Shown here: piece by piece, positions 1 through 64,000 of the stretch | Numbering within the stretch: position 1 is the stretch's first letter | How the letters are laid out: each line of letters opens with the position of its first letter | Assembly (NCBI GenBank): GCA_947464185.1 | Contig: CANHVY010000018.1 | Location: 3,220-67,219, forward strand | DNA: 64,000 nt | Reading direction: 5' to 3' | DNA from: Burkholderiales bacterium | Lineage (GTDB): Bacteria; Pseudomonadota; Gammaproteobacteria; Burkholderiales; Burkholderiaceae_C | Program-made: the position numbers and the translations under genes | Notes under the pieces: model-generated | What the model was told of the DNA's origin: nothing | Seen by the model: only the letters and a program-made list of their open reading frames with translations | Databases searched by the model: none

Positions 1-20
1 CCCAACGGCTTGAACCGAGC

Positions 21-1160
21 GTGTTCACCTCCATGTCCCCCTCCATGAAGTCGTCCTCACGATTCCCCGGCTGGATTTGGGCGCTCGGGGTCGCCCTGGT
101 GTCGGCCACCGGCGCTTTGACCTTGCTGCCCGGGCTGGTGGAAAGCCGTACAGAGGCGACCCCCCGCGCCGTCACGCCCCGCGGCCCGCTGCTGGCCGAG
201 GAGCAGGCGCAGATCGAGGTCTTCCGCAAGACCTCGCCGTCCGTGGTGCACATCACCACGCTGGAAACCCAGCGCGACTTGTTCTCGCTGAACGTGCAGC
301 AGGTGCCGCGCGGCACCGGCACCGGCTTCATCTGGGACGATCGCGGCCACATCGTCACCAACTTCCACGTCATCCAGGGCGGCAGTGGCGCGCGCGTGAC
401 GCTGTCAGACCAGAGCACGCACCGCGCCACCCTGGTGGGCGCCTTCCCCGACCGGGACCTTGCGGTGCTGAAGATCGAACTGCCCGCCGCCAAAGCCCCG
501 CCCATTGCGGTGGGCAGCAGCCGGGACCTGGTGGTCGGCCAGAAGGTCTACGCCATTGGCAACCCCTTCGGCCTGGACCAGACACTGACCACGGGCATCC
601 TGAGCGCTCTGAACCGCGAGATCGAGTCCGTGAACCAGCGCACCATCCGCGGCGTGATCCAGACCGATGCGGCCATCAATCCCGGCAACTCCGGGGGCCC
701 GCTGCTGGACTCCGCAGGACGCCTGATCGGGGTGAACACCGCCATCTACAGCCCCAGCGGCGCCAGCGCCGGCATCGGCTTCGCCATCCCGGTGGACGAG
801 GTCAACCGCATCGTGCCGCGCCTGATCCGGGATGGGCGCTTCGTGCGCCCGGCCATGGGCGTGACGGCCGGGCCAGTGGGGCTGCAACGCGCGCTGAACC
901 TGCCCAAAGGCGTGGCGCTGGTCCAGGTGGCGCCCAACAGCCCGGCCGCCCGCGCCGGGCTGACCCCCTTCCGCCGCGGCGCCAACGGCGAGATCGTCAT
1001 GGGCGATGTGATCACCGCCGTGAACGACCAGCCCGTGGCCGACCTGGACGACATGCTCAACCAGCTGGAGCAGCGCAGCCACGGCGACACCGTCACCCTG
1101 ACGGTCTGGCGCGCGGGGCAGACACGCCGGCAGGCGGTCGTGCTGGCGGCGGGCGAGTAG
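21..1160 (+). CDS. S1C (DegP/HtrA-like) periplasmic serine protease with C-terminal PDZ domain
   Basis: N-terminal hydrophobic signal/anchor. Trypsin-fold triad context: TNFHV (His), DLAVLK (Asp), GNSGGPLLD (Ser). PDZ-like C-terminus. The start is uncertain (GTG at 21 or ATG at 33). Confidence 0.85.
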   Translation: MFTSMSPSMKSSSRFPGWIWALGVALVSATGALTLLPGLVESRTEATPRAVTPRGPLLAEEQAQIEVFRKTSPSVVHITTLETQRDLFSLNVQQVPRGTGTGFIWDDRGHIVTNFHVIQGGSGARVTLSDQSTHRATLVGAFPDRDLAVLKIELPAAKAPPIAVGSSRDLVVGQKVYAIGNPFGLDQTLTTGILSALNREIESVNQRTIRGVIQTDAAINPGNSGGPLLDSAGRLIGVNTAIYSPSGASAGIGFAIPVDEVNRIVPRLIRDGRFVRPAMGVTAGPVGLQRALNLPKGVALVQVAPNSPAARAGLTPFRRGANGEIVMGDVITAVNDQPVADLDDMLNQLEQRSHGDTVTLTVWRAGQTRRQAVVLAAGE

Positions 1161-1278
1161 CCGACCGGCCGCGGCAGGCCGGCCCGCGGGCGGCACGCGG
1201 CCACGGGCCATCAGACCCCCAGGGCTCCTGGGCTACGATCTCGGCCCCGCACATCCCCTGGCCGCCCTGGAGCCCCGC

Positions 1279-1902
1279 ATGCAAGTCGTCTGCCTCGACC
1301 TCGAAGGCGTTCTCGTCCCTGAAATCTGGATCGCCTTTGCCGAGCGCACCGGCATCCCCGAGTTCCGCAGAACCACGCGTGATGAGCCTGACTACGGCAA
1401 GCTGATGCGTTTTCGCATCGGCCTGCTGCGCGAGCGGGGCCTGAAGCTGGCCGACATCCAGGCCGTGATCGCGGGCCTGTCGCCCCTGGAGGGCGCCAAG
1501 GACTTCCTGGACGGCCTGCGCTCGCAGTACCAGGTGATCATCCTGTCGGACACCTTCTACGATTTTGCCGATCCACTGATGCGCCAGCTCGGCAGGCCCA
1601 CTCTGTTCTGCCACAAGCTGGAGATCGACACCGAAGGCTTCGTGGCCGACTACAAGCTGCGCCAGCCCGACCAGAAGCGCCACGCGGTGAACGCGCTCAA
1701 GGGCCTGAACTTCCAGGTCATGGCTGCGGGCGACTCCTACAACGACACGGGCATGCTGGGCGCCGCCCATGCCGGCTTCTTCATCCACCCGCCGGAAAGC
1801 ATCGTGGCGCAGTTCCCGCAGTACCCGGTGCACCACGACTACGCCAGCCTGCGCGCTTCCATCGACGATGCGGCGCTGCGCCTGCGCACCGCGGGCGTGT
1901 GA
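1279..1902 (+). CDS. thrH: HAD-family phosphoserine phosphatase / homoserine phosphotransferase (ThrH-like)
   Basis: N-terminal HAD motif VCLDLEGVL and C-terminal GDSYNDTGML. Length of 207 aa and overall pattern match ThrH. Confidence 0.7.
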   Translation: MQVVCLDLEGVLVPEIWIAFAERTGIPEFRRTTRDEPDYGKLMRFRIGLLRERGLKLADIQAVIAGLSPLEGAKDFLDGLRSQYQVIILSDTFYDFADPLMRQLGRPTLFCHKLEIDTEGFVADYKLRQPDQKRHAVNALKGLNFQVMAAGDSYNDTGMLGAAHAGFFIHPPESIVAQFPQYPVHHDYASLRASIDDAALRLRTAGV

Positions 1903-1938
1903 CGCCAAGCGCCTGAGAAGATCACCCTCCTGCCTGCA

Positions 1939-2919
1939 ATGACCATGAAACTCCTGCACACCCTTGCGCTGACCTTGAGCCTGGCCATCGCCGCCCCCGG
2001 GGCCTGGGCACAGGCCTGGCCTGCGGCCAAGCCCATCCGCCTCGTCATCCCCTTCCCCGCCGGCGGGGCCACGGACATCATCGGCCGCCAGGTGGCGCAG
2101 AAGCTGTCAGTGGTGCTGGGCCAGCAGGTGGTGGTGGACAACAAGCCCGGCGCGGGCGGCGCCATCGGCTCCGACCTCGTGGCCAAGGCGCCAGCCGACG
2201 GCTACACCCTGCTGATGGCCACCAGTTCCACCCACTCCATCGGACCGGTGCTCAACCCCAAGATGCCCTATGACGCGGTGAAGGACTTCGCACCCGTTTC
2301 CCACATCGCCAACGCACCCAGCGTGCTGGTGGTGGGGCAAAACTTCCCGGCGAACACGGCGCGTGAGCTGATCGACCTGGTCAAGCGCAACCCTGGGAAG
2401 TACAACTTCGGGTCGAGTGGCATCGGCACCTACCCGCACCTGTCGGCGGAGATGTTCAAGTGGCGGGCCGGTGGCCTGTTCGCGGTGCACATCCCCTACC
2501 GGGGTACGGGACTGGTCATCACCGACCTGGTGGCAGGCCAGATCGCCTTCCTGATGGACAGCATCGTCTCGGCCCAGACCCACATCCGCAGCGGCAAGGT
2601 CAAGCCGTTGGCGGTCAGCGGCACCAAACGCTCGGCCACCCTGCCCAACGTGCCCACGCTCCAGGAAGTGGGCGTGCCGGGCATGGAGTTCGGCAACTGG
2701 TTCGGCATGTTCGCGCCGGCCGGCACCGCGCCCGAGGTGGTGGGCCGCCTGAACCGCGAGCTGAACGCCATGCTCAAGGCGGCGGACTTCGTGGAAGGCC
2801 TGGACAAGGTGGGCGCCGAGCCCGCAGGCGGCACGCCAGAGCAGTTCGCCAAGACCTACCGGGACGAGTCCGAAGGCTGGAAGGCGCTGATCCAGCGCGC
2901 CGGCATCAAGCCAGAGTGA
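1939..2919 (+). CDS. Bug-family (TctC-like) tripartite tricarboxylate transporter substrate-binding protein
   Basis: Signal peptide ending AWAQA. Typical Bug motifs IRLVIPFPAGGATD and VVDNKPGAGGAIG. About 325 aa. Confidence 0.85.
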   Translation: MTMKLLHTLALTLSLAIAAPGAWAQAWPAAKPIRLVIPFPAGGATDIIGRQVAQKLSVVLGQQVVVDNKPGAGGAIGSDLVAKAPADGYTLLMATSSTHSIGPVLNPKMPYDAVKDFAPVSHIANAPSVLVVGQNFPANTARELIDLVKRNPGKYNFGSSGIGTYPHLSAEMFKWRAGGLFAVHIPYRGTGLVITDLVAGQIAFLMDSIVSAQTHIRSGKVKPLAVSGTKRSATLPNVPTLQEVGVPGMEFGNWFGMFAPAGTAPEVVGRLNRELNAMLKAADFVEGLDKVGAEPAGGTPEQFAKTYRDESEGWKALIQRAGIKPE

Positions 2920-2922
2920 ACT

Positions 2923-5900
2923 TCAGTCCACCCAGCGCCGCGCGTTGCGGAACATCTGCATCCACGGGCTGAGCGCTGAGGCGTCGCGGCTGCTCCAGCT
3001 CATTTGCAGCTCGCGGTACACCCGCTCCGGGTGCGGCATCATGGCCGTGAAGCGACCGTCCGCCGTGGTCACGGCGGTCAGGCCCTCGGGGCTGCCGTTG
3101 GGGTTAAAGGGGTGGGCCTCGGTCGGACGGCCGTGGTGGTCCACGAAGCGGGCCGCACGGTGCACCGCCGCGGCATCGCCCCGTGTGGAGAAGTCGGCAT
3201 AGCCCTCGCCGTGTGACACCACAATGGGCAGCCGGCTGCCCGCCATGCCGCTGAAGAAGAGGCTGGGGCTTTCCAGCACCTCCACCATCGACAGCCGGGC
3301 CTCGAACTGCTCGCTGCGGTTGCGCACGAACTTGGGCCAGGCCTGGGCGCCGGGGATCATGGGACTCAGAGCGGCCAGCATCTGGCAGCCGTTGCACACG
3401 CCCAGGGCAAAGGTGTCAGCGCGGCCGAAGAAGGCGGCAAACGCCGCCTCCAGCGCCGGGTTGAAGCGGATGGAGCGGGCCCAGCCCTCCCCGGCGCCCA
3501 GCGTGTCGCCGTAGCTGAAGCCGCCACAGGCCACCAGGCCGCGGAAGTCGGCGAGGTCGGCCCGGCCGGCCTGCAGGTCGCTCATGTGCACGTCCCAGGC
3601 CTCGAAGCCCGCCTGGTCGAACACCCAGGCCATCTCCACATGGGAGTTGACGCCCTGCTCGCGCAACACGGCCACCTTGGGGCGGGTGGTGAGCAGACCG
3701 GGAGCCATGAGCCCCGACGCTTGCACGGCGCGTTCCTCCGGGTAGAGGCCAGTACCTGATGCGCCGGGACCGAAAGCGGCCGCGTGTGCCTGCTCTTCCA
3801 CGACGGGGTCGAAACTCAGAAGCACGTGCAGACCGGGGTCATCCGCCTGTCCCACGGCCGCGTGCTCGGCATCGGCACAGGCCGGGTGGTCACGCAGCGC
3901 GGCGATGCGCCAGCTCACCTCGTCCCACGCCTGGTGCAGCTGCTGCAGCGGCGCCCCGAACTGCAGCCGGGTGTCGCGCCACACCTCCACCACACCGCGG
4001 TCGTTGGGTTTGCCGATGAAGTGGGCATGGCGGCTCAGGCCGTGGGTGCGCAGCAGCCCCATCACCTCGTTGCGCACCGCCGTGGGCACCTGCAGCACCA
4101 CGCCCAGCTCTTCGTTGAACAGGGCGCGCAGGGTCAGCTCGTTGCGACGCTCGCTCACCTGGCTGGCCCAGTTCTTGGAATCACCCATCTCGGCGCGGCT
4201 GTCGGTGATGCCGTCGCCTTCGGTCACCAGGATGTCCACGTTCAAGCTCACGCCCACGTGCCCGGCAAAAGCCATCTCGCACACGGTGGCCCACAGGCCG
4301 CCGTCGCTGCGGTCGTGGCAGGCCAGCAGCCAGCCGCGCTCGCGCAGGGCATTCACGGCCGTCACCAGGGACTTCAGGGCTTGCGGATCGTCCAGGTCGG
4401 GGACGACATCGCCGAACCCGCCCAGCACCTGCGCCAGCATGGAGCCACCCAGGCGCATGCGGCCCTGGCCCAGGTCCACCAGCACCAGGGTGGTGTCGCC
4501 AGGCTGCAGCTGGGGTGTGACCGTGCCGCGCACATCGTCCAAGGTGGCGAAGGCCGACACGACCAGCGACACCGGTGCCACCACCTGGTGCGTCTGGCCG
4601 TCCTCAGCCGTCCAGCGGGTGCGCATGGACAGCGAATCCTTGCCCACCGGGATGCCGATGCCCAGCGCCGGGCACAGCTCCAGCCCCACGGCCCGAACGG
4701 TGTCGTACAAGGCGGCGTCCTCGCCGGGCTCGCCACAGGCCGCCATCCAGTTGGCGCTGAGCTTGACGCGCGCCAGGTCGATGGGCGCACCCAGCAGGTT
4801 GGTCAGCGCCTCGCCCACGGCCATGCGGCCCGAGGCCGGTGCATCGAGCGCGGCCAGCGGCGTGCGCTCGCCCATGCTCATGGCTTCGCCGCGAAAGCCC
4901 TGGAAGTCCGCCAAGGTCACCGCGCAGTCGGCCACCGGCACCTGCCAGGGACCGACCATCTGGTCGCGGTGCGTCAACCCGCCCACGGTGCGGTCACCGA
5001 TGGTGATGAGAAAGCGCTTGCTCGCCACCGTGGGGTGACGCAGCACGTCCAGGCATACCTGAGAGAGCGCCACGCCGGTGAGATCCAGCGCCGGCGCATG
5101 GCGTGCCACACGGGTCACGTCCCGGTGCATCTTGGGCGGCTTGCCCAGCAGCACGTCCATGGGCATGTCGATGGCCCGCTGGCCCGACGGGCCGTCCTCC
5201 AGCACCAAGGTCGGCTCGTCAGTCGCCACGCCCACCACGGCCCAGGGGCAGCGCTCGCGTTCGCACAGGCGCTCGAAGGCGTCCCGCTGCGTCGGGTCCA
5301 GCGCCAGCACGTAGCGCTCCTGGCTCTCGTTGCACCAGATCTCCTTGGGTGCCAGCCCGCTCTCCTGCAGCGGCACCTGGCGCAGATCAAACACCGCGCC
5401 GCGGCCCGCGCCATCCACCAATTCCGGGAAAGCGTTGCTGATGCCCCCTGCCCCCACATCGTGAAGCGCCAGGATGGGGTTGGCCTCGCCCAGAGCCCAG
5501 CAATGGTTGATCACCTCCTGGGCCCGGCGCTGGATCTCGGGGTTGCCGCGCTGCACCGAGTCGAAGTCCAGGGCCGCGGTGTTCGTGCCGGCCGCCATGG
5601 AACTGGCCGCACCCCCGCCCATGCCAATGCGCATGCCCGGGCCGCCCAACTGCACCAGCAGGGTGCCTGCGGGGAAGACCTTCTTGTGCGTCTGGTTCGC
5701 GACGATCTGTCCCAGGCCGCCGGCGATCATGATGGGCTTGTGATAGCCGCGCATCACGCCCGCCACCGGCTGCTCGAAGGTGCGGAAGTAGCCCGCGAGG
5801 TTGGGCCGGCCAAACTCGTTGTTGAAGGCCGCGCCACCCAGCGGACCCTCGATCATGATGTCCAGTGCGCTGGCGATGTGCGCCGGCTTGCCCGGCCCGC

Positions 5901-7026
5901 CGCGCTCCCAGGGCTCGTCGGTGCCGGGCAGGCGCAGGTGGCTGGTGGAAAAGCCCGTGAGCCCTGCCTTGGGCCGCGCACCGCGACCGGTGGCGCCCTC
6001 GTCGCGGATCTCGCCGCCCGCGCCCGTGGCCGCCCCCGGGAAGGGCGAGATGGCGGTGGGGTGGTTGTGGGTCTCCACCTTCATCAACACGTGGGCGGTG
6101 ACATCCCGGCCCTCGTAGGGCGCGGCAGACTCCCCGGCCTGCGGCAGCCACAGCCGCGCCGGCCCGCCGGCCATCACGGCGGCGTTGTCGCTGTAGGCCA
6201 CGACCGACCCCTGAGGCGAGACCGCCTCGGTGTTCCTGATCATCCCGAACATGGAGTGAGGCTGCTCGACGCCGTCGATGGTGAAGCGGGCGTTGAAGAT
6301 CTTGTGTCGGCAGTGCTCGGAGTTGGCCTGGGCGAACATCATCAACTCCACATCCGTGGGGTTGCGCTGCAGCCGGGTGAAGGCCTCGACCAGGTAGTCG
6401 ATCTCGTCGTCCGACAGGGCCAGGCCAAAGTCACTGTTGGCCTGCACCAGCGCCTCGCGGCCCTGCCCCAGCACATCCACCTGCGCCATGGGCACGCCGG
6501 GGTGCTCGTCGAACAGGGCGCGGGCGGCATCGCGAGAGCGCGCCACGCTTTCCGTCATACGGTCGTGCAACAACCCCGCCAGCCGGGCCATCACATCTTC
6601 ATCCAGTGGCGCCGGGCCACCCAGCAGGCCCTTGAACATCCCTGTGGCGCGCTGCAGCCGGAACTCGGTGACGCGTTCCACGCGCTGCACAGGCAACGCG
6701 CAGTTCCGCGCGATGTCGGTGGCCTTGCTGGACCAGGGCGACACGGTGCCCAGGCGTGGCATCACCACCAGCAGCAGGTCTGAGGCGGCCGACAAAAGCG
6801 CAGCCGCTGGCGCCGCGGGCCCGCCCTGGTCCAGCAAGGCCGCCAGGCGCTGCCTCAGCCCTTCGTCTGGCGCCTGATCGGTGGCCACCCAATGCACATG
6901 GCGCGCGCTGAGCGCCGAGATGGAGGGCTCCACCTCCTGCAGTCGCGCCAGCAAGGCCACAGCACGGAAGTCGGACAAGGCCGCCCCCCCTTCGAAGGAA
7001 CTCAGATGGAGGAACAGTGAAGGCAT
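2923..7026 (-). CDS. purL: Phosphoribosylformylglycinamidine synthase (large single-chain PurL)
   Basis: FGAM synthetase motif [24 protein letters not shown] and C-terminal glutamine amidotransferase motif GVCNGCQM. The start was trimmed to ATG at 7026 (MPSLFLHL...) because the upstream part of the 1404-aa ORF is Arg/Pro-rich junk. Confidence 0.95.
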
Positions 7027-7166
7027 GGAAGGAGAGGCGCAGTGACGCGGCCGAGGACGCAGAGCGGGGAGCGGGGGGGTGGGCAGAAGCAGCCGGGAAG
7101 GACGCACCGCGCGCACCCAGGCCCCGACCGCCAGCATTCTAGAGAGGGGGGTGGGATAATTCCGGC

Positions 7167-8009
7167 ATGCCGAAATCGCTGAAGACCGCCGACGAGATCG
7201 AGGGAATGCGCCAGGCCTGCCGACTGGCTTCCGAGGTGCTGGACATGCTGACGCCGCACGTCAAGCCCGGCATCACCACGCGTGAGATCGACCGCATCGC
7301 CCACGAGTACATGACCCAGGTGCAGCAGGCCGTGCCTGCCACGCTGGGCTACCAGCCCCCGGGTTATCCGCCCTACCCCGCCTCGCTGTGCACCTCGCTC
7401 AACGAAGTGGTCTGCCACGGCATCCCGGACGATCGGCCCCTGAGGAACGGCGACATCGTCAACATCGACGTCACCGTCATCAAGGACGGCTGGCACGGCG
7501 ACAACAGCCGCATGTACCTGGTGGGCGAGGCGTCGATCGCCGCGCGGCGCCTGTGCAGCGTGACCTTCGAGGCCATGTGGAGGGGCATCGTCAGGGTGCG
7601 GCCGGGGGCCCGCCTGGGTGACATCGGCCACGCCATCCAGACCCATGCCGAGCACGCCGGCTTTTCCGTGGTGCGGGAGTTCTGCGGCCATGGCGTGGGG
7701 CGCAAGTTCCACGAGGAACCCCAGGTGCTGCACTACGGCCGCCCGGGCACGCTGGAAGAGTTGGTGCCGGGCATGACCTTCACGATCGAACCCATGATCA
7801 ATGCGGGCCGGCGCGACATCAAGGAAGACCGGCGCGGCAACCGCCCCTACGACGGCTGGACCATCGTCACCCGCGACCGTTCGCTGTCGGCGCAGTGGGA
7901 GCACACCGTGCTGGTCACCGAAACGGGCTACGAGGTGCTGACGCTGTCGGCCGGGAGCCCGCCGGTTCCCGCCTTCGTCACGCCCGCAGCGATGCCTGTT
8001 CCCGCCTGA
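7167..8009 (+). CDS. map: Type I methionine aminopeptidase
   Basis: Metal-ligand motifs [29 protein letters not shown] and EHTVLVT. Confidence 0.9.
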
Positions 8010-8075
8010 GACCGCGGTGGGTCTGCCCGTGAAGGCGATGTCGTCCCGGAGGCCCCTGGCGAAGGCAGCGGCTGC

Positions 8076-10658
8076 ATGAGCCCCCCTGTCGACCCGGAGC
8101 TGCTCAAGTCCCTGCGCCAGCGCTACCGAGAAGGCAAGGCGGCGCTGATCGAGCAGTTCATGCGCGAGCGGCCCTCCGGCCGGTCCTCGCAACGTCTGCT
8201 CAAGGGCCTGGCCCAGCACGTGGACCTGACGCTGCAGGAGCTGATGTCGGCCCTGCCCATGCCCGAAGGCCTGGCCCTGGTGGCCGTGGGCGGCTACGGC
8301 CGAGGAGAACTGTTTCCGCACTCCGATATCGATGTGCTGGTGCTGCTGCCCCAGGCGGCCTCCACCGATGGCGTGGGGGATTTCATCACCGCCTGCTGGG
8401 ACACGGGCCTGGAGATCGGCTCCTCGGTGCGCACCGTCGAGGAGTGCGTGGCCGAGGCGCAGCGGGACGTGACCGTGCAGACCGCGCTGCTGGAGTCGCG
8501 CCTGGTGGCCGGCAAGCGACGCTTGTTCGAACGCTTTCGCGCAGCCACGGCCGCGGTGCTCGATCCGCGGGCTTTCCTGCGAGCCAAGACGCTGGAGATG
8601 CAGCAGCGGCACGTGAAGTACGAGAGCACGCCCTACTCGCTGGAGCCCAACTGCAAGGAAAGCCCCGGGGGACTGCGCGATCTGCAGGTGCTGGTATGGG
8701 TGGCTCGGGGAGCGGGCTTCGGCAAGACCTGGCGCGAGTTGGCGGCCGGCGGTCTGCTGACAGCTTTCGAGGTGGGTCAACTGCAGCGCCACGAAGGCAC
8801 GCTCAAGCTGATCAGGGCCCGCTTGCATGCGGTGGCGGGCCGGCGTGAGGACCGGCTGGTGTTCGATCTGCAGACAGCCGTGGCCGACAGCTTCGGCCTG
8901 ACCACGGGCCGCGGGCAGCGCTCGTCCGAAGCCTTGATGCACCGCTACTACTGGGCGGCCAAGGCGGTGACACAGCTGAACCAGATCCTGCTGCTGAACA
9001 TGGAAGAGCGCATCGCAGGCTCGGAGGCCTCGCCCATGCGCCCCCTGAACGCCGACTTCCTTGACCGTGGCGGCATGCTGGAGGTTGCACAGGACGACCT
9101 GTACCTGCGCAGGCCCCACGCCATCCTGGAAACCTTCCTGGTCTTCCAGCAAAGTCCCGGCATCCAGGGCCTGTCGGCCCGCACCTTGCGCGCCCTGTAC
9201 AACGCCCGCGAACGCATGGACGCGGCCTTTCGCCACGATCCGGTGAACCACGCGCTGTTCATGCAGATCCTGCAGCAGCCCCGCGGCATCACCCATTCGC
9301 TGCGCCTGATGAACCAGACCTCGGTGCTGGGACGCTATCTGTGGGTGTTCAGGCGCATCGTGGGGCGCATGCAGCACGACCTCTTCCACGTCTACACCGT
9401 GGACCAGCACATCCTGATGGTGCTGCGCAATGTGCGCCGGTTCTTCATTCCGGAACACGCCCACGAATACCCGTTCTGCTCGCAACTGGCCGCGCAGTGG
9501 GAGCAACCGTGGGTGCTGTACGTGGCCGCGCTGTTCCACGACGTGGCCAAAGGCCGCGGTGGTGACCACTCCGTGCTGGGCGGCCAGGAAGTGAGACGCT
9601 TCTGCCGGGCCCACCGGGTGGCCCGAGCCGACATGGAACTCATCGAGTTCCTCGTGTTGCACCACCTGACGATGAGCCGTGTGGCCCAGAAAGAAGACCT
9701 CAGCGACCCCGAGGTGATTTCACGCTTCGCGCGTCTGGTGGGCAGTGAGACCCGACTCACGGCGCTGTACCTGTTGACGGTGGCCGACATCCGTGGCACC
9801 AGCCCGCGCGTGTGGAACGCATGGAAGGGCAAGCTGCTGGAAGACCTGTACCGCGCCACGTTGCGGGCGCTGGGCGGGGCGCGCCCGCACCTGGAGGCGG
9901 AGATCGAGCACCGCAAGCAGGAGGCGCAGCAGATCCTGGCCCTGCATTCGGCCTTGCCGGGCACCGAGCAGCCGCTGTGGAAAACGCTGGACGTGAGTTA
10001 CTTCGCCCGCCATGACGCCGCCGAGATCGCCTGGCACGCCCGGTCGCTCTGGCGGCACCTGGACTCGCCAGAGCCGGTGGTCCAGGCGCGACCCTCTTCG
10101 GTGGGTGAAGGTCTGCAGGTCTTCGTCTTTGCGCCCGACCGACCAGACCTCTTCGCGCGCATCTGCGGCTACTTCGACAGCGCCGGCTTCAGCATCCAGG
10201 ATGCCCGCGTGCACACCACCCGCAAGGGCTATGCGCTGGACACCTTCCAGGTGGTGAGCACGGCCCTGGAGGACGCCACGCTTTCGGACTACCGCAGCCT
10301 GATCTCTCTGGTGGAGACCCAGGCCATGCTGGCCCTGGCCTCCCAGGGCCCCCTGCCCGAGCCAGCGCGCAGCCGGGTGTCGCGCCGGGTGAAGTCTTTC
10401 CCCGTGGTGCCGCGCGTATCGCTGCGGCCTGATGAACGGGCCCAGCGCTGGCTGCTCAGCGTGAGCGCGACCGACCGCGCCGGCCTGCTGTACGCCATTG
10501 CGCGCATCCTGGCGCGCCACCGCGTGAACCTGCAGTTGGCCAAGGTCAGCACCCTGGGAGAGCGGGTCGAAGACACTTTCCTGGTCGATGGCCCTGAGTT
10601 GCAGCAGTCGCGAGCGCAGTTGCTGATCGAGAGCGAATTGCTCGACGCCGTGGCCTGA
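8076..10658 (+). CDS. glnD: [Protein-PII] uridylyltransferase/uridylyl-removing enzyme
   Basis: Nucleotidyltransferase motif GGYGRGELFPHSDIDVLVL, HD domain (LFHDVAKGRGGDH), and two C-terminal ACT-like regions. 860 aa. Confidence 0.9.
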   Translation: MSPPVDPELLKSLRQRYREGKAALIEQFMRERPSGRSSQRLLKGLAQHVDLTLQELMSALPMPEGLALVAVGGYGRGELFPHSDIDVLVLLPQAASTDGVGDFITACWDTGLEIGSSVRTVEECVAEAQRDVTVQTALLESRLVAGKRRLFERFRAATAAVLDPRAFLRAKTLEMQQRHVKYESTPYSLEPNCKESPGGLRDLQVLVWVARGAGFGKTWRELAAGGLLTAFEVGQLQRHEGTLKLIRARLHAVAGRREDRLVFDLQTAVADSFGLTTGRGQRSSEALMHRYYWAAKAVTQLNQILLLNMEERIAGSEASPMRPLNADFLDRGGMLEVAQDDLYLRRPHAILETFLVFQQSPGIQGLSARTLRALYNARERMDAAFRHDPVNHALFMQILQQPRGITHSLRLMNQTSVLGRYLWVFRRIVGRMQHDLFHVYTVDQHILMVLRNVRRFFIPEHAHEYPFCSQLAAQWEQPWVLYVAALFHDVAKGRGGDHSVLGGQEVRRFCRAHRVARADMELIEFLVLHHLTMSRVAQKEDLSDPEVISRFARLVGSETRLTALYLLTVADIRGTSPRVWNAWKGKLLEDLYRATLRALGGARPHLEAEIEHRKQEAQQILALHSALPGTEQPLWKTLDVSYFARHDAAEIAWHARSLWRHLDSPEPVVQARPSSVGEGLQVFVFAPDRPDLFARICGYFDSAGFSIQDARVHTTRKGYALDTFQVVSTALEDATLSDYRSLISLVETQAMLALASQGPLPEPARSRVSRRVKSFPVVPRVSLRPDERAQRWLLSVSATDRAGLLYAIARILARHRVNLQLAKVSTLGERVEDTFLVDGPELQQSRAQLLIESELLDAVA

Positions 10659-10667
10659 GCATCGGCC

Positions 10668-11765
10668 ATGGCTCTGCACCGCATCACCATCGACGAGGCG
10701 CTGAAAGGACCGCAGGGGCTGGGGCGGTTTGGTGCCGTGATCGATGCACGAAGCCCGTCCGAATGGCAACTGGACCACCTGCCCGGCGCAGTGAACTGGC
10801 CCTCGCTGGACGATGAAGAGCGCCGCCTCGTGGGCACGCAGTACAAGCAGGTATCGGCCTTCGAGGCCCGCAAGCACGGCGCCGTACTGGTCGCGCGCAA
10901 CATCGCGCGCCACCTGGAGCAGCACGCCATGGGCCTGCCGCGCAGCTGGAAGCCCCTGGTGTACTGCTGGCGTGGAGGTCAACGCTCCGGCGCACTGGCC
11001 CTGGTGCTCAGCCAGGTCGGCTTCGAGGTGCAGGTGCTGGAGGGTGGCTACCGGGAGTTTCGCCGCCGCGTGGTGGGCGCACTGGAGACGGCCGGAACCG
11101 ACCTCGAACTGCGCCTGGTCTGCGGCCAGACAGGCACCGGCAAGAGCCGGCTGCTGCAGGCCCTGGCCGCGCAAGGCGCGCAGGTGCTGGACCTGGAGGC
11201 GCTGGCCGAACACCGGGGATCGGTGCTGGGTGCCCATCCTGATGCGCCGCAGCCCTCGCAGAAGCAGTTCGAGACCCGCTTGTGGCAGGCCTTGCAAGGC
11301 TTCGACCGGCAGCGGCCGGTGTTCGTGGAGAGCGAGAGCCGCCTGATCGGCCGCCTGCGCGTACCCGAGGCTCTGCTGCAGCACATGCGCGCCGCTCCGT
11401 GCCTGCGGGTGGACATGCCCATGGCCGCACGCGTGCAGCTGCTGATGCAGGATTACGCGCACTTCGTTCGAGACCCTGCCCTGCTCAGCGCGCGGCTGGA
11501 CAACCTGCGGGAGGTGCGCGGCCATGAACTGGTCGGCCAGTGGCAGCAAGCCCTGCAGCAGGGACGTCTGGAGAACACCGTGACCAGCCTTCTGTCCGAG
11601 CACTACGACCCGATCTACCTGAAGTCCATGGGCCGCAACTTCGCCCGGTTCGATGCCGCGCCAAGCCTGATGGTCCGCAGCGGTGAGGCCGCAGACCTGG
11701 CCAGCGCTGCCGTGCAGGCAATGGACCTGTTCCAGATCAAGCCGCTGGCTGCACCGTCCCTCTAA
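10668..11765 (+). CDS. selU: tRNA 2-selenouridine synthase (rhodanese + P-loop)
   Basis: Rhodanese active-site loop YCWRGGQRSG followed by the P-loop CGQTGTGKS. About 365 aa, typical of SelU/MnmH. Confidence 0.85.
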   Translation: MALHRITIDEALKGPQGLGRFGAVIDARSPSEWQLDHLPGAVNWPSLDDEERRLVGTQYKQVSAFEARKHGAVLVARNIARHLEQHAMGLPRSWKPLVYCWRGGQRSGALALVLSQVGFEVQVLEGGYREFRRRVVGALETAGTDLELRLVCGQTGTGKSRLLQALAAQGAQVLDLEALAEHRGSVLGAHPDAPQPSQKQFETRLWQALQGFDRQRPVFVESESRLIGRLRVPEALLQHMRAAPCLRVDMPMAARVQLLMQDYAHFVRDPALLSARLDNLREVRGHELVGQWQQALQQGRLENTVTSLLSEHYDPIYLKSMGRNFARFDAAPSLMVRSGEAADLASAAVQAMDLFQIKPLAAPSL

Positions 11766-11775
11766 ACTCCAGTGC

Positions 11776-12570
11776 ATGGAGCGCCTGCCGGCCGTCGCCG
11801 AGTCCCGCCTGTTCGGCACCCGGCGGGTGCCTTTGGGCCAACCGCTGAGCTGGCTGGCGCGCGGCGCGCAGGACCTGCGGCGCTGCCCCTGGCCCGGCTT
11901 GCTGCATGGGCTGGCAGCCGCCTCGTTTGGTGCCCTGATCATGGCCCTGGCATACGACCGCTTCTGGCTGTTGGCAGGCGCCTTCTCCGGCTTCCTGATC
12001 GTGGCGCCCGTGCTGGCCACCGGGCTGTACCAGATCAGCCGCGCGTTGGACCGAAAGCACACCCCGCGCCTGGCCGACGCGGTGGCCGCATGGAAACCCA
12101 CTGACGGTCGCCTGGTGGTGTTCGGCCTGCTGCTGGGCTTGGCCGGCACAGGCTGGGTGATCACCTCGGCCTCACTCATCACCACGTTCTCACCCGTGCC
12201 CATCCGCAACCCGCAGGACTTCCTGCAGCACGTGGTCCTGGCCCAGGACTCCGTCCTGTTCGAGGCCTGGCTCGCATTGGGGGGCGTACTGGCGGCGCCC
12301 GTGTTCGCCTCCAGCGTCATCGCGCTGCCCATGTTGCTGGATCGGCAGGTGGGCATCCTCACCGCCGTGTTCACGAGCTGGCGGGTGGTGATGGACAACC
12401 CCGGCCCGCTGGCGCTGTGGGCCGCGCTGCTGATGGCGCTCACCCTGCTGGGCATGGCTGCGGGCCTTCTGGGGCTGATCCCCATCGTGCCCTGGCTGGC
12501 CCACGCCAGCTGGCACGCCTACCGCGACCTGGTGCATCCGGTGGGCCTGGAGACCCGGCCATGGGTTTGA
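11776..12570 (+). CDS. DUF2189-like integral membrane protein
   Basis: Several hydrophobic helices. The N-terminal pattern PLSWLARGAQDLRR.. recalls DUF2189 proteins. The start was trimmed to ATG at 11776, just after the selU stop. Confidence 0.55.
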   Translation: MERLPAVAESRLFGTRRVPLGQPLSWLARGAQDLRRCPWPGLLHGLAAASFGALIMALAYDRFWLLAGAFSGFLIVAPVLATGLYQISRALDRKHTPRLADAVAAWKPTDGRLVVFGLLLGLAGTGWVITSASLITTFSPVPIRNPQDFLQHVVLAQDSVLFEAWLALGGVLAAPVFASSVIALPMLLDRQVGILTAVFTSWRVVMDNPGPLALWAALLMALTLLGMAAGLLGLIPIVPWLAHASWHAYRDLVHPVGLETRPWV

Positions 12571-12625
12571 GTCTCGGGCGCACTGCCCGGGACGGCGCCC
12601 GCTGAACGCCCCAGGCCTTCAGACC

Positions 12626-12838
12626 ATGTTCGGCTTCAGCGAAGAAGAGATCGCGCAGTTCGGCCTGACCTTCGGGGTCGGTGCCTTCATGCTGTACATG
12701 GTGTTCATCATCTTCCAGCTCGCGCGCGAATCCAAGGCCGGCCGGTTCGGCACGTTCGTGCTGTTCCTCGCCCTGGGCTTCGGCCTGCTGGGCTTCGTCG
12801 CCAAAGGCGTGATCAAGTTCTTTATCGCAGGCAGCTGA
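12626..12838 (+). CDS. Small membrane protein (DUF2788-like)
   Basis: 70 aa with two predicted TM helices. A clear intrinsic terminator follows. Confidence 0.55.
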   Translation: MFGFSEEEIAQFGLTFGVGAFMLYMVFIIFQLARESKAGRFGTFVLFLALGFGLLGFVAKGVIKFFIAGS

Positions 12839-12858
12839 GTTCACCTCCGGCCCGCCAT

Positions 12859-12887
12859 AAAAAACGCCGGCGTCGCCGGCGTTTTGT
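12859..12887. terminator. Bidirectional intrinsic terminator hairpin
   Basis: AAAACGCCGGCG-t-CGCCGGCGTTTT: a GC-rich palindrome flanked by an A-tract and a T-tract, between convergent genes. Confidence 0.7.
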
Positions 12888-12972
12888 CTGTGTGACTGGA
12901 ACCCCCTCTCGGAGGGGGCCAGGGGGAGCCCCATGACACCCGCAGGGTTGAACTGCGGGCATCGCCCGCAGC

Positions 12973-13710
12973 TCAACCCATGTGCAGACCACCATTGCAG
13001 CTGAAATCGGCGCCCGTGGTGAACCCGGAGTCATCGCCCGCCAGCCATGCCACGATGGAGCCGATTTCGTCGGGGGTACCCAGGCGCTTGACGGGGATGG
13101 TGGCCACGATCTTCTCCAGCACCTCAGGCTTGATGGCGCGGACCATGTCGGTGCCGATGTAGCCCGGGCTCACGGTGTTGACCGTCACGCCCTTGCTCGC
13201 CACTTCCTGAGCCAGGGCCATGGTGAAGCCATGCATGCCGGCCTTGGCGGCCGAGTAGTTGGTCTGGCCGGCCTGACCCTTCTCGCCGTTCACCGAGGAG
13301 ATCTGGATGATGCGGCCCCAGCCCTTTTCCACCATGCCCGGCACCACCTGCTTGGTGACGTTGAACATGGAGTTCAGGTTGGTGTCGATGACGGCCTTCC
13401 AGTCCTCGGGCGACATCTTCAGGAACATGCGGTCGCGCGTGATGCCGGCATTGTTCACCAGCACGTCGATGGTGCCGTACTCCTGCTGCGACTTGGTGAA
13501 GGCCGCGACGGTGGAATCCCAGTCAGCCACGTTGCCCACGGAGGCATGGAACTCATAGCCCAGCGCCTTCTGCTCGTCCAGCCACTTGTTGAAGTCCCGG
13601 CTGGGGCCGCAGCCGGCGATGACCTTGAAGCCTTCCTTGGCCAGGCGCTGGCAGATGGCGGTGCCGATGCCACCCATGCCACCGGTCACGTATGCCACTT
13701 TCTTCGTCAT
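12973..13710 (-). CDS. phaB: Acetoacetyl-CoA reductase (SDR)
   Basis: SDR cofactor motif VTGGMGGIGTAICQRL, catalytic YSAAKAG, and NNAGITRD. Lies downstream of phaC. The start was trimmed to ATG at 13710 (MTKKVAYVTGG). Confidence 0.9.
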   Translation of the reverse strand: MTKKVAYVTGGMGGIGTAICQRLAKEGFKVIAGCGPSRDFNKWLDEQKALGYEFHASVGNVADWDSTVAAFTKSQQEYGTIDVLVNNAGITRDRMFLKMSPEDWKAVIDTNLNSMFNVTKQVVPGMVEKGWGRIIQISSVNGEKGQAGQTNYSAAKAGMHGFTMALAQEVASKGVTVNTVSPGYIGTDMVRAIKPEVLEKIVATIPVKRLGTPDEIGSIVAWLAGDDSGFTTGADFSCNGGLHMG

Positions 13711-13772
13711 GCTGATCTCCTTGGTTGTTGGTGTGAAAAATTGAGGGGCCGCAGGGCCATGCACAAAGGCCG

Positions 13773-15479
13773 TCAGGCCTTGGCCTTGACGTAGCGGCCA
13801 GGCGCCGGCTCGATGGCCTTGAACGCGCGACTGCCATAAGTGCGGGGGGCGGCCACCTGGCCACCTGCGTGAGACTTCAGCCAGTTGGCCCAATCGGGCC
13901 ACCAGCTGCCCGCATGCTCGGTGGCACCATCGAACCAGGCTTGCGCGTCATCAGGCAGGGTGTCGTTCGTCCAGTAGCTGCGCTTGCGCTGGGCGGGCGG
14001 GTTGATGACGCCGGCAATGTGGCCCGACGCCCCCAGTACGAAGCGGCGCTTGCCCTTGATCAGCGGCACCGAACGGTAGGCCGCCATCCAGGGCACGATG
14101 TGGTCTTCGCGCGAGCCGTAGATGTAGAACGGCGCCTTGATCCTGCCCAGGTCCACCTTCTGGCCGCACACTGTCAGGGCGCCAGGCTTGCGGAGTTCGT
14201 TCTGCAGGTACATGTGGCGCAGGTACCAGCAGTACATGGGGCCCGGCAGGTTGGTGGAGTCCCCGTTCCAGTACAGCAGGTCGAAAGGCGGCGGCGCCTC
14301 ACCCTTGAGGTAGTTGCCCACCACGTAGTTCCAGACCAGGTCGTTCGGGCGCAGGAAGCTGAAGGTGGTGGCCAGTTCCTGGCCCTTGAGCAGGCCGGGG
14401 CCGGACGGCGCGTCGGCGCCGATGGTCATCTCGCGCACCTTCACCAGGGCCTCATCGACGAAGATGTCCAGGATGCCGGTATCGCTGAAATCCAGCAGCG
14501 TGGTCAGCAGGGTCACCGAGTGCGCCGGGTGCTCGCCGCGCGCAGCCAGCACGGCCAGCGCCGTGCTGAGGATGGTGCCGCCCACGCAGAAGCCCAGGGT
14601 GTTGATGGTCTCGGCCTTGGTGATCTGGCGCACCACGTCAATGGCCCTGATGGGGGCGTTCTCGATGTAGTCGTCCCAGGTCTTGTCCTTGAGCGATTCG
14701 TCCGGGTTGCGCCAACTGACCACGAACACGCGGTGACCTTGCTCCACCGTATACCGGATCACCGAGTTCTCGGGCTGCAGGTCCAGGATGTAGTACTTGT
14801 TGATGCACGGTGGCACGAACAACATGGGCCGCTCGTGTACTTTGGCCGTCAGGGGCTTGTATTCGATGAGCTGGAACAGCTCGTTCTCGAAGACCACCGC
14901 GCCCTCGCTGCTGGCCACGTTGCGGCCCACCTCGAACACGCTCTCGTCCGTCTGGGAAACATGGCCCTTGCGCATGTCGTCCATCAACTGCTGCATGCTT
15001 TTGGACAGGCTCTCGCCCTGGGTCTGCAGCGCGCGCTGCAGCGCCTCGGGGTTGGTGGCGAGGTAGTTGCTGGGGCTGGCGGCATCCACCCACTGCTGCA
15101 CGGCGAAACGGATGCGCGCCTTGGTCTTGGGGTCGCCCTGCACGCTCTCGGCCATCTGCATCAGCGTGCGGGAGTTCAACAGGTACATCTGCGCCATGTA
15201 AGCGGCCGCAGGGTTGGAAGCCCATTCACTCGCGGCAAACCGGCGGTCCTTGAGCTTGGGACCCGGGGCAGACTGGCCGGCGGCGGCCGGCTGAAAAGCG
15301 GCCAGGGAATCGTTCCACAAGGCCGTGGCGCTCTTGAGGTACTCGGCTTGAAGGCCCCCCAGCGCTTCAGGCGCCAAGGTCACGCCCTGCATGGTCTTCC
15401 AGATCTCGCTCAGGGCGTTGCCGAACATCTGCGCGCCCTGCACCGGGTCCGGCATGCTGGGGGGGGACTTGGCCTTCAC
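13773..15479 (-). CDS. phaC: Class I poly(R)-hydroxyalkanoate synthase
   Basis: Lipase-box-like GFCVGG and conserved PHA synthase N-terminal and alpha/beta regions. 568 aa, followed by phaB. Confidence 0.9.
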   Translation of the reverse strand: MKAKSPPSMPDPVQGAQMFGNALSEIWKTMQGVTLAPEALGGLQAEYLKSATALWNDSLAAFQPAAAGQSAPGPKLKDRRFAASEWASNPAAAYMAQMYLLNSRTLMQMAESVQGDPKTKARIRFAVQQWVDAASPSNYLATNPEALQRALQTQGESLSKSMQQLMDDMRKGHVSQTDESVFEVGRNVASSEGAVVFENELFQLIEYKPLTAKVHERPMLFVPPCINKYYILDLQPENSVIRYTVEQGHRVFVVSWRNPDESLKDKTWDDYIENAPIRAIDVVRQITKAETINTLGFCVGGTILSTALAVLAARGEHPAHSVTLLTTLLDFSDTGILDIFVDEALVKVREMTIGADAPSGPGLLKGQELATTFSFLRPNDLVWNYVVGNYLKGEAPPPFDLLYWNGDSTNLPGPMYCWYLRHMYLQNELRKPGALTVCGQKVDLGRIKAPFYIYGSREDHIVPWMAAYRSVPLIKGKRRFVLGASGHIAGVINPPAQRKRSYWTNDTLPDDAQAWFDGATEHAGSWWPDWANWLKSHAGGQVAAPRTYGSRAFKAIEPAPGRYVKAKA

Positions 15480-15655
15480 GCGGGTCTCCTGCCTGTTGAC
15501 GCCTGCCGGAGGATGGCACAGCGCCTTTGTTATTCACCCTCCAGGCCCCGCGTCCGCCTTATGCGCCCACAATGGCCTAGAACGGCCACGACTATAGGCA
15601 ATGGAACTTACCACGCCATGACGCAACACCCTACCGGCAAAGGGCCGAAGTCATC

Positions 15656-15979
15656 ATGTACCTGATCGCCATCGCCTGGATGTACGTCGTGGTGATGATG
15701 GCGCTGGCCGAGGCCCTGTCGCCGCAGGGCACGGTGCTGGGTGCGGTGTTCACGCTGCTGCTGTACGGCCTGCTGCCGCTGGGGATCGTGATGTACCTGC
15801 TGGGCACCCCGATGCGGCGACGGGCCCTTCGGGCGGCCGAGGCCAAGGCCGAGTTACCCGCCGGGCCTGAACAGAACGCCTTGCAGAGCCCGGCGGGGCC
15901 TGCCGCCTCAGCCCCGAAGCCAGACAGCGGCGGCCATGCGGCCGGTGACGCCGTCACGCCGGAAAGAAAAGAAGTCTGA
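15656..15979 (+). CDS. Hypothetical small membrane protein
   Basis: Two strongly hydrophobic helices followed by an Ala/Pro-rich tail. No recognised family. Its 3' end overlaps the convergent pgeF by 72 nt. Confidence 0.35.
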   Translation: MYLIAIAWMYVVVMMALAEALSPQGTVLGAVFTLLLYGLLPLGIVMYLLGTPMRRRALRAAEAKAELPAGPEQNALQSPAGPAASAPKPDSGGHAAGDAVTPERKEV

Positions 15980-16729
15980 AGGGCTCTCCACCGTGCACCA
16001 GTGGCCACCGGCCACCTGGTGCAGACCGAGCGCCAGCAAGCGTTGCCTCGCCAGCCCCGGCAGATCGGCCAGCCAGCGGGACTGCCCGTCCGGGCGCGGG
16101 CGGGGTGTGAAGAAGCGCCTGTCTGCGCCAAAGGCCTGCAACACGTCGGCGCCCACCTCGAACTGCCGGGGCCCGATGCAGGGCCCGAGCCAGCAGGCCA
16201 GGGCCGACGGCTCACAGCCGGCCGCCCGTGCCACGGCCTCGGCCGTGCGCTCCAGCACGCCAGCGGCGAGGCCGCGCCACCCCGCGTGAGCAGCCCCCAC
16301 CGCACGGCCGTTCGCTGCCGCAATCAGCACCGGCAGGCAGTCGGCCACCTGCACCACGCAGGCCACTCCCGGCTGGCTGGTCCAGCAGCCATCGGCCTGT
16401 GGGCCACCCCGCTCGCGAAGCGCCGTCGAAGCCTCCACGACCACCGTGCCGTGCACCTGCCGAAGCCACAGGGGCCGCGCCGGCAGCATCAGCCCAACCC
16501 AGCGGTGCCGGTTCGCCGCCACGGCGTCGGGGTCATCGCCCACATGGGCCCCCAGGTTGAGGCTGTCGAAGGCCCCCTGGCTGCAGCCCCCCTGGCGGGT
16601 GGACATCAGCGCGCCCACGTTGCCGGGGGCATCCCAGATCACGGGCAGAGGCAGGGCCGAGGTCGCGCCCGCGCCCGAACCGGACCCGGCTGCAGACTTC
16701 AAGCCCGCAGGGCTTGGGTCAGCTGGCAT
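15908..16729 (-). CDS. pgeF: Peptidoglycan editing factor PgeF (YfiH/DUF152, laccase-domain protein)
   Basis: Motifs STRQGG.S.GAFDSLNLG, ADCLPVL and HAGWRG. Confidence 0.8.
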   Translation of the reverse strand: MPADPSPAGLKSAAGSGSGAGATSALPLPVIWDAPGNVGALMSTRQGGCSQGAFDSLNLGAHVGDDPDAVAANRHRWVGLMLPARPLWLRQVHGTVVVEASTALRERGGPQADGCWTSQPGVACVVQVADCLPVLIAAANGRAVGAAHAGWRGLAAGVLERTAEAVARAAGCEPSALACWLGPCIGPRQFEVGADVLQAFGADRRFFTPRPRPDGQSRWLADLPGLARQRLLALGLHQVAGGHWCTVESPSDFFSFRRDGVTGRMAAAVWLRG

Positions 16730-17351
16730 CCGGGCAGGCTTCGGGCCGCGTCTTCTCGAAGGCGTCCAAGCGCATGCAGGCGTCGAACACCCGCATCACG
16801 TTCGGCACGTGATCCAGCCGCGCGTTGAAGCGACGGGCGTTGAAGATCTGGGGCACCAGCACACAGTCAGCGAGAGTCGGCGCCTCGCCATGGCAGTAGG
16901 TGGAGGGGTGCTCGGCCAGGCGACGCTCCACCACTTCCAGGCCCGTCTCCACCCAGTGGCGGTACCAGCGGTCCTTGTCGTCCTCCGTCACCTTCAGCGA
17001 ACCCACCAGGTAGCGCAGCACGCGCAGGTTGTTCAGCGGGTGGATCTCGCAGGCGATGTCCATGGCCAGCGAACGCACACGGGCACGGGCCGCGGCATCA
17101 CCAGGCAGCAGCGGAGGTTCCGGATGGGTCTCGTCCAGGTACTCGATGATGGCCAGCGACTGGGTGACCAGATGCTCGCCATCGCGCAACATCGGCACCA
17201 GGCGCGCCGCCGACACTGAGGCGTAGACCTCCCCCAGTTGCTCGTTCTTCTGCAGATGCACACTGCGGTAGTCATAGTCCAGCCCCTTGAGCGCCAGGGC
17301 GATGCGCACCCGATAGGACGCTGAAGAGCGGAAGTAGTTGAAGAGTTCCAT
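16719..17351 (-). CDS. maiA: Maleylacetoacetate isomerase (GST zeta class)
   Basis: Zeta-class N-terminal motif FRSSASYRVRIALALKG, and 210 aa. Only the C-terminal third of the 523-aa ORF looks protein-like, so the start was set at ATG 17351 (MELFNY). Confidence 0.85.
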   Translation of the reverse strand: MELFNYFRSSASYRVRIALALKGLDYDYRSVHLQKNEQLGEVYASVSAARLVPMLRDGEHLVTQSLAIIEYLDETHPEPPLLPGDAAARARVRSLAMDIACEIHPLNNLRVLRYLVGSLKVTEDDKDRWYRHWVETGLEVVERRLAEHPSTYCHGEAPTLADCVLVPQIFNARRFNARLDHVPNVMRVFDACMRLDAFEKTRPEACPDAS

Positions 17352-17432
17352 AGGCTGTGTGATCCTGCGCCGGGCAACGGGCGCTGATGATGCCACGCAC
17401 GCCGCCGCACGCCCCCTCGCTACACTCATCTC

Positions 17433-17978
17433 ATGCTGCACCGTCCCCGCATCCGTCACTGTCGCGCCTGCGGCAGCGCCGTGACGTACCGGGTGCCGGC
17501 TGAGGACAACCGCGAACGAGCCATGTGCGGCAGTTGCCAGCACATCGACTACGAGAACCCGTTGAACGTGGTGGGCACGGTCCCGGTGTGGGAGGACAGC
17601 GTCCTGCTGTGCCGCCGCAACATCGAACCGCGCCACGGCTTCTGGACGCTGCCAGCAGGCTTCATGGAGCTGGGTGAGAGCACCGAGGCCGGCGCCGTGC
17701 GCGAAACCGACGAGGAGGCTGGCGCCAGGATCGTCGTGGAAGGCCTGTTCACGGTGCTGAACGTGGTGCGCGTCGGCCAGGTGCACTTCTTCTACCGCGC
17801 GCAACTGCAGGACACACGGTTTGCACCCGGCCCGGAAACCATCGAGGCGCGCCTGTTCCGCGAAGACGAGATCCCTTGGGATGATCTGGCCTTCCGCACC
17901 GTACGGCTGACACTGGAACGCTACTTTGCAGACCGGCGAGCGGGCGCCTTCGGCATTCACTGCGTCGACGTCAGCTGA
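17433..17978 (+). CDS. NUDIX hydrolase with N-terminal zinc-ribbon
   Basis: CxxC...CxxC at the N-terminus (CRACGS...CGSCQ). Nudix box GFMELGESTEAGAVRETDEEAG. Confidence 0.8.
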   Translation: MLHRPRIRHCRACGSAVTYRVPAEDNRERAMCGSCQHIDYENPLNVVGTVPVWEDSVLLCRRNIEPRHGFWTLPAGFMELGESTEAGAVRETDEEAGARIVVEGLFTVLNVVRVGQVHFFYRAQLQDTRFAPGPETIEARLFREDEIPWDDLAFRTVRLTLERYFADRRAGAFGIHCVDVS

Positions 17979-18435
17979 TCGGCCAGCCGAGTTGCGCCAA
18001 CTCGCGCCCCACCTGACGCGCCGGCCCCGGCGCCAGCGGTCCGATGACGCGAAAGACCCAGCCCCCCTGCCCGGCACCCCACCCAAAGGCCTGGACCGCG
18101 GCGTCCAGGAAGTTGCGCAATGCTTGAGCCGTCTCCTGCGCCTGCGCATGGATGGGCACCAGCAGCAGACCCGTACCCGCTGGCGTCTGCCCCCAGAAGC
18201 TGCCGGGCACCTGCCGGACCCACTGCTGCAGAGCACTCGACACCAGCCACGCTGCCACTTCCTGCGCCTGGGAACCTTCCTGGTGCCCACCAGCGGGCTG
18301 CCAGGCGCAGGTGATCACGGCGCCTGCAGATGCCGCGAGAGGACACCTGAGAGACGCACACGCCGGCAGCAGGGGACCTCGGGTGAGCCATTGGCGCAGA
18401 GCCCGATCAAAGGCCTGTGAAGACAGGGCGGACAC
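17971..18435 (-). CDS. Hypothetical protein
   Basis: Only an ORF with plausible composition in a gap between annotated genes. No recognisable motif. Confidence 0.3.
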   Translation of the reverse strand: MSALSSQAFDRALRQWLTRGPLLPACASLRCPLAASAGAVITCAWQPAGGHQEGSQAQEVAAWLVSSALQQWVRQVPGSFWGQTPAGTGLLLVPIHAQAQETAQALRNFLDAAVQAFGWGAGQGGWVFRVIGPLAPGPARQVGRELAQLGWPIS

Positions 18436-18684
18436 ACGGCATGGTCAACGCTGCACCGCCGTGGAACGTTGAGGAAACACGCAGTGCAGACGTGCGGCAG
18501 GCCAATTGCCATCGATTCCCATTCACAGGCCGTCACTCGGGTTTGTGGGCCCCGCTTGCAAGATCGTCGGCTCCTGTCTACTCTGCGCGCCGGCTAGGCC
18601 ATGGAGGTCCGTCCGCAAGATGGCTGCGTGCCATTGAACGGACAGATCGCCACCTTTCAACGCTTGACTCCCAAGGAAAACGCA

Positions 18685-18972
18685 ATGCAAACCCGCCGCA
18701 AGTTCATTCAGATCGTCCCCGTCGCCGGCGCCGCCCTCCTGGCCGGCCGCGAAGTGCTGGCCCAAGCTCGCCCGGCCGACGCGCTGGACCCCAAGAGCCC
18801 CCAGGCCACGGGTCTGAAGTACGTCGAGAAGACGGCCAACCCCGCGCAAAAGTGCACCAACTGCCAGCTGTACCAGGCCAAGGCCACGGACCCCTGGGGC
18901 GGCTGCCCGCTCTTCGCCGGCAAGAAGGTGGCCGGTGAAGGCTGGTGCTCGGCCTGGGTGAAGAAGGCCTGA
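18685..18972 (+). CDS. High-potential iron-sulfur protein (HiPIP) with Tat signal
   Basis: Twin-arginine signal MQTRRKF. Four Cys in HiPIP spacing (CTNCQLY...GGCPLF...GWCSAW). The start was trimmed to ATG at 18685. Confidence 0.85.
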   Translation: MQTRRKFIQIVPVAGAALLAGREVLAQARPADALDPKSPQATGLKYVEKTANPAQKCTNCQLYQAKATDPWGGCPLFAGKKVAGEGWCSAWVKKA

Positions 18973-19021
18973 TCAGGGCTCTGACCCTGCCCTGACCTTC
19001 GAGTCAGGTGACGCTCACAAG

Positions 19022-19047
19022 ACAACGGGCCCCTCGGGGCCCGTTGT
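19022..19047. terminator. Intrinsic terminator hairpin between convergent genes
   Basis: ACAACGGGCCCC-tc-GGGGCCCGTTGT: a perfect 12-bp stem. Confidence 0.7.
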
Positions 19048-19068
19048 GCTTGATGAACCTGACGACTC

Positions 19069-20958
19069 TCAGCGCTTGGCCGGCGGCAGGTCGGTGCAGG
19101 ACCCGTGCGCCACTTCGGCTGCCATGCCAATGCTCTCGCCCAGAGTGGGGTGCGGGTGTATGGTCTTGCCGATGTCCACCGCGTCGGCTCCCATCTCGAT
19201 GGCCAGGGCGATCTCGCCGATCATGTCGCCCGCGTGGGTGCCGACGATGCCGCCGCCCAGAATCTTGCCGTGGCCATGCGCTTCCGGGCTGTCATCGAAC
19301 AGCAGCTTGGTGAAGCCCTCGTCGCGGCCGTTGGCAATGGCGCGGCCTGAGGCCGTCCAGGGGAACAGGCCCTTCTTCACCTTGATGCCCTGGGCCTTGG
19401 CCTGGTCCTCGGTCAGGCCCACCCAGGCCACCTCGGGGTCGGTGTAGGCCACGCTGGGAATCACGCGGGCGTTGAATGCGGCGCTGGCCAGTTCCTTGTT
19501 GCCCTGCAACTCCCCGGCGATGACTTCGGCCGCCACATGGCCCTCATGCACCGCCTTGTGCGCCAGCATGGGCTGGCCCACGATGTCACCGATGGCGAAG
19601 ATGTGTGGCACGTTGGTGCGCATCTGGATGTCGACATTGATGAAGCCGCGGTCGGTCACGGCCACCCCGGCCTTGTCGGCGGCGACCTTCTTGCCGTTGG
19701 GGGAGCGGCCCACGGCCTGCAGCACCAGGTCGTAGACGCCTTCGCTCTTGGTGCCGTCCAGGCCTTCGAAGCTCACCTTGATGCCCTCAGGCGTGGCCTC
19801 GGCCCCCACCGTCTTGGTCTTCAACATGATCTTGTCGAAGCGGTGCTTGTTCATCTTCTCCCAGACCTTGACGAGGTCCCGGTCGGCGCCCTGCATTAGG
19901 CCGTCCATCATCTCCACCACATCCAGGCGAGCGCCCAGCGTGCTGTAGACCGTGCCCATCTCCAGACCGATGATGCCGCCGCCCACGATCAACATGCGCT
20001 GGGGCACCGATGTCAGGCCCAGTGCGCCAGTGGAGTCGACCACCCGCGGATCGTCGGGCATGAAGGGCAGGCGCACGGCCTGCGAGCCGGCGGCGATGAC
20101 GCAGCGCTTGAAGGCGACAACCTGCTTGCGGCCCGTCTTGGCCTGGCCGGTACCGGCGGTTTCCTCCACTTCGACGTGGTTCGGCCCGACAAAGGCGCCG
20201 TACCCGCGCGCGGTGGTCACCTTGCGCATCTTGGCCATGGCCGCCAGGCCGCCCGTGAGCTTGCCGATGACCTTTTCCTTGTGGCCACGCAGCTTGTCGA
20301 TGTTGAGGTGCGGCGCGCCGAACGCCACGCCCAGGTCCGCCATGTGGCTCACCTCGTCCATCACCGCGGCCACGTGCAGCAGCGCCTTGGAAGGGATGCA
20401 GCCCACGTTCAGGCACACGCCACCCAGCGTGGCGTAGCGCTCGACGATGACGACTTTCAGGCCCAGATCTGCGGCGCGGAAGGCGGCGGAGTAGCCCCCC
20501 GGGCCGGCACCCAGCACCAGCAGATCGCACTCGAGATCGGCGGTGCCTGAGTAGGCGGTGACTGCCAACTGCGCGGCCGAGACCTCGGTTTGGGTCAGAT
20601 GGGCAGCACCCGGTTCGGTTCGCCCTGAGCCTGCCGAAGGGCCGGGCAAAGGGGCTTCGACGAGCTCAGCCCGAACGGTGGAGGCGGCAGGGGCCGGGGC
20701 TGGCGGTGCAGCCGCCTCACCCGCCACCTCCAGCGACAGCAGCACCGAGCCTTCGCTGACCATGTCCCCCAGCTTGATCTTGAGCTCCTTCACCACACCG
20801 GCGTGAGAAGAAGGGATCTCCATCGAGGCCTTGTCGGACTCGACCGTGATCAGCGACTGCTCGGCCTTGATGGCATCGCCCGGCTTGACCAGCACCTCGA
20901 TGATGGCCACTTCCTTGAAGTCGCCGATGTCGGGCACCTTGATATCGATGATGGACAT
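19069..20958 (-). CDS. lpdA: Dihydrolipoyl dehydrogenase (E3) with N-terminal lipoyl domain
   Basis: N-terminal lipoyl motif ESDKASMEIP and an Ala/Pro linker. Then VLGAGPGGYSAAF, the redox disulfide GGVCLNVGCIPSK, and C-terminal HPHPTLGE. Confidence 0.9.
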   Translation of the reverse strand: MSIIDIKVPDIGDFKEVAIIEVLVKPGDAIKAEQSLITVESDKASMEIPSSHAGVVKELKIKLGDMVSEGSVLLSLEVAGEAAAPPAPAPAASTVRAELVEAPLPGPSAGSGRTEPGAAHLTQTEVSAAQLAVTAYSGTADLECDLLVLGAGPGGYSAAFRAADLGLKVVIVERYATLGGVCLNVGCIPSKALLHVAAVMDEVSHMADLGVAFGAPHLNIDKLRGHKEKVIGKLTGGLAAMAKMRKVTTARGYGAFVGPNHVEVEETAGTGQAKTGRKQVVAFKRCVIAAGSQAVRLPFMPDDPRVVDSTGALGLTSVPQRMLIVGGGIIGLEMGTVYSTLGARLDVVEMMDGLMQGADRDLVKVWEKMNKHRFDKIMLKTKTVGAEATPEGIKVSFEGLDGTKSEGVYDLVLQAVGRSPNGKKVAADKAGVAVTDRGFINVDIQMRTNVPHIFAIGDIVGQPMLAHKAVHEGHVAAEVIAGELQGNKELASAAFNARVIPSVAYTDPEVAWVGLTEDQAKAQGIKVKKGLFPWTASGRAIANGRDEGFTKLLFDDSPEAHGHGKILGGGIVGTHAGDMIGEIALAIEMGADAVDIGKTIHPHPTLGESIGMAAEVAHGSCTDLPPAKR

Positions 20959-20970
20959 GGCCAGCTCCCC

Positions 20971-22410
20971 TTACAGCAGCACCCGGCGGAAGTCCGCCAG
21001 GATCTGGCCCAGATAGGCGTTGAAGCGGGCGGCCGCGGCGCCATCGATCACACGGTGGTCCCAGGTCAGTGACAGGGGCAGCATCAGGCGCGGCACAAAG
21101 GCCTTGCCGTCCCACTTGGGCGCCATCTCGCTCTTGCACACCCCCAGAATGGCCACTTCTGGCGCATTGATGATGGGCGTGAAGTAGCGCCCGCCGATGC
21201 CGCCCAGGCTGGAGATGGTGAAGGTAGCCCCACTCATGTCGGCCGGGCCCAGCTTGCCGTCCCTCGCCTTCTTGGCCAGCTCGGCCATTTCCTGGCTGAT
21301 CTGCAGCACGCCTTTCTTGTCCGCATCCTTGATGACTGGCACCACCAAGCCGTTGGGCGTGTCGGCCGCAAAGCCGATGTGCCAGTATTGCTTGTAGACC
21401 AGCGCGTCGCCATCAAGGCTGCTGTTGAACTCCGGGAACTTCTTGAGCGCCGCCACGCAGGCCTTGATCAGGAAGGCCAGCATCGTGACCTTGACGCCGC
21501 TCTTCTCGTTTTCCTTGTTGGTCGACACACGGAACGCCTCAAGTTCGGTGATGTCAGCATCGTCGTGGTTGGTGACGGCCGGGATCATCACTGCGTTGCG
21601 CAACAGGTTGGCGCCGCTGATCTTCTTGATACGGCCCAGCTCCTTGCGGTCGATGGGGCCGAACTTGGCGAAGTCCACCTTGGGCCAGGGGATCAGACCC
21701 AGCTCTGCACCGGCCCCGCCGGCCCCTGCAGCAGGGGCCGCCTTGGCCACGGCCGCAGCCACGGAAGCCGAGATGGCCTGCGTCTGCGCAGCACCAGCCA
21801 TCACCGCCTTGGTGAAGGCCTGCACATCGTCCTGGGTGATGCGGCCTTTGGGCCCCGTACCCTGGACTTCCTGCAAGGGCACGCCGAGCTCGCGCGCAAA
21901 GCGGCGCACGGAGGGTGAGGCGTGGGGAAGTCCCAGCGCCGGCGCGGCGGCGGGCTGGTGGGGCTGGTGGGGCTGCACGCTGACGGCCGCGGCGGCTGCA
22001 GGGGCTTCAGCAGGCGCGGGAACGGATGCGGGGGCTGCTGCCACGGGCTCGGGCAATGGCGCAAGGGCCGCCGCGGCCACTGGCGCGGGAGCCGCGGTGA
22101 CGGAAGCCGGGGAAGATGCCGAAGATGGAGCCGGAGATGGGGCCGGAGATGAGGCCGGGGCCGCGGCGCTGTCAGCCGCCTCGAGCATCAGCACCAGCGA
22201 ACCTTCGTTCACGACATCGCCGACAGCGACCTTGAGCTCCTTGACCACGCCAGCATGCGATGAAGGAATCTCCATCGACGCCTTGTCGCTCTCCACCGTC
22301 ATCAGCGATTGATCGACCTTCACCGTGTCGCCGGGCTTGACCAGCAGCTCGATCACTGCCACGTCCTTGAAGTCCCCGATGTCGGGAACCTTGACTTCGA
22401 CCAGGGCCAT
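20971..22410 (-). CDS. aceF: Dihydrolipoyllysine-residue acetyltransferase (E2), single lipoyl domain
   Basis: Lipoyl motif ESDKASMEIP, a long Ala/Pro linker, an E3-binding domain (SPSVRRFARELGV), and catalytic DHRVIDGA. The start was set at ATG 22410 (MALVEVKVPDIGDF). Confidence 0.9.
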   Translation of the reverse strand: MALVEVKVPDIGDFKDVAVIELLVKPGDTVKVDQSLMTVESDKASMEIPSSHAGVVKELKVAVGDVVNEGSLVLMLEAADSAAAPASSPAPSPAPSSASSPASVTAAPAPVAAAALAPLPEPVAAAPASVPAPAEAPAAAAAVSVQPHQPHQPAAAPALGLPHASPSVRRFARELGVPLQEVQGTGPKGRITQDDVQAFTKAVMAGAAQTQAISASVAAAVAKAAPAAGAGGAGAELGLIPWPKVDFAKFGPIDRKELGRIKKISGANLLRNAVMIPAVTNHDDADITELEAFRVSTNKENEKSGVKVTMLAFLIKACVAALKKFPEFNSSLDGDALVYKQYWHIGFAADTPNGLVVPVIKDADKKGVLQISQEMAELAKKARDGKLGPADMSGATFTISSLGGIGGRYFTPIINAPEVAILGVCKSEMAPKWDGKAFVPRLMLPLSLTWDHRVIDGAAAARFNAYLGQILADFRRVLL

Positions 22411-22450
22411 GTCCTGTTCTCCTTGAAGTGTGTGCAGGGTCGGTGCCGGT

Positions 22451-25162
22451 TCAGGCGTACAAGGGGTTGAGCTTGTCAGCGTCGATGCCGTACTTGCGGA
22501 TCGCCTCGGCCACCTTCGCGGCGGGCAGCGCACCCTCGTCAGCCAGCGACTTCAGGGCGGCCACGACGATGTAGTGGCGGTTGACCTCGAAGTGCTCACG
22601 CAGCTTGCTGCGGAAGTCGCTGCGCCCGAAGCCGTCGGTGCCCAGCACCTTGTAGCTGCGACCCTTGGGGATGAAGGCGCGGATCTGCTCGGCGTAGTTC
22701 TTCATGTAGTCCGTCGAAGCAACCACCGGGCCGGCATGGCCCGCGAGCTGCTGCTCCACGAAGGACACGCGGGGCGTCTCGGTGGGGTGCAGCAGGTTCC
22801 AGCGATCGCAGTCCTGGCCGTCGCGGGCCAGCTCGTTGAAGCTGGGGCAGCTGAACACGCTGGCCGCCACACCCCAGTCCACGGCCAGCAGCTTGCGGGC
22901 CTCCATGCTCTCGCGCAGGATGGTGCCGCTGCCCAGCAGGTTCACACGGGGGGCGGACTTCGCTCCCTCGCCCGCTTCCAGCAGGTACATGCCCTTGATG
23001 ATCTGCTCTTCGGTGCCGGCGGTGAGGCCCGGCATGGGATAGTTCTCGTTGAGCAGCGTCAGGTAGTAGAAGACGTTCTCCTGCCGCTCCACCATCCGCT
23101 TCAGGCCGTGGTGGAGGATCACGCCCACCTCGTGGGCGAAGGTGGGGTCGTAGCTGATGCAGTTGGGGATGGTGCCGGCCAGGATGTGGCTGTGGCCGTC
23201 TTCGTGCTGCAGGCCCTCGCCATTGAGCGTGGTGCGCCCGGAGGTGCCGCCCAGCAGGAAGCCGCGCGCCTGCATGTCCCCGGCGGCCCAGGCCAGATCA
23301 CCGATGCGCTGGAAGCCGAACATCGAGTAGTAGATGTAGAACGGCACCATGATGCGGTTGTTCGTCGAATAAGACGTCGCCGCGGCGATCCAGCTGCTCA
23401 TGCCGCCGGCCTCGTTGATGCCCTCCTGCAGGATCTGCCCGGCCTTGTCCTCCCGGTAGTACATGACCTGGTCCTTGTCGACCGGGGTGTACTTCTGCCC
23501 CTCGGGGTTGTAGATGCCGATCTGGCGGAACAGGCCTTCCATGCCGAAGGTACGCGCCTCGTCCACCAAGATGGGCACCACGCGCGGGCCCAGGGCCTGG
23601 TCGCGCAGCAACTGCGTGAGACAGCGCACGTAGGCCTGCGTGGTGCTGATCTCGCGACCTGCCGCCGTGGGGTCCAGCACCGACTTGAAGGTTTCCAGGG
23701 CGGGCACGGTGAAATGCTCGTCGGCCTTGGTGCGTCGGTGGGGCAGATAGCCGCCCAGGGCCTTGCGCCGCTCATGCAGGTACTTCATCTCCGGCGTGTC
23801 GTCAGCCGGCTTGTAGAACGGGATCTTGGCCAGCTCACTGTCAGGAATGGGGATGTTGAAGCGGTCGCGGAAGTGTCGGATGTCGTCATCCCCCAGCTTC
23901 TTGGCCTGGTGCGCCGTGTTCTTGCCCTCACCGGCCTTGCCCATGCCCCAGCCCTTGACCGTCTTCACCAGCAGGACAGACGGACCGCCCGTGTGCTGGT
24001 TCGCGCGATGGAAGGCGGCGTAGACCTTGGCCGCATCATGGCCGCCGCGACGCAACGCGAAGATGTCCTCGTCGCTCATCTTGGACACCATCTCCAGCGT
24101 GCGCGGATCGCGGCCGAAGAAGTGCTTGCGCACGAAGGCGCCGTCATTGGCCTTGAAGGCCTGGTAGTCCCCGTCCAGCGTGTCCAGCATCACCTTGCGC
24201 AGCGCGCCGTCCTTATCGCGCGCCAGCAGCGGGTCCCAGTTGCTGCCCCACAGCAGCTTGATGACGTTCCAACCCGCGCCCCGGAACTCTCCTTCGAGTT
24301 CCTGCACGATCTTGCCGTTGCCGCGCACCGGGCCGTCCAGGCGCTGCAGATTGCAGTTGATGACGAAGATGAGGTTGTCCAGCTTTTCGCGCGCCGCCAG
24401 CCCGATGGCACCCAAGGACTCGGGTTCGTCCATCTCGCCGTCACCGCAGAACACCCAGACCTTGCGTTTGGACGTGTCGGCGATGCCGCGCGCATGCAGG
24501 TACTTCAGGAAACGCGCCTGGTAGATGGACATCAAGGGCCCCAGGCCCATGGAGACCGTGGGGAACTGCCAGAACTCCGGCATCAGCTTGGGGTGCGGGT
24601 AGCTCGACAGCCCCTTGCCACCCACCTCCTGACGGAAGTTCAGCATCTGCTCCTCGGTGATCCGTCCTTCCAGGAAAGCGCGGGCATAGATGCCCGGGGC
24701 GCTGTGGCCCTGGATGTAGAGCAGATCGCCACCATGCCCATGGCCGTCGGCATGCCAGAAGTGGTTGAAGCCGGCGGCGAAGAGGTGCGCCAGCGAAGCG
24801 AAGGAACTGATGTGCCCGCCCAGATCGCCGCCATCGGCGGGATCCAGCCGGTTGGCCTTCACCACCAGCGCCATCGCGTTCCACCGCATGTAGGCGCGCA
24901 GGCGTCCTTCAAGCTCCAGATTCCCGGGGCTGTGCTCTTCCTGCTCGGGCTCGATGGTGTTGACGTAGCCGGTGTTGGCCGAGAACGGCATGTCCACGCT
25001 GTGCTGCCGCGCTTCCTCCAGCAACTGCTCCAGCAGGAAATGCGCGCGGTCCGGCCCTTCGGCCTCGATGACGGCGGTCAGTGCATCCAGCCACTCGCGT
25101 GTTTCCTGGGCGTCGATGTCGTAGGGCGTCTGGCCGTCGGCCGATGGCGATGCAGAGGACAT
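22451..25162 (-). CDS. aceE: Pyruvate dehydrogenase E1 component (homodimeric type)
   Basis: About 900 aa with AceE-type conserved blocks (GGHISSFAS, GDGEMDEPES), upstream of aceF-lpdA. The start was trimmed to ATG at 25162. Confidence 0.95.
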   Translation of the reverse strand: MSSASPSADGQTPYDIDAQETREWLDALTAVIEAEGPDRAHFLLEQLLEEARQHSVDMPFSANTGYVNTIEPEQEEHSPGNLELEGRLRAYMRWNAMALVVKANRLDPADGGDLGGHISSFASLAHLFAAGFNHFWHADGHGHGGDLLYIQGHSAPGIYARAFLEGRITEEQMLNFRQEVGGKGLSSYPHPKLMPEFWQFPTVSMGLGPLMSIYQARFLKYLHARGIADTSKRKVWVFCGDGEMDEPESLGAIGLAAREKLDNLIFVINCNLQRLDGPVRGNGKIVQELEGEFRGAGWNVIKLLWGSNWDPLLARDKDGALRKVMLDTLDGDYQAFKANDGAFVRKHFFGRDPRTLEMVSKMSDEDIFALRRGGHDAAKVYAAFHRANQHTGGPSVLLVKTVKGWGMGKAGEGKNTAHQAKKLGDDDIRHFRDRFNIPIPDSELAKIPFYKPADDTPEMKYLHERRKALGGYLPHRRTKADEHFTVPALETFKSVLDPTAAGREISTTQAYVRCLTQLLRDQALGPRVVPILVDEARTFGMEGLFRQIGIYNPEGQKYTPVDKDQVMYYREDKAGQILQEGINEAGGMSSWIAAATSYSTNNRIMVPFYIYYSMFGFQRIGDLAWAAGDMQARGFLLGGTSGRTTLNGEGLQHEDGHSHILAGTIPNCISYDPTFAHEVGVILHHGLKRMVERQENVFYYLTLLNENYPMPGLTAGTEEQIIKGMYLLEAGEGAKSAPRVNLLGSGTILRESMEARKLLAVDWGVAASVFSCPSFNELARDGQDCDRWNLLHPTETPRVSFVEQQLAGHAGPVVASTDYMKNYAEQIRAFIPKGRSYKVLGTDGFGRSDFRSKLREHFEVNRHYIVVAALKSLADEGALPAAKVAEAIRKYGIDADKLNPLYA

Positions 25163-25290
25163 GAGACCGTCTCCTTGGCTTGAAAACTGTTGTGACCGCA
25201 AGTGTCGCACGGAACATTTACTTTTCAAATAGTGACTACGTTTTCCACATAATGAAACCATAGAAGTGCATCTTTGGCACTGTCCAAGCC

Positions 25291-27891
25291 ATGATGGGCC
25301 AGGATAATCCGTCGATGCAATCCCGCGCCTCGGTGCAAACGCCCGGACCCGTGTGGCCCGCCCGGCTCTCCCGCCTCGCCACGCGCTGGTGGCGCAGGCT
25401 GCCGCCTTCGCGGCAAGACCGTCTGGCCACCATCGGGCCCCTGGTGTCGGTGCTGTTGTTCCTGGCGGCCATCACCAGTGCCTTCTGGTACTTGCGGCAG
25501 GAAGAGATCAGCCGGGAACTGGAATCGGTGGTCCGCGACACCGAGATCACCCAGCAGCGCGTGGGCCTGCGACTGATAGAGAACCAGGAGCAGCTCGTGC
25601 GCCTGGCGCGCGAATTGATATCCCGGGAGATCAGCAATGCCGAGTTCAGCCAGCAGGCCCGTACCCTGACGACCGACCGCCCCGAGATCACGCATGTCAC
25701 CTGGCTGAGCGCACGCCGCGGGGTGCGCGCCACCTCGCGCGGGCCGTCGCTGCCTACCGAACTGGGCATGGCCGAGCCCTGGCCCGACCTCAAGCTGCCC
25801 ATCGAGGGAACCCGCCAAGCCAGCGAGGCCGCCTTCACGGCCGCGCGTGACCGCCGCCAGCCGGCCTACTCCGAACCCTTCACGGACCTGGCCGGCCAGG
25901 CTGTCTTCCAGTTGCATGTTCCGCTGATCGACCGCGGCACCTTTGCCGGCACCCTGGTGGCCGAGTACTCGGTACCCACGCTGGTGTGGCGCCTGGTACC
26001 CGCCGACGTCGCGCTGCGCCACCGCATCACCGCACTGGGGGCTGACGGCGCCAGCCTGGCCAGCACCAGCACGCCCATGCCCGGCCGGGCCCGCGAACGC
26101 GGTGCCCTGGTGCATGACCTGCCCCTGACCCCGGCGCTGAACGGCGTCGTCCTGCGCGGCGAAGGATGGCGCACCTCCATCGGCCTGATCAGCAACACGC
26201 TGTTCTGGATGGTGGTGGCGCTGTCCGTGCTCACGCTGTGGATGCTGCTGGGCACTTGGCGCCACATGCGGCGGCGCGCGCAGATCCAGTCCGCCCTGGT
26301 GCAGGAAACGCAATTCCGGCGGGCCATGGAGAACTCCATGCTGACCGGCATGCGGGCGCTGGACCTGGAAGGCCGGATCACCTACGTCAACGCCGCCTTC
26401 TGCCAGATGAGCGGGTTCTCCGAAGGCGAACTGCTGGGGTGCAAGCCGCCCTACCCCTACTGGCCGCCAGACCGCATCGAGGAGAACAACCGCCTGCTGC
26501 AGCAGGAGATGCAGGGGCGCAGCCCTGCAGGCGGCATCGAGGTGCGGCTGATGCGCAAGGACGGGCAGCTGTTCGACGCGCGCATGTACGTGTCGCCACT
26601 GATCGACCCGAAAGGACAGCAGACGGGTTGGATGACCTCGATGACCAACATCACCGAGGCCAAGCGCATCCGCGACCAGCTCTCGGCCTCGCACGAGCGC
26701 TTCACCACGGTGCTGGAGGGCCTGGACGCCTCCGTGTCCGTACTGTCGATGCAGCAGGCCAACCTGCTGTTCGCCAACCGTTCGTACCGCCTGTGGTTCG
26801 GCGCGGAGGCACGCGGTCACGGCCTGCTCACGGCCGGCCACGCGACAACACCGTTCGAGCACGACCCAGAGGACGACCTCGACCCCCTGTCCGGCCTGCC
26901 GGTGCAGGAATTGACGGAGTCTTCGGGTGACTTGCGCGAGGTCTACGTGGAATCGCTGAACAAGTGGTTCGACGTGCGCTCCCGCTACCTGCAGTGGACG
27001 GACGGACGCCTGGCGCAGATGGTCATTGCCACGGACATCACGGCCCGCCTGCGCGCCGAAGAGCAGGCCAGGCAGCAGGCGGAAAAGGCCGCCGTCACCA
27101 GCCGGCTCATGACCATGGGCGAGATGGCCTCGTCAGTGGCGCACGAACTGAACCAGCCCCTGACCGCCATCACCAACTACTGCAACGGGATGGTCTCGCG
27201 CGTCACGGCCGAGACCATCGAGAAGGACGATCTTGTCGCCGCGCTGAAGAAGACGGCCAACCAGGCGGCACGGGCGGGCCAGATCATTCACCGCATCCGC
27301 TCCTTCGTGAAGCGCAGCGAGCCGCAGCGCCAGCCCTCCGAGGCACGCACCATCGTGGAGAACGCGGTGGAGCTTGCAGGCATCGAGCTGCGCCGCCGGC
27401 AGGTCGCCATCCGCACCTACGTGGCTCAGCGCCTGCCCATCCTGCAGGTCGATCCCATCCTCATCGAACAGGTGCTGATGAACCTGATGAAGAACGCCGC
27501 CGAGGCTATCGACGCGGCACAGCTGCCTGCCTCGCGCCGGCACATCGAGCTGCGCGTGGTGCCCCGGTACACGCGCGAAGAAGGCGGCACCATCGAGTTC
27601 AGCGTCACCGACGCCGGCCCCGGCATCGCTGAGGAAGTGCTGTCGCGTCTGTACGAGGCCTTCTTCTCCACCAAGGCCGAGGGCCTGGGCATCGGGCTGT
27701 CGCTTTGCCGGTCCATCGTGGAGTCTCACCGAGGCAGGATGAAGGCCCAGAACCTCTACAATGCAGGTGCTGTCGTGGGCTGCCGGTTCGCCTTCACGCT
27801 GCCCGTGGAACTCCCCGTTCGCCTCGATTCAGGCTTTGCCCCGGCCGAATCCGACACCTCCCTGGAAACCACCGCCCAGACCACGCCATGA
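25291..27891 (+). CDS. Membrane PAS-domain sensor histidine kinase
   Basis: Two TM segments flank a periplasmic region, followed by PAS-like repeats. H-box SSVAHELNQPL, N-box LMNLMKNAAEA, and G-boxes DAGPGI / GLGIGLSLC. Confidence 0.85.
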   Translation: MMGQDNPSMQSRASVQTPGPVWPARLSRLATRWWRRLPPSRQDRLATIGPLVSVLLFLAAITSAFWYLRQEEISRELESVVRDTEITQQRVGLRLIENQEQLVRLARELISREISNAEFSQQARTLTTDRPEITHVTWLSARRGVRATSRGPSLPTELGMAEPWPDLKLPIEGTRQASEAAFTAARDRRQPAYSEPFTDLAGQAVFQLHVPLIDRGTFAGTLVAEYSVPTLVWRLVPADVALRHRITALGADGASLASTSTPMPGRARERGALVHDLPLTPALNGVVLRGEGWRTSIGLISNTLFWMVVALSVLTLWMLLGTWRHMRRRAQIQSALVQETQFRRAMENSMLTGMRALDLEGRITYVNAAFCQMSGFSEGELLGCKPPYPYWPPDRIEENNRLLQQEMQGRSPAGGIEVRLMRKDGQLFDARMYVSPLIDPKGQQTGWMTSMTNITEAKRIRDQLSASHERFTTVLEGLDASVSVLSMQQANLLFANRSYRLWFGAEARGHGLLTAGHATTPFEHDPEDDLDPLSGLPVQELTESSGDLREVYVESLNKWFDVRSRYLQWTDGRLAQMVIATDITARLRAEEQARQQAEKAAVTSRLMTMGEMASSVAHELNQPLTAITNYCNGMVSRVTAETIEKDDLVAALKKTANQAARAGQIIHRIRSFVKRSEPQRQPSEARTIVENAVELAGIELRRRQVAIRTYVAQRLPILQVDPILIEQVLMNLMKNAAEAIDAAQLPASRRHIELRVVPRYTREEGGTIEFSVTDAGPGIAEEVLSRLYEAFFSTKAEGLGIGLSLCRSIVESHRGRMKAQNLYNAGAVVGCRFAFTLPVELPVRLDSGFAPAESDTSLETTAQTTP

Positions 27892-28511
27892 GCCTGATCC
27901 CCAAGAAAGGAACCGTGTACGTTGTCGATGACGACGAGGCGGTGCGCGACTCCCTTCAGTGGCTGCTGGAGGGCAAGGACTACCGGGTGAAGTGCTTCGA
28001 TTCGGCCGAATCCTTTCTTGCCCGCTTCGACTCGCGCGAGGTGGCTTGCCTGATCGTCGACATCCGCATGGACGGCATGAGCGGCCTGGAGCTGCAGGAC
28101 CGGCTGATCGAGCGTCGCAGCCCGCTTCCCGTGGTGTTCATCACCGGTCATGGCGACGTGCCTATGGCGGTGACGACGATGAAGAAGGGCGCGATGGACT
28201 TCATCGAGAAGCCCTTCAAGGAAGACGAACTGCTGGGCCTGGTGGAGCGCATGCTCGACCAGGCACGCGACGCGTTCAGCCAGCACCAGGAGGCCGTCAG
28301 CCGTGAAGCGCTGCTGGGGCGGCTGACCACGCGCGAGGCCCAGGTGCTGGAACGGATCGTGGCGGGACGCCTGAACAAGCAGATCGCCGACGACCTGGGC
28401 ATCAGCATCAAGACGGTGGAGGCGCACCGCGCCAACATCATGGAAAAGCTCAACGCCAACACCGTGGCCGACCTGCTGAAGATCGCCTTGGGCGCCGCGC
28501 CCAAGGCCTGA
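27888..28511 (+). CDS. FixJ/NarL-family response regulator (REC + LuxR HTH)
   Basis: Receiver motifs [11 protein letters not shown] and [12 protein letters not shown]. LuxR-type [50 protein letters not shown] overlap with the kinase stop. Confidence 0.9.
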
Positions 28512-28569
28512 CAACCCTCACCCCTCGAAGGCCGCTGACCCCAGCGGCCTTCTTCGTTGCGGAGCCTGC

Positions 28570-29427
28570 GTGACAGCAAAGATCATCGACGGCGTGGCCC
28601 TGTCCCGCCAGATCCGGGAAGACCTGGGCCTGCGCGCGCAGGCGCTGGCAGCACAGGGCCGGCGCCCCGGCCTGGCCGTGATCCTGGTGGGGGACGACCC
28701 CGCCAGCGCGGTGTACGTGCGCAACAAGGTCAAGGCCTGCGAAGCGCACGGCCTGCACTCAGTGTTCGAGAAGTACGACGCCGGCCTGGCCGAGGCCGAT
28801 CTGCTGGGGCGCATCCGTGCGCTCAACGCCGATCCCGGCATCCACGGCATCCTGGTGCAGATGCCGTTGCCGCGCCACATCGACCCGCACCGCGTCATCC
28901 AGACCATTGATGTTCACAAGGACGTGGACGGGTTCTCCACCTTGTCGGCCGGCGAGTTGATGAGCGGGCTGCCCGGGTTTCGTCCGTGCACGCCTTACGG
29001 CTGCATGAAGCTCATCGAGAGCACGGGGGTGGAGATCCGCGGCAAGCACGCCGTGGTGATCGGCCGCAGCAACACGGTGGGCAAGCCCATGGCGCTGCTG
29101 CTCCTGCAGGCCAGCGCCACGGTGACGGTGTGCCACAGCGCCACGCCTGACCTGGGCTTGCACACGCGCCAGGCCGACATCCTGGTCGCGGCCGTAGGCC
29201 GGCGCCACACCGTCACGCGCGAGATGGTCAAGCCCGGCGCGGTGGTCATCGACGTGGGCATCAACCGCAACGAGGAAGGCAAGCTGCAGGGCGATGTGGA
29301 CCTTGACGGTGTGCGCGAGGTGGCGGGCTGGATCACGCCCGTGCCCGGTGGCGTGGGCCCGATGACCATCACCATGCTGCTGGCCAACACGGTGGAGGCG
29401 GCCGAACGCGGCCCGATGGACGCCTGA
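28570..29427 (+). CDS. folD: Bifunctional methylenetetrahydrofolate dehydrogenase/cyclohydrolase
   Basis: Motifs [20 protein letters not shown] and [11 protein letters not shown] start. Confidence 0.9.
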
Positions 29428-29484
29428 AGCCCGTCTTCGACCCGCCACCTCACCCGCGAACTCAAACCCGCCAGGAACCCGACC

Positions 29485-31533
29485 ATGATCGACACCAACC
29501 CGCTGCTGGACTTCGGCCCGCGACCCGCCTTCGGCCGCATCAGCGCCGAGCACGTGGCACCCGCCGTGCAGACCCTGCTGGCTCAGGCCGAGGCAGCGCT
29601 GGAATGTGCCGTGGGCCCCACGGTGGATCTGGATTACGAGGCCATGTCAGCCGTGCTGGATGTCGCCGCGGAACGGCTGGAACGCGCCTGGGGCCAGGTG
29701 GGCCATCTGCACGCGGTGGCGGACACGCCGGAAATGCGTGCCGCCTACAGCCAGAGCCTGGGTGCGGTGACGGCCTTTCACACCAGGATCTCATCAGACC
29801 GGCGCCTCATGGCCCGCTACCAGGCGTTGCGGCAGCAAGACCGTGGGCTGACGCCGGCAAGGCGTCGTGCGCTGGACAACGCCCTGCGGGACTTCGAGCT
29901 CTCGGGCGCCATGTTGGAGGGCGCCGAGCGGGAGCGCTTCGCCCAGATCAAGGCGCGCCGGGCCGAGCTGGCGCAGCAGTTCTCTGAGCATGTGCTGGAC
30001 GCCACCGATGCGTTCTCTCTGGACGTGCCCGCATCGCAACTGGCCGGACTGCCTGCCGACGCCCTGGCCGCCGCGCGAGAAGCCGCCCAGGCTGCCGGCG
30101 TGGAAGGCTGCCGCCTGACCCTGCACGCCCCCAGCTACCTGCCCGCCATGCAGCACGTGCACGACGGCAGCGTGCGTCAGGCGCTGTACCGCGCCTACGT
30201 CACCCGTGCCAGCGAGCATGGCCCGGCCGGGCAGGACAACAGCGCCATCATCCAGGAGCAACTGACGCTCAAGCAGGAGGAAGCGCAGCTGCTGGGGCGC
30301 GCCAACTACGCGGAGGTCTCCCTGGCGCCCAAGATGGCGGGCACCCCTCAGGAGGTGCTGGACTTCCTGCGCCTGCTGGCCCACCGCGCGCGACCTTCGG
30401 CGCAGAAGGACTTCGCGGAATTGAAGGCCTTTGCAGCGGCCGAACTGGGCCTGCCCGACCTGCAGGCCTGGGACGTGCCCTACGCCAGCGAACGCCTGCG
30501 CGAGAAGCGCTACGCCTACAGCGAGGAGGAGGTGCGGGCCTACTTCACCCTGCCCCGGGTGCTGCAGGGGCTGTTCGAGATCATCGAGATGCTGTTCGGC
30601 GTGCGCATCGTCGAAGACCAGGCACCCGTCTGGCACGACAGCGTGAAGTTCTACCGCATCGAGCGGGCGGCGGCCCAGGCTGGCGACGCCGCGCCCACCA
30701 CCGTGGCGCACTTCTACCTGGATCTGCACGCACGCCCCGGCAAGAGCCCGGGTGCGTGGATGAGCGATGCCCAGTCCCGCTGGCGGCGGCCCGACGGCGC
30801 CGGCGCCGTGCAGACGCCCGTGGCCCGGCTGATCTGCAACTTCGCCTCCCCCCAGGGCGGACGGCCCGCGCTGCTGACGCACGACGACGTCATCACCCTC
30901 TTCCATGAGTTCGGCCACGGCCTGCACCACATGCTCACGCAGGTGGAAGACCTGGCCGTCTCCGGCATCGCCGGCGTGGAGTGGGACGCGGTGGAGCTTC
31001 CCAGCCAGTTCATGGAGAACTTCTGCTGGGAGTGGAGCGTGCTGCGCCGCCTGACCGCGCATGTGGACACGGGCGAGACGCTGCCACGCGAGCTGTTCGA
31101 CAAGTTGCTGGCGGCCAAGAGCTTCCAGAGCGGTCTGGCCACGCTGCGGCAGATCGAGTTCGGCCTGTTCGACATGCGGCTGCACGCAGAGCCCGGCAGC
31201 CAAGCCGATGTGCAGCGCGTGATGGACGAGGTGCGTGCCGAGGTGGCGGTGCTGCACCCGCCGGCCTTCAACCGCTTCCAGAACGCCTTCTCCCACATCT
31301 TCGGCGGGGGTTATGCGGCGGGCTACTACAGCTACAAGTGGGCCGAGGTGCTGAGTGCCGATGCCTGGAGCGCCTTCGAGGAGACCGACCCGCTGGACGT
31401 CGCCACCGGTCAGCGCTACCTGCACACCATCCTGGAAGTGGGTGGCAGCCGGCCGGCGCTGGAGAGCTTCAAGGCCTTCCGCGGGCGGGAACCGCAGATC
31501 GACGCGCTCCTGCGCCACCAGGGCCTGACCTGA
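29485..31533 (+). CDS. prlC: Oligopeptidase A (M3 family zinc metallopeptidase)
   Basis: Zinc motif HEFGHGLHH and 682 aa, with M3A conserved blocks. Confidence 0.9.
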   Translation: MIDTNPLLDFGPRPAFGRISAEHVAPAVQTLLAQAEAALECAVGPTVDLDYEAMSAVLDVAAERLERAWGQVGHLHAVADTPEMRAAYSQSLGAVTAFHTRISSDRRLMARYQALRQQDRGLTPARRRALDNALRDFELSGAMLEGAERERFAQIKARRAELAQQFSEHVLDATDAFSLDVPASQLAGLPADALAAAREAAQAAGVEGCRLTLHAPSYLPAMQHVHDGSVRQALYRAYVTRASEHGPAGQDNSAIIQEQLTLKQEEAQLLGRANYAEVSLAPKMAGTPQEVLDFLRLLAHRARPSAQKDFAELKAFAAAELGLPDLQAWDVPYASERLREKRYAYSEEEVRAYFTLPRVLQGLFEIIEMLFGVRIVEDQAPVWHDSVKFYRIERAAAQAGDAAPTTVAHFYLDLHARPGKSPGAWMSDAQSRWRRPDGAGAVQTPVARLICNFASPQGGRPALLTHDDVITLFHEFGHGLHHMLTQVEDLAVSGIAGVEWDAVELPSQFMENFCWEWSVLRRLTAHVDTGETLPRELFDKLLAAKSFQSGLATLRQIEFGLFDMRLHAEPGSQADVQRVMDEVRAEVAVLHPPAFNRFQNAFSHIFGGGYAAGYYSYKWAEVLSADAWSAFEETDPLDVATGQRYLHTILEVGGSRPALESFKAFRGREPQIDALLRHQGLT

Positions 31534-31559
31534 AAGCCTGAAAGCCTGAAAGCCTGAAA
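31529..31559. repeat. Octanucleotide microsatellite (CCTGAAAG x ~3.9)
   Basis: A direct tandem repeat visible in the sequence. The first unit contains the prlC stop codon. Confidence 0.8.
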
Positions 31560-31604
31560 CCCCGCAAACCACCCGGCCTGATGGCGGCGGGGGGGCTACG
31601 GGGG

Positions 31605-32819
31605 CTACGGCAGCAAGTGCCGCTTGAGCCCGCCCACGGCCCAGGAACCCGCGGCGACCGACCCACCCACCAACCAGAACAAGGCACCGGCGCCCACGGC
31701 CAGGCCCGCAGCGCCGAACAGCAGCGGCATCAGCGTGCTGGAGAGGTTGATGGCCATGGAGCGAAAGGCCAGCGTCTCGCCATGGCGGTTGTCGGGTGTC
31801 AGGTGGTGCAGCGCTGACATCACCATCGGCTGGGTGCTGCCCAGGGTGACGCCCAGTACCGCCGCGCACAGGCCCATCTGCCAGGGGCTCGTCGCCAGCG
31901 GGTACAGCGCGAAGACCGCCCCGGTGCCCAGCATGCCCCAGCGGATCATGGCCGTCTCCTCCATGCGATGGGCCAACGCCGGGATGGCCAGGCGGATGGC
32001 GCTGACGCTCAGGGTGAAAGTGCCCAGGATCAGGCCGATGGTGGAGGCGCTGAACCCCCGGTCGTGTCCGATGATGGGCAACGCGAAGGCGTGCACGTCC
32101 CAGCAGGCGGACAGCAACCAGTTCGACAACAGCAGCCGCTTCATGCCGGGCGCGGCCAGCAGGCTCCATGCGCTGCCCAGGGTGCCCGCCGAAGCCGATG
32201 CCTGCGCGCGGGGCATGCGCGGCACCTGGCGTGCGCTCCACCAGGTCAGCGCAATGAGCGGGAACATGAGGGCGTAGGCGGCGGCGAAGCCGGCCCAGTC
32301 GATCATGAAGCCAAGAGCCACAGGCCCGACCACGTTGGCAAACGAGGGGGCCACGCCCAGCCAGCTGAACATGCGCACGCGCTCGGTGCTGTCTCGGGCG
32401 ACCAGGCCGGCGGTGCGCTGGATGGCCAGCATGCCCATATTGGTGCCGCTGCCGCACAAGGTGGCGGCCAGGCACAAGAGGCCGAAGTGCAGCGCACCTT
32501 CCACGAAGGTGGCGCCCAGGGCGCACACCGCTCCCAGGGCGGAAAGCAGCACGGCGATCCCCACCGGGCGGTGGTAGCCATGACGGTCTGCCAGCCGCCC
32601 GGAGGGCATGGCCAGCATCACGGGCGCAGCGGCGAACAAAGCCAGCAGCAGCCCCACGGACCAGGCGCTGTAGCCCTCCCGCAGGGCCTGCAAGGGCGCG
32701 GCCAGTCGCAGGCCGGCCATCGCCGCGTGGATACCCACCTGGCCCAGCACCAGCGCGAGCATGGTGCGGCTGTTCAGGCCCGCGCCCGGCAGGATGGGCG
32801 GGCTGCCAGGTTCAGACAC
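31605..32819 (-). CDS. MFS transporter
   Basis: About 12 hydrophobic segments and the MFS loop motif GRLADRHGYHRP. 404 aa. Confidence 0.8.
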   Translation of the reverse strand: MSEPGSPPILPGAGLNSRTMLALVLGQVGIHAAMAGLRLAAPLQALREGYSAWSVGLLLALFAAAPVMLAMPSGRLADRHGYHRPVGIAVLLSALGAVCALGATFVEGALHFGLLCLAATLCGSGTNMGMLAIQRTAGLVARDSTERVRMFSWLGVAPSFANVVGPVALGFMIDWAGFAAAYALMFPLIALTWWSARQVPRMPRAQASASAGTLGSAWSLLAAPGMKRLLLSNWLLSACWDVHAFALPIIGHDRGFSASTIGLILGTFTLSVSAIRLAIPALAHRMEETAMIRWGMLGTGAVFALYPLATSPWQMGLCAAVLGVTLGSTQPMVMSALHHLTPDNRHGETLAFRSMAINLSSTLMPLLFGAAGLAVGAGALFWLVGGSVAAGSWAVGGLKRHLLP

Positions 32820-34122
32820 CGGGCGAGCCGTCCTCTTCCTCAGGTTCAGGGTCAGCCGACAGAGGCAGCAGGGCCTGCACCTGCGCCTCGGGCAGCGACT
32901 CCACGCCCTTGAGCTGCCGCGCCATGGCCCGCGTGCGCACTTCGGCGGCGTCGATGGTGCTGGCGGCCTCGGACAGCTTCTTCTTCGTCTTGGCCAGCAC
33001 GTCGCCGAACTTGCCGAACTCGGTCTTCACCGCGCCCAGCACCTGCCAGACCTCGGCGCTGCGCTTCTCCAGCGCCAGGGTGCGAAAGCCCATCTGCAGG
33101 CTGGACAGCGTCGCCAGCAAGGTGGTCGGCCCAGTCAGCGAAACGCGGTATTCGCGCTGCAGCGCCTCCACCAGCCCGGGGCGGCGCAGCGCCTCGGCAT
33201 AAAGCCCCTCGGTGGGCACGAAGAGGATGGCGAAGTCCGTGGTGTGCGGGGCGGCCACGTACTTCTCACGGATCGTTCGGGCTTCTGCCTTCAGCCGGAC
33301 CTCGATGGCGCGGGCGGCGGCCTCGGCGGCCTGCGGATCGGCCCGATCCTGGGCGTCCAGCAGCCTCTCGTAGTCCTCGCGCGGGAACTTCGCGTCAATG
33401 GGCAGCCACAAGGTGGTGCCGTCATCGCCGCGTCCGGGCAGACGGATCGCGAACTCCACGCGCGCACCGCTGCCGGGCACGGTCTCGACATTGGCGGCGT
33501 ACTGCTGCGGCGTGAACACCTGTTCCAGCAGGCCCGCGAGTTGCACTTCGCCGAAGATGCCGCGGGTCTTCACGTTGGTCAGCACCCGGTTGAGCGAGCC
33601 CACGTCACGCGCCAGGCCCTGCATCTCACCCAGCCCCTGGTGCACCTGCTCCAGACGCTCGGCCACCTGCTTGAAACTCTCGCCCAGCCGCTGCTCCAGC
33701 GTGGCATGCAGCTTTTCGTCCACGGTGGCGCGCATCTGCTCCAGCTTGCGCTCGTTGCCCTCCTGCAGAGCCTTGAGTTGTTCCTGCACGGCGGCACGCA
33801 CCTCGCCCAGGCGCTGCTCGTTGCGCAGCGACAGGTGGCCCAGTTGCTCGTTCTGCGTGCGGGCAGCCTCGGCCCCCTGGGCCAGCAGCGTCTGCTGAAA
33901 GCCGGCGAGGTCGGCGCGCGAGGCCTGCGCCTGGCGGCCCAGTTCATCTCGCAGCTCGCGCTCCAGCCGCTCCATCTGCGCCAGGGTTTCGGCGTGCCGG
34001 CGCTCGTGGGCGCCGCCATCGCCACGGCTCCCTCGCAGCCACAGCCCTGCCAGCACCAGCAGGTTCACCGCGGCCAGGACGACCAGAGCGACCAGCGCGA
34101 CCGTCCAGGCGTCCGTCGTCAT
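32812..34122 (-). CDS. rmuC: DNA recombination protein RmuC
   Basis: N-terminal TM anchor, a long coiled-coil, and a C-terminal RmuC nuclease-like block (VEFAIRLPG...LPIDAKFP). The start was set at ATG 34122, which overlaps the upstream stop (ATGA). Confidence 0.85.
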   Translation of the reverse strand: MTTDAWTVALVALVVLAAVNLLVLAGLWLRGSRGDGGAHERRHAETLAQMERLERELRDELGRQAQASRADLAGFQQTLLAQGAEAARTQNEQLGHLSLRNEQRLGEVRAAVQEQLKALQEGNERKLEQMRATVDEKLHATLEQRLGESFKQVAERLEQVHQGLGEMQGLARDVGSLNRVLTNVKTRGIFGEVQLAGLLEQVFTPQQYAANVETVPGSGARVEFAIRLPGRGDDGTTLWLPIDAKFPREDYERLLDAQDRADPQAAEAAARAIEVRLKAEARTIREKYVAAPHTTDFAILFVPTEGLYAEALRRPGLVEALQREYRVSLTGPTTLLATLSSLQMGFRTLALEKRSAEVWQVLGAVKTEFGKFGDVLAKTKKKLSEAASTIDAAEVRTRAMARQLKGVESLPEAQVQALLPLSADPEPEEEDGSPGV

Positions 34123-35111
34123 GCGGGGCGCAGCGGCAACACCTGCGGGTTGAGGGGGGTGGGCGGCGTGCCTCCCGTGAGCGCCGCAATCAGGTTGTCC
34201 GCCGCCAAGTCGGCCATGGCGCGTCGCGTGGCCACGGTGGCGCTGGCGATGTGCGGCGTGAGCACCACGTTGGGCACCGTCAGCAAGTCCGGGTGCACCT
34301 GGGGCTCGCCCTCGAACACGTCCAGCCCTGCCGCTGCAATGCGTCGCTCGCGCAAGGCCACGGCCAGCGCGGCGTCGTCGACGATGCCACCCCGGGCCAC
34401 GTTGGTGAGTGTCGCAGTGGGTTTCATCTGCGCCAGCTCGGCCGCACCGATGGCATGGTGGCTGCTGGCCGAATAGGGCAGCACCAGCACCAGATGGTCG
34501 GCCTCTCGCAACAGCGTGGCCTTGTCCACGTAGCACGCCCTCAGCGGGGCCTCCTGCTCGGCGGCCAGGCGGGAGCGGTTGTGATAAATCACCTTCATGC
34601 CAAAGCCCAGCGCACCGCGCCGCGCGATGGCCTGGCCGATGCGGCCCATGCCCAGGATACCCAGCGTGGCGCCATGAACGTCGCTGCCGGTGAACATGTC
34701 GTAGGCCCAGCGGGTCCAGTCGCCCCGGCGCAGGAAATGTTCGCTCTCGGCCATACGCCGTGCCGTGGCCATCATCAGTGCGAAGCCGAAGTCGGCCGTG
34801 GTCTCGGTCAGCACGTCGGGCGTGTTGGTGGCCAGCACGCCACGCGCGGTGCAGGCCTCCACGTCGAAGTTGTTGTACCCCACCGCCATGTTGGCCACCA
34901 CACGCAACTGCAGGTTGGCGTCCAGCACCTGCGCGTCGATGCGCTCACTGCCGGTGGTGAAGGCGCCCGCCTTGCCGTGCAGGCGCTCGGTCAGCTGCGG
35001 CTTGGTGAAGATGGTGTCGCCGGGGTTGTCCTCGACGTTGAAATGCTCGCGCAGGCGTGCCACCGTCTCGGGGAAGACGGCGCGCGCCACCAGGACGGCA
35101 GGTCTGCTCAT
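34119..35111 (-). CDS. D-isomer-specific 2-hydroxyacid dehydrogenase (glyoxylate/hydroxypyruvate reductase-like)
   Basis: NAD motif GILGMGRIGQAIARR and catalytic-region residues NVARGGIVD and TPHIASAT. The start was trimmed to ATG at 35111. Confidence 0.85.
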   Translation of the reverse strand: MSRPAVLVARAVFPETVARLREHFNVEDNPGDTIFTKPQLTERLHGKAGAFTTGSERIDAQVLDANLQLRVVANMAVGYNNFDVEACTARGVLATNTPDVLTETTADFGFALMMATARRMAESEHFLRRGDWTRWAYDMFTGSDVHGATLGILGMGRIGQAIARRGALGFGMKVIYHNRSRLAAEQEAPLRACYVDKATLLREADHLVLVLPYSASSHHAIGAAELAQMKPTATLTNVARGGIVDDAALAVALRERRIAAAGLDVFEGEPQVHPDLLTVPNVVLTPHIASATVATRRAMADLAADNLIAALTGGTPPTPLNPQVLPLRPA

Positions 35112-35125
35112 GTGTGGTCGCCCCC

Positions 35126-36634
35126 TCAACGGAACCAGATGAAAGTCATGATGACGAACAGCGGAATCAGGATGCAACCGCTCCAGGCCATGTAGCCGAA
35201 GAAGCTGGGCATGCGGATGCCGCGATCCTCGGCAATCGCCTTGACCATGAAGTTGGGCGCGTTACCGATGTAGGTGTTGGCCCCCATGAACACGGCGCCC
35301 GCCGAGATGGCCGCCAGCGTGGCCGCGCCGGTGGTCATCAGCACCTGCGGGTCTCCCCCGGCGAGGTTGAAGAACACCAGGTAGGTGGGCGCGTTGTCGA
35401 GGAAGGAGCTCAAGGCACCCGTGAACCAGAAGTAGGCCCAGGGCAACGGCTCACCGCCCGGACCGGTGACCGATCGCACCACGGCGGCAAAGGGTCCGGC
35501 CTCGCCAGCCTTGAGCATGGCCAGCACCGGCACCATGGTGACGAAAATGCCGATGAAGAGCTTGGCCACCTCCTGCATGGGCGCCCAGGAGAACTGGTTG
35601 TCCTCGCGCACCGAGCGCTTCGTCAGGGCCAGCGACACGAAGGTCACCGCGATCAGCAGGCCGTCGCGCACGATCTGCTGCAGTTCCACGGGCGTGCCGA
35701 AGACGTTGAAGCTGATGCCAGGCTTCCAGGTGCCGCTCATCAGCACCAGCACCGCCACCGCCAGCAACAGCAGGAAGTTCACCCCGCCCTGGATGCCGAA
35801 GGCCTGGTCGTCCGGTGTCGGGTCTGCGCGCTGCACGCCCTCCTTGCGGTACCAGTAGCTGTCGATGACATAGAAGATGGCGAGCAAAGCGCCCACCAGG
35901 AACAGCGTCTCCGGGAAGATGGTCTTCACGGTCCAGAAGAAGTCCACGCCCTTGAGAAAGCCCAGGAACAGCGGCGGATCACCCAGCGGCGTGAGGGACC
36001 CCCCGGCGTTGCTGACGATGAAGATGAAGAACACGATCACATGAGCCACATGCTTGCGGTTGTCATTGGCGCGGATCAGGGGCCGGATGAGCAGCATCGA
36101 TGCGCCCGTGGTCCCCATGAAGCTGGCCAGCACCGCGCCGATGCCCATGATGGCGGTGTTCAGCCCAGGGCTGCCGTGCAGGTTGCCGCGCACGTAGATG
36201 CCGCCGGCCACGGTGAACAGCGCGGTCAGCAGGACGATGAAAGGGATGTACTCGGCCAGCAGCACATGCACCAGCATGCCACCCGTGAGGCCCACGCCCT
36301 GGGTCATGGCGAACGGCACCAGCAGCAGCAGGGCCCACCCCGCAGCGATCTTGCCGAAGTGGTGGTGCCAGATGTGCGGAATCGCCAGCGGCATGATGGC
36401 GATGGACAGCAACATGCCGGCGAACGGTAGGGCCCACCAGGCGGACAGGGCGCGGCCGTCGATCTCCGCAGCCATCGCCATCTGGGGCATCAGCGCCAGC
36501 AGGGAAATGGCCGCGAGACATGCCGCCCCACGGCTGATCATCGGCCGCCGTTGCTGCTGCACTGCAGCGTCCACGGCGGCCACAGGCGCCTCCCCCGCCT
36601 TGTTCCCAGCATCCGGAATTCGTCGCACTGTCAT
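35126..36634 (-). CDS. Ion transporter of the ArsB/NhaD (sodium:proton antiporter-like) permease superfamily
   Basis: About 500 aa and highly hydrophobic multi-TM, with overall similarity to NhaD/citrate-transporter-fold permeases. The start was set at ATG 36634 (MTVRRIP). Confidence 0.65.
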   Translation of the reverse strand: MTVRRIPDAGNKAGEAPVAAVDAAVQQQRRPMISRGAACLAAISLLALMPQMAMAAEIDGRALSAWWALPFAGMLLSIAIMPLAIPHIWHHHFGKIAAGWALLLLVPFAMTQGVGLTGGMLVHVLLAEYIPFIVLLTALFTVAGGIYVRGNLHGSPGLNTAIMGIGAVLASFMGTTGASMLLIRPLIRANDNRKHVAHVIVFFIFIVSNAGGSLTPLGDPPLFLGFLKGVDFFWTVKTIFPETLFLVGALLAIFYVIDSYWYRKEGVQRADPTPDDQAFGIQGGVNFLLLLAVAVLVLMSGTWKPGISFNVFGTPVELQQIVRDGLLIAVTFVSLALTKRSVREDNQFSWAPMQEVAKLFIGIFVTMVPVLAMLKAGEAGPFAAVVRSVTGPGGEPLPWAYFWFTGALSSFLDNAPTYLVFFNLAGGDPQVLMTTGAATLAAISAGAVFMGANTYIGNAPNFMVKAIAEDRGIRMPSFFGYMAWSGCILIPLFVIMTFIWFR

Positions 36635-36638
36635 CGCT

Positions 36639-37349
36639 TTACTCCAGGAAGCGGGCAAAACCGGCCACCGGCTCGCGCTCGGTGACCAGGGTGTTCTCGA
36701 TGGCCTTGGGGTCGGCATGACCCAGCGCCATGCCGCACACCACCATCTCCTCAGCGGGGAGTTGAAGTTCCTCGCTGATGAGTCGGTGGAACTGCGTGAA
36801 GGCCGCCTGCGGGCAGGTGTCCAGCCCCCGCGCGCGCGCAGCCACCATGACGCTCTGCAGGAACATGCCGTAGTCCAGCCAGCTGCCCTGCTGCATGACC
36901 CGGTCGATGGTGAAGATGAGGCCCACGGGCGCTTCGAAAAAGGCGTAGTTGCGGGCGTGCTGCGCGTGCATGCGCACCTTGTCGGTCTTGGCAATGCCCA
37001 ACAGGCTGTAGAGATCCCAGCCCACCTTCCGGCGGCGGTCCACATAGGGCGAGCGCCACTCGGTCGGGTAGTAGGCGTACTCCTCGGTGTGCTGGCCGCG
37101 TTGGACCGGGTCGTCGTAGACAGCGCAAATCCGGGCGCTCAAGCGCTGCCGGGCCGCGCCCGTCAGCACATAGACCTTCCAGGGCTGGGTGTTCGTGCCT
37201 GAGGGCGCGCGCGAAGCCACCGCCAGGATCTCCTCGATGGTCTGGCGCGGCACGGGCGTGGGCAGGTAGGCGCGGATGGAGCGGCGCGAGGTGATGGCCT
37301 GGTCGACTGCGGCAGCGGTTGGCGCAGAAGAGGGGGTTTCAGCGGTCAT
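36639..37349 (-). CDS. Nitroreductase family protein
   Basis: N-terminal RRSIRAY motif, SGTNTQPW, and 236 aa. Confidence 0.8.
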   Translation of the reverse strand: MTAETPSSAPTAAAVDQAITSRRSIRAYLPTPVPRQTIEEILAVASRAPSGTNTQPWKVYVLTGAARQRLSARICAVYDDPVQRGQHTEEYAYYPTEWRSPYVDRRRKVGWDLYSLLGIAKTDKVRMHAQHARNYAFFEAPVGLIFTIDRVMQQGSWLDYGMFLQSVMVAARARGLDTCPQAAFTQFHRLISEELQLPAEEMVVCGMALGHADPKAIENTLVTEREPVAGFARFLE

Positions 37350-37794
37350 GGGCCTGGGCTTTCAGGGGTTGGAGGGCCTTGACAAGCCCCTCGGGAAAAC
37401 GGTCCACCGGGCGCCGGGTGAGGCGGTCGACATAGACATGCACGAAGTGGCCGGCGGCGGCGGCGCGATCCTCACCGTGAGCGAAGAGGGCGATCTCGTA
37501 GCGCACGCTGGAGCGCCCCACATGGGCCACCCGCAGCCCAGCCTGGACGGACTGGGGAAACGACAAGGGTGAGAAGTAGCTGCAGTGGGTCTCGACCACG
37601 AGCCCGATCACTGCGCCGGCAGCCGGGTCCAGGGCTCCCTGCTCGATCAGGTAGCGGTTCACCGCGCTGTCGAAGAAGCTGTAGTAAACGACGTTGTTGA
37701 CATGCCCATAGGCGTCGTTGTCCATCCACCGGGTGGAGATCGTCTCGAAGTGCGGGTAGCCATCGCGCGTGGGCGAGGACGGACGGTCCGGCAT
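37339..37794 (-). CDS. Hotdog-fold acyl-CoA thioesterase (4HBT/YbgC-like)
   Basis: Motif [18 protein letters not shown], and about 150 aa. Confidence 0.75.
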
Positions 37795-37851
37795 CTGATG
37801 AGGTCTGCGTCGGCTGGAGGGGTTCGGTACGGGGCGGTGCGTCGGTGAGCA

Positions 37852-38811
37852 TCACGCCCCGGCAGATTGTGCCGCCTGCCTGGGCCACCGCTGCCAGGCT
37901 GCACACGCCAGGGCCAGCGTGCGGGCCTGGATCTGCACCGTGACGCCCAGGTCTCGCCCATAGCCTCCGGCCATCGACAGGGCGACCGGCACGCGGCGCT
38001 GGTGCAACCAGTCCAGCACCCTGCGGTCGCGCTCGGCCAGGCCATCGGCGCTGATCTTCAGGCGGCCCAGGCGGTCGTTCTCATGCGGGTCGGCACCAGC
38101 CAAGTAGAACGCCAAGCCTGGTGGCAAGCCCTCCATGCGCCGGTCCACTTGCTGCAGGGCGTCTTCCAGCGAAGAGAGGTAGGCCTGATCGGTGCAGCCA
38201 TCGGGGAGGTCGACGTCCAGGTCGCTGGTCTCCTTGCGGAAGGGGAAGTTCCTGGCACCGTGCATCGAGAGCGTGAACACACTGTCATCGCTCTGGAAGA
38301 TGGAGGCGGTGCCGTTGCCCTGGTGCACGTCCAGGTCGATGACCAGCACGCGCAGCACGCTCCGGCGCAGTCGATGCCATTCGGCCTGCATCAGGCGTGC
38401 GGCCACCGCAACGTCGTTGAACACGCAGTAGCCCGAGCCCTTGTGGGCATAGGCATGGTGGGTGCCGCCCGCCAGGTTGGCCGCCACGCCGTCGCCCTCC
38501 AGCAAGGCGCAGCGCGCCGCCGCGATGCTGGCCCCCACGGACCGGCGCGAACGCTCCACCATCTGCGGCGTCCAAGGAAAGCCGATCTCTCGCTGTTGCG
38601 CGGGCGTGGTGCGGCCCTCCACCACCGCGCCGATCCAGGCCGGGTCATGCACCAGGGCCAGTTCACCGTCGGTGGCCGGCGGTGCCTCTTGCACACGGAT
38701 CTCGGGCACCGCCTGCGCAACCGCTTCCCGCAGCAGGCGGTACTTGTCCATGGGGAAGGTGTGCCCGGCGGGCAGCGGGAGCACGAAACGGTCGGAGTGG
38801 AAGGCCCGCAT
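37852..38811 (-). CDS. Histone deacetylase-family (acetoin utilisation/AcuC-like) deacetylase
   Basis: Active-site blocks [23 protein letters not shown] and [10 protein letters not shown]. The start was set at ATG 38811; the upstream part of the 584-aa ORF is Gly/Leu junk antisense to the phasin gene. Confidence 0.85.
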
Positions 38812-38979
38812 CAGGGGCTGGATTCTAGGAACGGCAAAGAATTTGTTGCGCCGCAGCAAAAACCGCTTGCAATGCCCCGTGGAAACCCTATACTTCGATT
38901 CATGTTGCAGCGCAGCATATCTCTGTAACCCAGCACTTTGTCCCAGTCCTTCAACTTCATTCCATTCAAGGAGATCACC

Positions 38980-39537
38980 ATGTCCTATCTGACCGCTGAA
39001 CAAATGGTTGCCGCCCACAAGGCCAACGTCGAGACCCTCTTCGGCCTGACCCAGAAGGCCTTCGAAGGCGTCGAAAAGCTCGTCGAGCTGAACATCCAGG
39101 TCGCCAAGACCGCGATGGTCGAGGCCGCTGACACCACCAAGGCCGCCCTGTCCGTGAAGGACGCGCAAGAGCTGCTGGCCCTGCAGCAAGCCATGCTGCA
39201 ACCCGCCGCCGAGAAGGCTGCCGCCTACGGCCGTCACGTGTACGAGATCACCGCCTCCACCAACAGCGAAGTGGCCAAGGTGGCCGAGAGCCAGCTGGCC
39301 GAGATCCAGTCGAAGTTCACCGCCCTGGTGGACACCGCCGTCAAGAACGCGCCTGCCGGCACCGAGAACGCCGTGACCCTTGTGAAGTCTGCCGTGGCTG
39401 CTGCCAACAACGCCTTCGAAACCGTGCAGAAGGCTGCCAAGCAGGCCACCGATGTGGCCGAAGCCAATTTCCAGGCCATGACCAACACCGCAGTCAAGGC
39501 TACGCAAGCCCAGACCCGCGCCCGTCGCGCCGCCTGA
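38980..39537 (+). CDS. phaP: Phasin (PHA granule-associated protein)
   Basis: Ala/Lys/Glu-rich amphipathic helical protein with the phasin N-terminal pattern ([30 protein letters not shown]). Strong RBS AAGGAGA 6 nt upstream of the ATG. Confidence 0.85.
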
Positions 39538-39668
39538 ACAGCGCATCGCCGAACACGCCGACCGAGGGCCATTGCGCAAGACTCCCACCCGTTTGCGCTT
39601 GCGCAAGCGGATGAGGATCCGGATGGAGTCTGATCCTCACTGACGGAAGTGCTTTTCGAAAGCGTTGC

Positions 39669-39762
39669 GGCTCGGCTTGTCCGGGCCGCTCTTTTTTCTG
39701 GCTCGGCTTGTCCGGGCCGCTCTTTTTTCTGGCCCGGCTTGTCCGGGCCGTCTTCTTTTTCT
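39669..39762 (+). repeat. Three tandem ~31-nt units, each a terminator-like hairpin plus T-tract
   Basis: Units at 39669-39699, 39700-39730 and 39731-39762. Each reads GGC(T/C)CGG-cttgt-CCGGGCC followed by a CTCTTTTTTCT-like T-rich tail. Confidence 0.75.
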
Positions 39763-39846
39763 GCCGGACTTTCTGTCCGAGCGCACCTACCGTCCGAGCT
39801 TCTTGCCCGGGCTTTCTGTCCGGAGCCTCCAGGCAGCGTCCGTGGT

Positions 39847-40794
39847 TCAGCGCGTCAAGGCCGTGATGCGCGCCCGCAGGGACGCCAGCACGAGTTGCGC
39901 CGCTTCCCGTCCCGCCGCGATGGCACGGCTGCGCGCGGTGAAGTCTGCGCTGCCCACGCCTTGCAGCCGCGGCCGGACCACGATATCGGCATCGCGCAGT
40001 TCAAAGTGGTTGATGCTCTTGCCCATGATCGAGAAGGTCTGCATCAGCATCTTGAAGGGGTCGCCAGTGGGTGCACCGTCGGGCGGCGTGGAGATGTCCA
40101 CCGCCACCACCAGCTCCGCCCCCATCTGGCGCGCAAAGCGCACGGGCACGGGCGACACCAGGCCGCCATCCACATACTCGCGCGCGCCGATCTTGACCGG
40201 CTGGAACACGGCCGGCACCGCGCTGGAGGCCCGCACAGCCATGCCCGTGTCGCCACGCTGGAACAGGATGGCTGCGCCGCTGTCCAGGTCGGTGGCCACG
40301 ATGCCCAGCGGCAGGCTCATCTGCTCGATGGCGCGCTGCCCTGTCTGCTCGCGCACGTAGCGCGCCAGGGCCTCGCCCCGTATCAATCCCCTGCCGGGAA
40401 ACGCCCAGTCCGTGATCGCGCCTTCATCCATGGACTGGGCCAAGGCAGCCAGTTCCCCGCCGTTGCGGCCGGCAGCGTAGAGCGCGGCCACCAGGCTGCC
40501 CGCGGAGGTGCCCACCACGAGGTCGGGCTTGATGCCCGCCTCCTCCAGCACCTGGATCACCCCAATGTGCGCAAAGCCGCGCGCAGCGCCCCCGCCCAGG
40601 GCCAAGCCCAGGCGAGGCGGTCTGGGCGGGGCCGGCGGCGCGGGCGTGGGCGGGACCTCAATCGGGCGTGTGGCGGGTGGCACCGACTGGCACCCGGCCA
40701 GCGCCGTACCCAGGAACGCCAAGAGGGTTGTGCGCCTGGAACTGTCCACAGGTGACGGGAGCGCCCCCTTATAACCCATACGCATGAACATCAA
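39847..40794 (-). CDS. Patatin-like phospholipase (lipoprotein signal)
   Basis: Lipobox LAGC, oxyanion GGGAARG, nucleophile elbow GTSAGS, and catalytic Asp in VDGGL. Confidence 0.85.
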   Translation of the reverse strand: MMFMRMGYKGALPSPVDSSRRTTLLAFLGTALAGCQSVPPATRPIEVPPTPAPPAPPRPPRLGLALGGGAARGFAHIGVIQVLEEAGIKPDLVVGTSAGSLVAALYAAGRNGGELAALAQSMDEGAITDWAFPGRGLIRGEALARYVREQTGQRAIEQMSLPLGIVATDLDSGAAILFQRGDTGMAVRASSAVPAVFQPVKIGAREYVDGGLVSPVPVRFARQMGAELVVAVDISTPPDGAPTGDPFKMLMQTFSIMGKSINHFELRDADIVVRPRLQGVGSADFTARSRAIAAGREAAQLVLASLRARITALTR

Positions 40795-40971
40795 ACTAAT
40801 CGGTTCTTTTCAAGAATGAGGAGGCTGCCTAGAGTCAGGCCCTGAGGCCGTGATCCTGCGCGCGGGGTCTTCCATGGCCTGCCTGACAGCCATCGTGAGA
40901 CGCGGCGGATTGTCACCGCAGCCCTGGGGCCTCGCCCGCTGTCACCGTTTCGCCACCACAGACCTGCTGCC

Positions 40972-42756
40972 ATGTACCGCTACACCGACTTCGACCGCCA
41001 GTTCGTTCAGGCGCGCGCGGCGCAGTACCGGGATCAGCTGGAGCGCCACCTGGCGGGCGAATTGCCCGACGACGCCTTCCGCCCTCTGCGGCTGCAGAAC
41101 GGCTGGTACGTGCAGCGCCACGCGCCCATGCTGCGGGTGGCCGTGCCCTATGGGGCGCTGTCCAGCGACCAGCTTCGCATGCTGGCCCGCATCGCCCGGG
41201 AGTTCGACCTGCAGGACGCCGGCACCGCGGCCGAACGCGGAGGCTTCGGCCACTTCACCACGCGCCAGAACCTGCAATACAACTGGATCCCGCTGGAGCG
41301 CAGCGCCGACGTGATGGACCTGCTCGCTTCGGTGGACATGCACGGCATCCAGACCAGCGGCAACTGCATCCGCAACATCACCAGCGACTCGCTGGCCGGC
41401 GTGGCGCCCGACGAGATCGTCGACCCCAGGCCCTACTGCGAAGTGCTGCGCCAGTGGAGCACGTTGCACCCGGAGTTCGCTTTCCTGCCGCGCAAGTTCA
41501 AGATCGCCGTCAGCGGCGCCCGGGAAGACCGCGCGGCCATCCGCTGGCACGACATCGGCCTGCAGTTGGTGAAGAACGCGCAGGGCGAGGTGGGCTTCGA
41601 GGTCTACGTGGGCGGCGGCATGGGCCGCACGCCGGTCATCGCCCCGCTGGCCCGCCCCTTCGTGCCCTGGCAGCAGATCCTCGTTTACATCGAGGCTGCC
41701 GTGCGCGTGTACAACCGCTTCGGCCGGCGCGACAACCTCTACAAGGCGCGCATCAAGATCCTGGTGAAAGCCGAGGGGCAGCGCTTCTTCGACGAAGTCG
41801 ATGCCGAATTCGACAAACTGCTGAATGAAGACCCGACGGGCGCTGAACACCTCATCCCGCAGGCCGAACTCGATCGCGTGGCGTCCTGCTTCGCGGTGCC
41901 CGAGGGTGTGGCCGGATCGGCTCTGAGTGCCCACGGGGCGCAGGAGGTCCCTGCGGCCAAGGCAGCGATCGGTGCCGGCCTGCACCCCGGCGACACCAAC
42001 GCGCCCCTCGCCTACACCCGCTGGCTGGAGCGCAACGTGCAAGCGCACCGACTCGCGGGGCTGCGCGCCGTCACGCTTTCCCTCAAGCGTCCAGGCCTGC
42101 CGCCGGGCGATGCCACCGCCGAGCAGATGGACGCGGCCGCTGTGCTGGCCGACCGCTTCAGCCAAGGCGAGCTGCGGGTGACGCACGAGCAGAACCTGCT
42201 GCTGCCCTGGGTGCGTGAGACCGATCTGCACGCCCTCTGGCTGGCCGCCAAGGATCGCGGCTTCGCCACGCCCAACATCGGGCTGGTGACCGACATGATC
42301 GCCTGCCCGGGCGGAGACTTCTGCGCCCTGGCTAACGCCCGGTCCATCCCGGTGGCGGCCGAGATCACCGAGCGCTTCCAGGACCTGGACCAGCAGCACG
42401 ACATCGGCGACCTCGATCTCCACATCAGCGGGTGCATCAACAGCTGCGGCCACCACCACAGCGGACACCTGGGCATCCTGGGCGTAGACAAGGACGGCAC
42501 CGAGTGGTACCAGATCACGCTGGGCGGCTCGGACGGCTCCAAGCTGTCTGGCGCCGCCACGCCCGGCAAGGTGATCGGCCCGTCCTTCGCAGCAGACGAG
42601 GTGGCGAACGCGGTGGAAGCCGTGATCGAGACCTACCGGCGCGAGCGCAGCGCCGGGGAACGCTTCATCGACACCGTGCGTCGCCTGGGCGTGGCGCCAT
42701 TTCGTGCCGCCACCGACGAAGTGCGCCTGGCCACGGCCTCCTCGCCTGCCGACTGA
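40972..42756 (+). CDS. cysI: Sulfite reductase hemoprotein (nitrite/sulfite reductase family, siroheme/4Fe-4S)
   Basis: Two NIR/SIR repeats and the Cys cluster CPGGDFCALA...SGCINSCGHH. Followed by DUF934 and cobA, as in assimilatory sulfate-reduction clusters. Confidence 0.8.
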   Translation: MYRYTDFDRQFVQARAAQYRDQLERHLAGELPDDAFRPLRLQNGWYVQRHAPMLRVAVPYGALSSDQLRMLARIAREFDLQDAGTAAERGGFGHFTTRQNLQYNWIPLERSADVMDLLASVDMHGIQTSGNCIRNITSDSLAGVAPDEIVDPRPYCEVLRQWSTLHPEFAFLPRKFKIAVSGAREDRAAIRWHDIGLQLVKNAQGEVGFEVYVGGGMGRTPVIAPLARPFVPWQQILVYIEAAVRVYNRFGRRDNLYKARIKILVKAEGQRFFDEVDAEFDKLLNEDPTGAEHLIPQAELDRVASCFAVPEGVAGSALSAHGAQEVPAAKAAIGAGLHPGDTNAPLAYTRWLERNVQAHRLAGLRAVTLSLKRPGLPPGDATAEQMDAAAVLADRFSQGELRVTHEQNLLLPWVRETDLHALWLAAKDRGFATPNIGLVTDMIACPGGDFCALANARSIPVAAEITERFQDLDQQHDIGDLDLHISGCINSCGHHHSGHLGILGVDKDGTEWYQITLGGSDGSKLSGAATPGKVIGPSFAADEVANAVEAVIETYRRERSAGERFIDTVRRLGVAPFRAATDEVRLATASSPAD

Positions 42757-42793
42757 GCGGCCGGCAGACCCGACTCCGCACTGGAAACGCCCC

Positions 42794-43324
42794 ATGAAGT
42801 TCATCGATCCCCAACAAGACCGCTGGCACCTGGCCACTGGCGAAGACGGCCCCCTGCCTCACCCCAGCCCGGCCGACCAATTGCTGCTGACCTTGGAGCA
42901 ATGGCACGCCGTGCGAAGCCACTGGAGCGAACAGGCCACCACTGGCAAGCGCCTCGGGCTGCAGTTGAACAACGACGCTGATGTCGAGGCGCTGAAACCC
43001 GACCTGCCTCGCCTGGCCTTGATCACCCTGTCCTTTCCCAAATGGACGGACGGCCGCGCCTACACGCAAGCCCGGCTGCTGCGCGCGCGCCTGGGCTTCC
43101 AGGGCGAGATCCGGGCCACCGGCGAGGTGCTGGTGGACATGCTCCCCCTGCTGCAGCGCACGGGCTTCGACGCCGTGCAGTTGCGGACCGACCAGCGCTT
43201 GGCGTCTGCAGAGCGGGCCCTGAGGTTCTTCGCAGCCCACTACCAAGGTGACGTGCGAGAAGCCCGACCCGTCTTCCGCCGGCAGGCCGACGCTGCGAAG
43301 ACCGCGGCTGCGGAAACAGCATGA
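42794..43324 (+). CDS. DUF934 protein (sulfite-reductase-associated)
   Basis: Conserved block FPKWTDGRAYTQARLLR and its position directly after cysI. The start was trimmed to ATG at 42794. Confidence 0.75.
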   Translation: MKFIDPQQDRWHLATGEDGPLPHPSPADQLLLTLEQWHAVRSHWSEQATTGKRLGLQLNNDADVEALKPDLPRLALITLSFPKWTDGRAYTQARLLRARLGFQGEIRATGEVLVDMLPLLQRTGFDAVQLRTDQRLASAERALRFFAAHYQGDVREARPVFRRQADAAKTAAAETA

Positions 43325-44154
43325 AGGGCACCAGCTTCCCGCCCACCTCCGGCCGCGTGATCTTCGTGGGGGCCGGGCCTGGGGCCGCCGACCTGATCAC
43401 GGTTCGTGGTGCGCGTGCGCTGGCCAGCGCCGATGTGGTGCTGCATGACGCCCTGACCGATCCGGCCCTGCGCGAGCTGGCCCCGGGCGCCCGGTGGATC
43501 GACGTGGGCAAGCGCGGCTTCTGCGATTCCACCGGCCAGACCCGCATCAATGCCTTGCTGGTGCAACAGGCCTGTGGCGCGCGGGTGGTGGTGCGCCTGA
43601 AGGGGGGGGACCCCAGCGTCTTCGGCCGTCTGGAAGAAGAGCTCGAGGCGCTGGCCGAGGCCGGCATCGCCAGCGAGGTGGTGCCCGGCGTGACATCGGC
43701 GCTGGCCGCCGCCGCCGCGCTGCAGCGGCCCCTCACGCGGCGCGGCCGCGGCCGCAGCGTCAGCCTGACCACGGCCATGACGAGGGCTCGCGAGTTGCAG
43801 GCCACGCGCACGGCCGACACCGAGGTCTTCTACATGGCGGGCCGCCAGCTTGCCGCCCTGGGCCGGCGTCTGCGCGAAGCGGGCTGGCCCGCAGACACGC
43901 CCGTGGCCGTGGTGTCGCGCGCCGGCTGGCCTGACCAGATCGCCTCGGATCATGCGGTGGGGACGTTGGCCCAGGCCGCGCTGCTGCACAGCGGCCGCCC
44001 GACCGTGGTGACCGTGGGCGTCGGGGCCGAGGCAATGGAGCCTGCCGGCACGGCCCGCTCTGCGGCGGTCGGGCAGGCGCCCGCGGGAGACAGATCCCGG
44101 GCTCAGCCCGTACTGAGCGCCGACGTACCGGAAATCGCCCTGACGGCACCGTAA
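43321..44154 (+). CDS. cobA: Uroporphyrinogen-III C-methyltransferase (siroheme branch)
   Basis: Motifs [18 protein letters not shown] and [16 protein letters not shown] overlap with the DUF934 stop. Confidence 0.85.
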
Positions 44155-44255
44155 ACTTCGGGTTTTCCTGGGCTGGCGTGTCAACCCAGCCTGATGTCAA
44201 GTCTTGTCACCCACTACCCGCAGCCACCCCGGCTCCCAGCCTTCGGACCTCCGCC

Positions 44256-44579
44256 ATGACCCACGTCGTCACCGAATCCTGCATCCGCTGCAAGTACACC
44301 GACTGTGTCGACGTGTGCCCCGTCGATTGCTTCCGTGAAGGCCCCAACTTCCTCACCATCGACCCCGACGAGTGCATCGACTGTGCCGTCTGCATTCCAG
44401 AGTGCCCGGTCAATGCCATCCTGCCCGAGGAAGACGTCCCCGGTGACCAGCAGCACTTCATCAAGCTCAATGCAGAGCTGTCGCGCAAGTGGCCGAGCAT
44501 CACCCGCAGCAAGACCCCGCTGCCCGACGCTGACGACTGGAAAGACCGCTATGGCAAGCTGAGCGAACTGCAGCGCTGA
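44256..44579 (+). CDS. fdxA: 7Fe ferredoxin (3Fe-4S + 4Fe-4S), FdxA type
   Basis: [18 protein letters not shown] and [12 protein letters not shown], with 107 aa. The start was trimmed to MTHVVTE. Confidence 0.9.
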
Positions 44580-44609
44580 GGCCGGCGCCCGCAGCTTCGT
44601 CGCGCGGCC

Positions 44610-45662
44610 ATGGCACCGCCCCTCGAGACCGACGCCGTGGTCATCGGCGCCGGCCCGGCAGGTCTGTTCCAGGTGTTCGAGCTGGGCCTGCTGGAGATCC
44701 GCGCCCACGTCATCGACACGCTGCCCGTGCCTGGCGGCCAGTGCATCGAGCTGTATCCGGACAAGCCCATCTACGACATCCCGGGCCTGCCGTTCTGCAC
44801 AGGGCGGGAGCTCACTGACCGCCTGCTGCAGCAGATCCAGCCCTTCGGCGCCACCTTGCACCTGGACCAGGAGGTGGCCTCGGTGCAGCGGCAGGCTGAC
44901 CGGCGCTTCCTGGTGCAGACCAGTCAGGGCACCCGCCTGCTGAGCAAGACGGTCTTCATCGCCGGCGGCGTGGGCGCCTTCCAGCCCCGCACGTTGAAGG
45001 TGCCTGGCCTGGAGCGCTTTCATGACCAGCAGGTCTTCTACCGGGTACGCGACCCAGCCGCCTTCGCCGGCCAGCATCTGGTGGTGATGGGCGATGACGA
45101 CACCGCCCTGGGCTGGGCCATCCACTTCTCACAAGACGGGCCGCACCGGGCACGCAGCGTCACCTTGCTGCACCGGCGCGACGCCTTCCGCGCGGCCCCA
45201 GCCACCGTGGAGCGCATGCGCGCGCTGTGCGAAGCGGGCGCGTTGCGCTTCGTGGCGGGTCAGATCGTCGGCTTCGAGGAAGCGCAGGGCACCGTTACGC
45301 ATCTGCAGGTCATGGGCCCGGACGACCGCAACCAGGCCGTCCCCATGGACAGCCTGCTGCCCTTCCTGGGCCTGAGCCCCAAGCTCGGGCCCATCGCCCA
45401 GTGGGGTCTGGCCCTGGAGCGCAAGCAACTGGTGGTGGACACCGAGAAGTTCGAAACCAGCGAACCCGGCATCTTCGCCGTGGGCGACATCAACACCTAC
45501 CCCGGCAAGAAGAAGCTCATCGTGTGCGGCTTCCACGAGGCCACATTGGCGGCCTACGCAGCCTGCGCCTATGTCTTCCCGGACGAGAAGGTGCAACTGC
45601 AATACACCACCACCAGCCCGCGGCTGCATCAGCTGCTGGGCGTCACGCCCGCCCCTGACTGA
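44610..45662 (+). CDS. Thioredoxin-reductase-like ferredoxin-NADP+ reductase
   Basis: FAD motif [10 protein letters not shown], a second dinucleotide fold [13 protein letters not shown], and GDINTYPGK. Adjacent to fdxA. Confidence 0.8.
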
Positions 45663-45701
45663 AGCCGCGCCGGGCGCTGCAAGGCCTCCAGCGGCTATCA
45701 T

Positions 45702-45806
45702 CGCGCCCTGTCGCCAGGGGAGCCCGAGTGGGGGCTGAGAGTACCGTCCATGGGGGACGGTAGACCCTGGAACCTGATCCGGGTGATACCGGCGGAGGAA
45801 GCGCGG
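45702..45806 (+). promoter_or_regulatory. TPP (THI-box) riboswitch
   Basis: Conserved cores GGGGCUGAGA (45730-45740), ACCCUGGAACCUGAUCCGGGUGAUACCGGCGGAGGAAG (45764-45801). A candidate P1 pairs CGCGC (45702-06) with GCGCG (45801-05). The GGAGGAA Shine-Dalgarno-like stretch lies inside the 3' part, 8-9 nt before the ATG at 45808. Confidence 0.85.
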
Positions 45807-45807
45807 C

Positions 45808-47205
45808 ATGCTGGTCACAGCTTGGGTTGCCATGGTCGTGGCGCTGATGGTCTTTGTCTGGATCGGACTCAGAGGCCGATCCGCGAAAGACTCACTTGAC
45901 GATTACCTGACGGCGCGTGGCAGCCAGAACGCCTCGGCCCTGGGCCTGTCGTTCGTGGCCTCTGGCCTGGGCGCCTGGATCCTCTTCGCACCGCCAGAGC
46001 TGGGCGCCTTCGTCGGGCCCGTGGCGGTGGCGGGCTATGCCCTTGGCGCCGCCCTGCCCTTCCTGGTCTTCGCCGCGTTCGGCGGCTCCGTCCGGCGGAT
46101 GTTGCCTGAAGGTCGCAGCCTCGGGGAGTTCGCCCAGGTCCGTCTGGGCACGCCCGTGCGGCGCTGGGTGGCCTCGATCTCCGCGCTCTACATGCTCTGC
46201 TTCTTGACGGCGGAGCTCACGGCGGTGGGGGCCATCACCGAAATGCTGTCAGGCATTCCGGCCTGGGTGGCCGTGATGGGGGTGACGATCTCGACGCTGA
46301 TCTACACCACCTGGGGGGGCCTGCGGGCCAGCCTGCTGACCGACCGCTGGCAGGCCTGGCTGCTGCTGGCCTTGCTGGTGTTGATCGGCTTCAGCTTGTT
46401 CAACGGACCGTCCTTCACCCCCCAGGCCGCCGACCCGAAGCCCCTGCCTTCCGTCCCAACGGGCGCGGCGCTGTCCGTGGCCCTGACGCTGGTGATTGCC
46501 GTCACGGCGGCCAACCTCTTTCACCAAGGCTATTGGCAGCGACTGTGGGCCGCGCAAGACCTGCGCGCGCTCAAGTCCGGCGCCTTGCTGGGCGCCGTCT
46601 TGACCGTTGCAGCCATCGCCACCGTGGGCGGCCTGGGCATGCTGGCGGTGACGCGGGGCGCAGACCTCGGGCAACCCCCGGTCCCCTTCTTCGCCCTGGT
46701 TTCCGGCGGTCCCGTGTGGTTGAAGATCTCCACCCTGGTGCTTGCCCTGGCCTTGGTGGCCTCTTCCGTGGACACGCTCCAAAGTGGTCTGGCCTCCCTC
46801 ATCGTGACGGAAGGGCGGCGCTCGTCGATGGCGATGGCGCGCTGGATCACCGTGCTGTTGATGGTGCCCGTCGTGCTGGTGGCGCTGCAGGGCATCTCGG
46901 TGCTGCGCCTGTTCCTGATCGCGGACCTGCTCTGCGCTACGGCCGTGGTACCGGTGCTGCTCGGGGCCTGGCGGCGCATGTCTTCAAGAGCGGCCCTCGG
47001 CGGCTGTGCGGCAGGGCTGGTAGGTGCGGTGCTGCCGGGATGGATTCAGGGGGGAAGCCTGGGCGCCGGACTGGTGGCTGCCAGCTTCCCCGGGAGCGTG
47101 CCGACCCTGTGGCCCTTCCTCGGGGCGCTGTCGGCCTCAGCGGTCGTCAGCCTGGCCCTGGCTTGGGCCTGGCCGCACCCACAGGCACGGCTGGCGTCCG
47201 ACTGA
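45808..47205 (+). CDS. Sodium:solute symporter (SSS) family transporter under TPP-riboswitch control
   Basis: About 12-13 TM segments and the PutP/PanF-like N-terminal pattern (DDYLTARGSQNASALGLSFVASGLGAW). Lies immediately downstream of the riboswitch. Confidence 0.8.
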   Translation: MLVTAWVAMVVALMVFVWIGLRGRSAKDSLDDYLTARGSQNASALGLSFVASGLGAWILFAPPELGAFVGPVAVAGYALGAALPFLVFAAFGGSVRRMLPEGRSLGEFAQVRLGTPVRRWVASISALYMLCFLTAELTAVGAITEMLSGIPAWVAVMGVTISTLIYTTWGGLRASLLTDRWQAWLLLALLVLIGFSLFNGPSFTPQAADPKPLPSVPTGAALSVALTLVIAVTAANLFHQGYWQRLWAAQDLRALKSGALLGAVLTVAAIATVGGLGMLAVTRGADLGQPPVPFFALVSGGPVWLKISTLVLALALVASSVDTLQSGLASLIVTEGRRSSMAMARWITVLLMVPVVLVALQGISVLRLFLIADLLCATAVVPVLLGAWRRMSSRAALGGCAAGLVGAVLPGWIQGGSLGAGLVAASFPGSVPTLWPFLGALSASAVVSLALAWAWPHPQARLASD

Positions 47206-47234
47206 TGAACACCAGGCCCAGCCGCCTGAGCAGT

Positions 47235-48113
47235 TCAGGCCGGGAGTGCGGGCGCATCCCTCAGGCGCATCGCCACGGGATCATGGCCGTGGTTCAAGGG
47301 ACCGTGACCCCGACCTGTGCGAACCGCCGCACCGGCCTCGATGGCTCGCAGGATGTAGGCCCGCGCATGCCTGACCGCAGAGTCCAGGTCTTCGCCCAGC
47401 GCAAGATAGGCGGCAATGGCCGAGGACAAGGTGCAGCCTGTTCCATGGACATTGCGGCTGGCAATGCGCGGCGAACGCAGCGACAGTTCCTCGCCCTCCC
47501 CCCGGCAGAGCAGATCCTCGACTTCATCGCCCGCCAGGTGCCCGCCCTTGAGCAAGACTGCCTGGGCACCCAGGCTCAGCAGATCGCGTGCGGCGGGCGC
47601 CAGCTCCGCCGCCGTGGTCAACGGCCGCCCCAGAAGCAGCGAGGCCTCGTCCAGATTGGGCGTCACCAGGCAGGCGCGCGGGAACAGTTCGCGCACCAGC
47701 ACCTCCACCGTCTCGGCGGCGATGAGCCGGTCCCCGCTGGTGGCCACCATGACGGGGTCCAGCACCACCTTGCGCAGGCCAAAGTGGTCGATGGCCCAAG
47801 CCACGACCTCGACCACACCCGGTTCGTGCAGCATGCCGATCTTGACGGCGTCCACGCCGATGTCCTCGATGACCGAGACGATCTGCTGGCGCAGGAAGCT
47901 CGCCGGCACGGCATGGATGGCCTGGACGCCGACCGTGTTCTGTGCCGTCAGCGCGGTGATCGCGCTCATGCCATAGCAGCCCAGGGCCGCGAAAGTCTTC
48001 AAGTCGGCCTGGATGCCTGCGCCGCCTCCGCTGTCGGAGCCGGCAATGGTCAGGACGCGGCAGTAACGAGGGCTCGCGTCTTCCGCGGAAGAGTTCATGG
48101 GGTGGGCTTGCAT
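47235..48113 (-). CDS. thiD: Hydroxymethylpyrimidine/phosphomethylpyrimidine kinase
   Basis: Motif LTIAGSDSGGGAGIQADLKTF and C-terminal GTGCTLSSAIAA. The start is uncertain (ATG at 48113 or 48098). Confidence 0.9.
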   Translation of the reverse strand: MQAHPMNSSAEDASPRYCRVLTIAGSDSGGGAGIQADLKTFAALGCYGMSAITALTAQNTVGVQAIHAVPASFLRQQIVSVIEDIGVDAVKIGMLHEPGVVEVVAWAIDHFGLRKVVLDPVMVATSGDRLIAAETVEVLVRELFPRACLVTPNLDEASLLLGRPLTTAAELAPAARDLLSLGAQAVLLKGGHLAGDEVEDLLCRGEGEELSLRSPRIASRNVHGTGCTLSSAIAAYLALGEDLDSAVRHARAYILRAIEAGAAVRTGRGHGPLNHGHDPVAMRLRDAPALPA

Positions 48114-48181
48114 GCCCGCGATTATCGTGAGGCACTCCGTTGCAGCCTCCGTCGCAACGAGACACCTTCAGGAGCGCGCCG

Positions 48182-49270
48182 ATGAGCGCCAGAGCCGACG
48201 CCACGGTGCTGGGCGCAGGCCTGATGGGCCGCTTGCTGGCACATGCACTGGCCGCCCGGGGCATGACCGTCGAGGTCCGGGATGCCGGCACACCTGATGC
48301 CCAAGGCGCAGCGGCTCGGGTGGCCGCGGCCATGCTCGCGCCCTTGGCGGAGTCCGCCGTGACCGAGTGGCCCGTCGTGCGCATGGGCGTGCACGCTCTG
48401 CAGCGCTGGCCCGAAATCCTCCAGACCCTGCCCGAACCCGTGTTCCTGCAACGTGAGGGCACGGTCATCGTCTGGCATCGGCAGGATGCCTCTGAAGCCA
48501 GACGGTTCCAAGCGCTGCTGGCCCGCACGGCTGGGGCGCTGCGCGAGGTGCCGGGCCTCGAGCCCGCCGTCGAGCTGGACGCCACGGGGCTGGACGCGAT
48601 GGAGCCTGGCCTTGGCGCGCGGTTCCCGCGCGGCCTGCACCTGCCAGGGGAAGGGCAGCTCGACAACCGCGCCTTGCTCCAGGCCCTGCTGCGCTCGCTT
48701 CAAGACATGCCGGGCGTGCAACTGCTGTGGGAGCACCCCACCGATCCGTCCGCGCTTCCTGACGATGGCCGCTGGGTGTTCGATTGCCGCGGCCTGGGCG
48801 CAAAAGCTCATTGGCCCGGCCTGCGAGGCGTTCGCGGCGAAGTCGTGCGGCTGCATGCACCGGGCGTCCGGTTGCGTCGTCCGACACGGCTCATCCATCC
48901 CCGGCACCCGATCTACATCGCGCCCAAGCCGGGCGATCTGTTCGTGGTGGGCGCCACCGAGATCGAGACAGAGGATGTGTCGCCCGCCACGGTGCGCTCC
49001 ACCCTGGAGCTGCTGAGTGCGGCCTACACGGTGGACCCGGCTTTCGGGGAGGCCCGGATCGTCGAGATCTCCGCGCAGGCGCGGCCCACCCTGCCTGACA
49101 ACCTGCCGCTGCTGGAGGTGATGGCGCCGCGGCGCCTGCGCATCAATGGCCTGTATCGTCATGGGTTTCTCATCGCGCCGGCCTTGCTCGATGCCACGCT
49201 GCAGTGGATGGAACTCGGCGCTTCCCCGCTTGCGGCATCGTTCGGTCTTCGCATCCAGCACGACACATGA
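48182..49270 (+). CDS. thiO: FAD-dependent glycine oxidase ThiO
   Basis: Rossmann motif VLGAGLMGRLLAHALAARG. Position and translational coupling (ATGA) with thiS-thiG. Confidence 0.8.
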   Translation: MSARADATVLGAGLMGRLLAHALAARGMTVEVRDAGTPDAQGAAARVAAAMLAPLAESAVTEWPVVRMGVHALQRWPEILQTLPEPVFLQREGTVIVWHRQDASEARRFQALLARTAGALREVPGLEPAVELDATGLDAMEPGLGARFPRGLHLPGEGQLDNRALLQALLRSLQDMPGVQLLWEHPTDPSALPDDGRWVFDCRGLGAKAHWPGLRGVRGEVVRLHAPGVRLRRPTRLIHPRHPIYIAPKPGDLFVVGATEIETEDVSPATVRSTLELLSAAYTVDPAFGEARIVEISAQARPTLPDNLPLLEVMAPRRLRINGLYRHGFLIAPALLDATLQWMELGASPLAASFGLRIQHDT

Positions 49271-49536
49271 GCCTCTCAATGCACCCCCAAGGGCCGTCCG
49301 AAGTCCCGCCACACGCCGCTGGTGAGGAAGCCGACAGCATCCACGTCACCATCAACGAGGAAGCGCACCGCCTGCGCGCAGGCGCCACACTGGCCGATGC
49401 CATCGAGTGCATCGGCATCCGCCCGCCATTCGCCGCAGCGGTGAACCTGAACTTTGTGCCGCGCGGCCAGCATGGCAGTCATCCGCTGAAAGCCGGCGAT
49501 CGTGTGGAACTCATCGCGCCGATCACGGGGGGGTGA
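49267..49536 (+). CDS. thiS: Sulfur carrier protein ThiS
   Basis: Ubiquitin-like small protein ending in ...ELIAPITGG (C-terminal Gly-Gly). The N-terminal start is uncertain. Confidence 0.8.
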   Translation: MSLSMHPQGPSEVPPHAAGEEADSIHVTINEEAHRLRAGATLADAIECIGIRPPFAAAVNLNFVPRGQHGSHPLKAGDRVELIAPITGG

Positions 49537-49540
49537 TGCC

Positions 49541-50449
49541 ATGAAGCCCCCGATCCACACCGCCGACCCTGCCAGCGCCACGCAAGCCATGAGCCCCAAC
49601 CTCGAAGCGATGACATCCCCGGCCCCAGGCGTGCCGCCCGCGTCCGAGCACTCCTCGCCTCCAGACCCGCTGATCCTGTACGGCGAAAGCTTCGCCAGCC
49701 GCCTGCTTCTGGGCACGTCGCGCTACCCCTCCCCGCTCGTGCTGCACAGAGCCGTCGGCCGCAGCCAGCCCGCCATGCTGACCGCTTCGTTGAGGCGCCA
49801 GACCGGGGGCTCCAGCGCCGAAGCGTCCCGAAGCTTCTGGCAACTGCTGCAAGCCATGGCCGTGCCGGTGCTGCCCAACACCGCGGGTTGCCACACCGTC
49901 CAGGAGGCGATCACCACGGCCGAGATGGCGCGCGAGGTGTTCGAAACCGACTGGATCAAGCTCGAGCTGATCGGTGACACGGACACCTTGCAACCCGATG
50001 TGATCCATCTCCCCCAGGCGGCCGAGCACCTCATTCGCGCCGGATTCAAGGTGCTGCCTTATTGCACCGAAGACCTCGTGCTGTGCCGCCGTCTGGTGGA
50101 GGTGGGCTGCCAGGCCGTCATGCCCTGGGCGGCGCCCATCGGTACCGGCCAAGGGCCCGTGAACCCGTATGCGATGCGCATGCTGCGGGAGCGTCTTGAG
50201 GTGCCGATGATCGTGGACGCCGGCCTGGGCCGGCCCTCGCACGCCTGCACGGTGATGGAGTGGGGCTATGACGCCGTCCTGCTCAACACCGCCGTGGCCC
50301 TGGCGCAGGACCCCGTCGCCATGGCAGGCGCCTTCGCCCAGGCCGTCAGCGCCGGCCGCGCGGCGTTTCTGGGGGGCACGATGTCGGCGCAGGAAGCCGC
50401 TCAGGCCAGCACGCCCGTTCTGGGCACTCCCTTCTGGCATCAGACATGA
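49541..50449 (+). CDS. thiG: Thiazole synthase
   Basis: Blocks WIKLELIGD, VLPYCTED, VMPWAAPIGTGQG and VDAGLGRPSHA. The start is uncertain, and there is a Pro/Ser-rich N-terminal extension. Confidence 0.9.
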   Translation: MKPPIHTADPASATQAMSPNLEAMTSPAPGVPPASEHSSPPDPLILYGESFASRLLLGTSRYPSPLVLHRAVGRSQPAMLTASLRRQTGGSSAEASRSFWQLLQAMAVPVLPNTAGCHTVQEAITTAEMAREVFETDWIKLELIGDTDTLQPDVIHLPQAAEHLIRAGFKVLPYCTEDLVLCRRLVEVGCQAVMPWAAPIGTGQGPVNPYAMRMLRERLEVPMIVDAGLGRPSHACTVMEWGYDAVLLNTAVALAQDPVAMAGAFAQAVSAGRAAFLGGTMSAQEAAQASTPVLGTPFWHQT

Positions 50450-51459
50450 ACATCGAACACTTGTATTCCGCGGCTGCACGGATCGCAGCCGCCAACCCGC
50501 TGCTGCAGATCGGCCCGGCGCTGGCTCCCCTGGCCGCCACCCGGCCCGGGGATGTCGATCTCTCCGCCCTGGAGGCCTCTGCCCGGATCGCCGCGCGGAT
50601 GCTGGGCTTCGTCGAGGCCGACGCTGCCGTCATCGCGTGCGCCTGGCAGGCCCGTGCGCAGCGCTCCGGACGAGGGGCCCTCACGGAAGCAAGGATCGAG
50701 GAAGGCGCCGATGTCGATCCGCTGGACCTCAGCTGGCCTGACGATCCGGTCGATTTCGGCATTCCCCCCTGGCCGAGGAAAGACGCGTTCGCTCCTTGCC
50801 CGGAGGACCTGGGGCTGTACGTGGTGGCACCCGATGCCCAGTGGATCGCCAGGCTGGCCCAGTGGGGCGTGCCCACGGTGCAACTGCGCTACAAGCCGGC
50901 CATGGGGACGGAGCCGGTCAGCCGTGAGGTTCAGGCCCAGGTGCGCGAAGCCGTACGCGCCGTCGAAGGAACGGCCACGCGTCTGTTCATCAACGATCAC
51001 TGGCGCATCGCCTTGGAAGAAGGCGCCTACGGGGTGCATCTTGGGCAGGAAGACCTGAGCACGCTGTCGGGGGCGGAGCTGGAGCGCATGCGCCAAGCCG
51101 GGTTGAGGCTCGGCCTCAGCACCCATGGCTACGCCGAGATGCTGCGTGCAGACGCCGTCGGCCCCAGCTACCTGGCCATGGGGGCGGTCTACCCCACCAC
51201 TCTCAAGGAGATGCCGACGGCTCCGCAAGGCCCCCACCGCCTGGCTGCGTACGTCCGGCTCATGCGAGGACGCCCCCTCGTGGCCATCGGGGGCATTGAC
51301 GATACGCGCCTTGACGAGGTGGGGCGGTCGGGCGTCGGCTCGGTGGCCGTGGTGCGGGCCGTCATCGGCGCCGCCGACCCCGAGGCGGCGGCCAGATCAC
51401 TGATGCACAGGATGTCCGCTTTCCCTCTGGCTTTCAATTCCAGCTCGCCGCTCTTCTGA
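50446..51459 (+). CDS. thiE: Thiamine-phosphate synthase with ~120-aa N-terminal extension
   Basis: ThiE blocks in the C-terminal ~210 aa (VQLRYK, LFINDHW, GVHLGQEDL, LGLSTHG, VAIGGI). ATGA overlap with the thiG stop. Confidence 0.85.
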   Translation: MNIEHLYSAAARIAAANPLLQIGPALAPLAATRPGDVDLSALEASARIAARMLGFVEADAAVIACAWQARAQRSGRGALTEARIEEGADVDPLDLSWPDDPVDFGIPPWPRKDAFAPCPEDLGLYVVAPDAQWIARLAQWGVPTVQLRYKPAMGTEPVSREVQAQVREAVRAVEGTATRLFINDHWRIALEEGAYGVHLGQEDLSTLSGAELERMRQAGLRLGLSTHGYAEMLRADAVGPSYLAMGAVYPTTLKEMPTAPQGPHRLAAYVRLMRGRPLVAIGGIDDTRLDEVGRSGVGSVAVVRAVIGAADPEAAARSLMHRMSAFPLAFNSSSPLF

Positions 51460-51587
51460 GCAGGCCCGGTTGAGGACGGCGCAAGATCTTGCGGACCATG
51501 CCGCGCGCCGGCCCACGCGGCAGCGCCAGCGGCCCCTTGGGCGATGTCGACGTGATCCGGCTGCGCCAGTGAGGTGAGCGCGAGGCC

Positions 51588-52214
51588 TCAGCCCAGCGAC
51601 ACCGCAAATCCACGCTGCACCGCGGGCCGGGCCATCATCTGCTCGTACCAGCGCTTCACGTTCGGGTAGTCGGCCAGGTTCACCTGGTGGCGGTCGTGGC
51701 GCCAGGCCCAGCCCAGGATGGCGAAATCGGCCACCGAGATCTCGCCCGCAAAATGCTCGTGCTGCGCCAGGCGGCGGTCCATCACGCCGTAGAGGCGGTG
51801 GGTCTCCTTGCCGTAGCGCTCCAGGCCGTAGCGCTGGTCCTGGGGGTCTTTCACTGTGAGGAAGTGGTGCACCTGCCCGGGCATGGGGCCGAAGCCGCCC
51901 ATCTGCCACATCAGCCATTCCAGCACCGGCACGCGCTGGCGCAAATCCCGCGGCAGGAAGCGCCCCGTCTTCTCGGCCAGGTACAGCAGGATGGCACCGG
52001 ACTCGAACACGCTGATCGGCGCACCACCCGGCCCGTCGGGGTCGACGATGGCAGGGATGCGGTTGTTCGGGCTTATCTTCAGAAAGGCCTCGCCGAACTG
52101 CTCGCCCTTGCCAATGTTGATGGGGTGGACCTGGTAGCTCAGGCCCATTTCCTCCAGCGCCACGCTGATCTTGCGGCCGTTGGGGGTGTTCCAGGTGTAG
52201 AAGTCGATGGTCAT
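51588..52214 (-). CDS. Glutathione S-transferase family protein (YfcG/Nu-class-like)
   Basis: N-terminal thioredoxin-fold pattern YTWNTPNGRKISVALEEMGL and GEQF...ISPNNRIPAIVD. The start was trimmed to ATG at 52214. Confidence 0.85.
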   Translation of the reverse strand: MTIDFYTWNTPNGRKISVALEEMGLSYQVHPINIGKGEQFGEAFLKISPNNRIPAIVDPDGPGGAPISVFESGAILLYLAEKTGRFLPRDLRQRVPVLEWLMWQMGGFGPMPGQVHHFLTVKDPQDQRYGLERYGKETHRLYGVMDRRLAQHEHFAGEISVADFAILGWAWRHDRHQVNLADYPNVKRWYEQMMARPAVQRGFAVSLG

Positions 52215-52227
52215 GGGACGTCCTTGG

Positions 52228-55200
52228 TCAGATGAGACGGAGCAATTCATGCGCTTGTCGGAGGCCGCGGGTCGCGCGCGTCCACCACTGGGAGAAGCTG
52301 CTGCAGGGGCGCTCCACGGGTGGGAACAGGCCGGGTGATGGCTCGCACTGCGCCACGGCAGGCAGCCAGGCTTGCAGATGCGGGTCGCTCACGCTGCGCA
52401 CCGAGGCCGCGCCGTGCAGAGCGCGTTGGAGCTCCGCCGTGCTCGCCCACCAGCAATTTGAAGTCACACCGGCCATGGCCGCATGCACCCAGCGCCAGCG
52501 CGCTTCAGGCCACGGCCAAGTCTGGTGATGCTCGCGCAGGAAAACGCCGATGACGAAGGTGCCCTCAGGCAAGTCCAGCGGGGGCGGCCGCAGCGCCCAG
52601 GGGTGCACCAGCCACACATGGCGGCCTTGCAAGGACTTCACATCGCCGGCGGCCGGCCTCGTCAAGCCCAGGTCTGCAGGTGGGCTGTGCAGGAGCGGCG
52701 GCTCGGAGATGCCGCCTGGCGTCAACGCGAAGGTACGCGGCGGCGGCCCGGATCGCCCGGGGTGCTCACCCCGGGCCAGCCGATCCAGCGCCTCGTAGCT
52801 CTGGTCCACCACCGTGCTCGGGCTGTGCCAGTGCGGCGGGGCGTACCGCGCCACGTTCTCGGCGTTGAACAGGTAAGGCTTGTGGCTGCCCGTGCCGGCC
52901 ACCCACTGCCAGCTCAGGTGGTTGCTGGCCAGGTCGCCGTCCAGCAGGTGCGCCACCATCCAGTCCGCCCCGGCGCGCCAGTGCACCTGGCGCAGGTGCA
53001 CCACGTAGCTGGCCAGCCACATGCGGGCGTGGTTGTGCAGCGTGCCCGTGGTGTAGAGCGTGCGCACGGCCTCGTCCACCACCGGCACGCCTGTGCGCGC
53101 CTGGCGGATGTCGGCCGGCAGCTCCCTGGCGTAGGCGCCGTCAGGGCGCGGGCCGGGATGGACAGAAGTCAGGATGCCGTCACCCAGGTGGCCCCAGGCA
53201 TGGCGGAAGAACTCGCGCCAGCCCAGTTCGAACACCAGCTTGTGCTGCACCTCCAGCGGCCCGCGCTCCAGCACGCCGGCCAGCACCTCGGGCAGCGTCA
53301 CCAGGCCGTGGGTGATGTAGGGCGACAGGCCCGTCACCGCCCCTTCCAGGTGGTTGCGCGTGCGGGCATAGGCCGTGGGCCGCACCTGTCGCACGCGCTC
53401 CAGCGCAGCGCTGCGGGTGGGCGGCAAGGCGTCCGCCCAGGTTGAGGCAGGCGCCACAGGTGCAGGGTTGAGCCGCGCAGCCAGTTTGGCAAAGAAGTCC
53501 AGGCTGGCGGGGTTGAGCATGGCGTCCGCGCTGGCCACCTGGTGACGGGGCTGGCCCAGCAGCAGCTTGCGCACCGGCACCTCCATCTTCTTGCCCGTCA
53601 GCGTGCGGGGAATCTCCGCCACCTGCATCACCTCGTCGGGCACATGCCGGGCCGAGGCCTTGGTGCGGATCTCGTTCGCGATGCGGGCCTTCAGCGCCTC
53701 GTCCAGCACGCAGCCGGGCTGCAGCACCACGAACAGCGGCAGGAAGGAAGGCCGGCCCAGGTACTCCAGGTCGACCACCAGGCTGTCCCGCACCTCGGGC
53801 AGTTCCTCCACCACACGGTAGATCTCGGCCGTGCCCATGCGGATGCCGAAGCGGTTGATGGTGCTGTCGGAGCGGCCGTAGATCACCGAGGTGCCGCGCG
53901 GGGTGAAGCGGATCCAGTCGCCATGGCGCCACACCCCGGGAAAGGTCTCGAAGTAGCTCTCCAGGTAGCGGCGTTGGCCAGGGTCGTTCCAGAAGTACAG
54001 CGGCATGGACGGCATGGGCTGCGTGATCACCAGCTCGCCCACCTCGTCGGTCACGGGCTGGCCCGCCTCGTTGTACGCACACGCGGCCACGCCCAGCTCG
54101 GCGTGCTGGATCTCGCCCGCCGTCACCGGCAAGCCGGGCGCGCAGGCCACGAAGCCCGAGGCGATGTCCGTGCCGCCGCTGATGGAGGCCAGCCAGACAT
54201 CAGGCTTCACGTCCGCGTACACCCATCGATAGGCCTCGATGGGCAAGGGCGAGCCGGTGGAGTTGAGGGCGCGCAGCGCCGTCAAGGCAGCGAAGTCCCG
54301 CGGCCGCAGCCCGTCCTTCATGCAGTTGACCAGGAAGGCCGCTCCGCACCCCAGCAAGGTCACGCCCTGCTCGTCGATGAAGCGCCACAGCGCCTGGCTG
54401 TCGGGCCAGGCCGGGTTGCCGTCGTACAGCACGATGGACGCCCCCGTCAGCAGCCCGCCCACCTGCAGGTTCCACACGATCCAGCCCGTGCCGCCCAGGA
54501 ACAACATCCGGTCGCCCGCGCGCAGATCGTGCTGCAGGGCCAGGGTCTTCAGGTGCGTGAGCACGATGCCGCCATGCCCGTGCACCATGGCCTTGGGCAG
54601 GCCCGTGGTGCCCGAGGAGTAGACGATCCACAGCGGATGGTCGAAGGGCAGGCGCTCGAAGCGCAGCTCGGCCGGCTGCGCCACCGCCTCGGCCCAGCTC
54701 ACGCAGTCACGCCAGGCGGCCGGCGGCTGCGCGGCCGCGGGCCCGGGCACGTGCACCACGGTGCGGATGCTCGGCAGCTCACGCAGCAGTTCGGCCACCA
54801 CGTCCGCTCGGTGGTGGATCTTGCCGTTGTGGTGCACGCTGTCGGTGGCCAGCAGCAGCTTGGGCTCGATCTGGCGCAGACGGTCCAGCACCACCGTGGC
54901 GCCCATGTCGGGCCCACAGCTCGACCAGACGGCGCCAATGCTGGCACAGGCCAGGAAGGCCACCACCGTCTCCGCGCGGTTGGGCAGGTAGGCGGCCACC
55001 CGGTCGCCCGCCCCCACGCCCAGCGCACGCAGGCGTTCGGCCAAGGCGCCTGTGTCGCGCTGCAAGTCCGCCCAGGACACCTGCTGCACGGGCGCATCCT
55101 CCCGGCGGGTGATGAGGGCCGGGCGCGCGTCGGTGGCGTTACGGAACACATGCTCCGCGTAGTTCAGCCTGGCGTTCGGGAACCACGACGCACCAGGCAT

Positions 55201-55542
55201 CTGGCGCGACCCCAGCACCGGCTGGCAAGAGCCATCGGCCAGTACCTGGAAGTGGTCCCAGATGGACTGCCAGAAGGGCTCGATGTGATCGACCGACCAG
55301 CGCCACAGGTCTCGGTAGTCGGCAAACGCCAGCCCGCGTTCAGCCTGCAGCCAGCGTTCGTAGGCCGCCAGGGCCGACGCGGCCACCTGCTCTGGCGCCG
55401 GTTGCCACAGCAGCGTGCCCTCGACGGGCGCAGGGGAAGTGGGAGGGTTCAAGACAGGGCCTGAAGAGAAACGGCCGCGCAGAATACGGCACCGCCAGCC
55501 CCGCCGCAGATCCCGGGCCGGGCACCCCCGCGGCGCAGTCAA
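52228..55542 (-). CDS. Acetoacetyl-CoA synthetase fused in frame to a photolyase/cryptochrome-like FAD-binding module
   Basis: Residues ~30-690 match acetoacetate-CoA ligase (YSSGTTGLPKAMVH, YGRSDSTINRFGIRMGTAEIY, ...NPASLDFF). Residues ~705-925 carry photolyase FAD-domain blocks (TGLSPYITHG, LHNHARMWLASY, DGDLASNHLSWQWVAGTG). No stop codon separates them. The first ~30 aa are Arg-rich, so a TTG start at 55452 is a plausible alternative. Confidence 0.75.
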   Translation of the reverse strand: MTAPRGCPARDLRRGWRCRILRGRFSSGPVLNPPTSPAPVEGTLLWQPAPEQVAASALAAYERWLQAERGLAFADYRDLWRWSVDHIEPFWQSIWDHFQVLADGSCQPVLGSRQMPGASWFPNARLNYAEHVFRNATDARPALITRREDAPVQQVSWADLQRDTGALAERLRALGVGAGDRVAAYLPNRAETVVAFLACASIGAVWSSCGPDMGATVVLDRLRQIEPKLLLATDSVHHNGKIHHRADVVAELLRELPSIRTVVHVPGPAAAQPPAAWRDCVSWAEAVAQPAELRFERLPFDHPLWIVYSSGTTGLPKAMVHGHGGIVLTHLKTLALQHDLRAGDRMLFLGGTGWIVWNLQVGGLLTGASIVLYDGNPAWPDSQALWRFIDEQGVTLLGCGAAFLVNCMKDGLRPRDFAALTALRALNSTGSPLPIEAYRWVYADVKPDVWLASISGGTDIASGFVACAPGLPVTAGEIQHAELGVAACAYNEAGQPVTDEVGELVITQPMPSMPLYFWNDPGQRRYLESYFETFPGVWRHGDWIRFTPRGTSVIYGRSDSTINRFGIRMGTAEIYRVVEELPEVRDSLVVDLEYLGRPSFLPLFVVLQPGCVLDEALKARIANEIRTKASARHVPDEVMQVAEIPRTLTGKKMEVPVRKLLLGQPRHQVASADAMLNPASLDFFAKLAARLNPAPVAPASTWADALPPTRSAALERVRQVRPTAYARTRNHLEGAVTGLSPYITHGLVTLPEVLAGVLERGPLEVQHKLVFELGWREFFRHAWGHLGDGILTSVHPGPRPDGAYARELPADIRQARTGVPVVDEAVRTLYTTGTLHNHARMWLASYVVHLRQVHWRAGADWMVAHLLDGDLASNHLSWQWVAGTGSHKPYLFNAENVARYAPPHWHSPSTVVDQSYEALDRLARGEHPGRSGPPPRTFALTPGGISEPPLLHSPPADLGLTRPAAGDVKSLQGRHVWLVHPWALRPPPLDLPEGTFVIGVFLREHHQTWPWPEARWRWVHAAMAGVTSNCWWASTAELQRALHGAASVRSVSDPHLQAWLPAVAQCEPSPGLFPPVERPCSSFSQWWTRATRGLRQAHELLRLI

Positions 55543-55576
55543 CTCGCCGCCTCATCCAGCACGAGGGCCCCGAGAG

Positions 55577-56455
55577 ATGAAGCTCGTCAGCTACAACATC
55601 CAGTACGGCAAGGGCAAGGACGGCCGCTTCGACCTGGGCCGCATCGCCGCTGCGCTGCAAGGCGCCGATGTGATCGCGCTGCAGGAGGTGGAGCGCCACT
55701 GGCCGCGCTCGGGCGACCAGGACCAACCGGCCGAACTCGCCCGCCTGCTGGGCGGGGCGTACCACGGGGTCTATGGCCCCGGTTTCGATGTCGATGCCGG
55801 CGGCAGCACCCCCGGCGCACGGCGGCGCCAGTTCGGCAACATGGTGCTGTCGCGCTGGCCCATCCTGTCGTCGCGCCACCACCTGCTGCCCAAGATGGGC
55901 CTCACGCGGCAGTTCAGCCTGCAACGCTCGGTGATCGAGACCGTCATCGCACCGCCCGGCACCGCCCCGCTGCGCGTGCACTCCCTGCACCTCAGCCACG
56001 TGGGCGATGGCGACCGGGCCGCCCAGGTGGAGCGCCTGCTGCAGCTGCACCGTGAAGCGCCCCTGGAGGGCGGCGCCTGGTGTGGCACCCATGCCGACGC
56101 CGACTGGACGCTGGGCCTGCCGCCCCCGCCCATGCCCGCTGAAGCCGTCTACCTGGGCGACTTCAACCTGGCGCCGGACTCGCCGCTGTACACCCGGCTG
56201 GTAGGCCCCTGGTCGCCCGACTATGGCCGCATGAGCCACCACGGCGGCCTGGTGGACGCCTGGGTGGCCGCCGGCGGCACCGAGCACGACCCCGCCGCCT
56301 GGACTTGCGACAGCTGCGAACCCCCGCAGCGCCGCCGGCGCATCGACCACTGCCTGCTCAGCACCGAGATGGCGCACCGCGTGCGCCGCTGCTGGATAGA
56401 CCATGCCGCCACGGGCTCGGACCACCAGCCCTTGTGGGTGGAGTTGGAGGGCTGA
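55577..56455 (+). CDS. Endonuclease/exonuclease/phosphatase (EEP) family protein
   Basis: EEP blocks KLVSYNIQYG, IALQEV, LGDFNL and GSDHQPLWVEL. The start was trimmed to ATG at 55577. Confidence 0.8.
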   Translation: MKLVSYNIQYGKGKDGRFDLGRIAAALQGADVIALQEVERHWPRSGDQDQPAELARLLGGAYHGVYGPGFDVDAGGSTPGARRRQFGNMVLSRWPILSSRHHLLPKMGLTRQFSLQRSVIETVIAPPGTAPLRVHSLHLSHVGDGDRAAQVERLLQLHREAPLEGGAWCGTHADADWTLGLPPPPMPAEAVYLGDFNLAPDSPLYTRLVGPWSPDYGRMSHHGGLVDAWVAAGGTEHDPAAWTCDSCEPPQRRRRIDHCLLSTEMAHRVRRCWIDHAATGSDHQPLWVELEG

Positions 56456-56746
56456 GGGGCTTGGTGGGGGCCTGGCGTCGTGGCCCGGTGCACGGAAGAA
56501 GTCTTCCAACGTGCTCCGCATGCTGGCTCACCCCATGAGCCACATGGCCATCAGACTCGCATCCATGCATCAATCATCAAGCCCCCAGCAAAGTGGTATC
56601 CCCTGGCCTGCAAACCGAATCTCGACAGCCCATCCCGCTGCCCCGGAGTTGCCGCCGGCAGAGCCATGCCGAACAGGGCCGAAGCAAGGAAGGCCCTGTC
56701 GCCTACAGGGTTCTGACAGCTGATTGACGTGCATCAGAATCTGCCC

Positions 56747-57415
56747 ATGATCACGTTCACCGTTCGGGCGACGCTGCGCGCTCCCATCATTCGCCGGGGG
56801 TTCGTCACGTTGGACGCCCTGCTGATGGCGGTGCTCGGTCGGGGGGACGTGTCAGACCTTCTGCGGTGCGAAGACGGGTTGTATTTCGCCAGCGCCGGCA
56901 CGGTGGCGGCCGGTACCCCTCAGCAGACCGCTTCTTTCGTGGCCAGCATGCGGCCTGAACACTCGCCGCAGTGGCTGGACGTCGTCGCCCCCAACACTGC
57001 CAATGCCGACATCGGTTTTGCCGAAGGCGCCAAGGGCCGTGGCCGGCTGAACGACCTCAGGGTCGGCCTGTCCCGTCAGCGGGAAGGTGGCAACGTCATC
57101 AATGCTTATCGGGCCCAGGCCAGCACAGAAATCGAGTGGTATGCCACCGGCAGGCCTGAGGAAGTTCTGGCGGCATTGAAGGACGTGCCTTTCATCGGCA
57201 AACGCAGAACCGCAGGCTACGGCGAAGTCAGCCGCTGGGTGGTGACCCCAGGCGACTTGGACGGCGTGTCGGGTTACCTTGACGAGCCCCTCAGACCCGT
57301 TCCCGTGGACCGCTGGAAGCTGGGCGGTGACTGGATTGCCGTGGAAGCCGCCTGGAAAGCGCCTTATTGGGACGTACGCAATCGCGCGAAGTGCTTCGTG
57401 CCCTTCATCTCATGA
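56747..57415 (+). CDS. RAMP-superfamily protein, Cas5/Csf3-like candidate (first gene of the cas operon)
   Basis: N-terminal beta-strand/helix pattern MITFTVRATLRAPII..FVTLDALLMAVLG, and a glycine-rich loop FIGKRRTAGYGEV near the C-terminal third. Translationally coupled (ATGA) to the next ORF. An alternative GTG start lies at 56729. The family assignment is by eye only. Confidence 0.5.
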   Translation: MITFTVRATLRAPIIRRGFVTLDALLMAVLGRGDVSDLLRCEDGLYFASAGTVAAGTPQQTASFVASMRPEHSPQWLDVVAPNTANADIGFAEGAKGRGRLNDLRVGLSRQREGGNVINAYRAQASTEIEWYATGRPEEVLAALKDVPFIGKRRTAGYGEVSRWVVTPGDLDGVSGYLDEPLRPVPVDRWKLGGDWIAVEAAWKAPYWDVRNRAKCFVPFIS

Positions 57416-57822
57416 ACGGGGCCGAGTTCTTCATGGAGCACGCCGGCTACCGGCTGCTGCCCGAGGCGCTGGTGACCGGTGACGCCGTGGACGATGCAGG
57501 CTCGCTGTTCAATATCTCGCTGCCTTTGCACACGGGCTCGAAACTGCACTTATCCGCCTGCTGGATGGTGGTCACCCCGCAGTGGACGGCCACCAGCTTC
57601 AAGGCCTTGCCGGTGGCGGGATTTCGACTTGGAGGGGAACGGGCTGTCGCCATGCTGGAAGCCTTGAAGTCGGGTGAGCCGTGCCTGATCCTGGAGTTAC
57701 GCAGGCGCACCCTGAGGCCACGGGATCTGTTTGTGACGTATGACCCACGGGCCACCCGCATCTGTTCCGCGGGCTTGACCAGGACCCTGGACGCCACGCA
57801 GGAGAAGTGGTGGACATCCTGA
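57412..57822 (+). CDS. Small cas-operon protein of unknown family (possible minimal large/small-subunit substitute)
   Basis: 136-aa ORF, coupled on both sides by overlaps (ATGA at 57412-57415; 16-nt overlap with the next gene). No CxxC zinc-finger and no motif I can recognise. Confidence 0.4.
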   Translation: MNGAEFFMEHAGYRLLPEALVTGDAVDDAGSLFNISLPLHTGSKLHLSACWMVVTPQWTATSFKALPVAGFRLGGERAVAMLEALKSGEPCLILELRRRTLRPRDLFVTYDPRATRICSAGLTRTLDATQEKWWTS

Positions 57823-58292
57823 TCGACAAACCCGCCAAGGTGCGGGGTTACGCCTTGCACCGGCTGGTCGCACAGTACCTTCAGGGCCGACCGGCGCTTT
57901 GGGCGGACGAAGGTCAGCAAGTTCGCATTCGCCTCAAGGACGCCGCACCGCCTGAGTACGAAGTGGGCAAGGTGCTGGGCTTCACCGTCCGCGCCTGCGT
58001 CTCTTACAGCACCAAGAACCACCACCGGTACCTCCCGCTGGACGACTGGCGGGGCCGGCGGCACTGGCTGGAGTCCAAAGCGGGCGGGTGGGGCTTTGAG
58101 GTGCTGGGGGTGCATGTGCGCGGCGCCATGTCCCTCATCGAAGCCCATGACGGGCGCAGGTTCACGGTGGACGCCACCGAATTCACCGGCATCCTGCGCG
58201 TCACCGACCCCGTAGCCTTTTCAAGCTGCCTTGTCACCGGAATCGGCAAGGTGGGGCGTGCGTTCGGCCTGGGGCTTCTCATCGTTCAGTGA
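57807..58292 (+). CDS. cas6: Short Cas6-family (Cas6e/Csf5-like) crRNA endoribonuclease candidate
   Basis: The C-terminal glycine-rich loop GIGKVGRAFGLGLLIV matches the Cas6e-type G-loop (GIGrakAFGcGLL). At 161 aa it is shorter than typical Cas6e. GTG start. Confidence 0.55.
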   Translation: MVDILIDKPAKVRGYALHRLVAQYLQGRPALWADEGQQVRIRLKDAAPPEYEVGKVLGFTVRACVSYSTKNHHRYLPLDDWRGRRHWLESKAGGWGFEVLGVHVRGAMSLIEAHDGRRFTVDATEFTGILRVTDPVAFSSCLVTGIGKVGRAFGLGLLIVQ

Positions 58293-58319
58293 CCAACCAT
58301 CCACCACAGGGGGCCATCC

Positions 58320-59288
58320 ATGACACCAGCCTTCATCTTGGCCGACGTGCTCGTTCACACCGTCCAGCCGCTGACCTACACGCACCACGGCGTGAAGGAC
58401 CTGCCCTTGATGACCCGGGGCGTGGACGGCGAAGGCAAGCCTCAACGCACGGTCTACATCCCGGCCGCGCAGTTTCGTGGGCGTTTGCGGCACGAGGCGG
58501 CCCTGGCTGAATTGCGCGCACGGCCCGCCAAGGTCAAGCTGGAGGACGCCTACATGCTCGCCCTGGGCCAGGACCTGGACCCGGAAGAAGATGAGGAACC
58601 CGAGGCCATTCGCCTGGGTGACCAGATCAAGTTCCGCAAGGACAACCCCTTTCTGGACCTCTTCGGCACCTGGAAGGTGGCCAGCCGGCTGTACGTGTCC
58701 CACCTGATGCCTGAGGTGAACCTGATGCCCGACCGTGTCAGCCACATCCGGCGTGACCTCGACAGTGACGAAGACATGATGGGGCTGCTGGGAGATGACG
58801 AGCAGAACCGGATGTACGACCGGCAAACCAAGCAAGCGATGGCCTCCAAGGTGGGCACGCTCATCAAGCAGGCTGAAGCGGCGCTGAAGACAGCCCGCAA
58901 GCAACGCGACACGGCCCTGGTCGACCAGCTAGAAGCAAACCTCAAGGAGTTGAAAGACCTCAAGAAGCAACGCAAGGGCGATGACGAGTCCGACAACACC
59001 AAGCTCCTCGTGGAGTTGCAGGTGATTCCCGCAGGGATTGACCTGCTGGGCAAGATCACGGTTCAGGGCCCGCGCCCGTCAGACCTGATGTATCTCACCC
59101 AGGCGTTTGAAGCCTTGAGCCTCAAGCCCATGCTGGGCGCGCAGCGGGCACGCGGCTGTGGCGAGGTGCGGGGGCAGGCCAGCTTCCGGCTGCCGACTGG
59201 TGAACCTCTGGCCACAGTGGCGTTCGGGGGCTTCGTGCCGACACCGACACAGTGGACGGATGCAGGCCGGGCGTTCATGAACGCCTGA
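58320..59288 (+). CDS. cas7: Cas7-family backbone subunit (Csf2-like) with charged helical insertion
   Basis: RAMP/Cas7 signatures IPAAQFRGRLRH (compare IPGSSlKGalR), NPFLDLFG, and the G-rich loop GAQRARGCGEV. Residues ~145-226 are a Lys/Glu/Asp-rich predicted helical insertion. Confidence 0.6.
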   Translation: MTPAFILADVLVHTVQPLTYTHHGVKDLPLMTRGVDGEGKPQRTVYIPAAQFRGRLRHEAALAELRARPAKVKLEDAYMLALGQDLDPEEDEEPEAIRLGDQIKFRKDNPFLDLFGTWKVASRLYVSHLMPEVNLMPDRVSHIRRDLDSDEDMMGLLGDDEQNRMYDRQTKQAMASKVGTLIKQAEAALKTARKQRDTALVDQLEANLKELKDLKKQRKGDDESDNTKLLVELQVIPAGIDLLGKITVQGPRPSDLMYLTQAFEALSLKPMLGAQRARGCGEVRGQASFRLPTGEPLATVAFGGFVPTPTQWTDAGRAFMNA

Positions 59289-59294
59289 GTTCAC

Positions 59295-60878
59295 GTGGGC
59301 TACAGAAGCGCAGAGCAGCAGGCTTACGCCCGGCTCATCGAGGGGGCGCTGCGCCCGGGGGCGCCCCTGCTGGCCGGGGCTGCGCCCGGCCTGGGCAAGA
59401 CACATGGCTATTCCCTGCCCCTGGTGGCCTGCGGGCAGCGCGTGGCCGTGGCCATGAGCACCCGGCAGTTGATCGAGCAGTACCTGCAAAGCGACGCCTT
59501 GCGTGAAGCCCTGACGCTCAGGCCGGCCTCGGTGATGGCGCTGCACCCGCGTCGAGACTTTGGGTCCGATGCGGCTTATCGGGAACACCGCGCCGCCGCC
59601 CTGAAGGCGGAAGTTCTGGTGGTGACCCACGCGGCCACGCTGATCGACAGTTGGCACCCGGGCTACGCCGAACTGCGGTCCCGCCAAGTGGTGCTGTTCG
59701 ACGAAGCCGATCTCCTGGCGGACGCGGCCGATCTCAGAAGCACCTTCAGCATCGACGCCGAGGTACTGGAGGCCTGCAAGGCCCTGAACCTGCCCCACCA
59801 GGAAGCCGCCCAGGCGGTCAAGGACAAGGCTGAAGCGCCGGAAGACCGGGCTGCCGCCTCTGCCATCCTCTTCGCCCTGGCGCACCCGGCTTGGTACAAG
59901 GCCGTGGGCCGGGAGGAGGATGGGGCCCTGACCCTGAAGCACCGGATGCCGGGCAGGATGCTCAGGCGCCTGGTGGAGGAGGTGCCCCGGTGCATCTTCA
60001 CCAGCGGCACGCTCCAGGTGGGCGGCAGATTCGACCATTTCGTCAGCGCCATCGGCTTGAAGTCCATCTCCCCTGAAAGCCGGCACATCGACCCTGCCCG
60101 CCACGGTGAACTGGAGGTGGAACTGGCCGCAGCCGAACTGACCGTGTCGCAGATGGCCGCGCGCATTCGGGCGGCGGAGCGTCCCACGCTGGTGCTGACC
60201 ACCAGCCACGCCATGACACAAGCGCTGGGAGAACTTTGCCCAGGCGCCGTCTGGCGGGCGCCCGGTGAGCCCCTGGGCGACGCATTGAGACGCGTGCCCG
60301 ACGGTGGAGTCTTCATCGCCGCGGGTGCATGGTCTGGCGTGGACGATCCTCGACTGCGATGGCGTACCGTGGTGATCCCGAAGACCCCCTACCAGCGGCC
60401 CGCAGTCCTGGACTCCATCCAGGTCACCCGGTACCTGGACGCCAAAGTGGTGGCCCTGAGGCGAACCCACCAGGGGCTGCACCGCGGGCTGCGCACGCCG
60501 GAGGCGAAGTGCAGGTTGCTGCTGCTGGATCCGCGAAGCGGGCGGGTTGAACTGCGAGAGGCGATCCCTGCGCGCTTCCGGGTGGATTGGCAGGGCTTCG
60601 ACGAAGGGTCTCCCACCCTGCGTGCCCATGTGGCCGGCGAGCGCCACCTCACGCTTCGCAACGCGGCGTTGCAAGCCCTGGGGGCGCGTTGCAGTCACCC
60701 GGGCTGCGAGGTCGCGGCCCTGCACCTGCTGGACGTGCATCACCTGAAGCCCGTGGCCGAAGGCCCGCGCCGCACCACCCTGGAGGACGTCACGGTTCTG
60801 TGCAAAAACCACCACGCCGAGGCCCATCACCGGATGCGCCAGGGCGAAATTTCAGCAACGCAGGAGGAAGATTCCTGA
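59295..60878 (+). CDS. dinG: DinG-family SF2 helicase fused to a C-terminal HNH nuclease (CasDinG-HNH)
   Basis: Helicase motifs: I AGAAPGLGKTHGY, II VVLFDEADLL, SAT-like FTSGTL, V AAGAWSGVDDP, IPKTPY, and VI THQGLHRGLRTPEAKCRLLLLDPR. HNH: CSHPGC...DVHHLKPVAEG...VLCKNHHAEAHH (residues ~450-512, nt ~60642-60830). GTG start 6 nt after the cas7 stop. The array begins 27 nt after its stop. Confidence 0.8.
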   Translation: MGYRSAEQQAYARLIEGALRPGAPLLAGAAPGLGKTHGYSLPLVACGQRVAVAMSTRQLIEQYLQSDALREALTLRPASVMALHPRRDFGSDAAYREHRAAALKAEVLVVTHAATLIDSWHPGYAELRSRQVVLFDEADLLADAADLRSTFSIDAEVLEACKALNLPHQEAAQAVKDKAEAPEDRAAASAILFALAHPAWYKAVGREEDGALTLKHRMPGRMLRRLVEEVPRCIFTSGTLQVGGRFDHFVSAIGLKSISPESRHIDPARHGELEVELAAAELTVSQMAARIRAAERPTLVLTTSHAMTQALGELCPGAVWRAPGEPLGDALRRVPDGGVFIAAGAWSGVDDPRLRWRTVVIPKTPYQRPAVLDSIQVTRYLDAKVVALRRTHQGLHRGLRTPEAKCRLLLLDPRSGRVELREAIPARFRVDWQGFDEGSPTLRAHVAGERHLTLRNAALQALGARCSHPGCEVAALHLLDVHHLKPVAEGPRRTTLEDVTVLCKNHHAEAHHRMRQGEISATQEEDS

Positions 60879-60905
60879 AGGGCGACAGGAACTTGCCGGC
60901 ATTGA

Positions 60906-61337
60906 GGTCAAGCCGCCTGTTGAATGGGCGGTTACTGGAACGACCTGTGGACGCGCCACATGGGCCTGCGCGGTCAAGCCGCCTGTTGAATGGGCGGTTA
61001 CTGGAACACCGTCACGCTCACCGCCTTCCGCGCGCCGGGTCAAGCCGCCTGTTGGATGGGCGGTTACTGGAACGATGTGGTGGGCCAGGCGCGGCCGCTG
61101 CTCGGTCAAGCCGCCTGTTGGATGGGCGGTTACTGGAACGTGTAGCCCAGGTTGCCGTACAGCAGGGTCGGTCAAGCCGCCTGTTGGATCGGCGGTTACT
61201 GGAACGGGTTGGTGTCCATCAGGTAGCCAAGCCAGGATCAAGCCGCCTGTTAGATGGGCGGTTACTGGAACATGAAGCAAGTGGTGGGCGAGGCCTGGCG
61301 GGGTCAAGCCGCCCATTGGATGGGCGGTTACTGGAGG
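60906..61337 (+). CRISPR. CRISPR array: 7 repeats (36 nt) and 6 spacers (30 nt), exact 66-nt period
   Basis: Repeats start at 60906, 60972, 61038, 61104, 61170, 61236 and 61302. Consensus GGTCAAGCCGCCTGTTGGATGGGCGGTTACTGGAAC. An internal hairpin (A)GCCGCC-N9-GGCGG(TT) is followed by 8 nt, ACTGGAAC. The last repeat is degenerate at its 3' end (..GGAGG). All six spacers are unique. Confidence 0.92.
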
Positions 61338-61361
61338 AAGTTGTCGCGGGCAGCAGCTGGC

Positions 61362-61428
61362 ATCTGAAATACAGCTACTTGCGATATATCGGTTTTGCAG
61401 ATACACTGAATTTATCTGAAAAACAGAT
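61362..61428 (+). promoter_or_regulatory. Candidate hipBA promoter with two palindromic operator-like sites
   Basis: The most AT-rich stretch I noticed in the window. TTGCGA (61379-84)-N17-TACACT (61402-07) resembles a sigma70 promoter. Inverted repeats ATCTGAAATACAGCT (61362-76) and ATCTGAAAAACAGAT (61414-28) flank or overlap it. Confidence 0.35.
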
Positions 61429-61433
61429 GCCCC

Positions 61434-61754
61434 ATGACCGCCTCAACAACAGTCTTCTCCCCCACTTCTGCCGCCCAGCCCCTGCTGACAGCCACCCAGC
61501 TCGGTCAGCTGCTGCGCGCCGCGCGCAAGCAGCAGGGTCTGACGCAGGCCGAGGTGGGTGCGCGGCTGGGCTTGAGCCAGAACCGGGTCTCGCACCTGGA
61601 GGGCCACGCAGATGAGCTGAGCGTCAAGCAACTGCTGACCTGGTGCGCCGTGGTCGGTCTGGAGCTGAGTCTGGCGCATCGCCTGGCCAAGGCGCCTGAA
61701 GCCGGCGAGGTCCAGGCCCCTGGGTCTGCCGCCGCCACGCCGCCGGAGTGGTGA
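61434..61754 (+). CDS. hipB: XRE-family HTH antitoxin (HipB-like)
   Basis: HTH GLTQAEVGARLGLSQNRVSHLE. 106 aa, ending 1 nt before hipA. Confidence 0.8.
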   Translation: MTASTTVFSPTSAAQPLLTATQLGQLLRAARKQQGLTQAEVGARLGLSQNRVSHLEGHADELSVKQLLTWCAVVGLELSLAHRLAKAPEAGEVQAPGSAAATPPEW

Positions 61755-61755
61755 G

Positions 61756-63099
61756 ATGGCACGCCGCTCCAAAGCCCAGACCTTGGCCTTGTGGGCCAAC
61801 GGCACCTACGTCGGGCGCTGGACCGTCAGCGCCCGCGGCGAGATGGAGCTGCGGTACGACCCCGCATGGCGGGCGTCAGCCGTCGGGCGACCCTTGTCGC
61901 TGTCGATGCCCTTCGGCCTGGGGGACGAGCCGCTCAAGGGGCCCGCAGTCGAGCACTACTTCGACAACCTGCTGCCCGACAGCCCGGCCATCCGCAAGCG
62001 GGTGGCGGAGCGTTTCCGCACCGGGTCGGTCGAGGCCTTCGACCTGCTGGCGGCCATCGGCCGCGACTGCGTGGGTGCGCTGCAATTCCTGCCTGAGGGC
62101 GCGGCGCCCGAGGGGCTTGACCGGGTCGAGGGCGTCGAGGTGGACGAGGTCGCCATCGAGCGGCACCTGCTCGAGGTCGTGACGCCAGACCGGTTCGGCG
62201 CGGCACGTGACCGTGACGACGACTTCAGGATTTCGCTGGCTGGCGCGCAAGAAAAGGACGCCTTCCTGCGCTGGAACGGTCACTGGATGAAGCCGCGCGG
62301 CTCAACGCCCACCACGCACATCTTCAAGCTGCCATTGGGGCTTGTCGGCGGGCGGCAGGCCGACTTCAGCACCTCGGTGGACAACGAGTGGCTGTGCCTG
62401 AAGCTGCTGGCGGCGTACGGCCTGCCGGTGCCCCAGGCGGAGATTGTGTCGTTTGGTCAGCAGCGCGTGCTGGTGGTCGAGCGCTTCGACCGCATGGTGT
62501 CAGCCGATGGCCAGCGGCTGCTGCGGCTGGTGCAGGAGGACTTCTGCCAGGCGACCGGCACGTCGCCGCTGGTGAAGTACGAGGCGGAGGGCGGCCCCGG
62601 GCTGGGCGTGCTGTTCAACCTGCTTCAGCAGTCGGTCGACGCGGAGCGCGACCTGCGCACCCTGATGACCTCGCAGCTGCTGTTCTGGATGCTCCGGGCG
62701 CCGGATGGGCACGCAAAGAACTTCAGCATCCACCTGCTCCCAGGTGGACGCTACCGCATGACGCCGATCTATGACGTCATGTCGGCCTACCCCGTCATGG
62801 GCGATGCGCCCAACCAGTGGTCACCGCGGGCGCTCAAGCTGGCGATGGCCCTTGTGGGGAAGAACCGGCACTACGAGGTAGAACGCATCCAGCGGCGCCA
62901 CTTCAACAGCACCGCCAAGCGCTTCGGCTACGGCGAGACCGCAGAGCCCTTGATTCAGGAGTTCATTGCACGCACGCCGGCCGTCATCGACGAGGTGCAA
63001 AGGGCACTGCCGCCAGGGTTCTCCGACGAGGTGGCCGCCAAGGTGCTGAGCGGGCTGCAGGGCGCAGCGCGCGCCCTCGAGGCCATGTCGCCGGGCTGA
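61756..63099 (+). CDS. hipA: HipA-family serine/threonine kinase toxin
   Basis: HipA N-terminal coupling domain (LWANGTYVGRW), SLAGAQEKDAF, and the catalytic loop DGHAKNFS. 447 aa. Confidence 0.9.
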   Translation: MARRSKAQTLALWANGTYVGRWTVSARGEMELRYDPAWRASAVGRPLSLSMPFGLGDEPLKGPAVEHYFDNLLPDSPAIRKRVAERFRTGSVEAFDLLAAIGRDCVGALQFLPEGAAPEGLDRVEGVEVDEVAIERHLLEVVTPDRFGAARDRDDDFRISLAGAQEKDAFLRWNGHWMKPRGSTPTTHIFKLPLGLVGGRQADFSTSVDNEWLCLKLLAAYGLPVPQAEIVSFGQQRVLVVERFDRMVSADGQRLLRLVQEDFCQATGTSPLVKYEAEGGPGLGVLFNLLQQSVDAERDLRTLMTSQLLFWMLRAPDGHAKNFSIHLLPGGRYRMTPIYDVMSAYPVMGDAPNQWSPRALKLAMALVGKNRHYEVERIQRRHFNSTAKRFGYGETAEPLIQEFIARTPAVIDEVQRALPPGFSDEVAAKVLSGLQGAARALEAMSPG

Positions 63100-63117
63100 A
63101 GCCCCAGAAACGACAAA

Positions 63118-63154
63118 GGGCCAGCTTCTTGCGAAGCTGGCCCTCATCTTTCTT
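63118..63154 (+). terminator. Intrinsic terminator after hipA
   Basis: GGGCCAGCTTC-ttgc-GAAGCTGGCCC (11-bp stem) followed by TCATCTTTCTT. Confidence 0.75.
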
Positions 63155-63229
63155 GGCTCCCCGACCTGGGCTCGAACCAGGGACCTACGGATTAACAGTC
63201 CGGCGCTCTACCGACTGAGCTATCGAGGA
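63154..63229 (-). tRNA. tRNA-Asn (anticodon GTT), CCA encoded
   Basis: The reverse complement reads TCCTCGATAGCTCAGTCGGTAGAGCGCCGGACTGTTAATCCGTAGGTCCCTGGTTCGAGCCCAGGTCGGGGAGCCA. It has a 7-bp acceptor stem, a D-loop AGCTCAGTCGGTAGAGC, an anticodon loop CTGTTAA and a T-loop GGTTCGAGCC. Confidence 0.95.
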
Positions 63230-63323
63230 AACGAGCCCCGGATTATAGACAGGATTTGAGGCTCTCCTGGATGCTGTCGGCCCGCGCTGCCCTGGGCGCA
63301 GCCTGGCACGTCCGGCCGTGCGG

Positions 63324-64000
63324 TCAGGCCTTCTTCAGCCGTTCGTTCTGCGGGAACATCGCGCGCCGGGCCTCGTCGTCCATCTCGGTCTTGAAGCTGT
63401 GGCGCTGGCGCAGGGCCTCCACCCGGGCAGCGGCGGGGCGGGCGTTGATCTCGTCGAGCAGGCGCTTGACGTGGGGGTAGCGCTCGAAAGCCTGCTGATC
63501 ACCCACCACGAAGGGCACCAGGCGCGCCCAGCCCCAGAAGGCCATGTCGACGATGCCGTAGCTGTCGCCCACCAGCCAGGTGCGGGTGGCCAGGCGCTCG
63601 TCCAGGATCTTCCAGTGGCGGTCGGCCTCGAAGTCGTAGCGGTTCAGCGCGTAGTCCTTGGGCTCGGGCGCGGCCACGCGGAAGTGCACCGCCTGCCCGC
63701 TGTAGGGGCCAATGCCGCTGGCGATGAACATCAGCCAGCTCAGGGTCTCGGCACGTTCGGCGCAGGCCAGGTCGGTGGGCACGAAGCGGGCGTGCTTGTC
63801 GGCCAGCCACAGCAGGATGGCGTTGCTGTCGAACATCACCACGCCGTCGTCGACGATGGCAGGCACCTTGGCGTTCGGGTTCACGGCCTTGAACGCGGCG
63901 GTGTGCTGCTCGCCCTTGCGGGTGTCCACCGGGATGGCCTCGTAGGGCAGGCCCAGTTCCTCCAGCAGCAAGGCCACTTTCATGGGGTTGGGGGCGAGGT
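63324..64000 (-). CDS. Glutathione S-transferase family protein (5' end probably runs off the window)
   Basis: GST N-terminal pattern KVALLLEELGLPYE...KGEQHTAAFKAVNPNAKVPAIVD. The reading frame stays open upstream of the ATG at 63983 to the window edge (..PNPMKV..), and GSTs normally begin ~10 aa earlier. Confidence 0.8.
   Translation of the reverse strand, partial: LAPNPMKVALLLEELGLPYEAIPVDTRKGEQHTAAFKAVNPNAKVPAIVDDGVVMFDSNAILLWLADKHARFVPTDLACAERAETLSWLMFIASGIGPYSGQAVHFRVAAPEPKDYALNRYDFEADRHWKILDERLATRTWLVGDSYGIVDMAFWGWARLVPFVVGDQQAFERYPHVKRLLDEINARPAAARVEALRQRHSFKTEMDDEARRAMFPQNERLKKA

Follow-up and report, generated by a model that had tools for sequence, protein, structure and literature searches.

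A type IV-A CRISPR-Cas variant (IV-A2) with a CasDinG-HNH effector, probably active, and spacers matching phage-like genes

The locus described here lies in a 64-kb stretch of DNA that was analysed as a whole (the window), and is very likely a complete, probably active type IV-A CRISPR-Cas variant (IV-A2) with a CasDinG-HNH effector. An earlier note had read it as a type IV-A-like effector operon, and with this the profile, structure and direct sequence comparisons agreed. The DinG-HNH variant is rare but already characterised, and the locus is not a new kind: the system of Sulfitobacter sp. JL08 was tested experimentally by Altae-Tran et al. 2023, Science (PMC10910872), and the variant was named IV-A2 by Makarova et al. 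2025 (PMC12669027) and appears as "CasDinG-HNH" in PMC11981726. Membership in the variant of that 2023 mining study, to which the note had pointed, was borne out, as all five proteins align with those of JL08 in gene order. The evidence computed here consists of the orthology of the parts, the conservation of catalytic residues and repeat structure, and phage-derived protospacers with the expected PAM. The features of the locus and its surroundings are as follows.

56713..56740, plus strand: sigma-70-like promoter candidate, CTGACA-16 nt-CAGAAT, just upstream of the cas5 ATG (consensus scan only)
56724-56751: second sigma-70-like promoter candidate, overlapping the cas5 start codon (consensus scan only)
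56747..57415, plus strand: cas5 / csf3, 222 aa, ORF open from GTG 56729 (profiles, JL08 match, gene calls)
57412..57822, plus strand: small Csf1/Cas8-like subunit, 136 aa, putative homologue of the JL08 "M protein (Csf1/Cas8)"
57807..58292, plus strand: cas6, Cas6e/CasE-like, 161 aa, or 160 aa from GTG 57810 (Pfam, PADLOC, JL08 match)
58320..59288, plus strand: cas7 / csf2 backbone subunit, 322 aa (PADLOC, Pfam, PDB, JL08 match)
59295..60878, plus strand: casDinG-HNH, 527 aa, SF2 DinG/XPD-type helicase with C-terminal HNH nuclease (PADLOC, Pfam, JL08, Foldseek)
59388..59402, plus strand: Walker A, G32-L-G-K-T36 (38-sequence family alignment)
59700..59711, plus strand: Walker B / DEAD box, D136-E137-A138-D139 (invariant in the 38-sequence family alignment)
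60690..60827, plus strand: HNH core with Cys knuckle, C466, C471, H482-H483, D498, C503, N505, H507, H511
60906..61337, plus strand: CRISPR array, seven 36-nt repeats GGTCAAGCCGCCTGTTGGATGGGCGGTTACTGGAAC and six 30-nt spacers
60942..60971, plus strand: spacer 1, matching a phage-like dNMP-kinase-like gene
61074..61103, plus strand: spacer 3, matching a phage tyrosine integrase gene
61206..61235, plus strand: spacer 5, matching a phage terminase large subunit gene, antisense strand
63154-63229, minus strand: tRNA-Asn

The five genes are tightly packed on the plus strand between 56747 and 60878, with translational coupling and no disrupted ORF among them. Their coordinates reproduce the layout first described for the operon: an ATGA overlap at 57412-57415, where the small-subunit start lies on the cas5 stop codon, a 16-nt overlap of the small subunit and cas6 ORFs (57807-57822; 13 nt if Cas6 starts at the adjacent GTG, as gene calls on contig L011 suggest), and gaps of 27 nt between cas6 and cas7 and 6 nt between cas7 and dinG-HNH. 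Every peptide motif quoted in the note was likewise found in the translations. Cas5 most likely starts at ATG 56747, because both the JL08 N-terminus and the genes called on near-identical contigs point to this start, the latter being 222 aa long and assigned to PF27782:Csf3. The second ORF starts at ATG 57412, and nearly all of its 89 listed homologues are 136 aa long (about 70 of them exactly). The promoter scan returned two sites where 0.5 were expected, both being candidates from consensus alone.

Type IV-specific profiles were the top matches for Cas5, Cas6, Cas7 and DinG. Cas5 matched PADLOC typeIV_Cas5 over its full length (1.5e-24) and NCBIfam cas5_csf3 at 6e-7, below the cut-off of that model, and showed 34% identity to JL08 Csf3 over 228 aa (E 1e-36). 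Cas6 matched Pfam CRISPR_assoc (PF08798) above cut-off (7e-17), PADLOC typeIV_Cas6 (1.5e-21) and Cas6e (7e-20), and JL08 Cas6 with 38% identity (E 8e-35), while its matches to Cse3 in the PDB were weak. Cas7 was recovered by PADLOC typeIV_Cas7 (3e-32), Pfam RAMPs (1e-4) and JL08 Csf2 (33% identity, E 6e-40), and its sole sequence match in the PDB was Csf2, 8rc2_A (1.4e-14, residues 13-310). The reading of three ORFs as Cas5, Cas6 and Cas7, made by eye in the note, thus has the agreement of profile searches and of direct comparison with JL08.

The Cas6e-like character of Cas6 could also suggest a reduced type I (I-E-like) Cascade without Cas3 that lies by chance beside a housekeeping DinG/XPD helicase, and the best NCBIfam matches of the helicase were indeed YoaA and DinG, but these were far under their cut-offs. 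Such an arrangement is extremely unlikely, since Cas5 and Cas7 match Csf3 and Csf2 models and not type I models, and the helicase is best matched by type IV DinG (PADLOC typeIV_DinG, 1.7e-45, against 2.5e-17 for YoaA) and structurally by a type IV-A3 CasDinG. In addition, every examined locus that reaches far enough upstream has the other four cas genes of this operon alongside the helicase.

The identity of the small subunit is less apparent from standard searches: Pfam, PADLOC, PDB-sequence and hhalign searches gave no signal, and profile comparison with IV-A3 Csf1 found nothing. By local blastp it matched the JL08 M protein at the equivalent position, with 39% identity across 31 aa (E 3e-8), and the gene occupies the identical operon slot. 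The top PDB matches of its AF2 model (pLDDT 91) in Foldseek, 8rc2_G, 7xg1_A and 8rc3_G, were weak (E 0.26-3.8, TMq 0.34-0.38), the first of them being the Csf1 chain of a type IV-A complex. The short match, the operon position and the weak structural matches together point to a Csf1-like subunit homologous to the JL08 M protein. The statement that there is no recognisable Csf1 therefore holds for sequence profiles, but not for the operon, in which the second ORF appears to fill this role.

The fusion of a DinG helicase to an HNH nuclease, the central observation of the note, was recovered by profile, structure and sequence comparison alike. Pfam identified DEAD and Helicase_C_2 domains, the best Foldseek match of the AF2 model (pLDDT 84) was type IV-A3 CasDinG 8s35_M (1.7e-21), and identity to JL08 DinG-HNH was 35% over 536 aligned columns (E 2e-91). 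Within the family alignment, G32, G34, K35 and T36 of Walker A are invariant and L33 nearly so, and the Walker B residues D136/E137 align with D139/E140 of JL08, whose mutation abolished interference. Interference by most type IV-A systems involves no nuclease (PMC11519345), and the Pfam HNH match is weak (E 0.28), as might be expected if this were a canonical nuclease-free type IV-A system, with DinG blocking transcription or replication and an HNH-like region that is decayed or purely structural. This is improbable, as H483, D498 and H507 align with JL08 H497, D514 and H523, all required for activity, and the 38 family members have the HNH positions and Cys knuckle either unchanged or conservatively substituted (C466, H482, H483, C503 and H507 invariant, position 498 always D or E). 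Mutation of Walker B or HNH residues abolished the activity of the JL08 system, and JL08 DinG-HNH degrades DNA in vitro (PMC10910872). Orthology to JL08 and the conserved catalytic residues support the predicted crRNA-guided DNA degradation.

The comparison with JL08, for which the sequences of the plasmid map of Altae-Tran et al. 2023 were used, extends to the whole locus. Gene order is the same (cas5, small csf1-like gene, cas6, cas7, dinG-HNH), with 33-39% identity per protein; four proteins align near full length and the small subunit over a short stretch only. The JL08 proteins and those of this locus are, respectively, 213 and 222 aa (Csf3), 160 and 136 aa (M protein), 162 and 161 aa (Cas6), 326 and 322 aa (Csf2), and 557 and 527 aa (DinG-HNH, here without the C-terminal tail of about 30 aa found in JL08). 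Since the two loci agree in gene content and order and roughly in protein size, the suggestion that the locus is a further-reduced relative did not hold. The two differ in the position of the array, which follows dinG-HNH here but lies between cas7 and dinG-HNH in JL08 (PMC11981726) and in the relative L007, and in the host, which appears to be a high-G+C betaproteobacterium here and is a member of the Rhodobacterales in JL08.

The array of seven repeats begins 27 nt past the DinG-HNH stop codon, as reported in the note, and has a period of exactly 66 nt and a degenerate last repeat; no array promoter or leader was identified in this short interval. The 36-nt repeat is homologous to that of JL08, with the same hairpin, the same 8-nt tail and 30-nt spacers, and the orientation in which the two repeats align is the one expressed experimentally for JL08. 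Folding gave -13.5 kcal/mol for the plus strand versus -8.2 for the minus strand, and the array is predicted to be transcribed in the plus direction. The predicted hairpin (positions 6-14 with 20-28) is supported by covariation, being 96% paired across six family repeats with four pairs changed on both sides.

Three of the six spacers matched phage-like genes, each with a 5'-CCN flank that fits the 5'-YCN PAM of JL08. Spacer 1 had a 30/30 match in JGI contig L030 and one of 29/30 in L031, both without flanking repeats and with a 5' flank of CCT; the target ORF matches phrog_139 (1e-42), and neighbouring ORFs match a CI-like repressor and phage endonucleases. Spacer 3 matched eight IMG/VR contigs at 28-29/30 (flanks CCC, CCT or CCA) within an ORF matching phrog_1 (integrase, 5e-52), and spacer 5 matched five IMG/VR contigs at 28/30 (flank CCG) within an ORF matching phrog_15 (terminase large subunit, 1e-238). 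Three protospacer families underlie the PAM agreement; "CC" in all of them would arise by chance at about 1e-3 at the G+C here (our own estimate). The array itself has no PAM beside its spacers because the repeat ends in AAC. Matches to both coding and non-coding strands fit DNA rather than RNA targeting. The spacer searches tolerated mismatches at every sixth position only, and the mismatch pattern is therefore uninformative on a 6-nt periodicity.

Neither cas1 nor cas2 was found within the 64-kb window, in line with the claim that adaptation genes are lacking, and the array does not differ between three near-identical metagenome copies, which gives no indication that spacers were taken up recently. 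Together with the three spacers that had no match in the collections searched for them, this might suggest that the locus is a stranded, non-functional leftover, its effector module orphaned and its array frozen. We regard this as a slim prospect, given intact, coupled ORFs with conserved catalytic motifs, a family of at least 120 protein clusters in metagenomes that keep full length, and a spacer beside the presumed leader end (spacer 1) with a perfect phage-like match and PAM; moreover, type IV-A systems normally lack cas1/cas2 and can acquire spacers in trans (PMC11519345). Because of this absence, any new spacers would have to be supplied by adaptation genes located elsewhere in the genome, or else date from past acquisition. 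The five-gene operon with its 66-nt-period array recurs in unrelated chromosomal contexts, the few named relatives of the DinG-HNH family are betaproteobacteria, the contigs inspected are chromosomal, and no plasmid in PLSDB carries a close homologue. The chromosomal tRNA neighbour given in the note is the tRNA-Asn, although a hipBA toxin-antitoxin pair sits between it and the array.

The mechanism may be proposed, in all steps, by orthology to JL08. The five genes and the array would be transcribed in the plus direction, and the Cas6e-like Cas6 would cleave the pre-crRNA where the repeat hairpin ends on its 3' side, so that each crRNA carries the 8-nt handle ACUGGAAC at its 5' end, then a 30-nt spacer and a 3' hairpin. 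Cas5, several Cas7, Cas6 and the small Csf1-like subunit would assemble on it into a Cascade-like complex that reads the 5'-CCN (YCN) PAM and then forms an R-loop. CasDinG-HNH would load on the displaced non-target strand and translocate 5'->3' with ATP, the HNH domain cutting both strands along the way, with directional shredding of the target. In the way predicted for this locus, type I Cascade recruits a helicase-nuclease, Cas3, to a crRNA-guided complex and shreds its target directionally, but the helicases are only distantly related (DinG/XPD versus Cas3 SF2), the nucleases are unrelated (HNH versus HD), and DinG-HNH, going by the JL08 data, moves 5'->3' along the non-target strand.

Canonical IV-A1 and IV-A3 systems, from Pseudomonas and Klebsiella plasmids (structures 7xg1, 8rc2, 8rc3 and 8s35), share with the locus a Csf2/Csf3-type backbone, a CasDinG-family helicase, the lack of adaptation genes, and a Cascade-like architecture (predicted in the case of this locus) with PAM recognition and R-loop formation. 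They differ in being nuclease-free and acting by transcriptional interference, in a Csf1 of 240-263 aa with a zinc-finger N-terminal domain (136 aa and no CxxC pair here), and in a CasDinG that is about 600-720 aa long and has larger accessory domains. Typically, they are also plasmid-borne and plasmid-targeting, whereas the locus described here lies on a chromosome and carries spacers matching phage genes, and its natural role is, as judged from these sequences, presumably anti-phage defence.

By sequence comparison, the five-gene cas operon and adjoining CRISPR array are orthologous to, and share the architecture of, the DinG-HNH system of Sulfitobacter sp. JL08, and so belong to a variant of type IV that is already known, has been characterised by experiment, and carries a formal name. 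In JL08, an HNH domain is located at the C-terminal end of CasDinG, and this type IV-A variant gives PAM-dependent (5'-YCN) plasmid interference, produces processed crRNAs with 30-nt spacers, and cleaves dsDNA in a directional, laddered manner, as fits an enzyme that travels 5'->3' on the non-target strand (PMC10910872). Its activity requires all five proteins, the Walker B residues D139/E140, and the HNH residues H497, D514, and H523, and JL08 is the one system for which directional, crRNA-guided degradation of dsDNA that depends on ATP and HNH has been demonstrated (PMC10910872). The variant was designated IV-A2 in the 2025 classification (PMC12669027), and a 2025 review, which calls the effector CasDinG-HNH, gave Sulfitobacter JL08 and Nordella HKS 07 as the sole hosts (PMC11981726). 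An earlier note, made from the sequence alone, had pointed to an HNH-bearing DinG variant from a 2023 study, which is the JL08 system (PMC10910872). Its suggestion that the present locus might be a further-reduced relative was not borne out, given the orthology and the common architecture.

The features of the locus, as positions in the window, are as follows.

56729-57415, + strand: ORF 1, cas5, likely real start ATG 56747, 222 aa
57412-57822, + strand: ORF 2, small subunit, 136 aa
57807-58292, + strand: ORF 3, cas6, 161 aa
58320-59288, + strand: ORF 4, cas7, 322 aa
59295-60878, + strand: ORF 5, DinG-HNH, 527 aa
60906-61337, + strand: CRISPR array, seven 36-nt repeats with an exact 66-nt period and six 30-nt spacers

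The corresponding JL08 proteins are Csf3 (213 aa), the M protein (160 aa), Cas6 (162 aa), Csf2 (326 aa), and DinG-HNH (557 aa), and the JL08 array has a 36-nt direct repeat and a 30-nt guide (PMC10910872). The likeness covers a Csf3-type Cas5, a small subunit, a Cas6e-like Cas6, a Csf2-type Cas7, and DinG-HNH, and extends to the adjacent array with its 36-nt hairpin repeats and 30-nt spacers. Coordinates confirmed the compact, co-directional layout that had been read by eye, with an ATGA overlap at the first junction, a 16-nt overlap at the second (or 13 nt, should translation begin at the adjacent GTG, 57810), gaps of 27 and 6 nt at the remaining two, and the seven-repeat array beginning 27 nt past the last stop codon. 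Two promoter-like sites were seen at 56713-56751 (+ strand), one ending 7 nt before the cas5 ATG (56747) and the other overlapping it, and there was no Shine-Dalgarno sequence at this start; together these raise the speculative possibility that the transcript from which cas5 is translated might be leaderless or nearly so.

Four of the five proteins had type IV-specific models as their best PADLOC matches: Cas5 (typeIV_Cas5, 1.5e-24, full length), Cas6 (typeIV_Cas6, 1.5e-21), Cas7 (typeIV_Cas7, 3.2e-32), and the helicase (typeIV_DinG, 1.7e-45). Pfam searches returned the Cas6e family PF08798 (7e-17), RAMPs, DEAD, Helicase_C_2, and a weak HNH, while the NCBIfam equivalogs Csf3, Csf2, and Csf4 were matched with scores below their cut-offs. 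The sole PDB match of Cas7 was Csf2 of the type IV-A3 complex (8rc2_A, 1.4e-14). BLASTP comparison of the window proteins with JL08 sequences, taken from the plasmid map in supplementary file 23 of PMC10910872, gave 34% identity for Cas5 and Csf3 (E 1e-36), 38% for the two Cas6 proteins (8e-35), 33% for Cas7 and Csf2 (6e-40), and 35% over 536 aligned columns for the DinG-HNH pair (2e-91).

One rival reading takes the helicase to be a housekeeping DinG, and a variant of it regards the operon as a type I remnant lying beside such a gene. The AlphaFold model of the helicase (pLDDT 84) had type IV-A3 CasDinG as its best Foldseek match (8s35_M, 1.7e-21), and was closer to it than to XPD or housekeeping DinG, on which ground the first reading was rejected; the second was rejected as contradicted by the specific matches of the individual proteins. 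Given the type IV PADLOC, Pfam, PDB, and CasDinG structural matches, neither of two observations that the earlier note had named as fatal to its reading, a lack of Cas5, Cas6, and Cas7 folds or a helicase of the housekeeping kind, was made when looked for, and the type IV-A-like identity of Cas5, Cas6, Cas7, and DinG-HNH was upheld by profile, fold, and JL08 alignments alike.

It could also be supposed that the HNH domain has decayed, leaving a nuclease-dead silencing system. The domain is fused at the C-terminus of the locus DinG with its catalytic His, Asp, and His present, and the JL08 residues D139/E140 (Walker B) and H497, D514, and H523 (HNH) correspond to D136/E137 and to H483, D498, and H507, respectively. 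When 38 members of the family were aligned, Walker A (GKT34-36), Walker B (DEAD136-139), C466, H482, H483, C503, and H507 proved invariant, and position 498 was D or E throughout. This conservation of the residues essential in JL08 led us to reject decay, and the broader notion of a non-functional remnant is likewise contradicted by specific results.

The second ORF had been left unassigned in the earlier note, which saw no recognisable Csf1, and this holds for sequence profiles: neither the protein nor any of 35 homologues matched Pfam, PADLOC, or the PDB (including a PDB phmmer and a PDB profile search), and an hhalign comparison with type IV-A3 Csf1 gave no signal. It does not hold for comparison with JL08, where the ORF occupies the same slot, between cas5 and cas6, as the "M protein (Csf1/Cas8)", and matches it at the equivalent position with 39% identity over 31 aa (BLASTP, E 3e-8), the two having a C-terminal block in common (LFVTYDPRATRICS in the locus and VFATFDPRVTKICA in JL08). 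The family is well conserved, comprising 89 clusters of which nearly all are 136 aa, so that the subunit is half as long as canonical Csf1. In the PDB, the three closest neighbours of its AlphaFold model (pLDDT 91) came from three different type IV-A complexes (8rc2_G, 7xg1_A, and 8rc3_G), with weak Foldseek scores (E 0.26-3.8, TMq 0.34-0.38, about 80-88 columns); 8rc2_G was verified as Csf1, and 7xg1_A and 8rc3_G are of Csf1-like length. A zinc finger has been described for Cas8 of IV-A1 and IV-A3 (PMC11519345), and the small subunit has no CxxC pair that could match it. We treat this protein as the equivalent of Csf1, a small "large subunit"; that it is homologous to canonical Csf1 is plausible rather than proven.

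The repeat aligns without gaps to its JL08 counterpart, read in the direction in which a promoter drove the latter in the JL08 experiments, which indicates that array and cas genes are transcribed in the same sense. Both repeats have the same hairpin (positions 6-28) and 8-nt tail, and the predicted folding energy was -13.5 kcal/mol on the + strand versus -8.2 kcal/mol on the - strand. Across six family repeats the 9-bp helix was 96% paired, with four pairs changing on both sides, compared with only 26-56% when the pairing partner was slid by 1-3 columns as a control. In Cas6e systems, crRNA is cleaved at the 3' base of the hairpin, and a similar cut here would leave ACUGGAAC as the predicted 5' handle. 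The last (distal) repeat is degenerate, with four substitutions, which fits a leader on the dinG side. A consensus scan found no separate array promoter, so co-transcription with the operon is plausible. No CRISPR repeat family in Rfam was matched.

Spacer searches pointed to phages and prophages. Against PLSDB plasmids and GenBank phages, all six spacers gave chance-level matches (E=4) or none, and in IMG/VR, searched per spacer with every sixth base left free, there was no match for spacers 1, 2, 4, and 6. Spacer 3 matched eight IMG/VR contigs in a tyrosine integrase gene (phrog_1, 5e-52), with the 5' flank CCC, CCT, or CCA, and spacer 5 matched five IMG/VR contigs in a terminase large subunit gene (phrog_15, 1e-238), with the flank CCG. 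Spacer 1 was found in JGI metagenomes, at 30/30 and 29/30 positions in two contigs without flanking repeats, with the flank CCT; its target is a dNMP-kinase-like ORF (phrog_139, 1e-42), adjoining genes for a CI-like repressor and phage endonucleases. All three protospacer families thus carry 5'-CCN, which, in silico, fits the 5'-YCN PAM of JL08, and the array's own spacers lack an adjacent PAM since the repeat ends in AAC. The coding strand was matched by two spacers and the non-coding strand by one, as expected for DNA targeting. Mismatches at positions 12, 18, 24, and 30 follow from how the search was set up, and give no evidence of a 6-nt periodicity. No self-target was found in the window with up to seven mismatches. 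Three metagenome assemblies carry the entire locus in near-identical form (99.8% over 15 kb), and as the arrays of these copies are identical, spacer turnover between strains cannot be read from them.

DinG-HNH homologues formed at least 120 clusters at 90% identity, mostly metagenomic, with 47-89% identity and almost all of 507-546 aa; the few relatives with a name, all betaproteobacteria, were an uncultured beta proteobacterium, a Rubrivivax MAG, and Roseateles hydrophilus. Long contigs of relatives carried the same five-gene operon and a 66-nt-period array in differing, chromosomal housekeeping neighbourhoods, with no cas1 or cas2 within 8-10 kb. In one relative (L007), the array separates cas7 from dinG-HNH. 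The divergent locus of Roseateles hydrophilus UHG3 (NZ_JAPPUY010000004.1, L003:3927-9500; about 40% identity) is rearranged to cas6-cas7-array-cas5-small ORF-dinG-HNH, has an array of about 21 repeats with a 66-nt period, and lies among transposase, resolvase, and integrase genes.

Type IV systems are typically, if not by strict definition, carried on a plasmid or integrative element. No such carriage was seen here: the surrounding genes are of a chromosomal housekeeping kind (GSTs, an SDR, a 2-oxoacid dehydrogenase E2, and a thi operon with its TPP riboswitch), and PLSDB held no plasmid with a close homologue. A tRNA-Asn gene lies nearby (63154-63229, - strand), with a hipB/hipA pair between it and the array, so the chromosomal, tRNA-proximal setting given earlier was correct. 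There was no integrase or att repeat next to tRNA-Asn, and no direct repeat of at least 11 nt linking its region to the upstream border, which leaves island boundaries indefinable. The cas region has a slightly lower G+C content (63-66%, compared with about 70% in the flanks) and a lower GC3, which, with the mobile-gene setting in Roseateles hydrophilus, suggest past horizontal transfer. In agreement with the earlier note, none of cas1, cas2, cas3, cas9, cas10, or cas12 was detected among the five locus, 30 PADLOC-scanned, and 20 further Pfam-scanned window proteins.

Toxin-antitoxin genes often neighbour the arrays. In the window, hipB (HTH) and hipA directly follow the array (61434-63099, + strand), and BrnT/BrnA follow it in two relatives (L004:12126-13176 and L015:10815-13188), the latter also with a PemK toxin gene; two other relatives (L007 and L010) had no recognisable pair. 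Such modules, recurring after arrays in several unrelated contexts, could make an island addictive or have a linked role in defence. A probable terminator, consisting of a G+C-rich hairpin (GGGCCAGCTTC-TTGC-GAAGCTGGCCC, 63118-63147) and the T-rich tract after it, lies past the hipA stop codon and ahead of the 3' end of tRNA-Asn. Elsewhere in the window, a 1104-aa ORF (52228-55542, - strand) joins an acetoacetyl-/acetyl-CoA-synthetase-like part (ACAS_N, AMP-binding) to a photolyase/cryptochrome FAD-binding domain (PF03441), an unusual fusion, if real, that an independent caller rendered as a single 1074-aa gene on a metagenome contig near-identical to the locus (L011). The TPP riboswitch (45706-45818, + strand; RF00059, 57 bits) lies upstream of the gene at 45808-47205 and near an ordinary set of thiD, thiO, thiS, thiG, and thiE (47235-51459). 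The first ORF (21-1160, + strand) matched PADLOC "RT-Protease_XI" models (4e-17) only in their C-terminal protease-like part, and probably encodes a plain serine protease rather than a defence protein.

An active IV-A2 (CasDinG-HNH) system that would work as in JL08 best accounts for what was computed, namely the orthology, the conservation of motifs, the structure of the repeat, and the protospacers, and it is by analogy with JL08 that we infer expression and activity. Cas6 would process the crRNA, Cas5, Cas7, Cas6, and the small subunit would form a Cascade-like complex that reads a CCN PAM and forms an R-loop, and the ATP-using helicase-nuclease would then shred the target directionally, the targets being phages and prophages. 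We think it improbable that the betaproteobacterial lineage differs functionally from JL08, whether in a minimal subunit architecture or in the upkeep of arrays free of Cas1-Cas2. Were it to do so, the 136-aa protein, which has no zinc finger and no similarity to canonical Csf1 that can be detected by sequence, could act as a minimal large subunit while Cas5 does most of the reading of the CCN PAM, which would represent a new Cascade architecture; a chromosomal, phage-targeting array could be kept and updated without any Cas1-Cas2; and the toxin-antitoxin modules immediately after the array might be a linked addiction or abortive-infection partner.

To our knowledge, target cutting has been shown for no type IV system other than the CasDinG-HNH variant, and a compact RNA-guided DNA "shredder" would be attractive as a genome-editing tool. 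For an IV-A2 system working as in JL08, the use of the present locus lies in cataloguing and in divergent orthologues for engineering, and mechanistic understanding is unchanged; a cultured isolate such as Roseateles hydrophilus UHG3 would suit experiments. The variant emerges as a sizeable lineage, with a betaproteobacterial, chromosomal clade larger than the two hosts of the review, a variable array position, and frequent toxin-antitoxin neighbours. Spacers 1, 3, and 5 may give its first natural protospacers, and their CCN flanks independently support the experimentally derived 5'-YCN PAM. The phage-like nature of these protospacers points to an anti-phage role, in contrast to the plasmid-competition role of canonical IV-A.

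Follow-up and report, generated by a model that had tools for sequence, protein, structure and literature searches.

A probable type IV-A2 CRISPR-Cas system with a CasDinG-HNH effector in a betaproteobacterium

The fusion of a DinG helicase to an HNH nuclease was characterised by Altae-Tran et al. (Science 2023) in Sulfitobacter sp. JL08, and a Cas3-like unwind-and-cut mechanism was shown for it by experiment (PMC10910872). The Sulfitobacter protein (SuCasDinG-HNH) translocated 5'->3' in an ATP-dependent manner and cleaved both DNA strands; the PAM of the system was published as 5'-YCN, and mutation of D139/E140, H497, D514 or H523 abolished interference (PMC10910872). Makarova et al. classified the architecture as variant IV-A2 in 2025 (PMC12669027). 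A review from 2025 called the protein CasDinG-HNH, named two alphaproteobacterial IV-A2 genomes, noted the compact Arch and pFeS domains of the protein, and explained its small size by the compact Arch domain and the condensed pFeS domain (PMC11981726).

The 64-kb window, that is, the whole stretch of DNA analysed here, contains a gene at 59295..60878 on the + strand whose product (527 aa) is very probably CasDinG-HNH, the helicase-nuclease that acts as effector of a betaproteobacterial type IV-A2 CRISPR-Cas system. The design has been known, with experimental evidence, since 2023, and the locus is a further, betaproteobacterial example of a known system. BLASTP analysis revealed that the protein shared 35% identity with the Sulfitobacter DinG-HNH (E 2e-91) over query residues 3-511 of 527, and the residues mutated in the Sulfitobacter system (D139/E140, H497, D514 and H523) were conserved as D136/E137, H483, D498 and H507. 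The features that mark variant IV-A2 were found together: the DinG/XPD ATPase motifs, an HNH domain on the same chain, full-length homology, four further cas genes, a CRISPR array and a 5'-CCN flank on the protospacers.

The casDinG-HNH gene starts with GTG and consists of a single reading frame without an internal stop. The same 527-aa product was obtained from an independent gene call on a public contig. Clustering of homologues from metagenomes at 90% identity gave more than 120 full-length clusters; more than 100 independent clusters had lengths of 507-546 aa and 97-100% query coverage in one frame. The original prediction had placed helicase and HNH in one gene, and this was borne out. 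A sequencing or assembly frameshift that joined separate helicase and HNH genes would fit the existence of HNH-less helicases (P0118, 475 aa); nevertheless such an artefact is hardly credible in view of the more than 100 independent full-length clusters, the identical protein called on four other public contigs, and the same fused layout in the characterised Sulfitobacter protein.

The XPD/DinG-type SF2 helicase core was assigned to residues 1 to about 432 (59295..60590, + strand). The helicase motifs quoted in the original prediction were all present at their positions: Walker A (GLGKT, G32-T36), which begins at residue 32, Walker B (DEAD, D136-D139), motif III (SGT, S237-T239), GAWSG (344-348) and motif VI (QGLHRGLR, Q393-R400, of the form QxxHRGLR). 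In the alignment of 27 homologues, the residues of Walker A, Walker B, motif III and motif VI were invariant, including D136 and E137 in 27/27 members, and the ATPase motifs are intact. Pfam analysis detected DEAD (4.6e-7) and, below its threshold, Helicase_C_2 (2e-4; 21.7 vs 25.3 bits). Foldseek analysis gave 8s35_M, XPD, DinG and CasDinG as the best matches of the helicase (E 2e-14 to 1e-11), the best being 8s35_M, the type IV-A3 CasDinG.

Judged from alignment offsets, the spacing from Walker A to Walker B was about 100 residues here vs about 175 in 8s35_M. The pFeS region was condensed, the Arch domain (about 151-230) was compact and an N-terminal accessory domain was absent; the AF2 secondary structure agreed with the description of SuCasDinG-HNH, whose Arch and pFeS are compact (PMC11981726). 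C46 was the only Cys between Walker A and Walker B and did not belong to the invariant or at least 90%-conserved columns of the 27-sequence alignment; thus the four-Cys Fe-S cluster of DinG/XPD was absent, as had been predicted. With 527 aa the protein was also smaller than known CasDinG, as claimed at the outset (solved CasDinG chains have 584-624 residues). A stretch of about 40 aa between helicase and HNH had been taken for a linker. Residues 415-450 do lie there; however, they were partly conserved (IPARF at 424-428, EG at 437-438) and probably form the end of the second helicase lobe rather than a free linker.

The original prediction had favoured a CRISPR-associated over a housekeeping DinG. 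PADLOC analysis agreed, with 153.8 bits (1.7e-45) for the type IV DinG model Csf4_2_IVA1 and 127 bits for another type IV DinG model, vs 62.8 bits for the cellular YoaA model and 42.3 bits for the cellular DinG model of NCBIfam. The protein might instead be a DinG/YoaA-like repair helicase, either housekeeping or serving stand-alone defence, that has an HNH tail and merely adjoins the CRISPR locus; this would accord with the best NCBIfam matches being YoaA and DinG and with a score of only 16.6 bits for the Csf4 equivalog. But the NCBIfam scores were all far under their cut-offs (YoaA 680 bits; DinG 598-789 bits), the gene lies 6 nt past csf2 with no change of strand, the four cas genes found here also accompany it in nine related loci, a related array was present at every related locus that had DNA next to the gene, and the protein lacks the four-Cys Fe-S cluster that cellular DinG possesses. 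A repair helicase is therefore very unlikely. Two class assignments were tried and rejected: canonical Csf4, on account of the HNH domain, the compact Arch/pFeS and the TIGR03117 score of 16.6 vs 400 bits, and cellular DinG/YoaA, on account of C46 alone between Walker A and B and scores (62.8/42.3 bits) under the cut-offs.

Profile matches, alignment and the structural model placed an HNH (beta-beta-alpha-metal) nuclease domain at 60642..60830 (+ strand, residues 450-512), and the coordinates given for it by the original prediction were correct. It contains CSHPGC (466-471), DVHH (480-483), CKNHH (503-507) and AEAHH (508-512), and the model showed beta strands at 479-483 and 499-503 followed by a helix at 504-526. 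The match of the single sequence to the Pfam HNH profile was weak (E 0.28; 11.8 bits vs a threshold of 21.4). The assignment is solid at family level, because PF01844 was found in 6/27 homologues (best 8e-7) and a profile of the C-terminal 80 residues, compared with the PDB, found HNH nucleases: McrA (2.2e-5) and also pyocin AP41, ZRANB3 and colicins E7/E9.

Alignment with the Sulfitobacter protein showed that H497/D514/H523 map onto H483, D498 (the 'N' position) and H507, the predicted catalytic residues, and this match to the essential triad is consistent with the active HNH that had been proposed for the helicase. The putative zinc ligands are C466, C471, C503 and H506. They form a C-x4-C ... 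C-x2-H (CCCH) site that differs from the canonical form, while the Sulfitobacter protein and some family members have C-x2-C ... C-x2-C. An inactive HNH, or one that acts as a mere DNA- or zinc-binding module in a system working like IV-A1/A3 by CRISPR interference without cutting, could account for these deviating ligands and for the close relatives in which the HNH is missing (P0118) or another residue stands in for the general-base His (P0109, 'EIHD'), so that the nuclease is dispensable in some lineages. Against this, H483 and H507 were invariant in 27/27 family members and position 498 was always acidic (D or E), and retention of the triad among sequences that share only 50-89% identity points to selection for a catalytic function; the triad also equals the one that is essential in the tested Sulfitobacter homologue. 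Interference without cutting is thus improbable here, and a predicted active nuclease is the preferred reading.

The casDinG-HNH gene is the last of five genes of a type IV operon, in the order csf3/cas5, small Csf1/Cas8-like subunit, cas6e-like, csf2/cas7 and dinG-HNH, and PADLOC type IV models matched 4/5 of the proteins. The csf3 gene (type IV Cas5; 56747..57415, + strand, 222 aa in the independent gene call, longest ORF from 56729) matched Csf3_0_IV in PADLOC (2.6e-24) and TIGR03116 (6e-7), and its product shared 34% identity (E 1e-36) with the Sulfitobacter Csf3. The cas6e-like gene (57810..58292, + strand, 160 aa) encodes a predicted crRNA-processing endoribonuclease of PF08798 (7.3e-17) with a match to Cas6_5_IV in PADLOC (6.2e-21) and 38% identity (E 8e-35) to the Sulfitobacter Cas6. 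The csf2 gene (type IV Cas7 backbone subunit; 58320..59288, + strand, 322 aa) matched Csf2_0_IV in PADLOC (3.2e-32) and TIGR03115 (8e-7), with 33% identity (E 6e-40) to the Sulfitobacter Csf2.

The small subunit (57412..57822, + strand, 136 aa; longest ORF 151 aa from 57367) had no profile match in Pfam, NCBIfam or PADLOC. Homologues of it occupy the corresponding place in the operon at 10 related loci (L001-L009 and L011, E 2e-7 to 3e-60), and it aligned with the Sulfitobacter small subunit in a 31-residue patch only (39% identity, E 3e-8). Its position, its conservation and this patch suggest that it corresponds to the 'M protein (Csf1/Cas8)' of the tested system. PADLOC gave no match to Cas1, Cas3 or other cas genes among 72 ORFs of at least 230 aa at 1-51.4 kb, a range above the size of Cas2 and upstream of the ORFs between 51.4 and 56.7 kb. 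The 51.4-56.7 kb stretch carries a GST-like ORF, an AMP-binding/photolyase fusion and an EEP-family gene. A scan for promoters and terminators produced no usable prediction for either operon or array.

Seven 36-nt repeats (GGTCAAGCCGCCTGTTGGATGGGCGGTTACTGGAAC) alternate with six 30-nt spacers in the CRISPR array (60906..61337, + strand), a geometry shared with the Sulfitobacter system; the last repeat is degenerate with 4 mismatches. The distance from the dinG stop codon to the first repeat is 27 nt, and no leader or promoter of the array was identified. The repeat folds into a hairpin of 7 bp in which related loci show compensatory changes, and the hairpin is followed by a conserved 8-nt tail (ACTRGAAC). 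No spacer matched elsewhere in the window when up to 6 mismatches were allowed.

Two spacers could be traced. Spacer 3 (61074..61103, + strand) matched phage integrase genes in 8 IMG/VR contigs, with 28-29/30 identical positions, mismatches at positions 18 and 30 only, and CCC, CCT or CCA as the 5' flank; the target ORF is a phrog_1 integrase (5.4e-52). Spacer 5 (61206..61235, + strand) matched phage large-terminase genes in 5 IMG/VR contigs, with 28/30 identical positions, mismatches at positions 12 and 24, and CCG as the 5' flank; the target ORF is a phrog_15 TerL (4.9e-239). A 5'-CCN flank was thus present on 13/13 natural protospacers, behind which stand only two independent spacers. The flanks fit the published 5'-YCN PAM in a suggestive manner that, with two independent spacers, does not amount to statistical support, and phage protospacers with a CCN flank provide an independent check on that PAM in nature. 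Over the 13 protospacers, mismatches occurred only at positions 12, 18, 24 or 30, a pattern that was partly built into the search, in which every sixth position was set to N. Mismatches at every sixth base are expected of Cas7-backbone (Cascade-type) complexes.

Spacers 1, 2, 4 and 6 had no match in exact IMG/VR scans, and the complete array, searched by BLAST in GenBank phages and in PLSDB plasmids, returned chance-level matches only (E 0.1-0.4). The genes matched by the two traceable spacers, terminase and integrase, are temperate-phage genes. Titles cited in PMC10910872 describe canonical type IV-A systems as plasmid-directed; the phage protospacers suggest that a natural role of the present system is phage defence.

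A genome scan with two family-specific peptide patterns, which recovers Burkholderiales relatives and not the wider distribution, revealed nine Burkholderiales MAG loci (L001-L009) with the same cas proteins and a related array. The order of the cas genes was as here in L001-L008 and reordered in L009; L011 had four of the cas proteins and ends at a contig end, and L010 had DinG-HNH alone beside an array. The array was directly downstream of dinG-HNH here and in L001-L008. Three siblings lacked the HNH (P0118, P0131 and P0135), P0118 being a sister protein in the same operon type, and P0109, another sister protein, had a long linker besides its replaced His. In PLSDB, tblastn of DinG-HNH found no family member and no sign of a plasmid-borne family in that collection; only the C-terminal helicase lobe of the IV-A3 DinG on Klebsiella/Raoultella conjugative plasmids was matched (28% identity, 27% coverage). 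The Burkholderiales proteins may form a distinct compact IV-A2 lineage (507-546 aa, mostly CCCH, array downstream) in which the HNH was repeatedly gained or lost, a tentative proposal rated somewhat below an even chance. If it is true, a single effector scaffold would have two interchangeable states, interference that depends on the nuclease and interference that does without it.

The locus displays the gene content and order, intact predicted catalytic residues, a repeat hairpin and CCN-flanked phage protospacers. The mode of action, from crRNA processing and complex assembly to recruitment, direction of movement and two-strand cleavage, may follow that of the homologous Sulfitobacter sp. JL08 system. 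The array would be transcribed from the + strand, and the Cas6e-like protein would cleave each repeat at the base of the hairpin, giving crRNAs in which the 30-nt spacer lies between an 8-nt 5' handle (ACUGGAAC) and a 3' hairpin. A Cascade-like complex would form on the crRNA from Csf3, the small Csf1/Cas8-like subunit, Cas6 and several copies of Csf2; it would locate double-stranded DNA with a 5'-CCN (YCN) PAM and form an R-loop. CasDinG-HNH would be drawn to the displaced non-target strand, where it would hydrolyse ATP and translocate 5'->3' while its C-terminal HNH cuts both strands, resulting in directional degradation of the invader. The outcome would be Cas3-like and reached with unrelated parts. 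Both recruitment by a Cascade-like complex and functional analogy to Cas3 had been foreseen in the original prediction; the former is in line with the four upstream genes and the downstream array, and the latter with the unwind-and-cut mechanism shown for the Sulfitobacter homologue, which aligns over the full length.

The principle of a DinG helicase with an HNH nuclease as a Cas3 substitute in type IV is established, and the locus alters no concept. It extends IV-A2 from two alphaproteobacterial genomes to a well-populated betaproteobacterial clade in metagenomes. The new details are the two spacers against phage terminase and integrase, the CCN flanks, and the HNH-less sisters in the same operon type, which offer a natural comparison for what the nuclease adds. 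The shorter orthologue (527 aa) could interest builders of compact class 1 editing or deletion tools.

Compared with the IV-A2 system of Sulfitobacter sp. JL08, the present system has the five genes in identical order, 36-nt repeats and 30-nt spacers with a hairpin followed by an 8-nt ACU... handle, the same Walker B and HNH catalytic residues, no Fe-S cluster, a compact Arch and no N-terminal domain, and its natural CCN flank fits the YCN PAM published there. The two differ in that four proteins are only 33-38% identical and the small subunit is almost unalignable, DinG-HNH has 557 aa there vs 527 aa here, the zinc site is C-x2-C ... C-x2-C there vs CCCH with C-x4-C here, and the host is alphaproteobacterial there and betaproteobacterial here; a further difference is the array directly downstream of dinG-HNH here and in L001-L008.

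The protein resembles the canonical CasDinG (Csf4) of IV-A1 (P. aeruginosa, 8e2w/7xf0) and IV-A3 (K. pneumoniae, 8s35) in being an XPD/DinG-type SF2 helicase that lacks the Fe-S cluster, in having Csf1/2/3 and Cas6 encoded alongside it, and in its predicted recruitment to a Cascade-like complex; these are its closest structural and defence-profile matches. Unlike the present protein with its HNH, they have no nuclease domain and interfere without cleavage; they are larger (about 600-624 aa) with a larger pFeS and Arch, the N-terminal domain of IV-A1 is essential, and the Csf4 equivalog TIGR03117 reaches 16.6 bits here vs a cut-off of 400 bits.

Cas3 of type I follows the same principle, in which an SF2 helicase-nuclease is recruited to the Cascade R-loop and the target is degraded directionally. 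Cas3 translocates 3'->5' along the non-target strand, whereas CasDinG translocates 5'->3', and the HD nuclease of Cas3 contrasts with the HNH and the DinG/XPD-type helicase here. The Cas3 helicase is only distantly related to DinG (PMC10910872), and searches of Pfam, NCBIfam and PADLOC gave neither an HD nor a Cas3 match for casDinG-HNH or the operon. The resemblance to Cas3 is functional only. In the HNH-Cascade variants I-E2 (Cas5-HNH) and I-F4 (Cas8-HNH), too, a class 1 effector has independently acquired an HNH that takes the place of Cas3 (PMC12669027); in those variants the HNH is part of a static Cascade subunit and cuts precisely, whereas here it is carried by a translocating helicase.

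The dinG-HNH gene (59295–60878, + strand) had a GTG start, 527 residues and no internal stops, and four further public contigs carried a single gene for the identical 527-residue protein. Every motif quoted in the original prediction was found in its place: GLGKT (residues 32–36), DEAD (136–139), SGT (237–239), GAWSG (344–348), QGLHRGLR (393–400), CSHPGC (466–471), DVHH (480–483) and CKNHH (503–507). Between Walker A and Walker B there was a single cysteine, C46, whose column was not conserved in the family alignment; therefore, the four-cysteine Fe-S cluster of cellular DinG/XPD was absent, as had been noted from the sequence. Pfam analysis showed matches to DEAD (4.6e-7) and Helicase_C_2 (2e-4). 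An AlphaFold2 model was obtained with a mean pLDDT of 75.7, and the best structural match of the whole model was the type IV-A3 CasDinG 8s35_M (E 2.4e-14), followed by archaeal XPD, E. coli DinG and P. aeruginosa CasDinG.

The C-terminal HNH domain proposed from the sequence was confirmed by three kinds of evidence. The Pfam HNH model matched the single sequence weakly (E 0.28); it was matched individually by 6 of 27 relatives in the family alignment (50–89% identity), the best at 8e-7. When a profile covering the final 80 residues was searched against the PDB, it found the HNH nuclease McrA (6ghc, 2.2e-5), and also pyocin AP41, the ZRANB3 HNH domain, a group II intron maturase and colicins E7/E9. 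The AlphaFold2 model displayed a beta-beta-alpha layout at residues 479–526. Alignment of the 27 relatives showed that Walker A, the DEAD box, motif III and motif VI were invariant, as were C466, H482, H483, C503 and H507, and that C471 and H511 were at least 90% conserved; N505 was at least 90% conserved in a 19-sequence alignment of the C-terminal domain.

A sequencing frameshift joining separate helicase and HNH genes was considered as an alternative to a true fusion. Among 5.8 billion proteins searched, 123 relatives were found, and more than 100 of them (507–546 aa) covered 97–100% of the query in a single frame, which ruled out this artefact.

Three relatives (P0118, P0131 and P0135) were compact CasDinG proteins of 466–480 aa that aligned to the helicase part and had no HNH domain. 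P0118 (475 aa; 3502–4929 of the related locus L026) was 47% identical to the window protein. Its gene was complete, belonged to the same type of operon, with csf3, the small subunit, cas6 and csf2, and ended about 35 nt short of the contig end; the stop codon was followed by AT-rich sequence and an apparent first CRISPR repeat. In the metagenomic relative P0109 (626 aa), roughly 100 residues of low-complexity linker separated helicase and HNH, and the nuclease may be inactivated because the catalytic "HH" was changed to "HD". The nuclease seems to have been gained or lost within the CasDinG scaffold.

On the + strand, dinG-HNH closed a compact run of five co-directional genes: csf3/cas5 (56747–57415; PADLOC Csf3_0_IV, 2.6e-24), a 136-aa small subunit (57412–57822), a cas6e-like gene (57810–58292; Cas6_5_IV, 6.2e-21), csf2/cas7 (58320–59288; Csf2_0_IV, 3.2e-32) and dinG-HNH itself (Csf4_2_IVA1, 1.7e-45). 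PADLOC type IV models therefore matched four of the five proteins, and NCBIfam and Pfam gave consistent calls with lower scores. The CRISPR array (60906–61337), whose first repeat started 27 nt past the dinG-HNH stop codon, consisted of seven 36-nt repeats, the last degenerate, and six 30-nt spacers. A 7-bp repeat hairpin was maintained by compensatory changes (5 of 10 sequences, for example, had A-U in place of G-C), and the 8-nt tail ACTRGAAC was conserved across the repeats of the related loci. Cas6-type enzymes leave an 8-nt tail of this kind, lying after a hairpin, as the 5' handle; the order of hairpin and tail therefore placed array transcription on the + strand. Cas1 and Cas3 were not found by PADLOC among the 72 ORFs of at least 230 aa in window 1–51400, and spacers are presumably acquired in trans.

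Natural targets were sought by scanning IMG/VR with the spacers, every sixth base being set to N. Spacer 5 (61206–61235) matched five viral contigs within a large-terminase gene (phrog_15, 4.9e-239), and spacer 3 (61074–61103) matched eight within an integrase gene (phrog_1, 5.4e-52). All 13 protospacers were identical at 28–29 of 30 positions, with mismatches only at positions 12, 18, 24 or 30, a pattern partly imposed by the masked bases of the search. The 5' flank was CCG, CCC, CCT or CCA in 13 of 13 protospacers, which came from two independent spacers only, and the opposite flank showed no conservation. For these two spacers, the flanks agree with + strand transcription and with a YCN PAM.

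Eleven Burkholderiales MAG loci (Polaromonas, Rhodoferax and others) encoded a dinG-HNH relative; in all of them the repeats were 36 nt long and for the most part recurred every 66 nt. Eight (L001–L008) had the same five proteins in unchanged order, and L009 had all five in the order cas6-csf2-csf3-small-dinG. Four of the five were seen in L011, where the contig end cut csf2 and left cas6 beyond view; only DinG-HNH, adjoining an array, was seen in L010. L009, L010 and L011, from Rhodoferax/"Bordetella" MAGs, were more distant (40–43% identity), and their arrays were located 5' of dinG-HNH: in L009 the array separated dinG-HNH from the small-subunit gene, and in L011 it lay between csf2 and csf3. 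Array position and the L009 gene order therefore showed that the cassette was rearranged within the family. The family was abundant in betaproteobacterial metagenome bins; a 2025 review names just two alphaproteobacterial CasDinG-HNH genomes (PMC11981726).

Directly 3' of the array lay a hipB (HTH)/hipA (HipA_C, 2.4e-48) toxin-antitoxin pair (61434–63099, +), followed by tRNA-Asn (63154–63229, -). The cas genes, array and hipBA formed a block of about 6.5 kb that adjoined the tRNA gene and was flanked by housekeeping genes. Its G+C was slightly lower than that of the surroundings (0.60–0.68 versus 0.69–0.74), a difference suggestive of a small island at the tRNA gene. A tblastn search of the related loci for hipB, hipA and the EEP-family gene found nothing, so the cassette occurs in different contexts elsewhere.

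Other features of the window were also recorded. A single 1104-aa ORF (52228–55542, -) encoded an acetoacetyl-/acetyl-CoA-synthetase-like AMP-binding enzyme at residues ~75–650 and, in frame, a photolyase/cryptochrome FAD_binding_7 domain (residues 770–895) and a ~200-aa tail; this layout reflects either an uncommon fusion or the loss of a stop codon between two genes. A 31-nt unit (GGCTCGGCTTGTCCGGGCCGCTCTTTTTTCT) was present in three tandem copies at 39669–39763 (93% identity). PADLOC gave a domain-level match of ORF 21–1157 to an RT-protease/trypsin-like model (4e-17). Among ORFs of at least 230 aa in window 1–51400, isolated single-ORF PADLOC matches were RmuC-like, patatin-like phospholipase and CARF3 (7e-8); the matches did not add up to a coherent defence system, and none was to a cas gene.

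The type IV-A2 system of Sulfitobacter sp. JL08 was shown to direct PAM-dependent (5'-YCN) plasmid interference with 30-nt spacers, to need all five components and to cleave both strands directionally, 5'->3'; activity was lost on mutation of D139/E140 and H497/D514/H523 (Altae-Tran et al., PMC10910872). These residues correspond to D136/E137, H483, D498 and H507 in the window protein. Pairwise BLASTP against the Sulfitobacter proteins, taken with the repeat from the published plasmid map, showed 35% identity for DinG-HNH (residues 3–511, E 2e-91), 34% for Csf3 (1e-36), 38% for Cas6 (8e-35), 33% for Csf2 (6e-40) and 39% over a 31-residue patch for the small subunit (3e-8). Gene order, 36-nt repeats and 30-nt spacers were alike. 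The predicted Cas3-like role of a CRISPR-associated DinG-HNH was thus supported by the five-gene type IV operon and homology to the tested system, and Altae-Tran et al. state the Cas3 analogy explicitly (PMC10910872).

The published mechanism is the most likely one for the window system. The parts list, catalytic-residue conservation, repeat structure and natural targets were observed; by homology, the Cas6e-like protein would process the repeats, Csf3, the small subunit, Csf2 and Cas6 would assemble the crRNP, and a PAM-dependent R-loop would form. CasDinG-HNH would then be loaded onto the non-target strand, ATP would drive 5'->3' movement, and the HNH would cut both strands.

The 2025 review defines a "CasDinG-HNH" subgroup in which the Arch domain is compact, with three helices and three strands, the pFeS domain is cut to two helices and a beta-hairpin replaces the spring helix (PMC11981726). 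The model of the window protein, with helices at 57–64 and 67–75, an Arch region at ~151–230 and strands at 370–372 and 375–377, shares these elements; therefore, the size that had seemed surprisingly small is already explained. The remaining value of the locus lies in a compact orthologue, phage protospacers and HNH-less siblings. The system is of a published, classified kind, type IV-A2 with CasDinG-HNH, and the locus is a new, uncharacterised member with about 35% identity to the tested Sulfitobacter example.

Follow-up and report, generated by a model that had tools for sequence, protein, structure and literature searches.

A variant of type IV-A CRISPR-Cas in which the CasDinG helicase carries an HNH domain has been described in Sulfitobacter sp. 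JL08 (Altae-Tran 2023, PMC10910872). It mediates RNA-guided plasmid interference with a 5′ YCN PAM, uses processed crRNAs with a 30-nt spacer, and cuts double-stranded DNA directionally; its activity requires the Walker B residues as well as residues H497, D514, and H523 of the HNH domain (all PMC10910872). The variant was named IV-A2 in Makarova et al. 2025 (PMC12669027), in a usage that is not the same as the 'IV-A2' of Pinilla-Redondo 2020 (PMC7038947). The IV-A1 and IV-A3 variants, by comparison, are without a nuclease and act by transcriptional repression (PMC12669027). Type IV systems are mostly plasmid-borne, with conserved Cas1-Cas2e and IHF leader motifs in IV-A3 (Pinilla-Redondo 2020, PMC7038947).

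The whole stretch of DNA analysed here (64,000 nt from a Burkholderiales bacterium, called the window in the following) carries a CRISPR array directly behind five cas genes on the + strand (Table 1). The gene set and gene order are identical to those of the Sulfitobacter IV-A2 system and the gene sizes are similar; the plasmid maps of that system give the order Csf3, 'M protein (Csf1/Cas8)', Cas6, Csf2, and DinG-HNH, and place a 36-nt repeat around a 30-nt guide. We therefore read the array as a chromosomal crRNA locus that serves a CRISPR-Cas system of type IV-A2 (CasDinG-HNH), with transcription, processing, and targeting as proposed below, and put the probability of this reading at roughly 0.85. 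The locus is a new betaproteobacterial member of a variant that is rare but has been described before, and the array itself is already known in kind.

Table 1. Coordinates of the cas operon and the CRISPR array in the window.
Feature	Position	Strand	Evidence or description
cas5 (csf3)	56729..57415	+	PADLOC typeIV_Cas5 1.5e-24; kept in relatives
small Csf1/Cas8-like subunit ('M protein')	57367..57822	+	position as Sulfitobacter M; conserved
cas6, Cas6e/CasE-like	57807..58292	+	PF08798 7.3e-17; PADLOC typeIV_Cas6 1.5e-21
cas7 (csf2)	58320..59288	+	PADLOC typeIV_Cas7 3.2e-32
casDinG-HNH, 527 aa	59295..60878	+	PADLOC typeIV_DinG 1.7e-45; Pfam DEAD/Helicase_C_2
dinG-repeat 1 gap, 27 nt	60879..60905	+	no free-standing leader
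CRISPR array	60906..61337	+	36-nt repeats (7), 30-nt spacers (6), 66-nt period
spacer 1	60942..60971	+	target not found
spacer 2	61008..61037	+	target not found
spacer 3	61074..61103	+	8 IMG/VR contigs, 28-29/30; 5′ flank CCC, CCT, or CCA
spacer 4	61140..61169	+	target not found
spacer 5	61206..61235	+	5 IMG/VR contigs, 28/30; 5′ flank CCG
spacer 6	61272..61301	+	target not found
terminal degenerate repeat	61302..61337	+	4 mismatches: upper stem TG>CA, 3′ end AC>GG

The identification of the cas genes rests on matches to Pfam, PADLOC, and NCBIfam, and all five genes are full length in comparison with their relatives. For the 151-aa Csf1-like ORF, profile searches against the same three collections give no match; this ORF (136 to 151 aa, with the ATG at 57412 as its likely start) is conserved at 57-65% identity in the close clade and at 27-30% in distant loci, including an alphaproteobacterial one. 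In the DinG-HNH protein, the DEAD box occupies residues 136-139 and the HNH motif is formed by H483, D498, and H507, which are invariant in four relatives and align with H497, D514, and H523 of the Sulfitobacter protein; the Walker B residues are conserved between the two as well. The window's host is a betaproteobacterium, and the proteins have diverged: the Sulfitobacter DinG-HNH has 557 aa against 527 in the window and is 42% identical to the HNH region of the latter over 64 aa (E = 4e-10), while the DinG proteins of alphaproteobacterial IV-A2 relatives are about 40% identical to that of the window.

On its 5′ side, the operon is preceded by a gene of the EEP family and by an acetoacetate-CoA ligase gene on the minus strand. 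The latter lies in a single frame of 1104 codons (52228-55542, minus strand), in which the acetoacetate-CoA ligase match covers residues 42-690 and is followed by a match to DASH-cryptochromes/photolyases over residues 705-890. On the 3′ side of the array follow a hipB-like HTH gene, hipA, and a tRNA gene on the minus strand; the hipB-like gene and hipA (61434-63099) sit directly behind the array and do not adjoin related IV-A2 loci. Three neighbors were considered as further parts of the system, namely orf106 (56403-56723), the EEP-family gene, and hipBA, and were rejected, being absent from related loci. No integrase or other mobility gene is found in the block, and a search of the DinG-HNH protein against the plasmids of PLSDB returns no match at 1e-10.

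Like the IV-A1 and IV-A3 systems (Pseudomonas oleovorans, Klebsiella plasmids), the window has a Csf2/Csf3 backbone, a CasDinG helicase, and, by our reading, Cas6-processed crRNAs, and it is likewise without adaptation genes; it differs from them in its 36-nt repeat, its 30-nt spacer, the lack of a leader, and its chromosomal location. The arrays of IV-A1 and IV-A3 have 28-29-nt repeats of the I-E or I-F type and spacers of about 32 nt. An earlier note, made from the letters of the window, had remarked that the 36/30 geometry departs from that of I-E, I-F, and IV-A arrays; this holds against I-E, I-F, and IV-A1/A3, and the geometry is the hallmark of IV-A2. With type I-E (CasE) the window shares the family of its Cas6 (PF08798) and a GC-rich hairpin followed by exactly 8 nt, which is the length of the I-E handle, while its repeat is longer by 7 nt, its stem being preceded by 5 extra nt and closing a 9-nt loop. 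A type II-C array, which has the same 36/30 geometry, was also considered and rejected, because the adjacent genes are of type IV and a search of the host genome, which is 95.9% complete, yields no Cas1.

This geometry is shared throughout the family. Protein-based searches of genome representatives find 19 DinG-HNH loci, hosted by Burkholderiales MAGs, Polaromonas, Rhodoferax, Roseateles hydrophilus, Gallionella, Azonexus, Sulfuritalea, and two Alphaproteobacteria. The 18 arrays measured (17 related ones and that of the window) all have a 36-nt repeat and spacers of 30 nt, a few of 29, 31, or 32 nt excepted, and all 18 are co-oriented with their cas genes. A scan of the same collection with the repeat pattern yields more arrays, in Congregibacter variabilis among others; the multi-copy ones all adjoin IV-A2 cas genes, and no match to Cas1 occurs within the 8 kb fetched around the newly found loci. 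A search of the genome contig collection for the exact Sulfitobacter repeat gives no match. One of the related arrays is interrupted: in locus L013 (8594-11245), repeat 2 carries an insertion of an IS66-like element (about 2.5 kb), and the array resumes at 11210.

Within the window, repeat finders recover the array as a genuine one and bear out the strict 66-nt period over seven repeats that had been claimed for it, with repeat starts at 60906, 60972, 61038, 61104, 61170, 61236, and 61302. Further copies of the repeat were sought across the host genome (a draft of 4.17 Mb in 169 contigs, 67.8% G+C), and none occurs outside the array. Five of the seven repeats carry mutations, and the last is the most degenerate. 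A degenerate repeat at the 3′ end, already pointed out in the earlier note, recurs with the same polarity in 11 related arrays, so that the 3′-terminal repeat is the most degenerate in 12 of the 18; the first repeats have 0-1 mismatches. The polymorphic positions are 2, 13, 14, 17, 18, 21, 35, and 36, all eight of them outside the core stem (positions 6-12 pairing with 22-28), in line with the claim that polymorphisms spare the CCGCC/GGCGG stem; the probability that eight variable sites avoid 14 stem positions out of 36 by chance is about 0.01 (hypergeometric). The A/G site that had been reported in the loop is real, but was misnumbered as 17, being position 18 when counted from the first G.

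The repeat consists of 5 nt, a 7-nt stem arm, a 9-nt loop, the second 7-nt stem arm, and an 8-nt tail. The proposed geometry of a hairpin followed by 8 nt is seen in the window, in the Sulfitobacter repeat, and in 82 distinct repeat variants of the family, in all of which the 3′ tail is 8 nt long and the base of the stem is fixed. The window repeat folds at -13.5 kcal/mol on the + strand and at -8.2 kcal/mol on the minus strand, where only 4 nt extend beyond the stem. With the Sulfitobacter repeat, the lengths of stem, loop, and tail are the same; one stem pair differs on both sides (G-C in the window, A-U in Sulfitobacter), two further pairs differ on one side and still pair, and 3 of the 8 handle positions differ. 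When the window repeat is folded alone with RNAfold, its stem grows to 10 bp and the loop shrinks to 3 nt; this longer stem was rejected as a feature of the family, since the upper three pairs form in only 53.7% of the cells of the alignment.

Selection for the structure of the stem, which the earlier note had argued from the window alone, agrees with covariation across the family. In an alignment of the 82 distinct variants, many of whose rows come from the same arrays, the 7-bp core helix shows standard pairs in 93.9% of cells, and sliding the 3′ partner by 1-3 columns reduces pairing to 30-60%. Compensatory changes are seen at three of the seven core pairs (C-G/U-A, A-U/G-C, and C-G/G-C). 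The covariation score and the count of double-sided changes exceed those of all 500 column shuffles, which do not correct for relatedness, and RNAalifold independently recovers the basal five pairs of the core helix. These patterns support structural selection on the stem. As the base of the stem is fixed, the tail constant at 8 nt, and the Cas6 a member of the CasE family, cleavage by Cas6 at the 3′ base of the hairpin, leaving an 8-nt handle, is the likely processing step. A comparison of the region 58000-64000 with the Rfam CRISPR-DR covariance models gives no match at E ≤ 1.

Two of the six spacers have recognisable targets. In Cascade-type complexes every sixth position of the guide is unpaired, as established for type I and assumed here, and IMG/VR was scanned with each spacer carrying N at every sixth position; mismatches were allowed only at these positions, which makes their pattern uninformative. 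Under these settings a chance match of the 25 fixed bases is expected at 1e-3 or less per spacer (a rough estimate). Spacer 3 matches within a tyrosine integrase gene and spacer 5 within a gene for a gpA-type large terminase, both on viral contigs, and the same scan gives no matches for spacers 1, 2, 4, and 6. With BLAST, the array has only chance-level matches (E ≥ 0.1) among the plasmids of PLSDB and the phages of INPHARED, and no targets of the spacers are found in the host genome. The database comparison suggested in the earlier note thus came out empty for plasmids, INPHARED phages, and host, and productive for IMG/VR; its remark that the spacers find no match in the window extends to the whole host genome. 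The closest host sequence to spacer 3 (C1:184244-184273) agrees at 26 of 30 positions, with mismatches at 4, 10, 14, and 30 and a GCC flank that is not YCN, and is probably a chance similarity in GC-rich sequence. The spacers are indeed GC-rich like their host (60-77% against 67.8% G+C), and the target contigs have 64-71%. One viral contig with a spacer 3 protospacer also contains a 66-bp tandem duplication (L044:2543-2674), which is apparently coding and not a CRISPR array.

All 13 protospacers, two of them independent, have CC at positions -3/-2, whereas in the opposite orientation the flanks would read CGT, TGA, or CAA. The CCN flanks of these natural protospacers fit the YCN PAM measured for Sulfitobacter, and also fit the + strand orientation of the array. 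This support is modest, as there are only two independent protospacers; the chance of both fitting YCN at random is estimated at about 3%. The orientation that the flanks indicate is the one to which all the other evidence points.

The array is packed tightly against the operon. The dinG-HNH frame ends with a TGA at 60876-60878, leaving the 27 nt before repeat 1 that had been counted in the earlier note, and a second in-frame TGA (60903-60905) abuts repeat 1; the dinG-HNH gene of the window therefore ends a few codons short of where its sisters end. Within the clade to which the window belongs (eight loci with DinG at least 64% identical), six loci have 9-10 nt from the dinG stop to repeat 1; the distance is 24 nt for L013 and 27 nt for the window. 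Members of the other clade (about 40% identity) carry the array within the operon, where it follows cas7 (or the M gene) with a gap of 3-51 nt and precedes dinG-HNH, whose start codon is 11 to about 130 nt past the last repeat. Permuted operons occur in L012 (3468-7554; cas6-cas7-array-cas5-M-dinG-HNH) and in L078 (array-cas5-M-dinG-HNH), so that the array does not occupy one constant place in the operon. A scan with an E. coli-type consensus, which is weak for a genome of 68% G+C, finds no sigma-70-like site around the array on the + or the minus strand. Nor is dinG separated from the array by any terminator-like site. As the array follows dinG by 9-27 nt in all eight loci of one clade and is embedded in the operon in the other, its co-transcription with the cas genes as a single transcript would be the simplest and best reading; the suggestion that the array promoter lies within the cas operon, or that the array is read through from it, is supported by the same arrangement.

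The array could instead have a promoter of its own, either within dinG-HNH, at its 3′ end, or in the gap of 27 nt, and would then not depend on simple read-through. Such promoters are common among CRISPR arrays, consensus scans are unreliable for high-GC Burkholderiales, and sister loci retain a GAATCAA motif in the last codons of dinG, even where the remainder diverges. This motif is, however, absent from the window, and no sigma-70-like site is found in the stretch concerned; in the other clade, moreover, the array follows cas7 or the M gene with gaps down to 3 nt, and no common leader is kept. We consider a separate promoter unlikely. Far less probable still is transcription from the minus strand, with the AT-rich segment 61338-61433 as leader or promoter and crRNAs that would be the reverse complement of those proposed here. 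Leaders are usually AT-rich and this segment is the only AT-rich intergenic stretch adjoining the array, but a degenerate repeat normally marks the leader-distal end, and in the window it sits at the AT-rich end. The segment lies directly 5′ of the hipB-like gene, and no promoter-like site is found on the minus strand; a role as leader is unlikely for a segment placed between this gene and the degenerate repeat. The remaining evidence points the same way: the repeat folds less well on the minus strand and has the shorter tail there, the arrays of the sister clade, flanked by cas7 and dinG-HNH, share the direction of these genes, and the protospacer flanks match YCN for the + orientation only. 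In the Sulfitobacter plasmids, the promoter is placed 5′ of the repeat strand that corresponds to the + strand of the window, and the repeat expressed in this way gave functional crRNAs. Together with the shared orientation of all 18 arrays, this agrees with the + strand direction proposed in the earlier note.

A different question is whether the array is still in use. It might be a frozen relic, perhaps expressed, that is no longer updated for want of cas1 and cas2 and possibly no longer serves in defence. Consistent with this are the absence of Cas1 from a nearly complete genome, the shortness of the array and the mutations in most of its repeats, and a block without integrase or other mobility gene. 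Against it, the cas genes are full length and the catalytic residues intact, and 28-29 of the 30 positions of spacers 3 and 5 still agree with circulating viral sequences, next to the correct PAM. Furthermore, the 150 spacers of the 18 arrays are all distinct but for one duplicate within L023, and none is shared between arrays, which argues that spacers turn over in the family; the duplicate is formed by the adjacent, identical spacers 5 and 6 of L023 (about 6851-6946). We regard the relic as doubtful and retain the crRNA locus of an IV-A2 system as the preferred reading.

How spacers might be gained is less apparent. Among 20 genomes with IV-A2 loci, searches find no Cas1 in 6, including that of the window, and in no case is Cas1 close to the locus: the nearest instance, in the genome of L021, appears to be about 20-25 kb away, apparently on the same contig, and no cas1 occurs in the stretches examined around about 30 IV-A2 loci. 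Where Cas1-linked arrays are present in IV-A2 genomes, they are mixed, some I-C-like with 37-nt repeats and others of different kinds, and their repeats show no related sequence when compared with the IV-A2 repeat. A specific adaptation partner acting in trans was rejected on these grounds (mixed arrays, unrelated repeats, and Cas1 not found in 6 of the 20 genomes). Type II-C-like arrays, with 36-nt repeats and 30-31-nt spacers, are present in 5 of the 20 genomes (L034:2863-3687, L035:2803-3693, L036:1-889, L053:1-559, and L062:2801-2902); that II-C shares the 36/30 geometry is a lead, not a finding.

As the loci are without a conventional leader and have no cas1 in the stretches examined, yet have diverse spacers that are almost all 30 nt long, an unrecognised route of spacer uptake can be proposed. 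Foreign Cas1-Cas2 with a 36/30 ruler may act in trans, for which the co-occurring II-C-like arrays offer a parallel, or a mechanism may use the repeat and a very short upstream anchor alone; type II integrases require only a few leader bases. Combined with a splitting of the operon message by Cas6, such a route is quite improbable on our estimate and is offered as a speculation. For the clade with the array inside the operon, if it were true, Cas6 cutting would separate the dinG-HNH message from the upstream cas message and might provide a built-in regulatory link.

For the window, the considerations on the IV-A2 crRNA locus can be combined into a pathway. In the lack of a free-standing leader or promoter, the array would be transcribed on the + strand as the tail of a cas5-M-cas6-cas7-dinG-HNH transcript. 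The Cas6e-like enzyme would bind the 7-bp hairpin and cut at its 3′ base, releasing 66-nt crRNAs. Each would consist of the 8-nt 5′ handle ACUGGAAC, the guide of 30 nt, and 28 nt on the 3′ side, including the hairpin. On this crRNA, Cas7, Cas5, the small Csf1-like subunit, and Cas6 are expected to assemble, and the complex would locate DNA protospacers with a 5′-YCN flank; by analogy with the Sulfitobacter system, DinG-HNH would then be recruited to unwind and cut the target.

Long repeats, short spacers, and a leader that is nearly absent are the normal architecture of IV-A2. What is added here is the covariation of the hairpin across the family, the existence of two operon layouts, protospacers in phage genes with the expected PAM, and the absence of adaptation genes nearby. 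Among the type IV variants, DNA cutting has been shown for IV-A2 only, and, as far as we have found, a single system of this variant has been studied. The present locus and some 30 relatives reveal three fixed traits of the family: the 36/30 array, the hairpin of 7 bp, and the tail of 8 nt. The loci are chromosomal and have no adaptation genes in their vicinity, and in every case the array adjoins the cas operon or lies within it, nearly without a leader. Natural IV-A2 spacers are seen to hit phage integrase and terminase genes next to the PAM measured in the laboratory. These traits aid annotation and raise the question of how spacers are gained; the known mechanism is unchanged.
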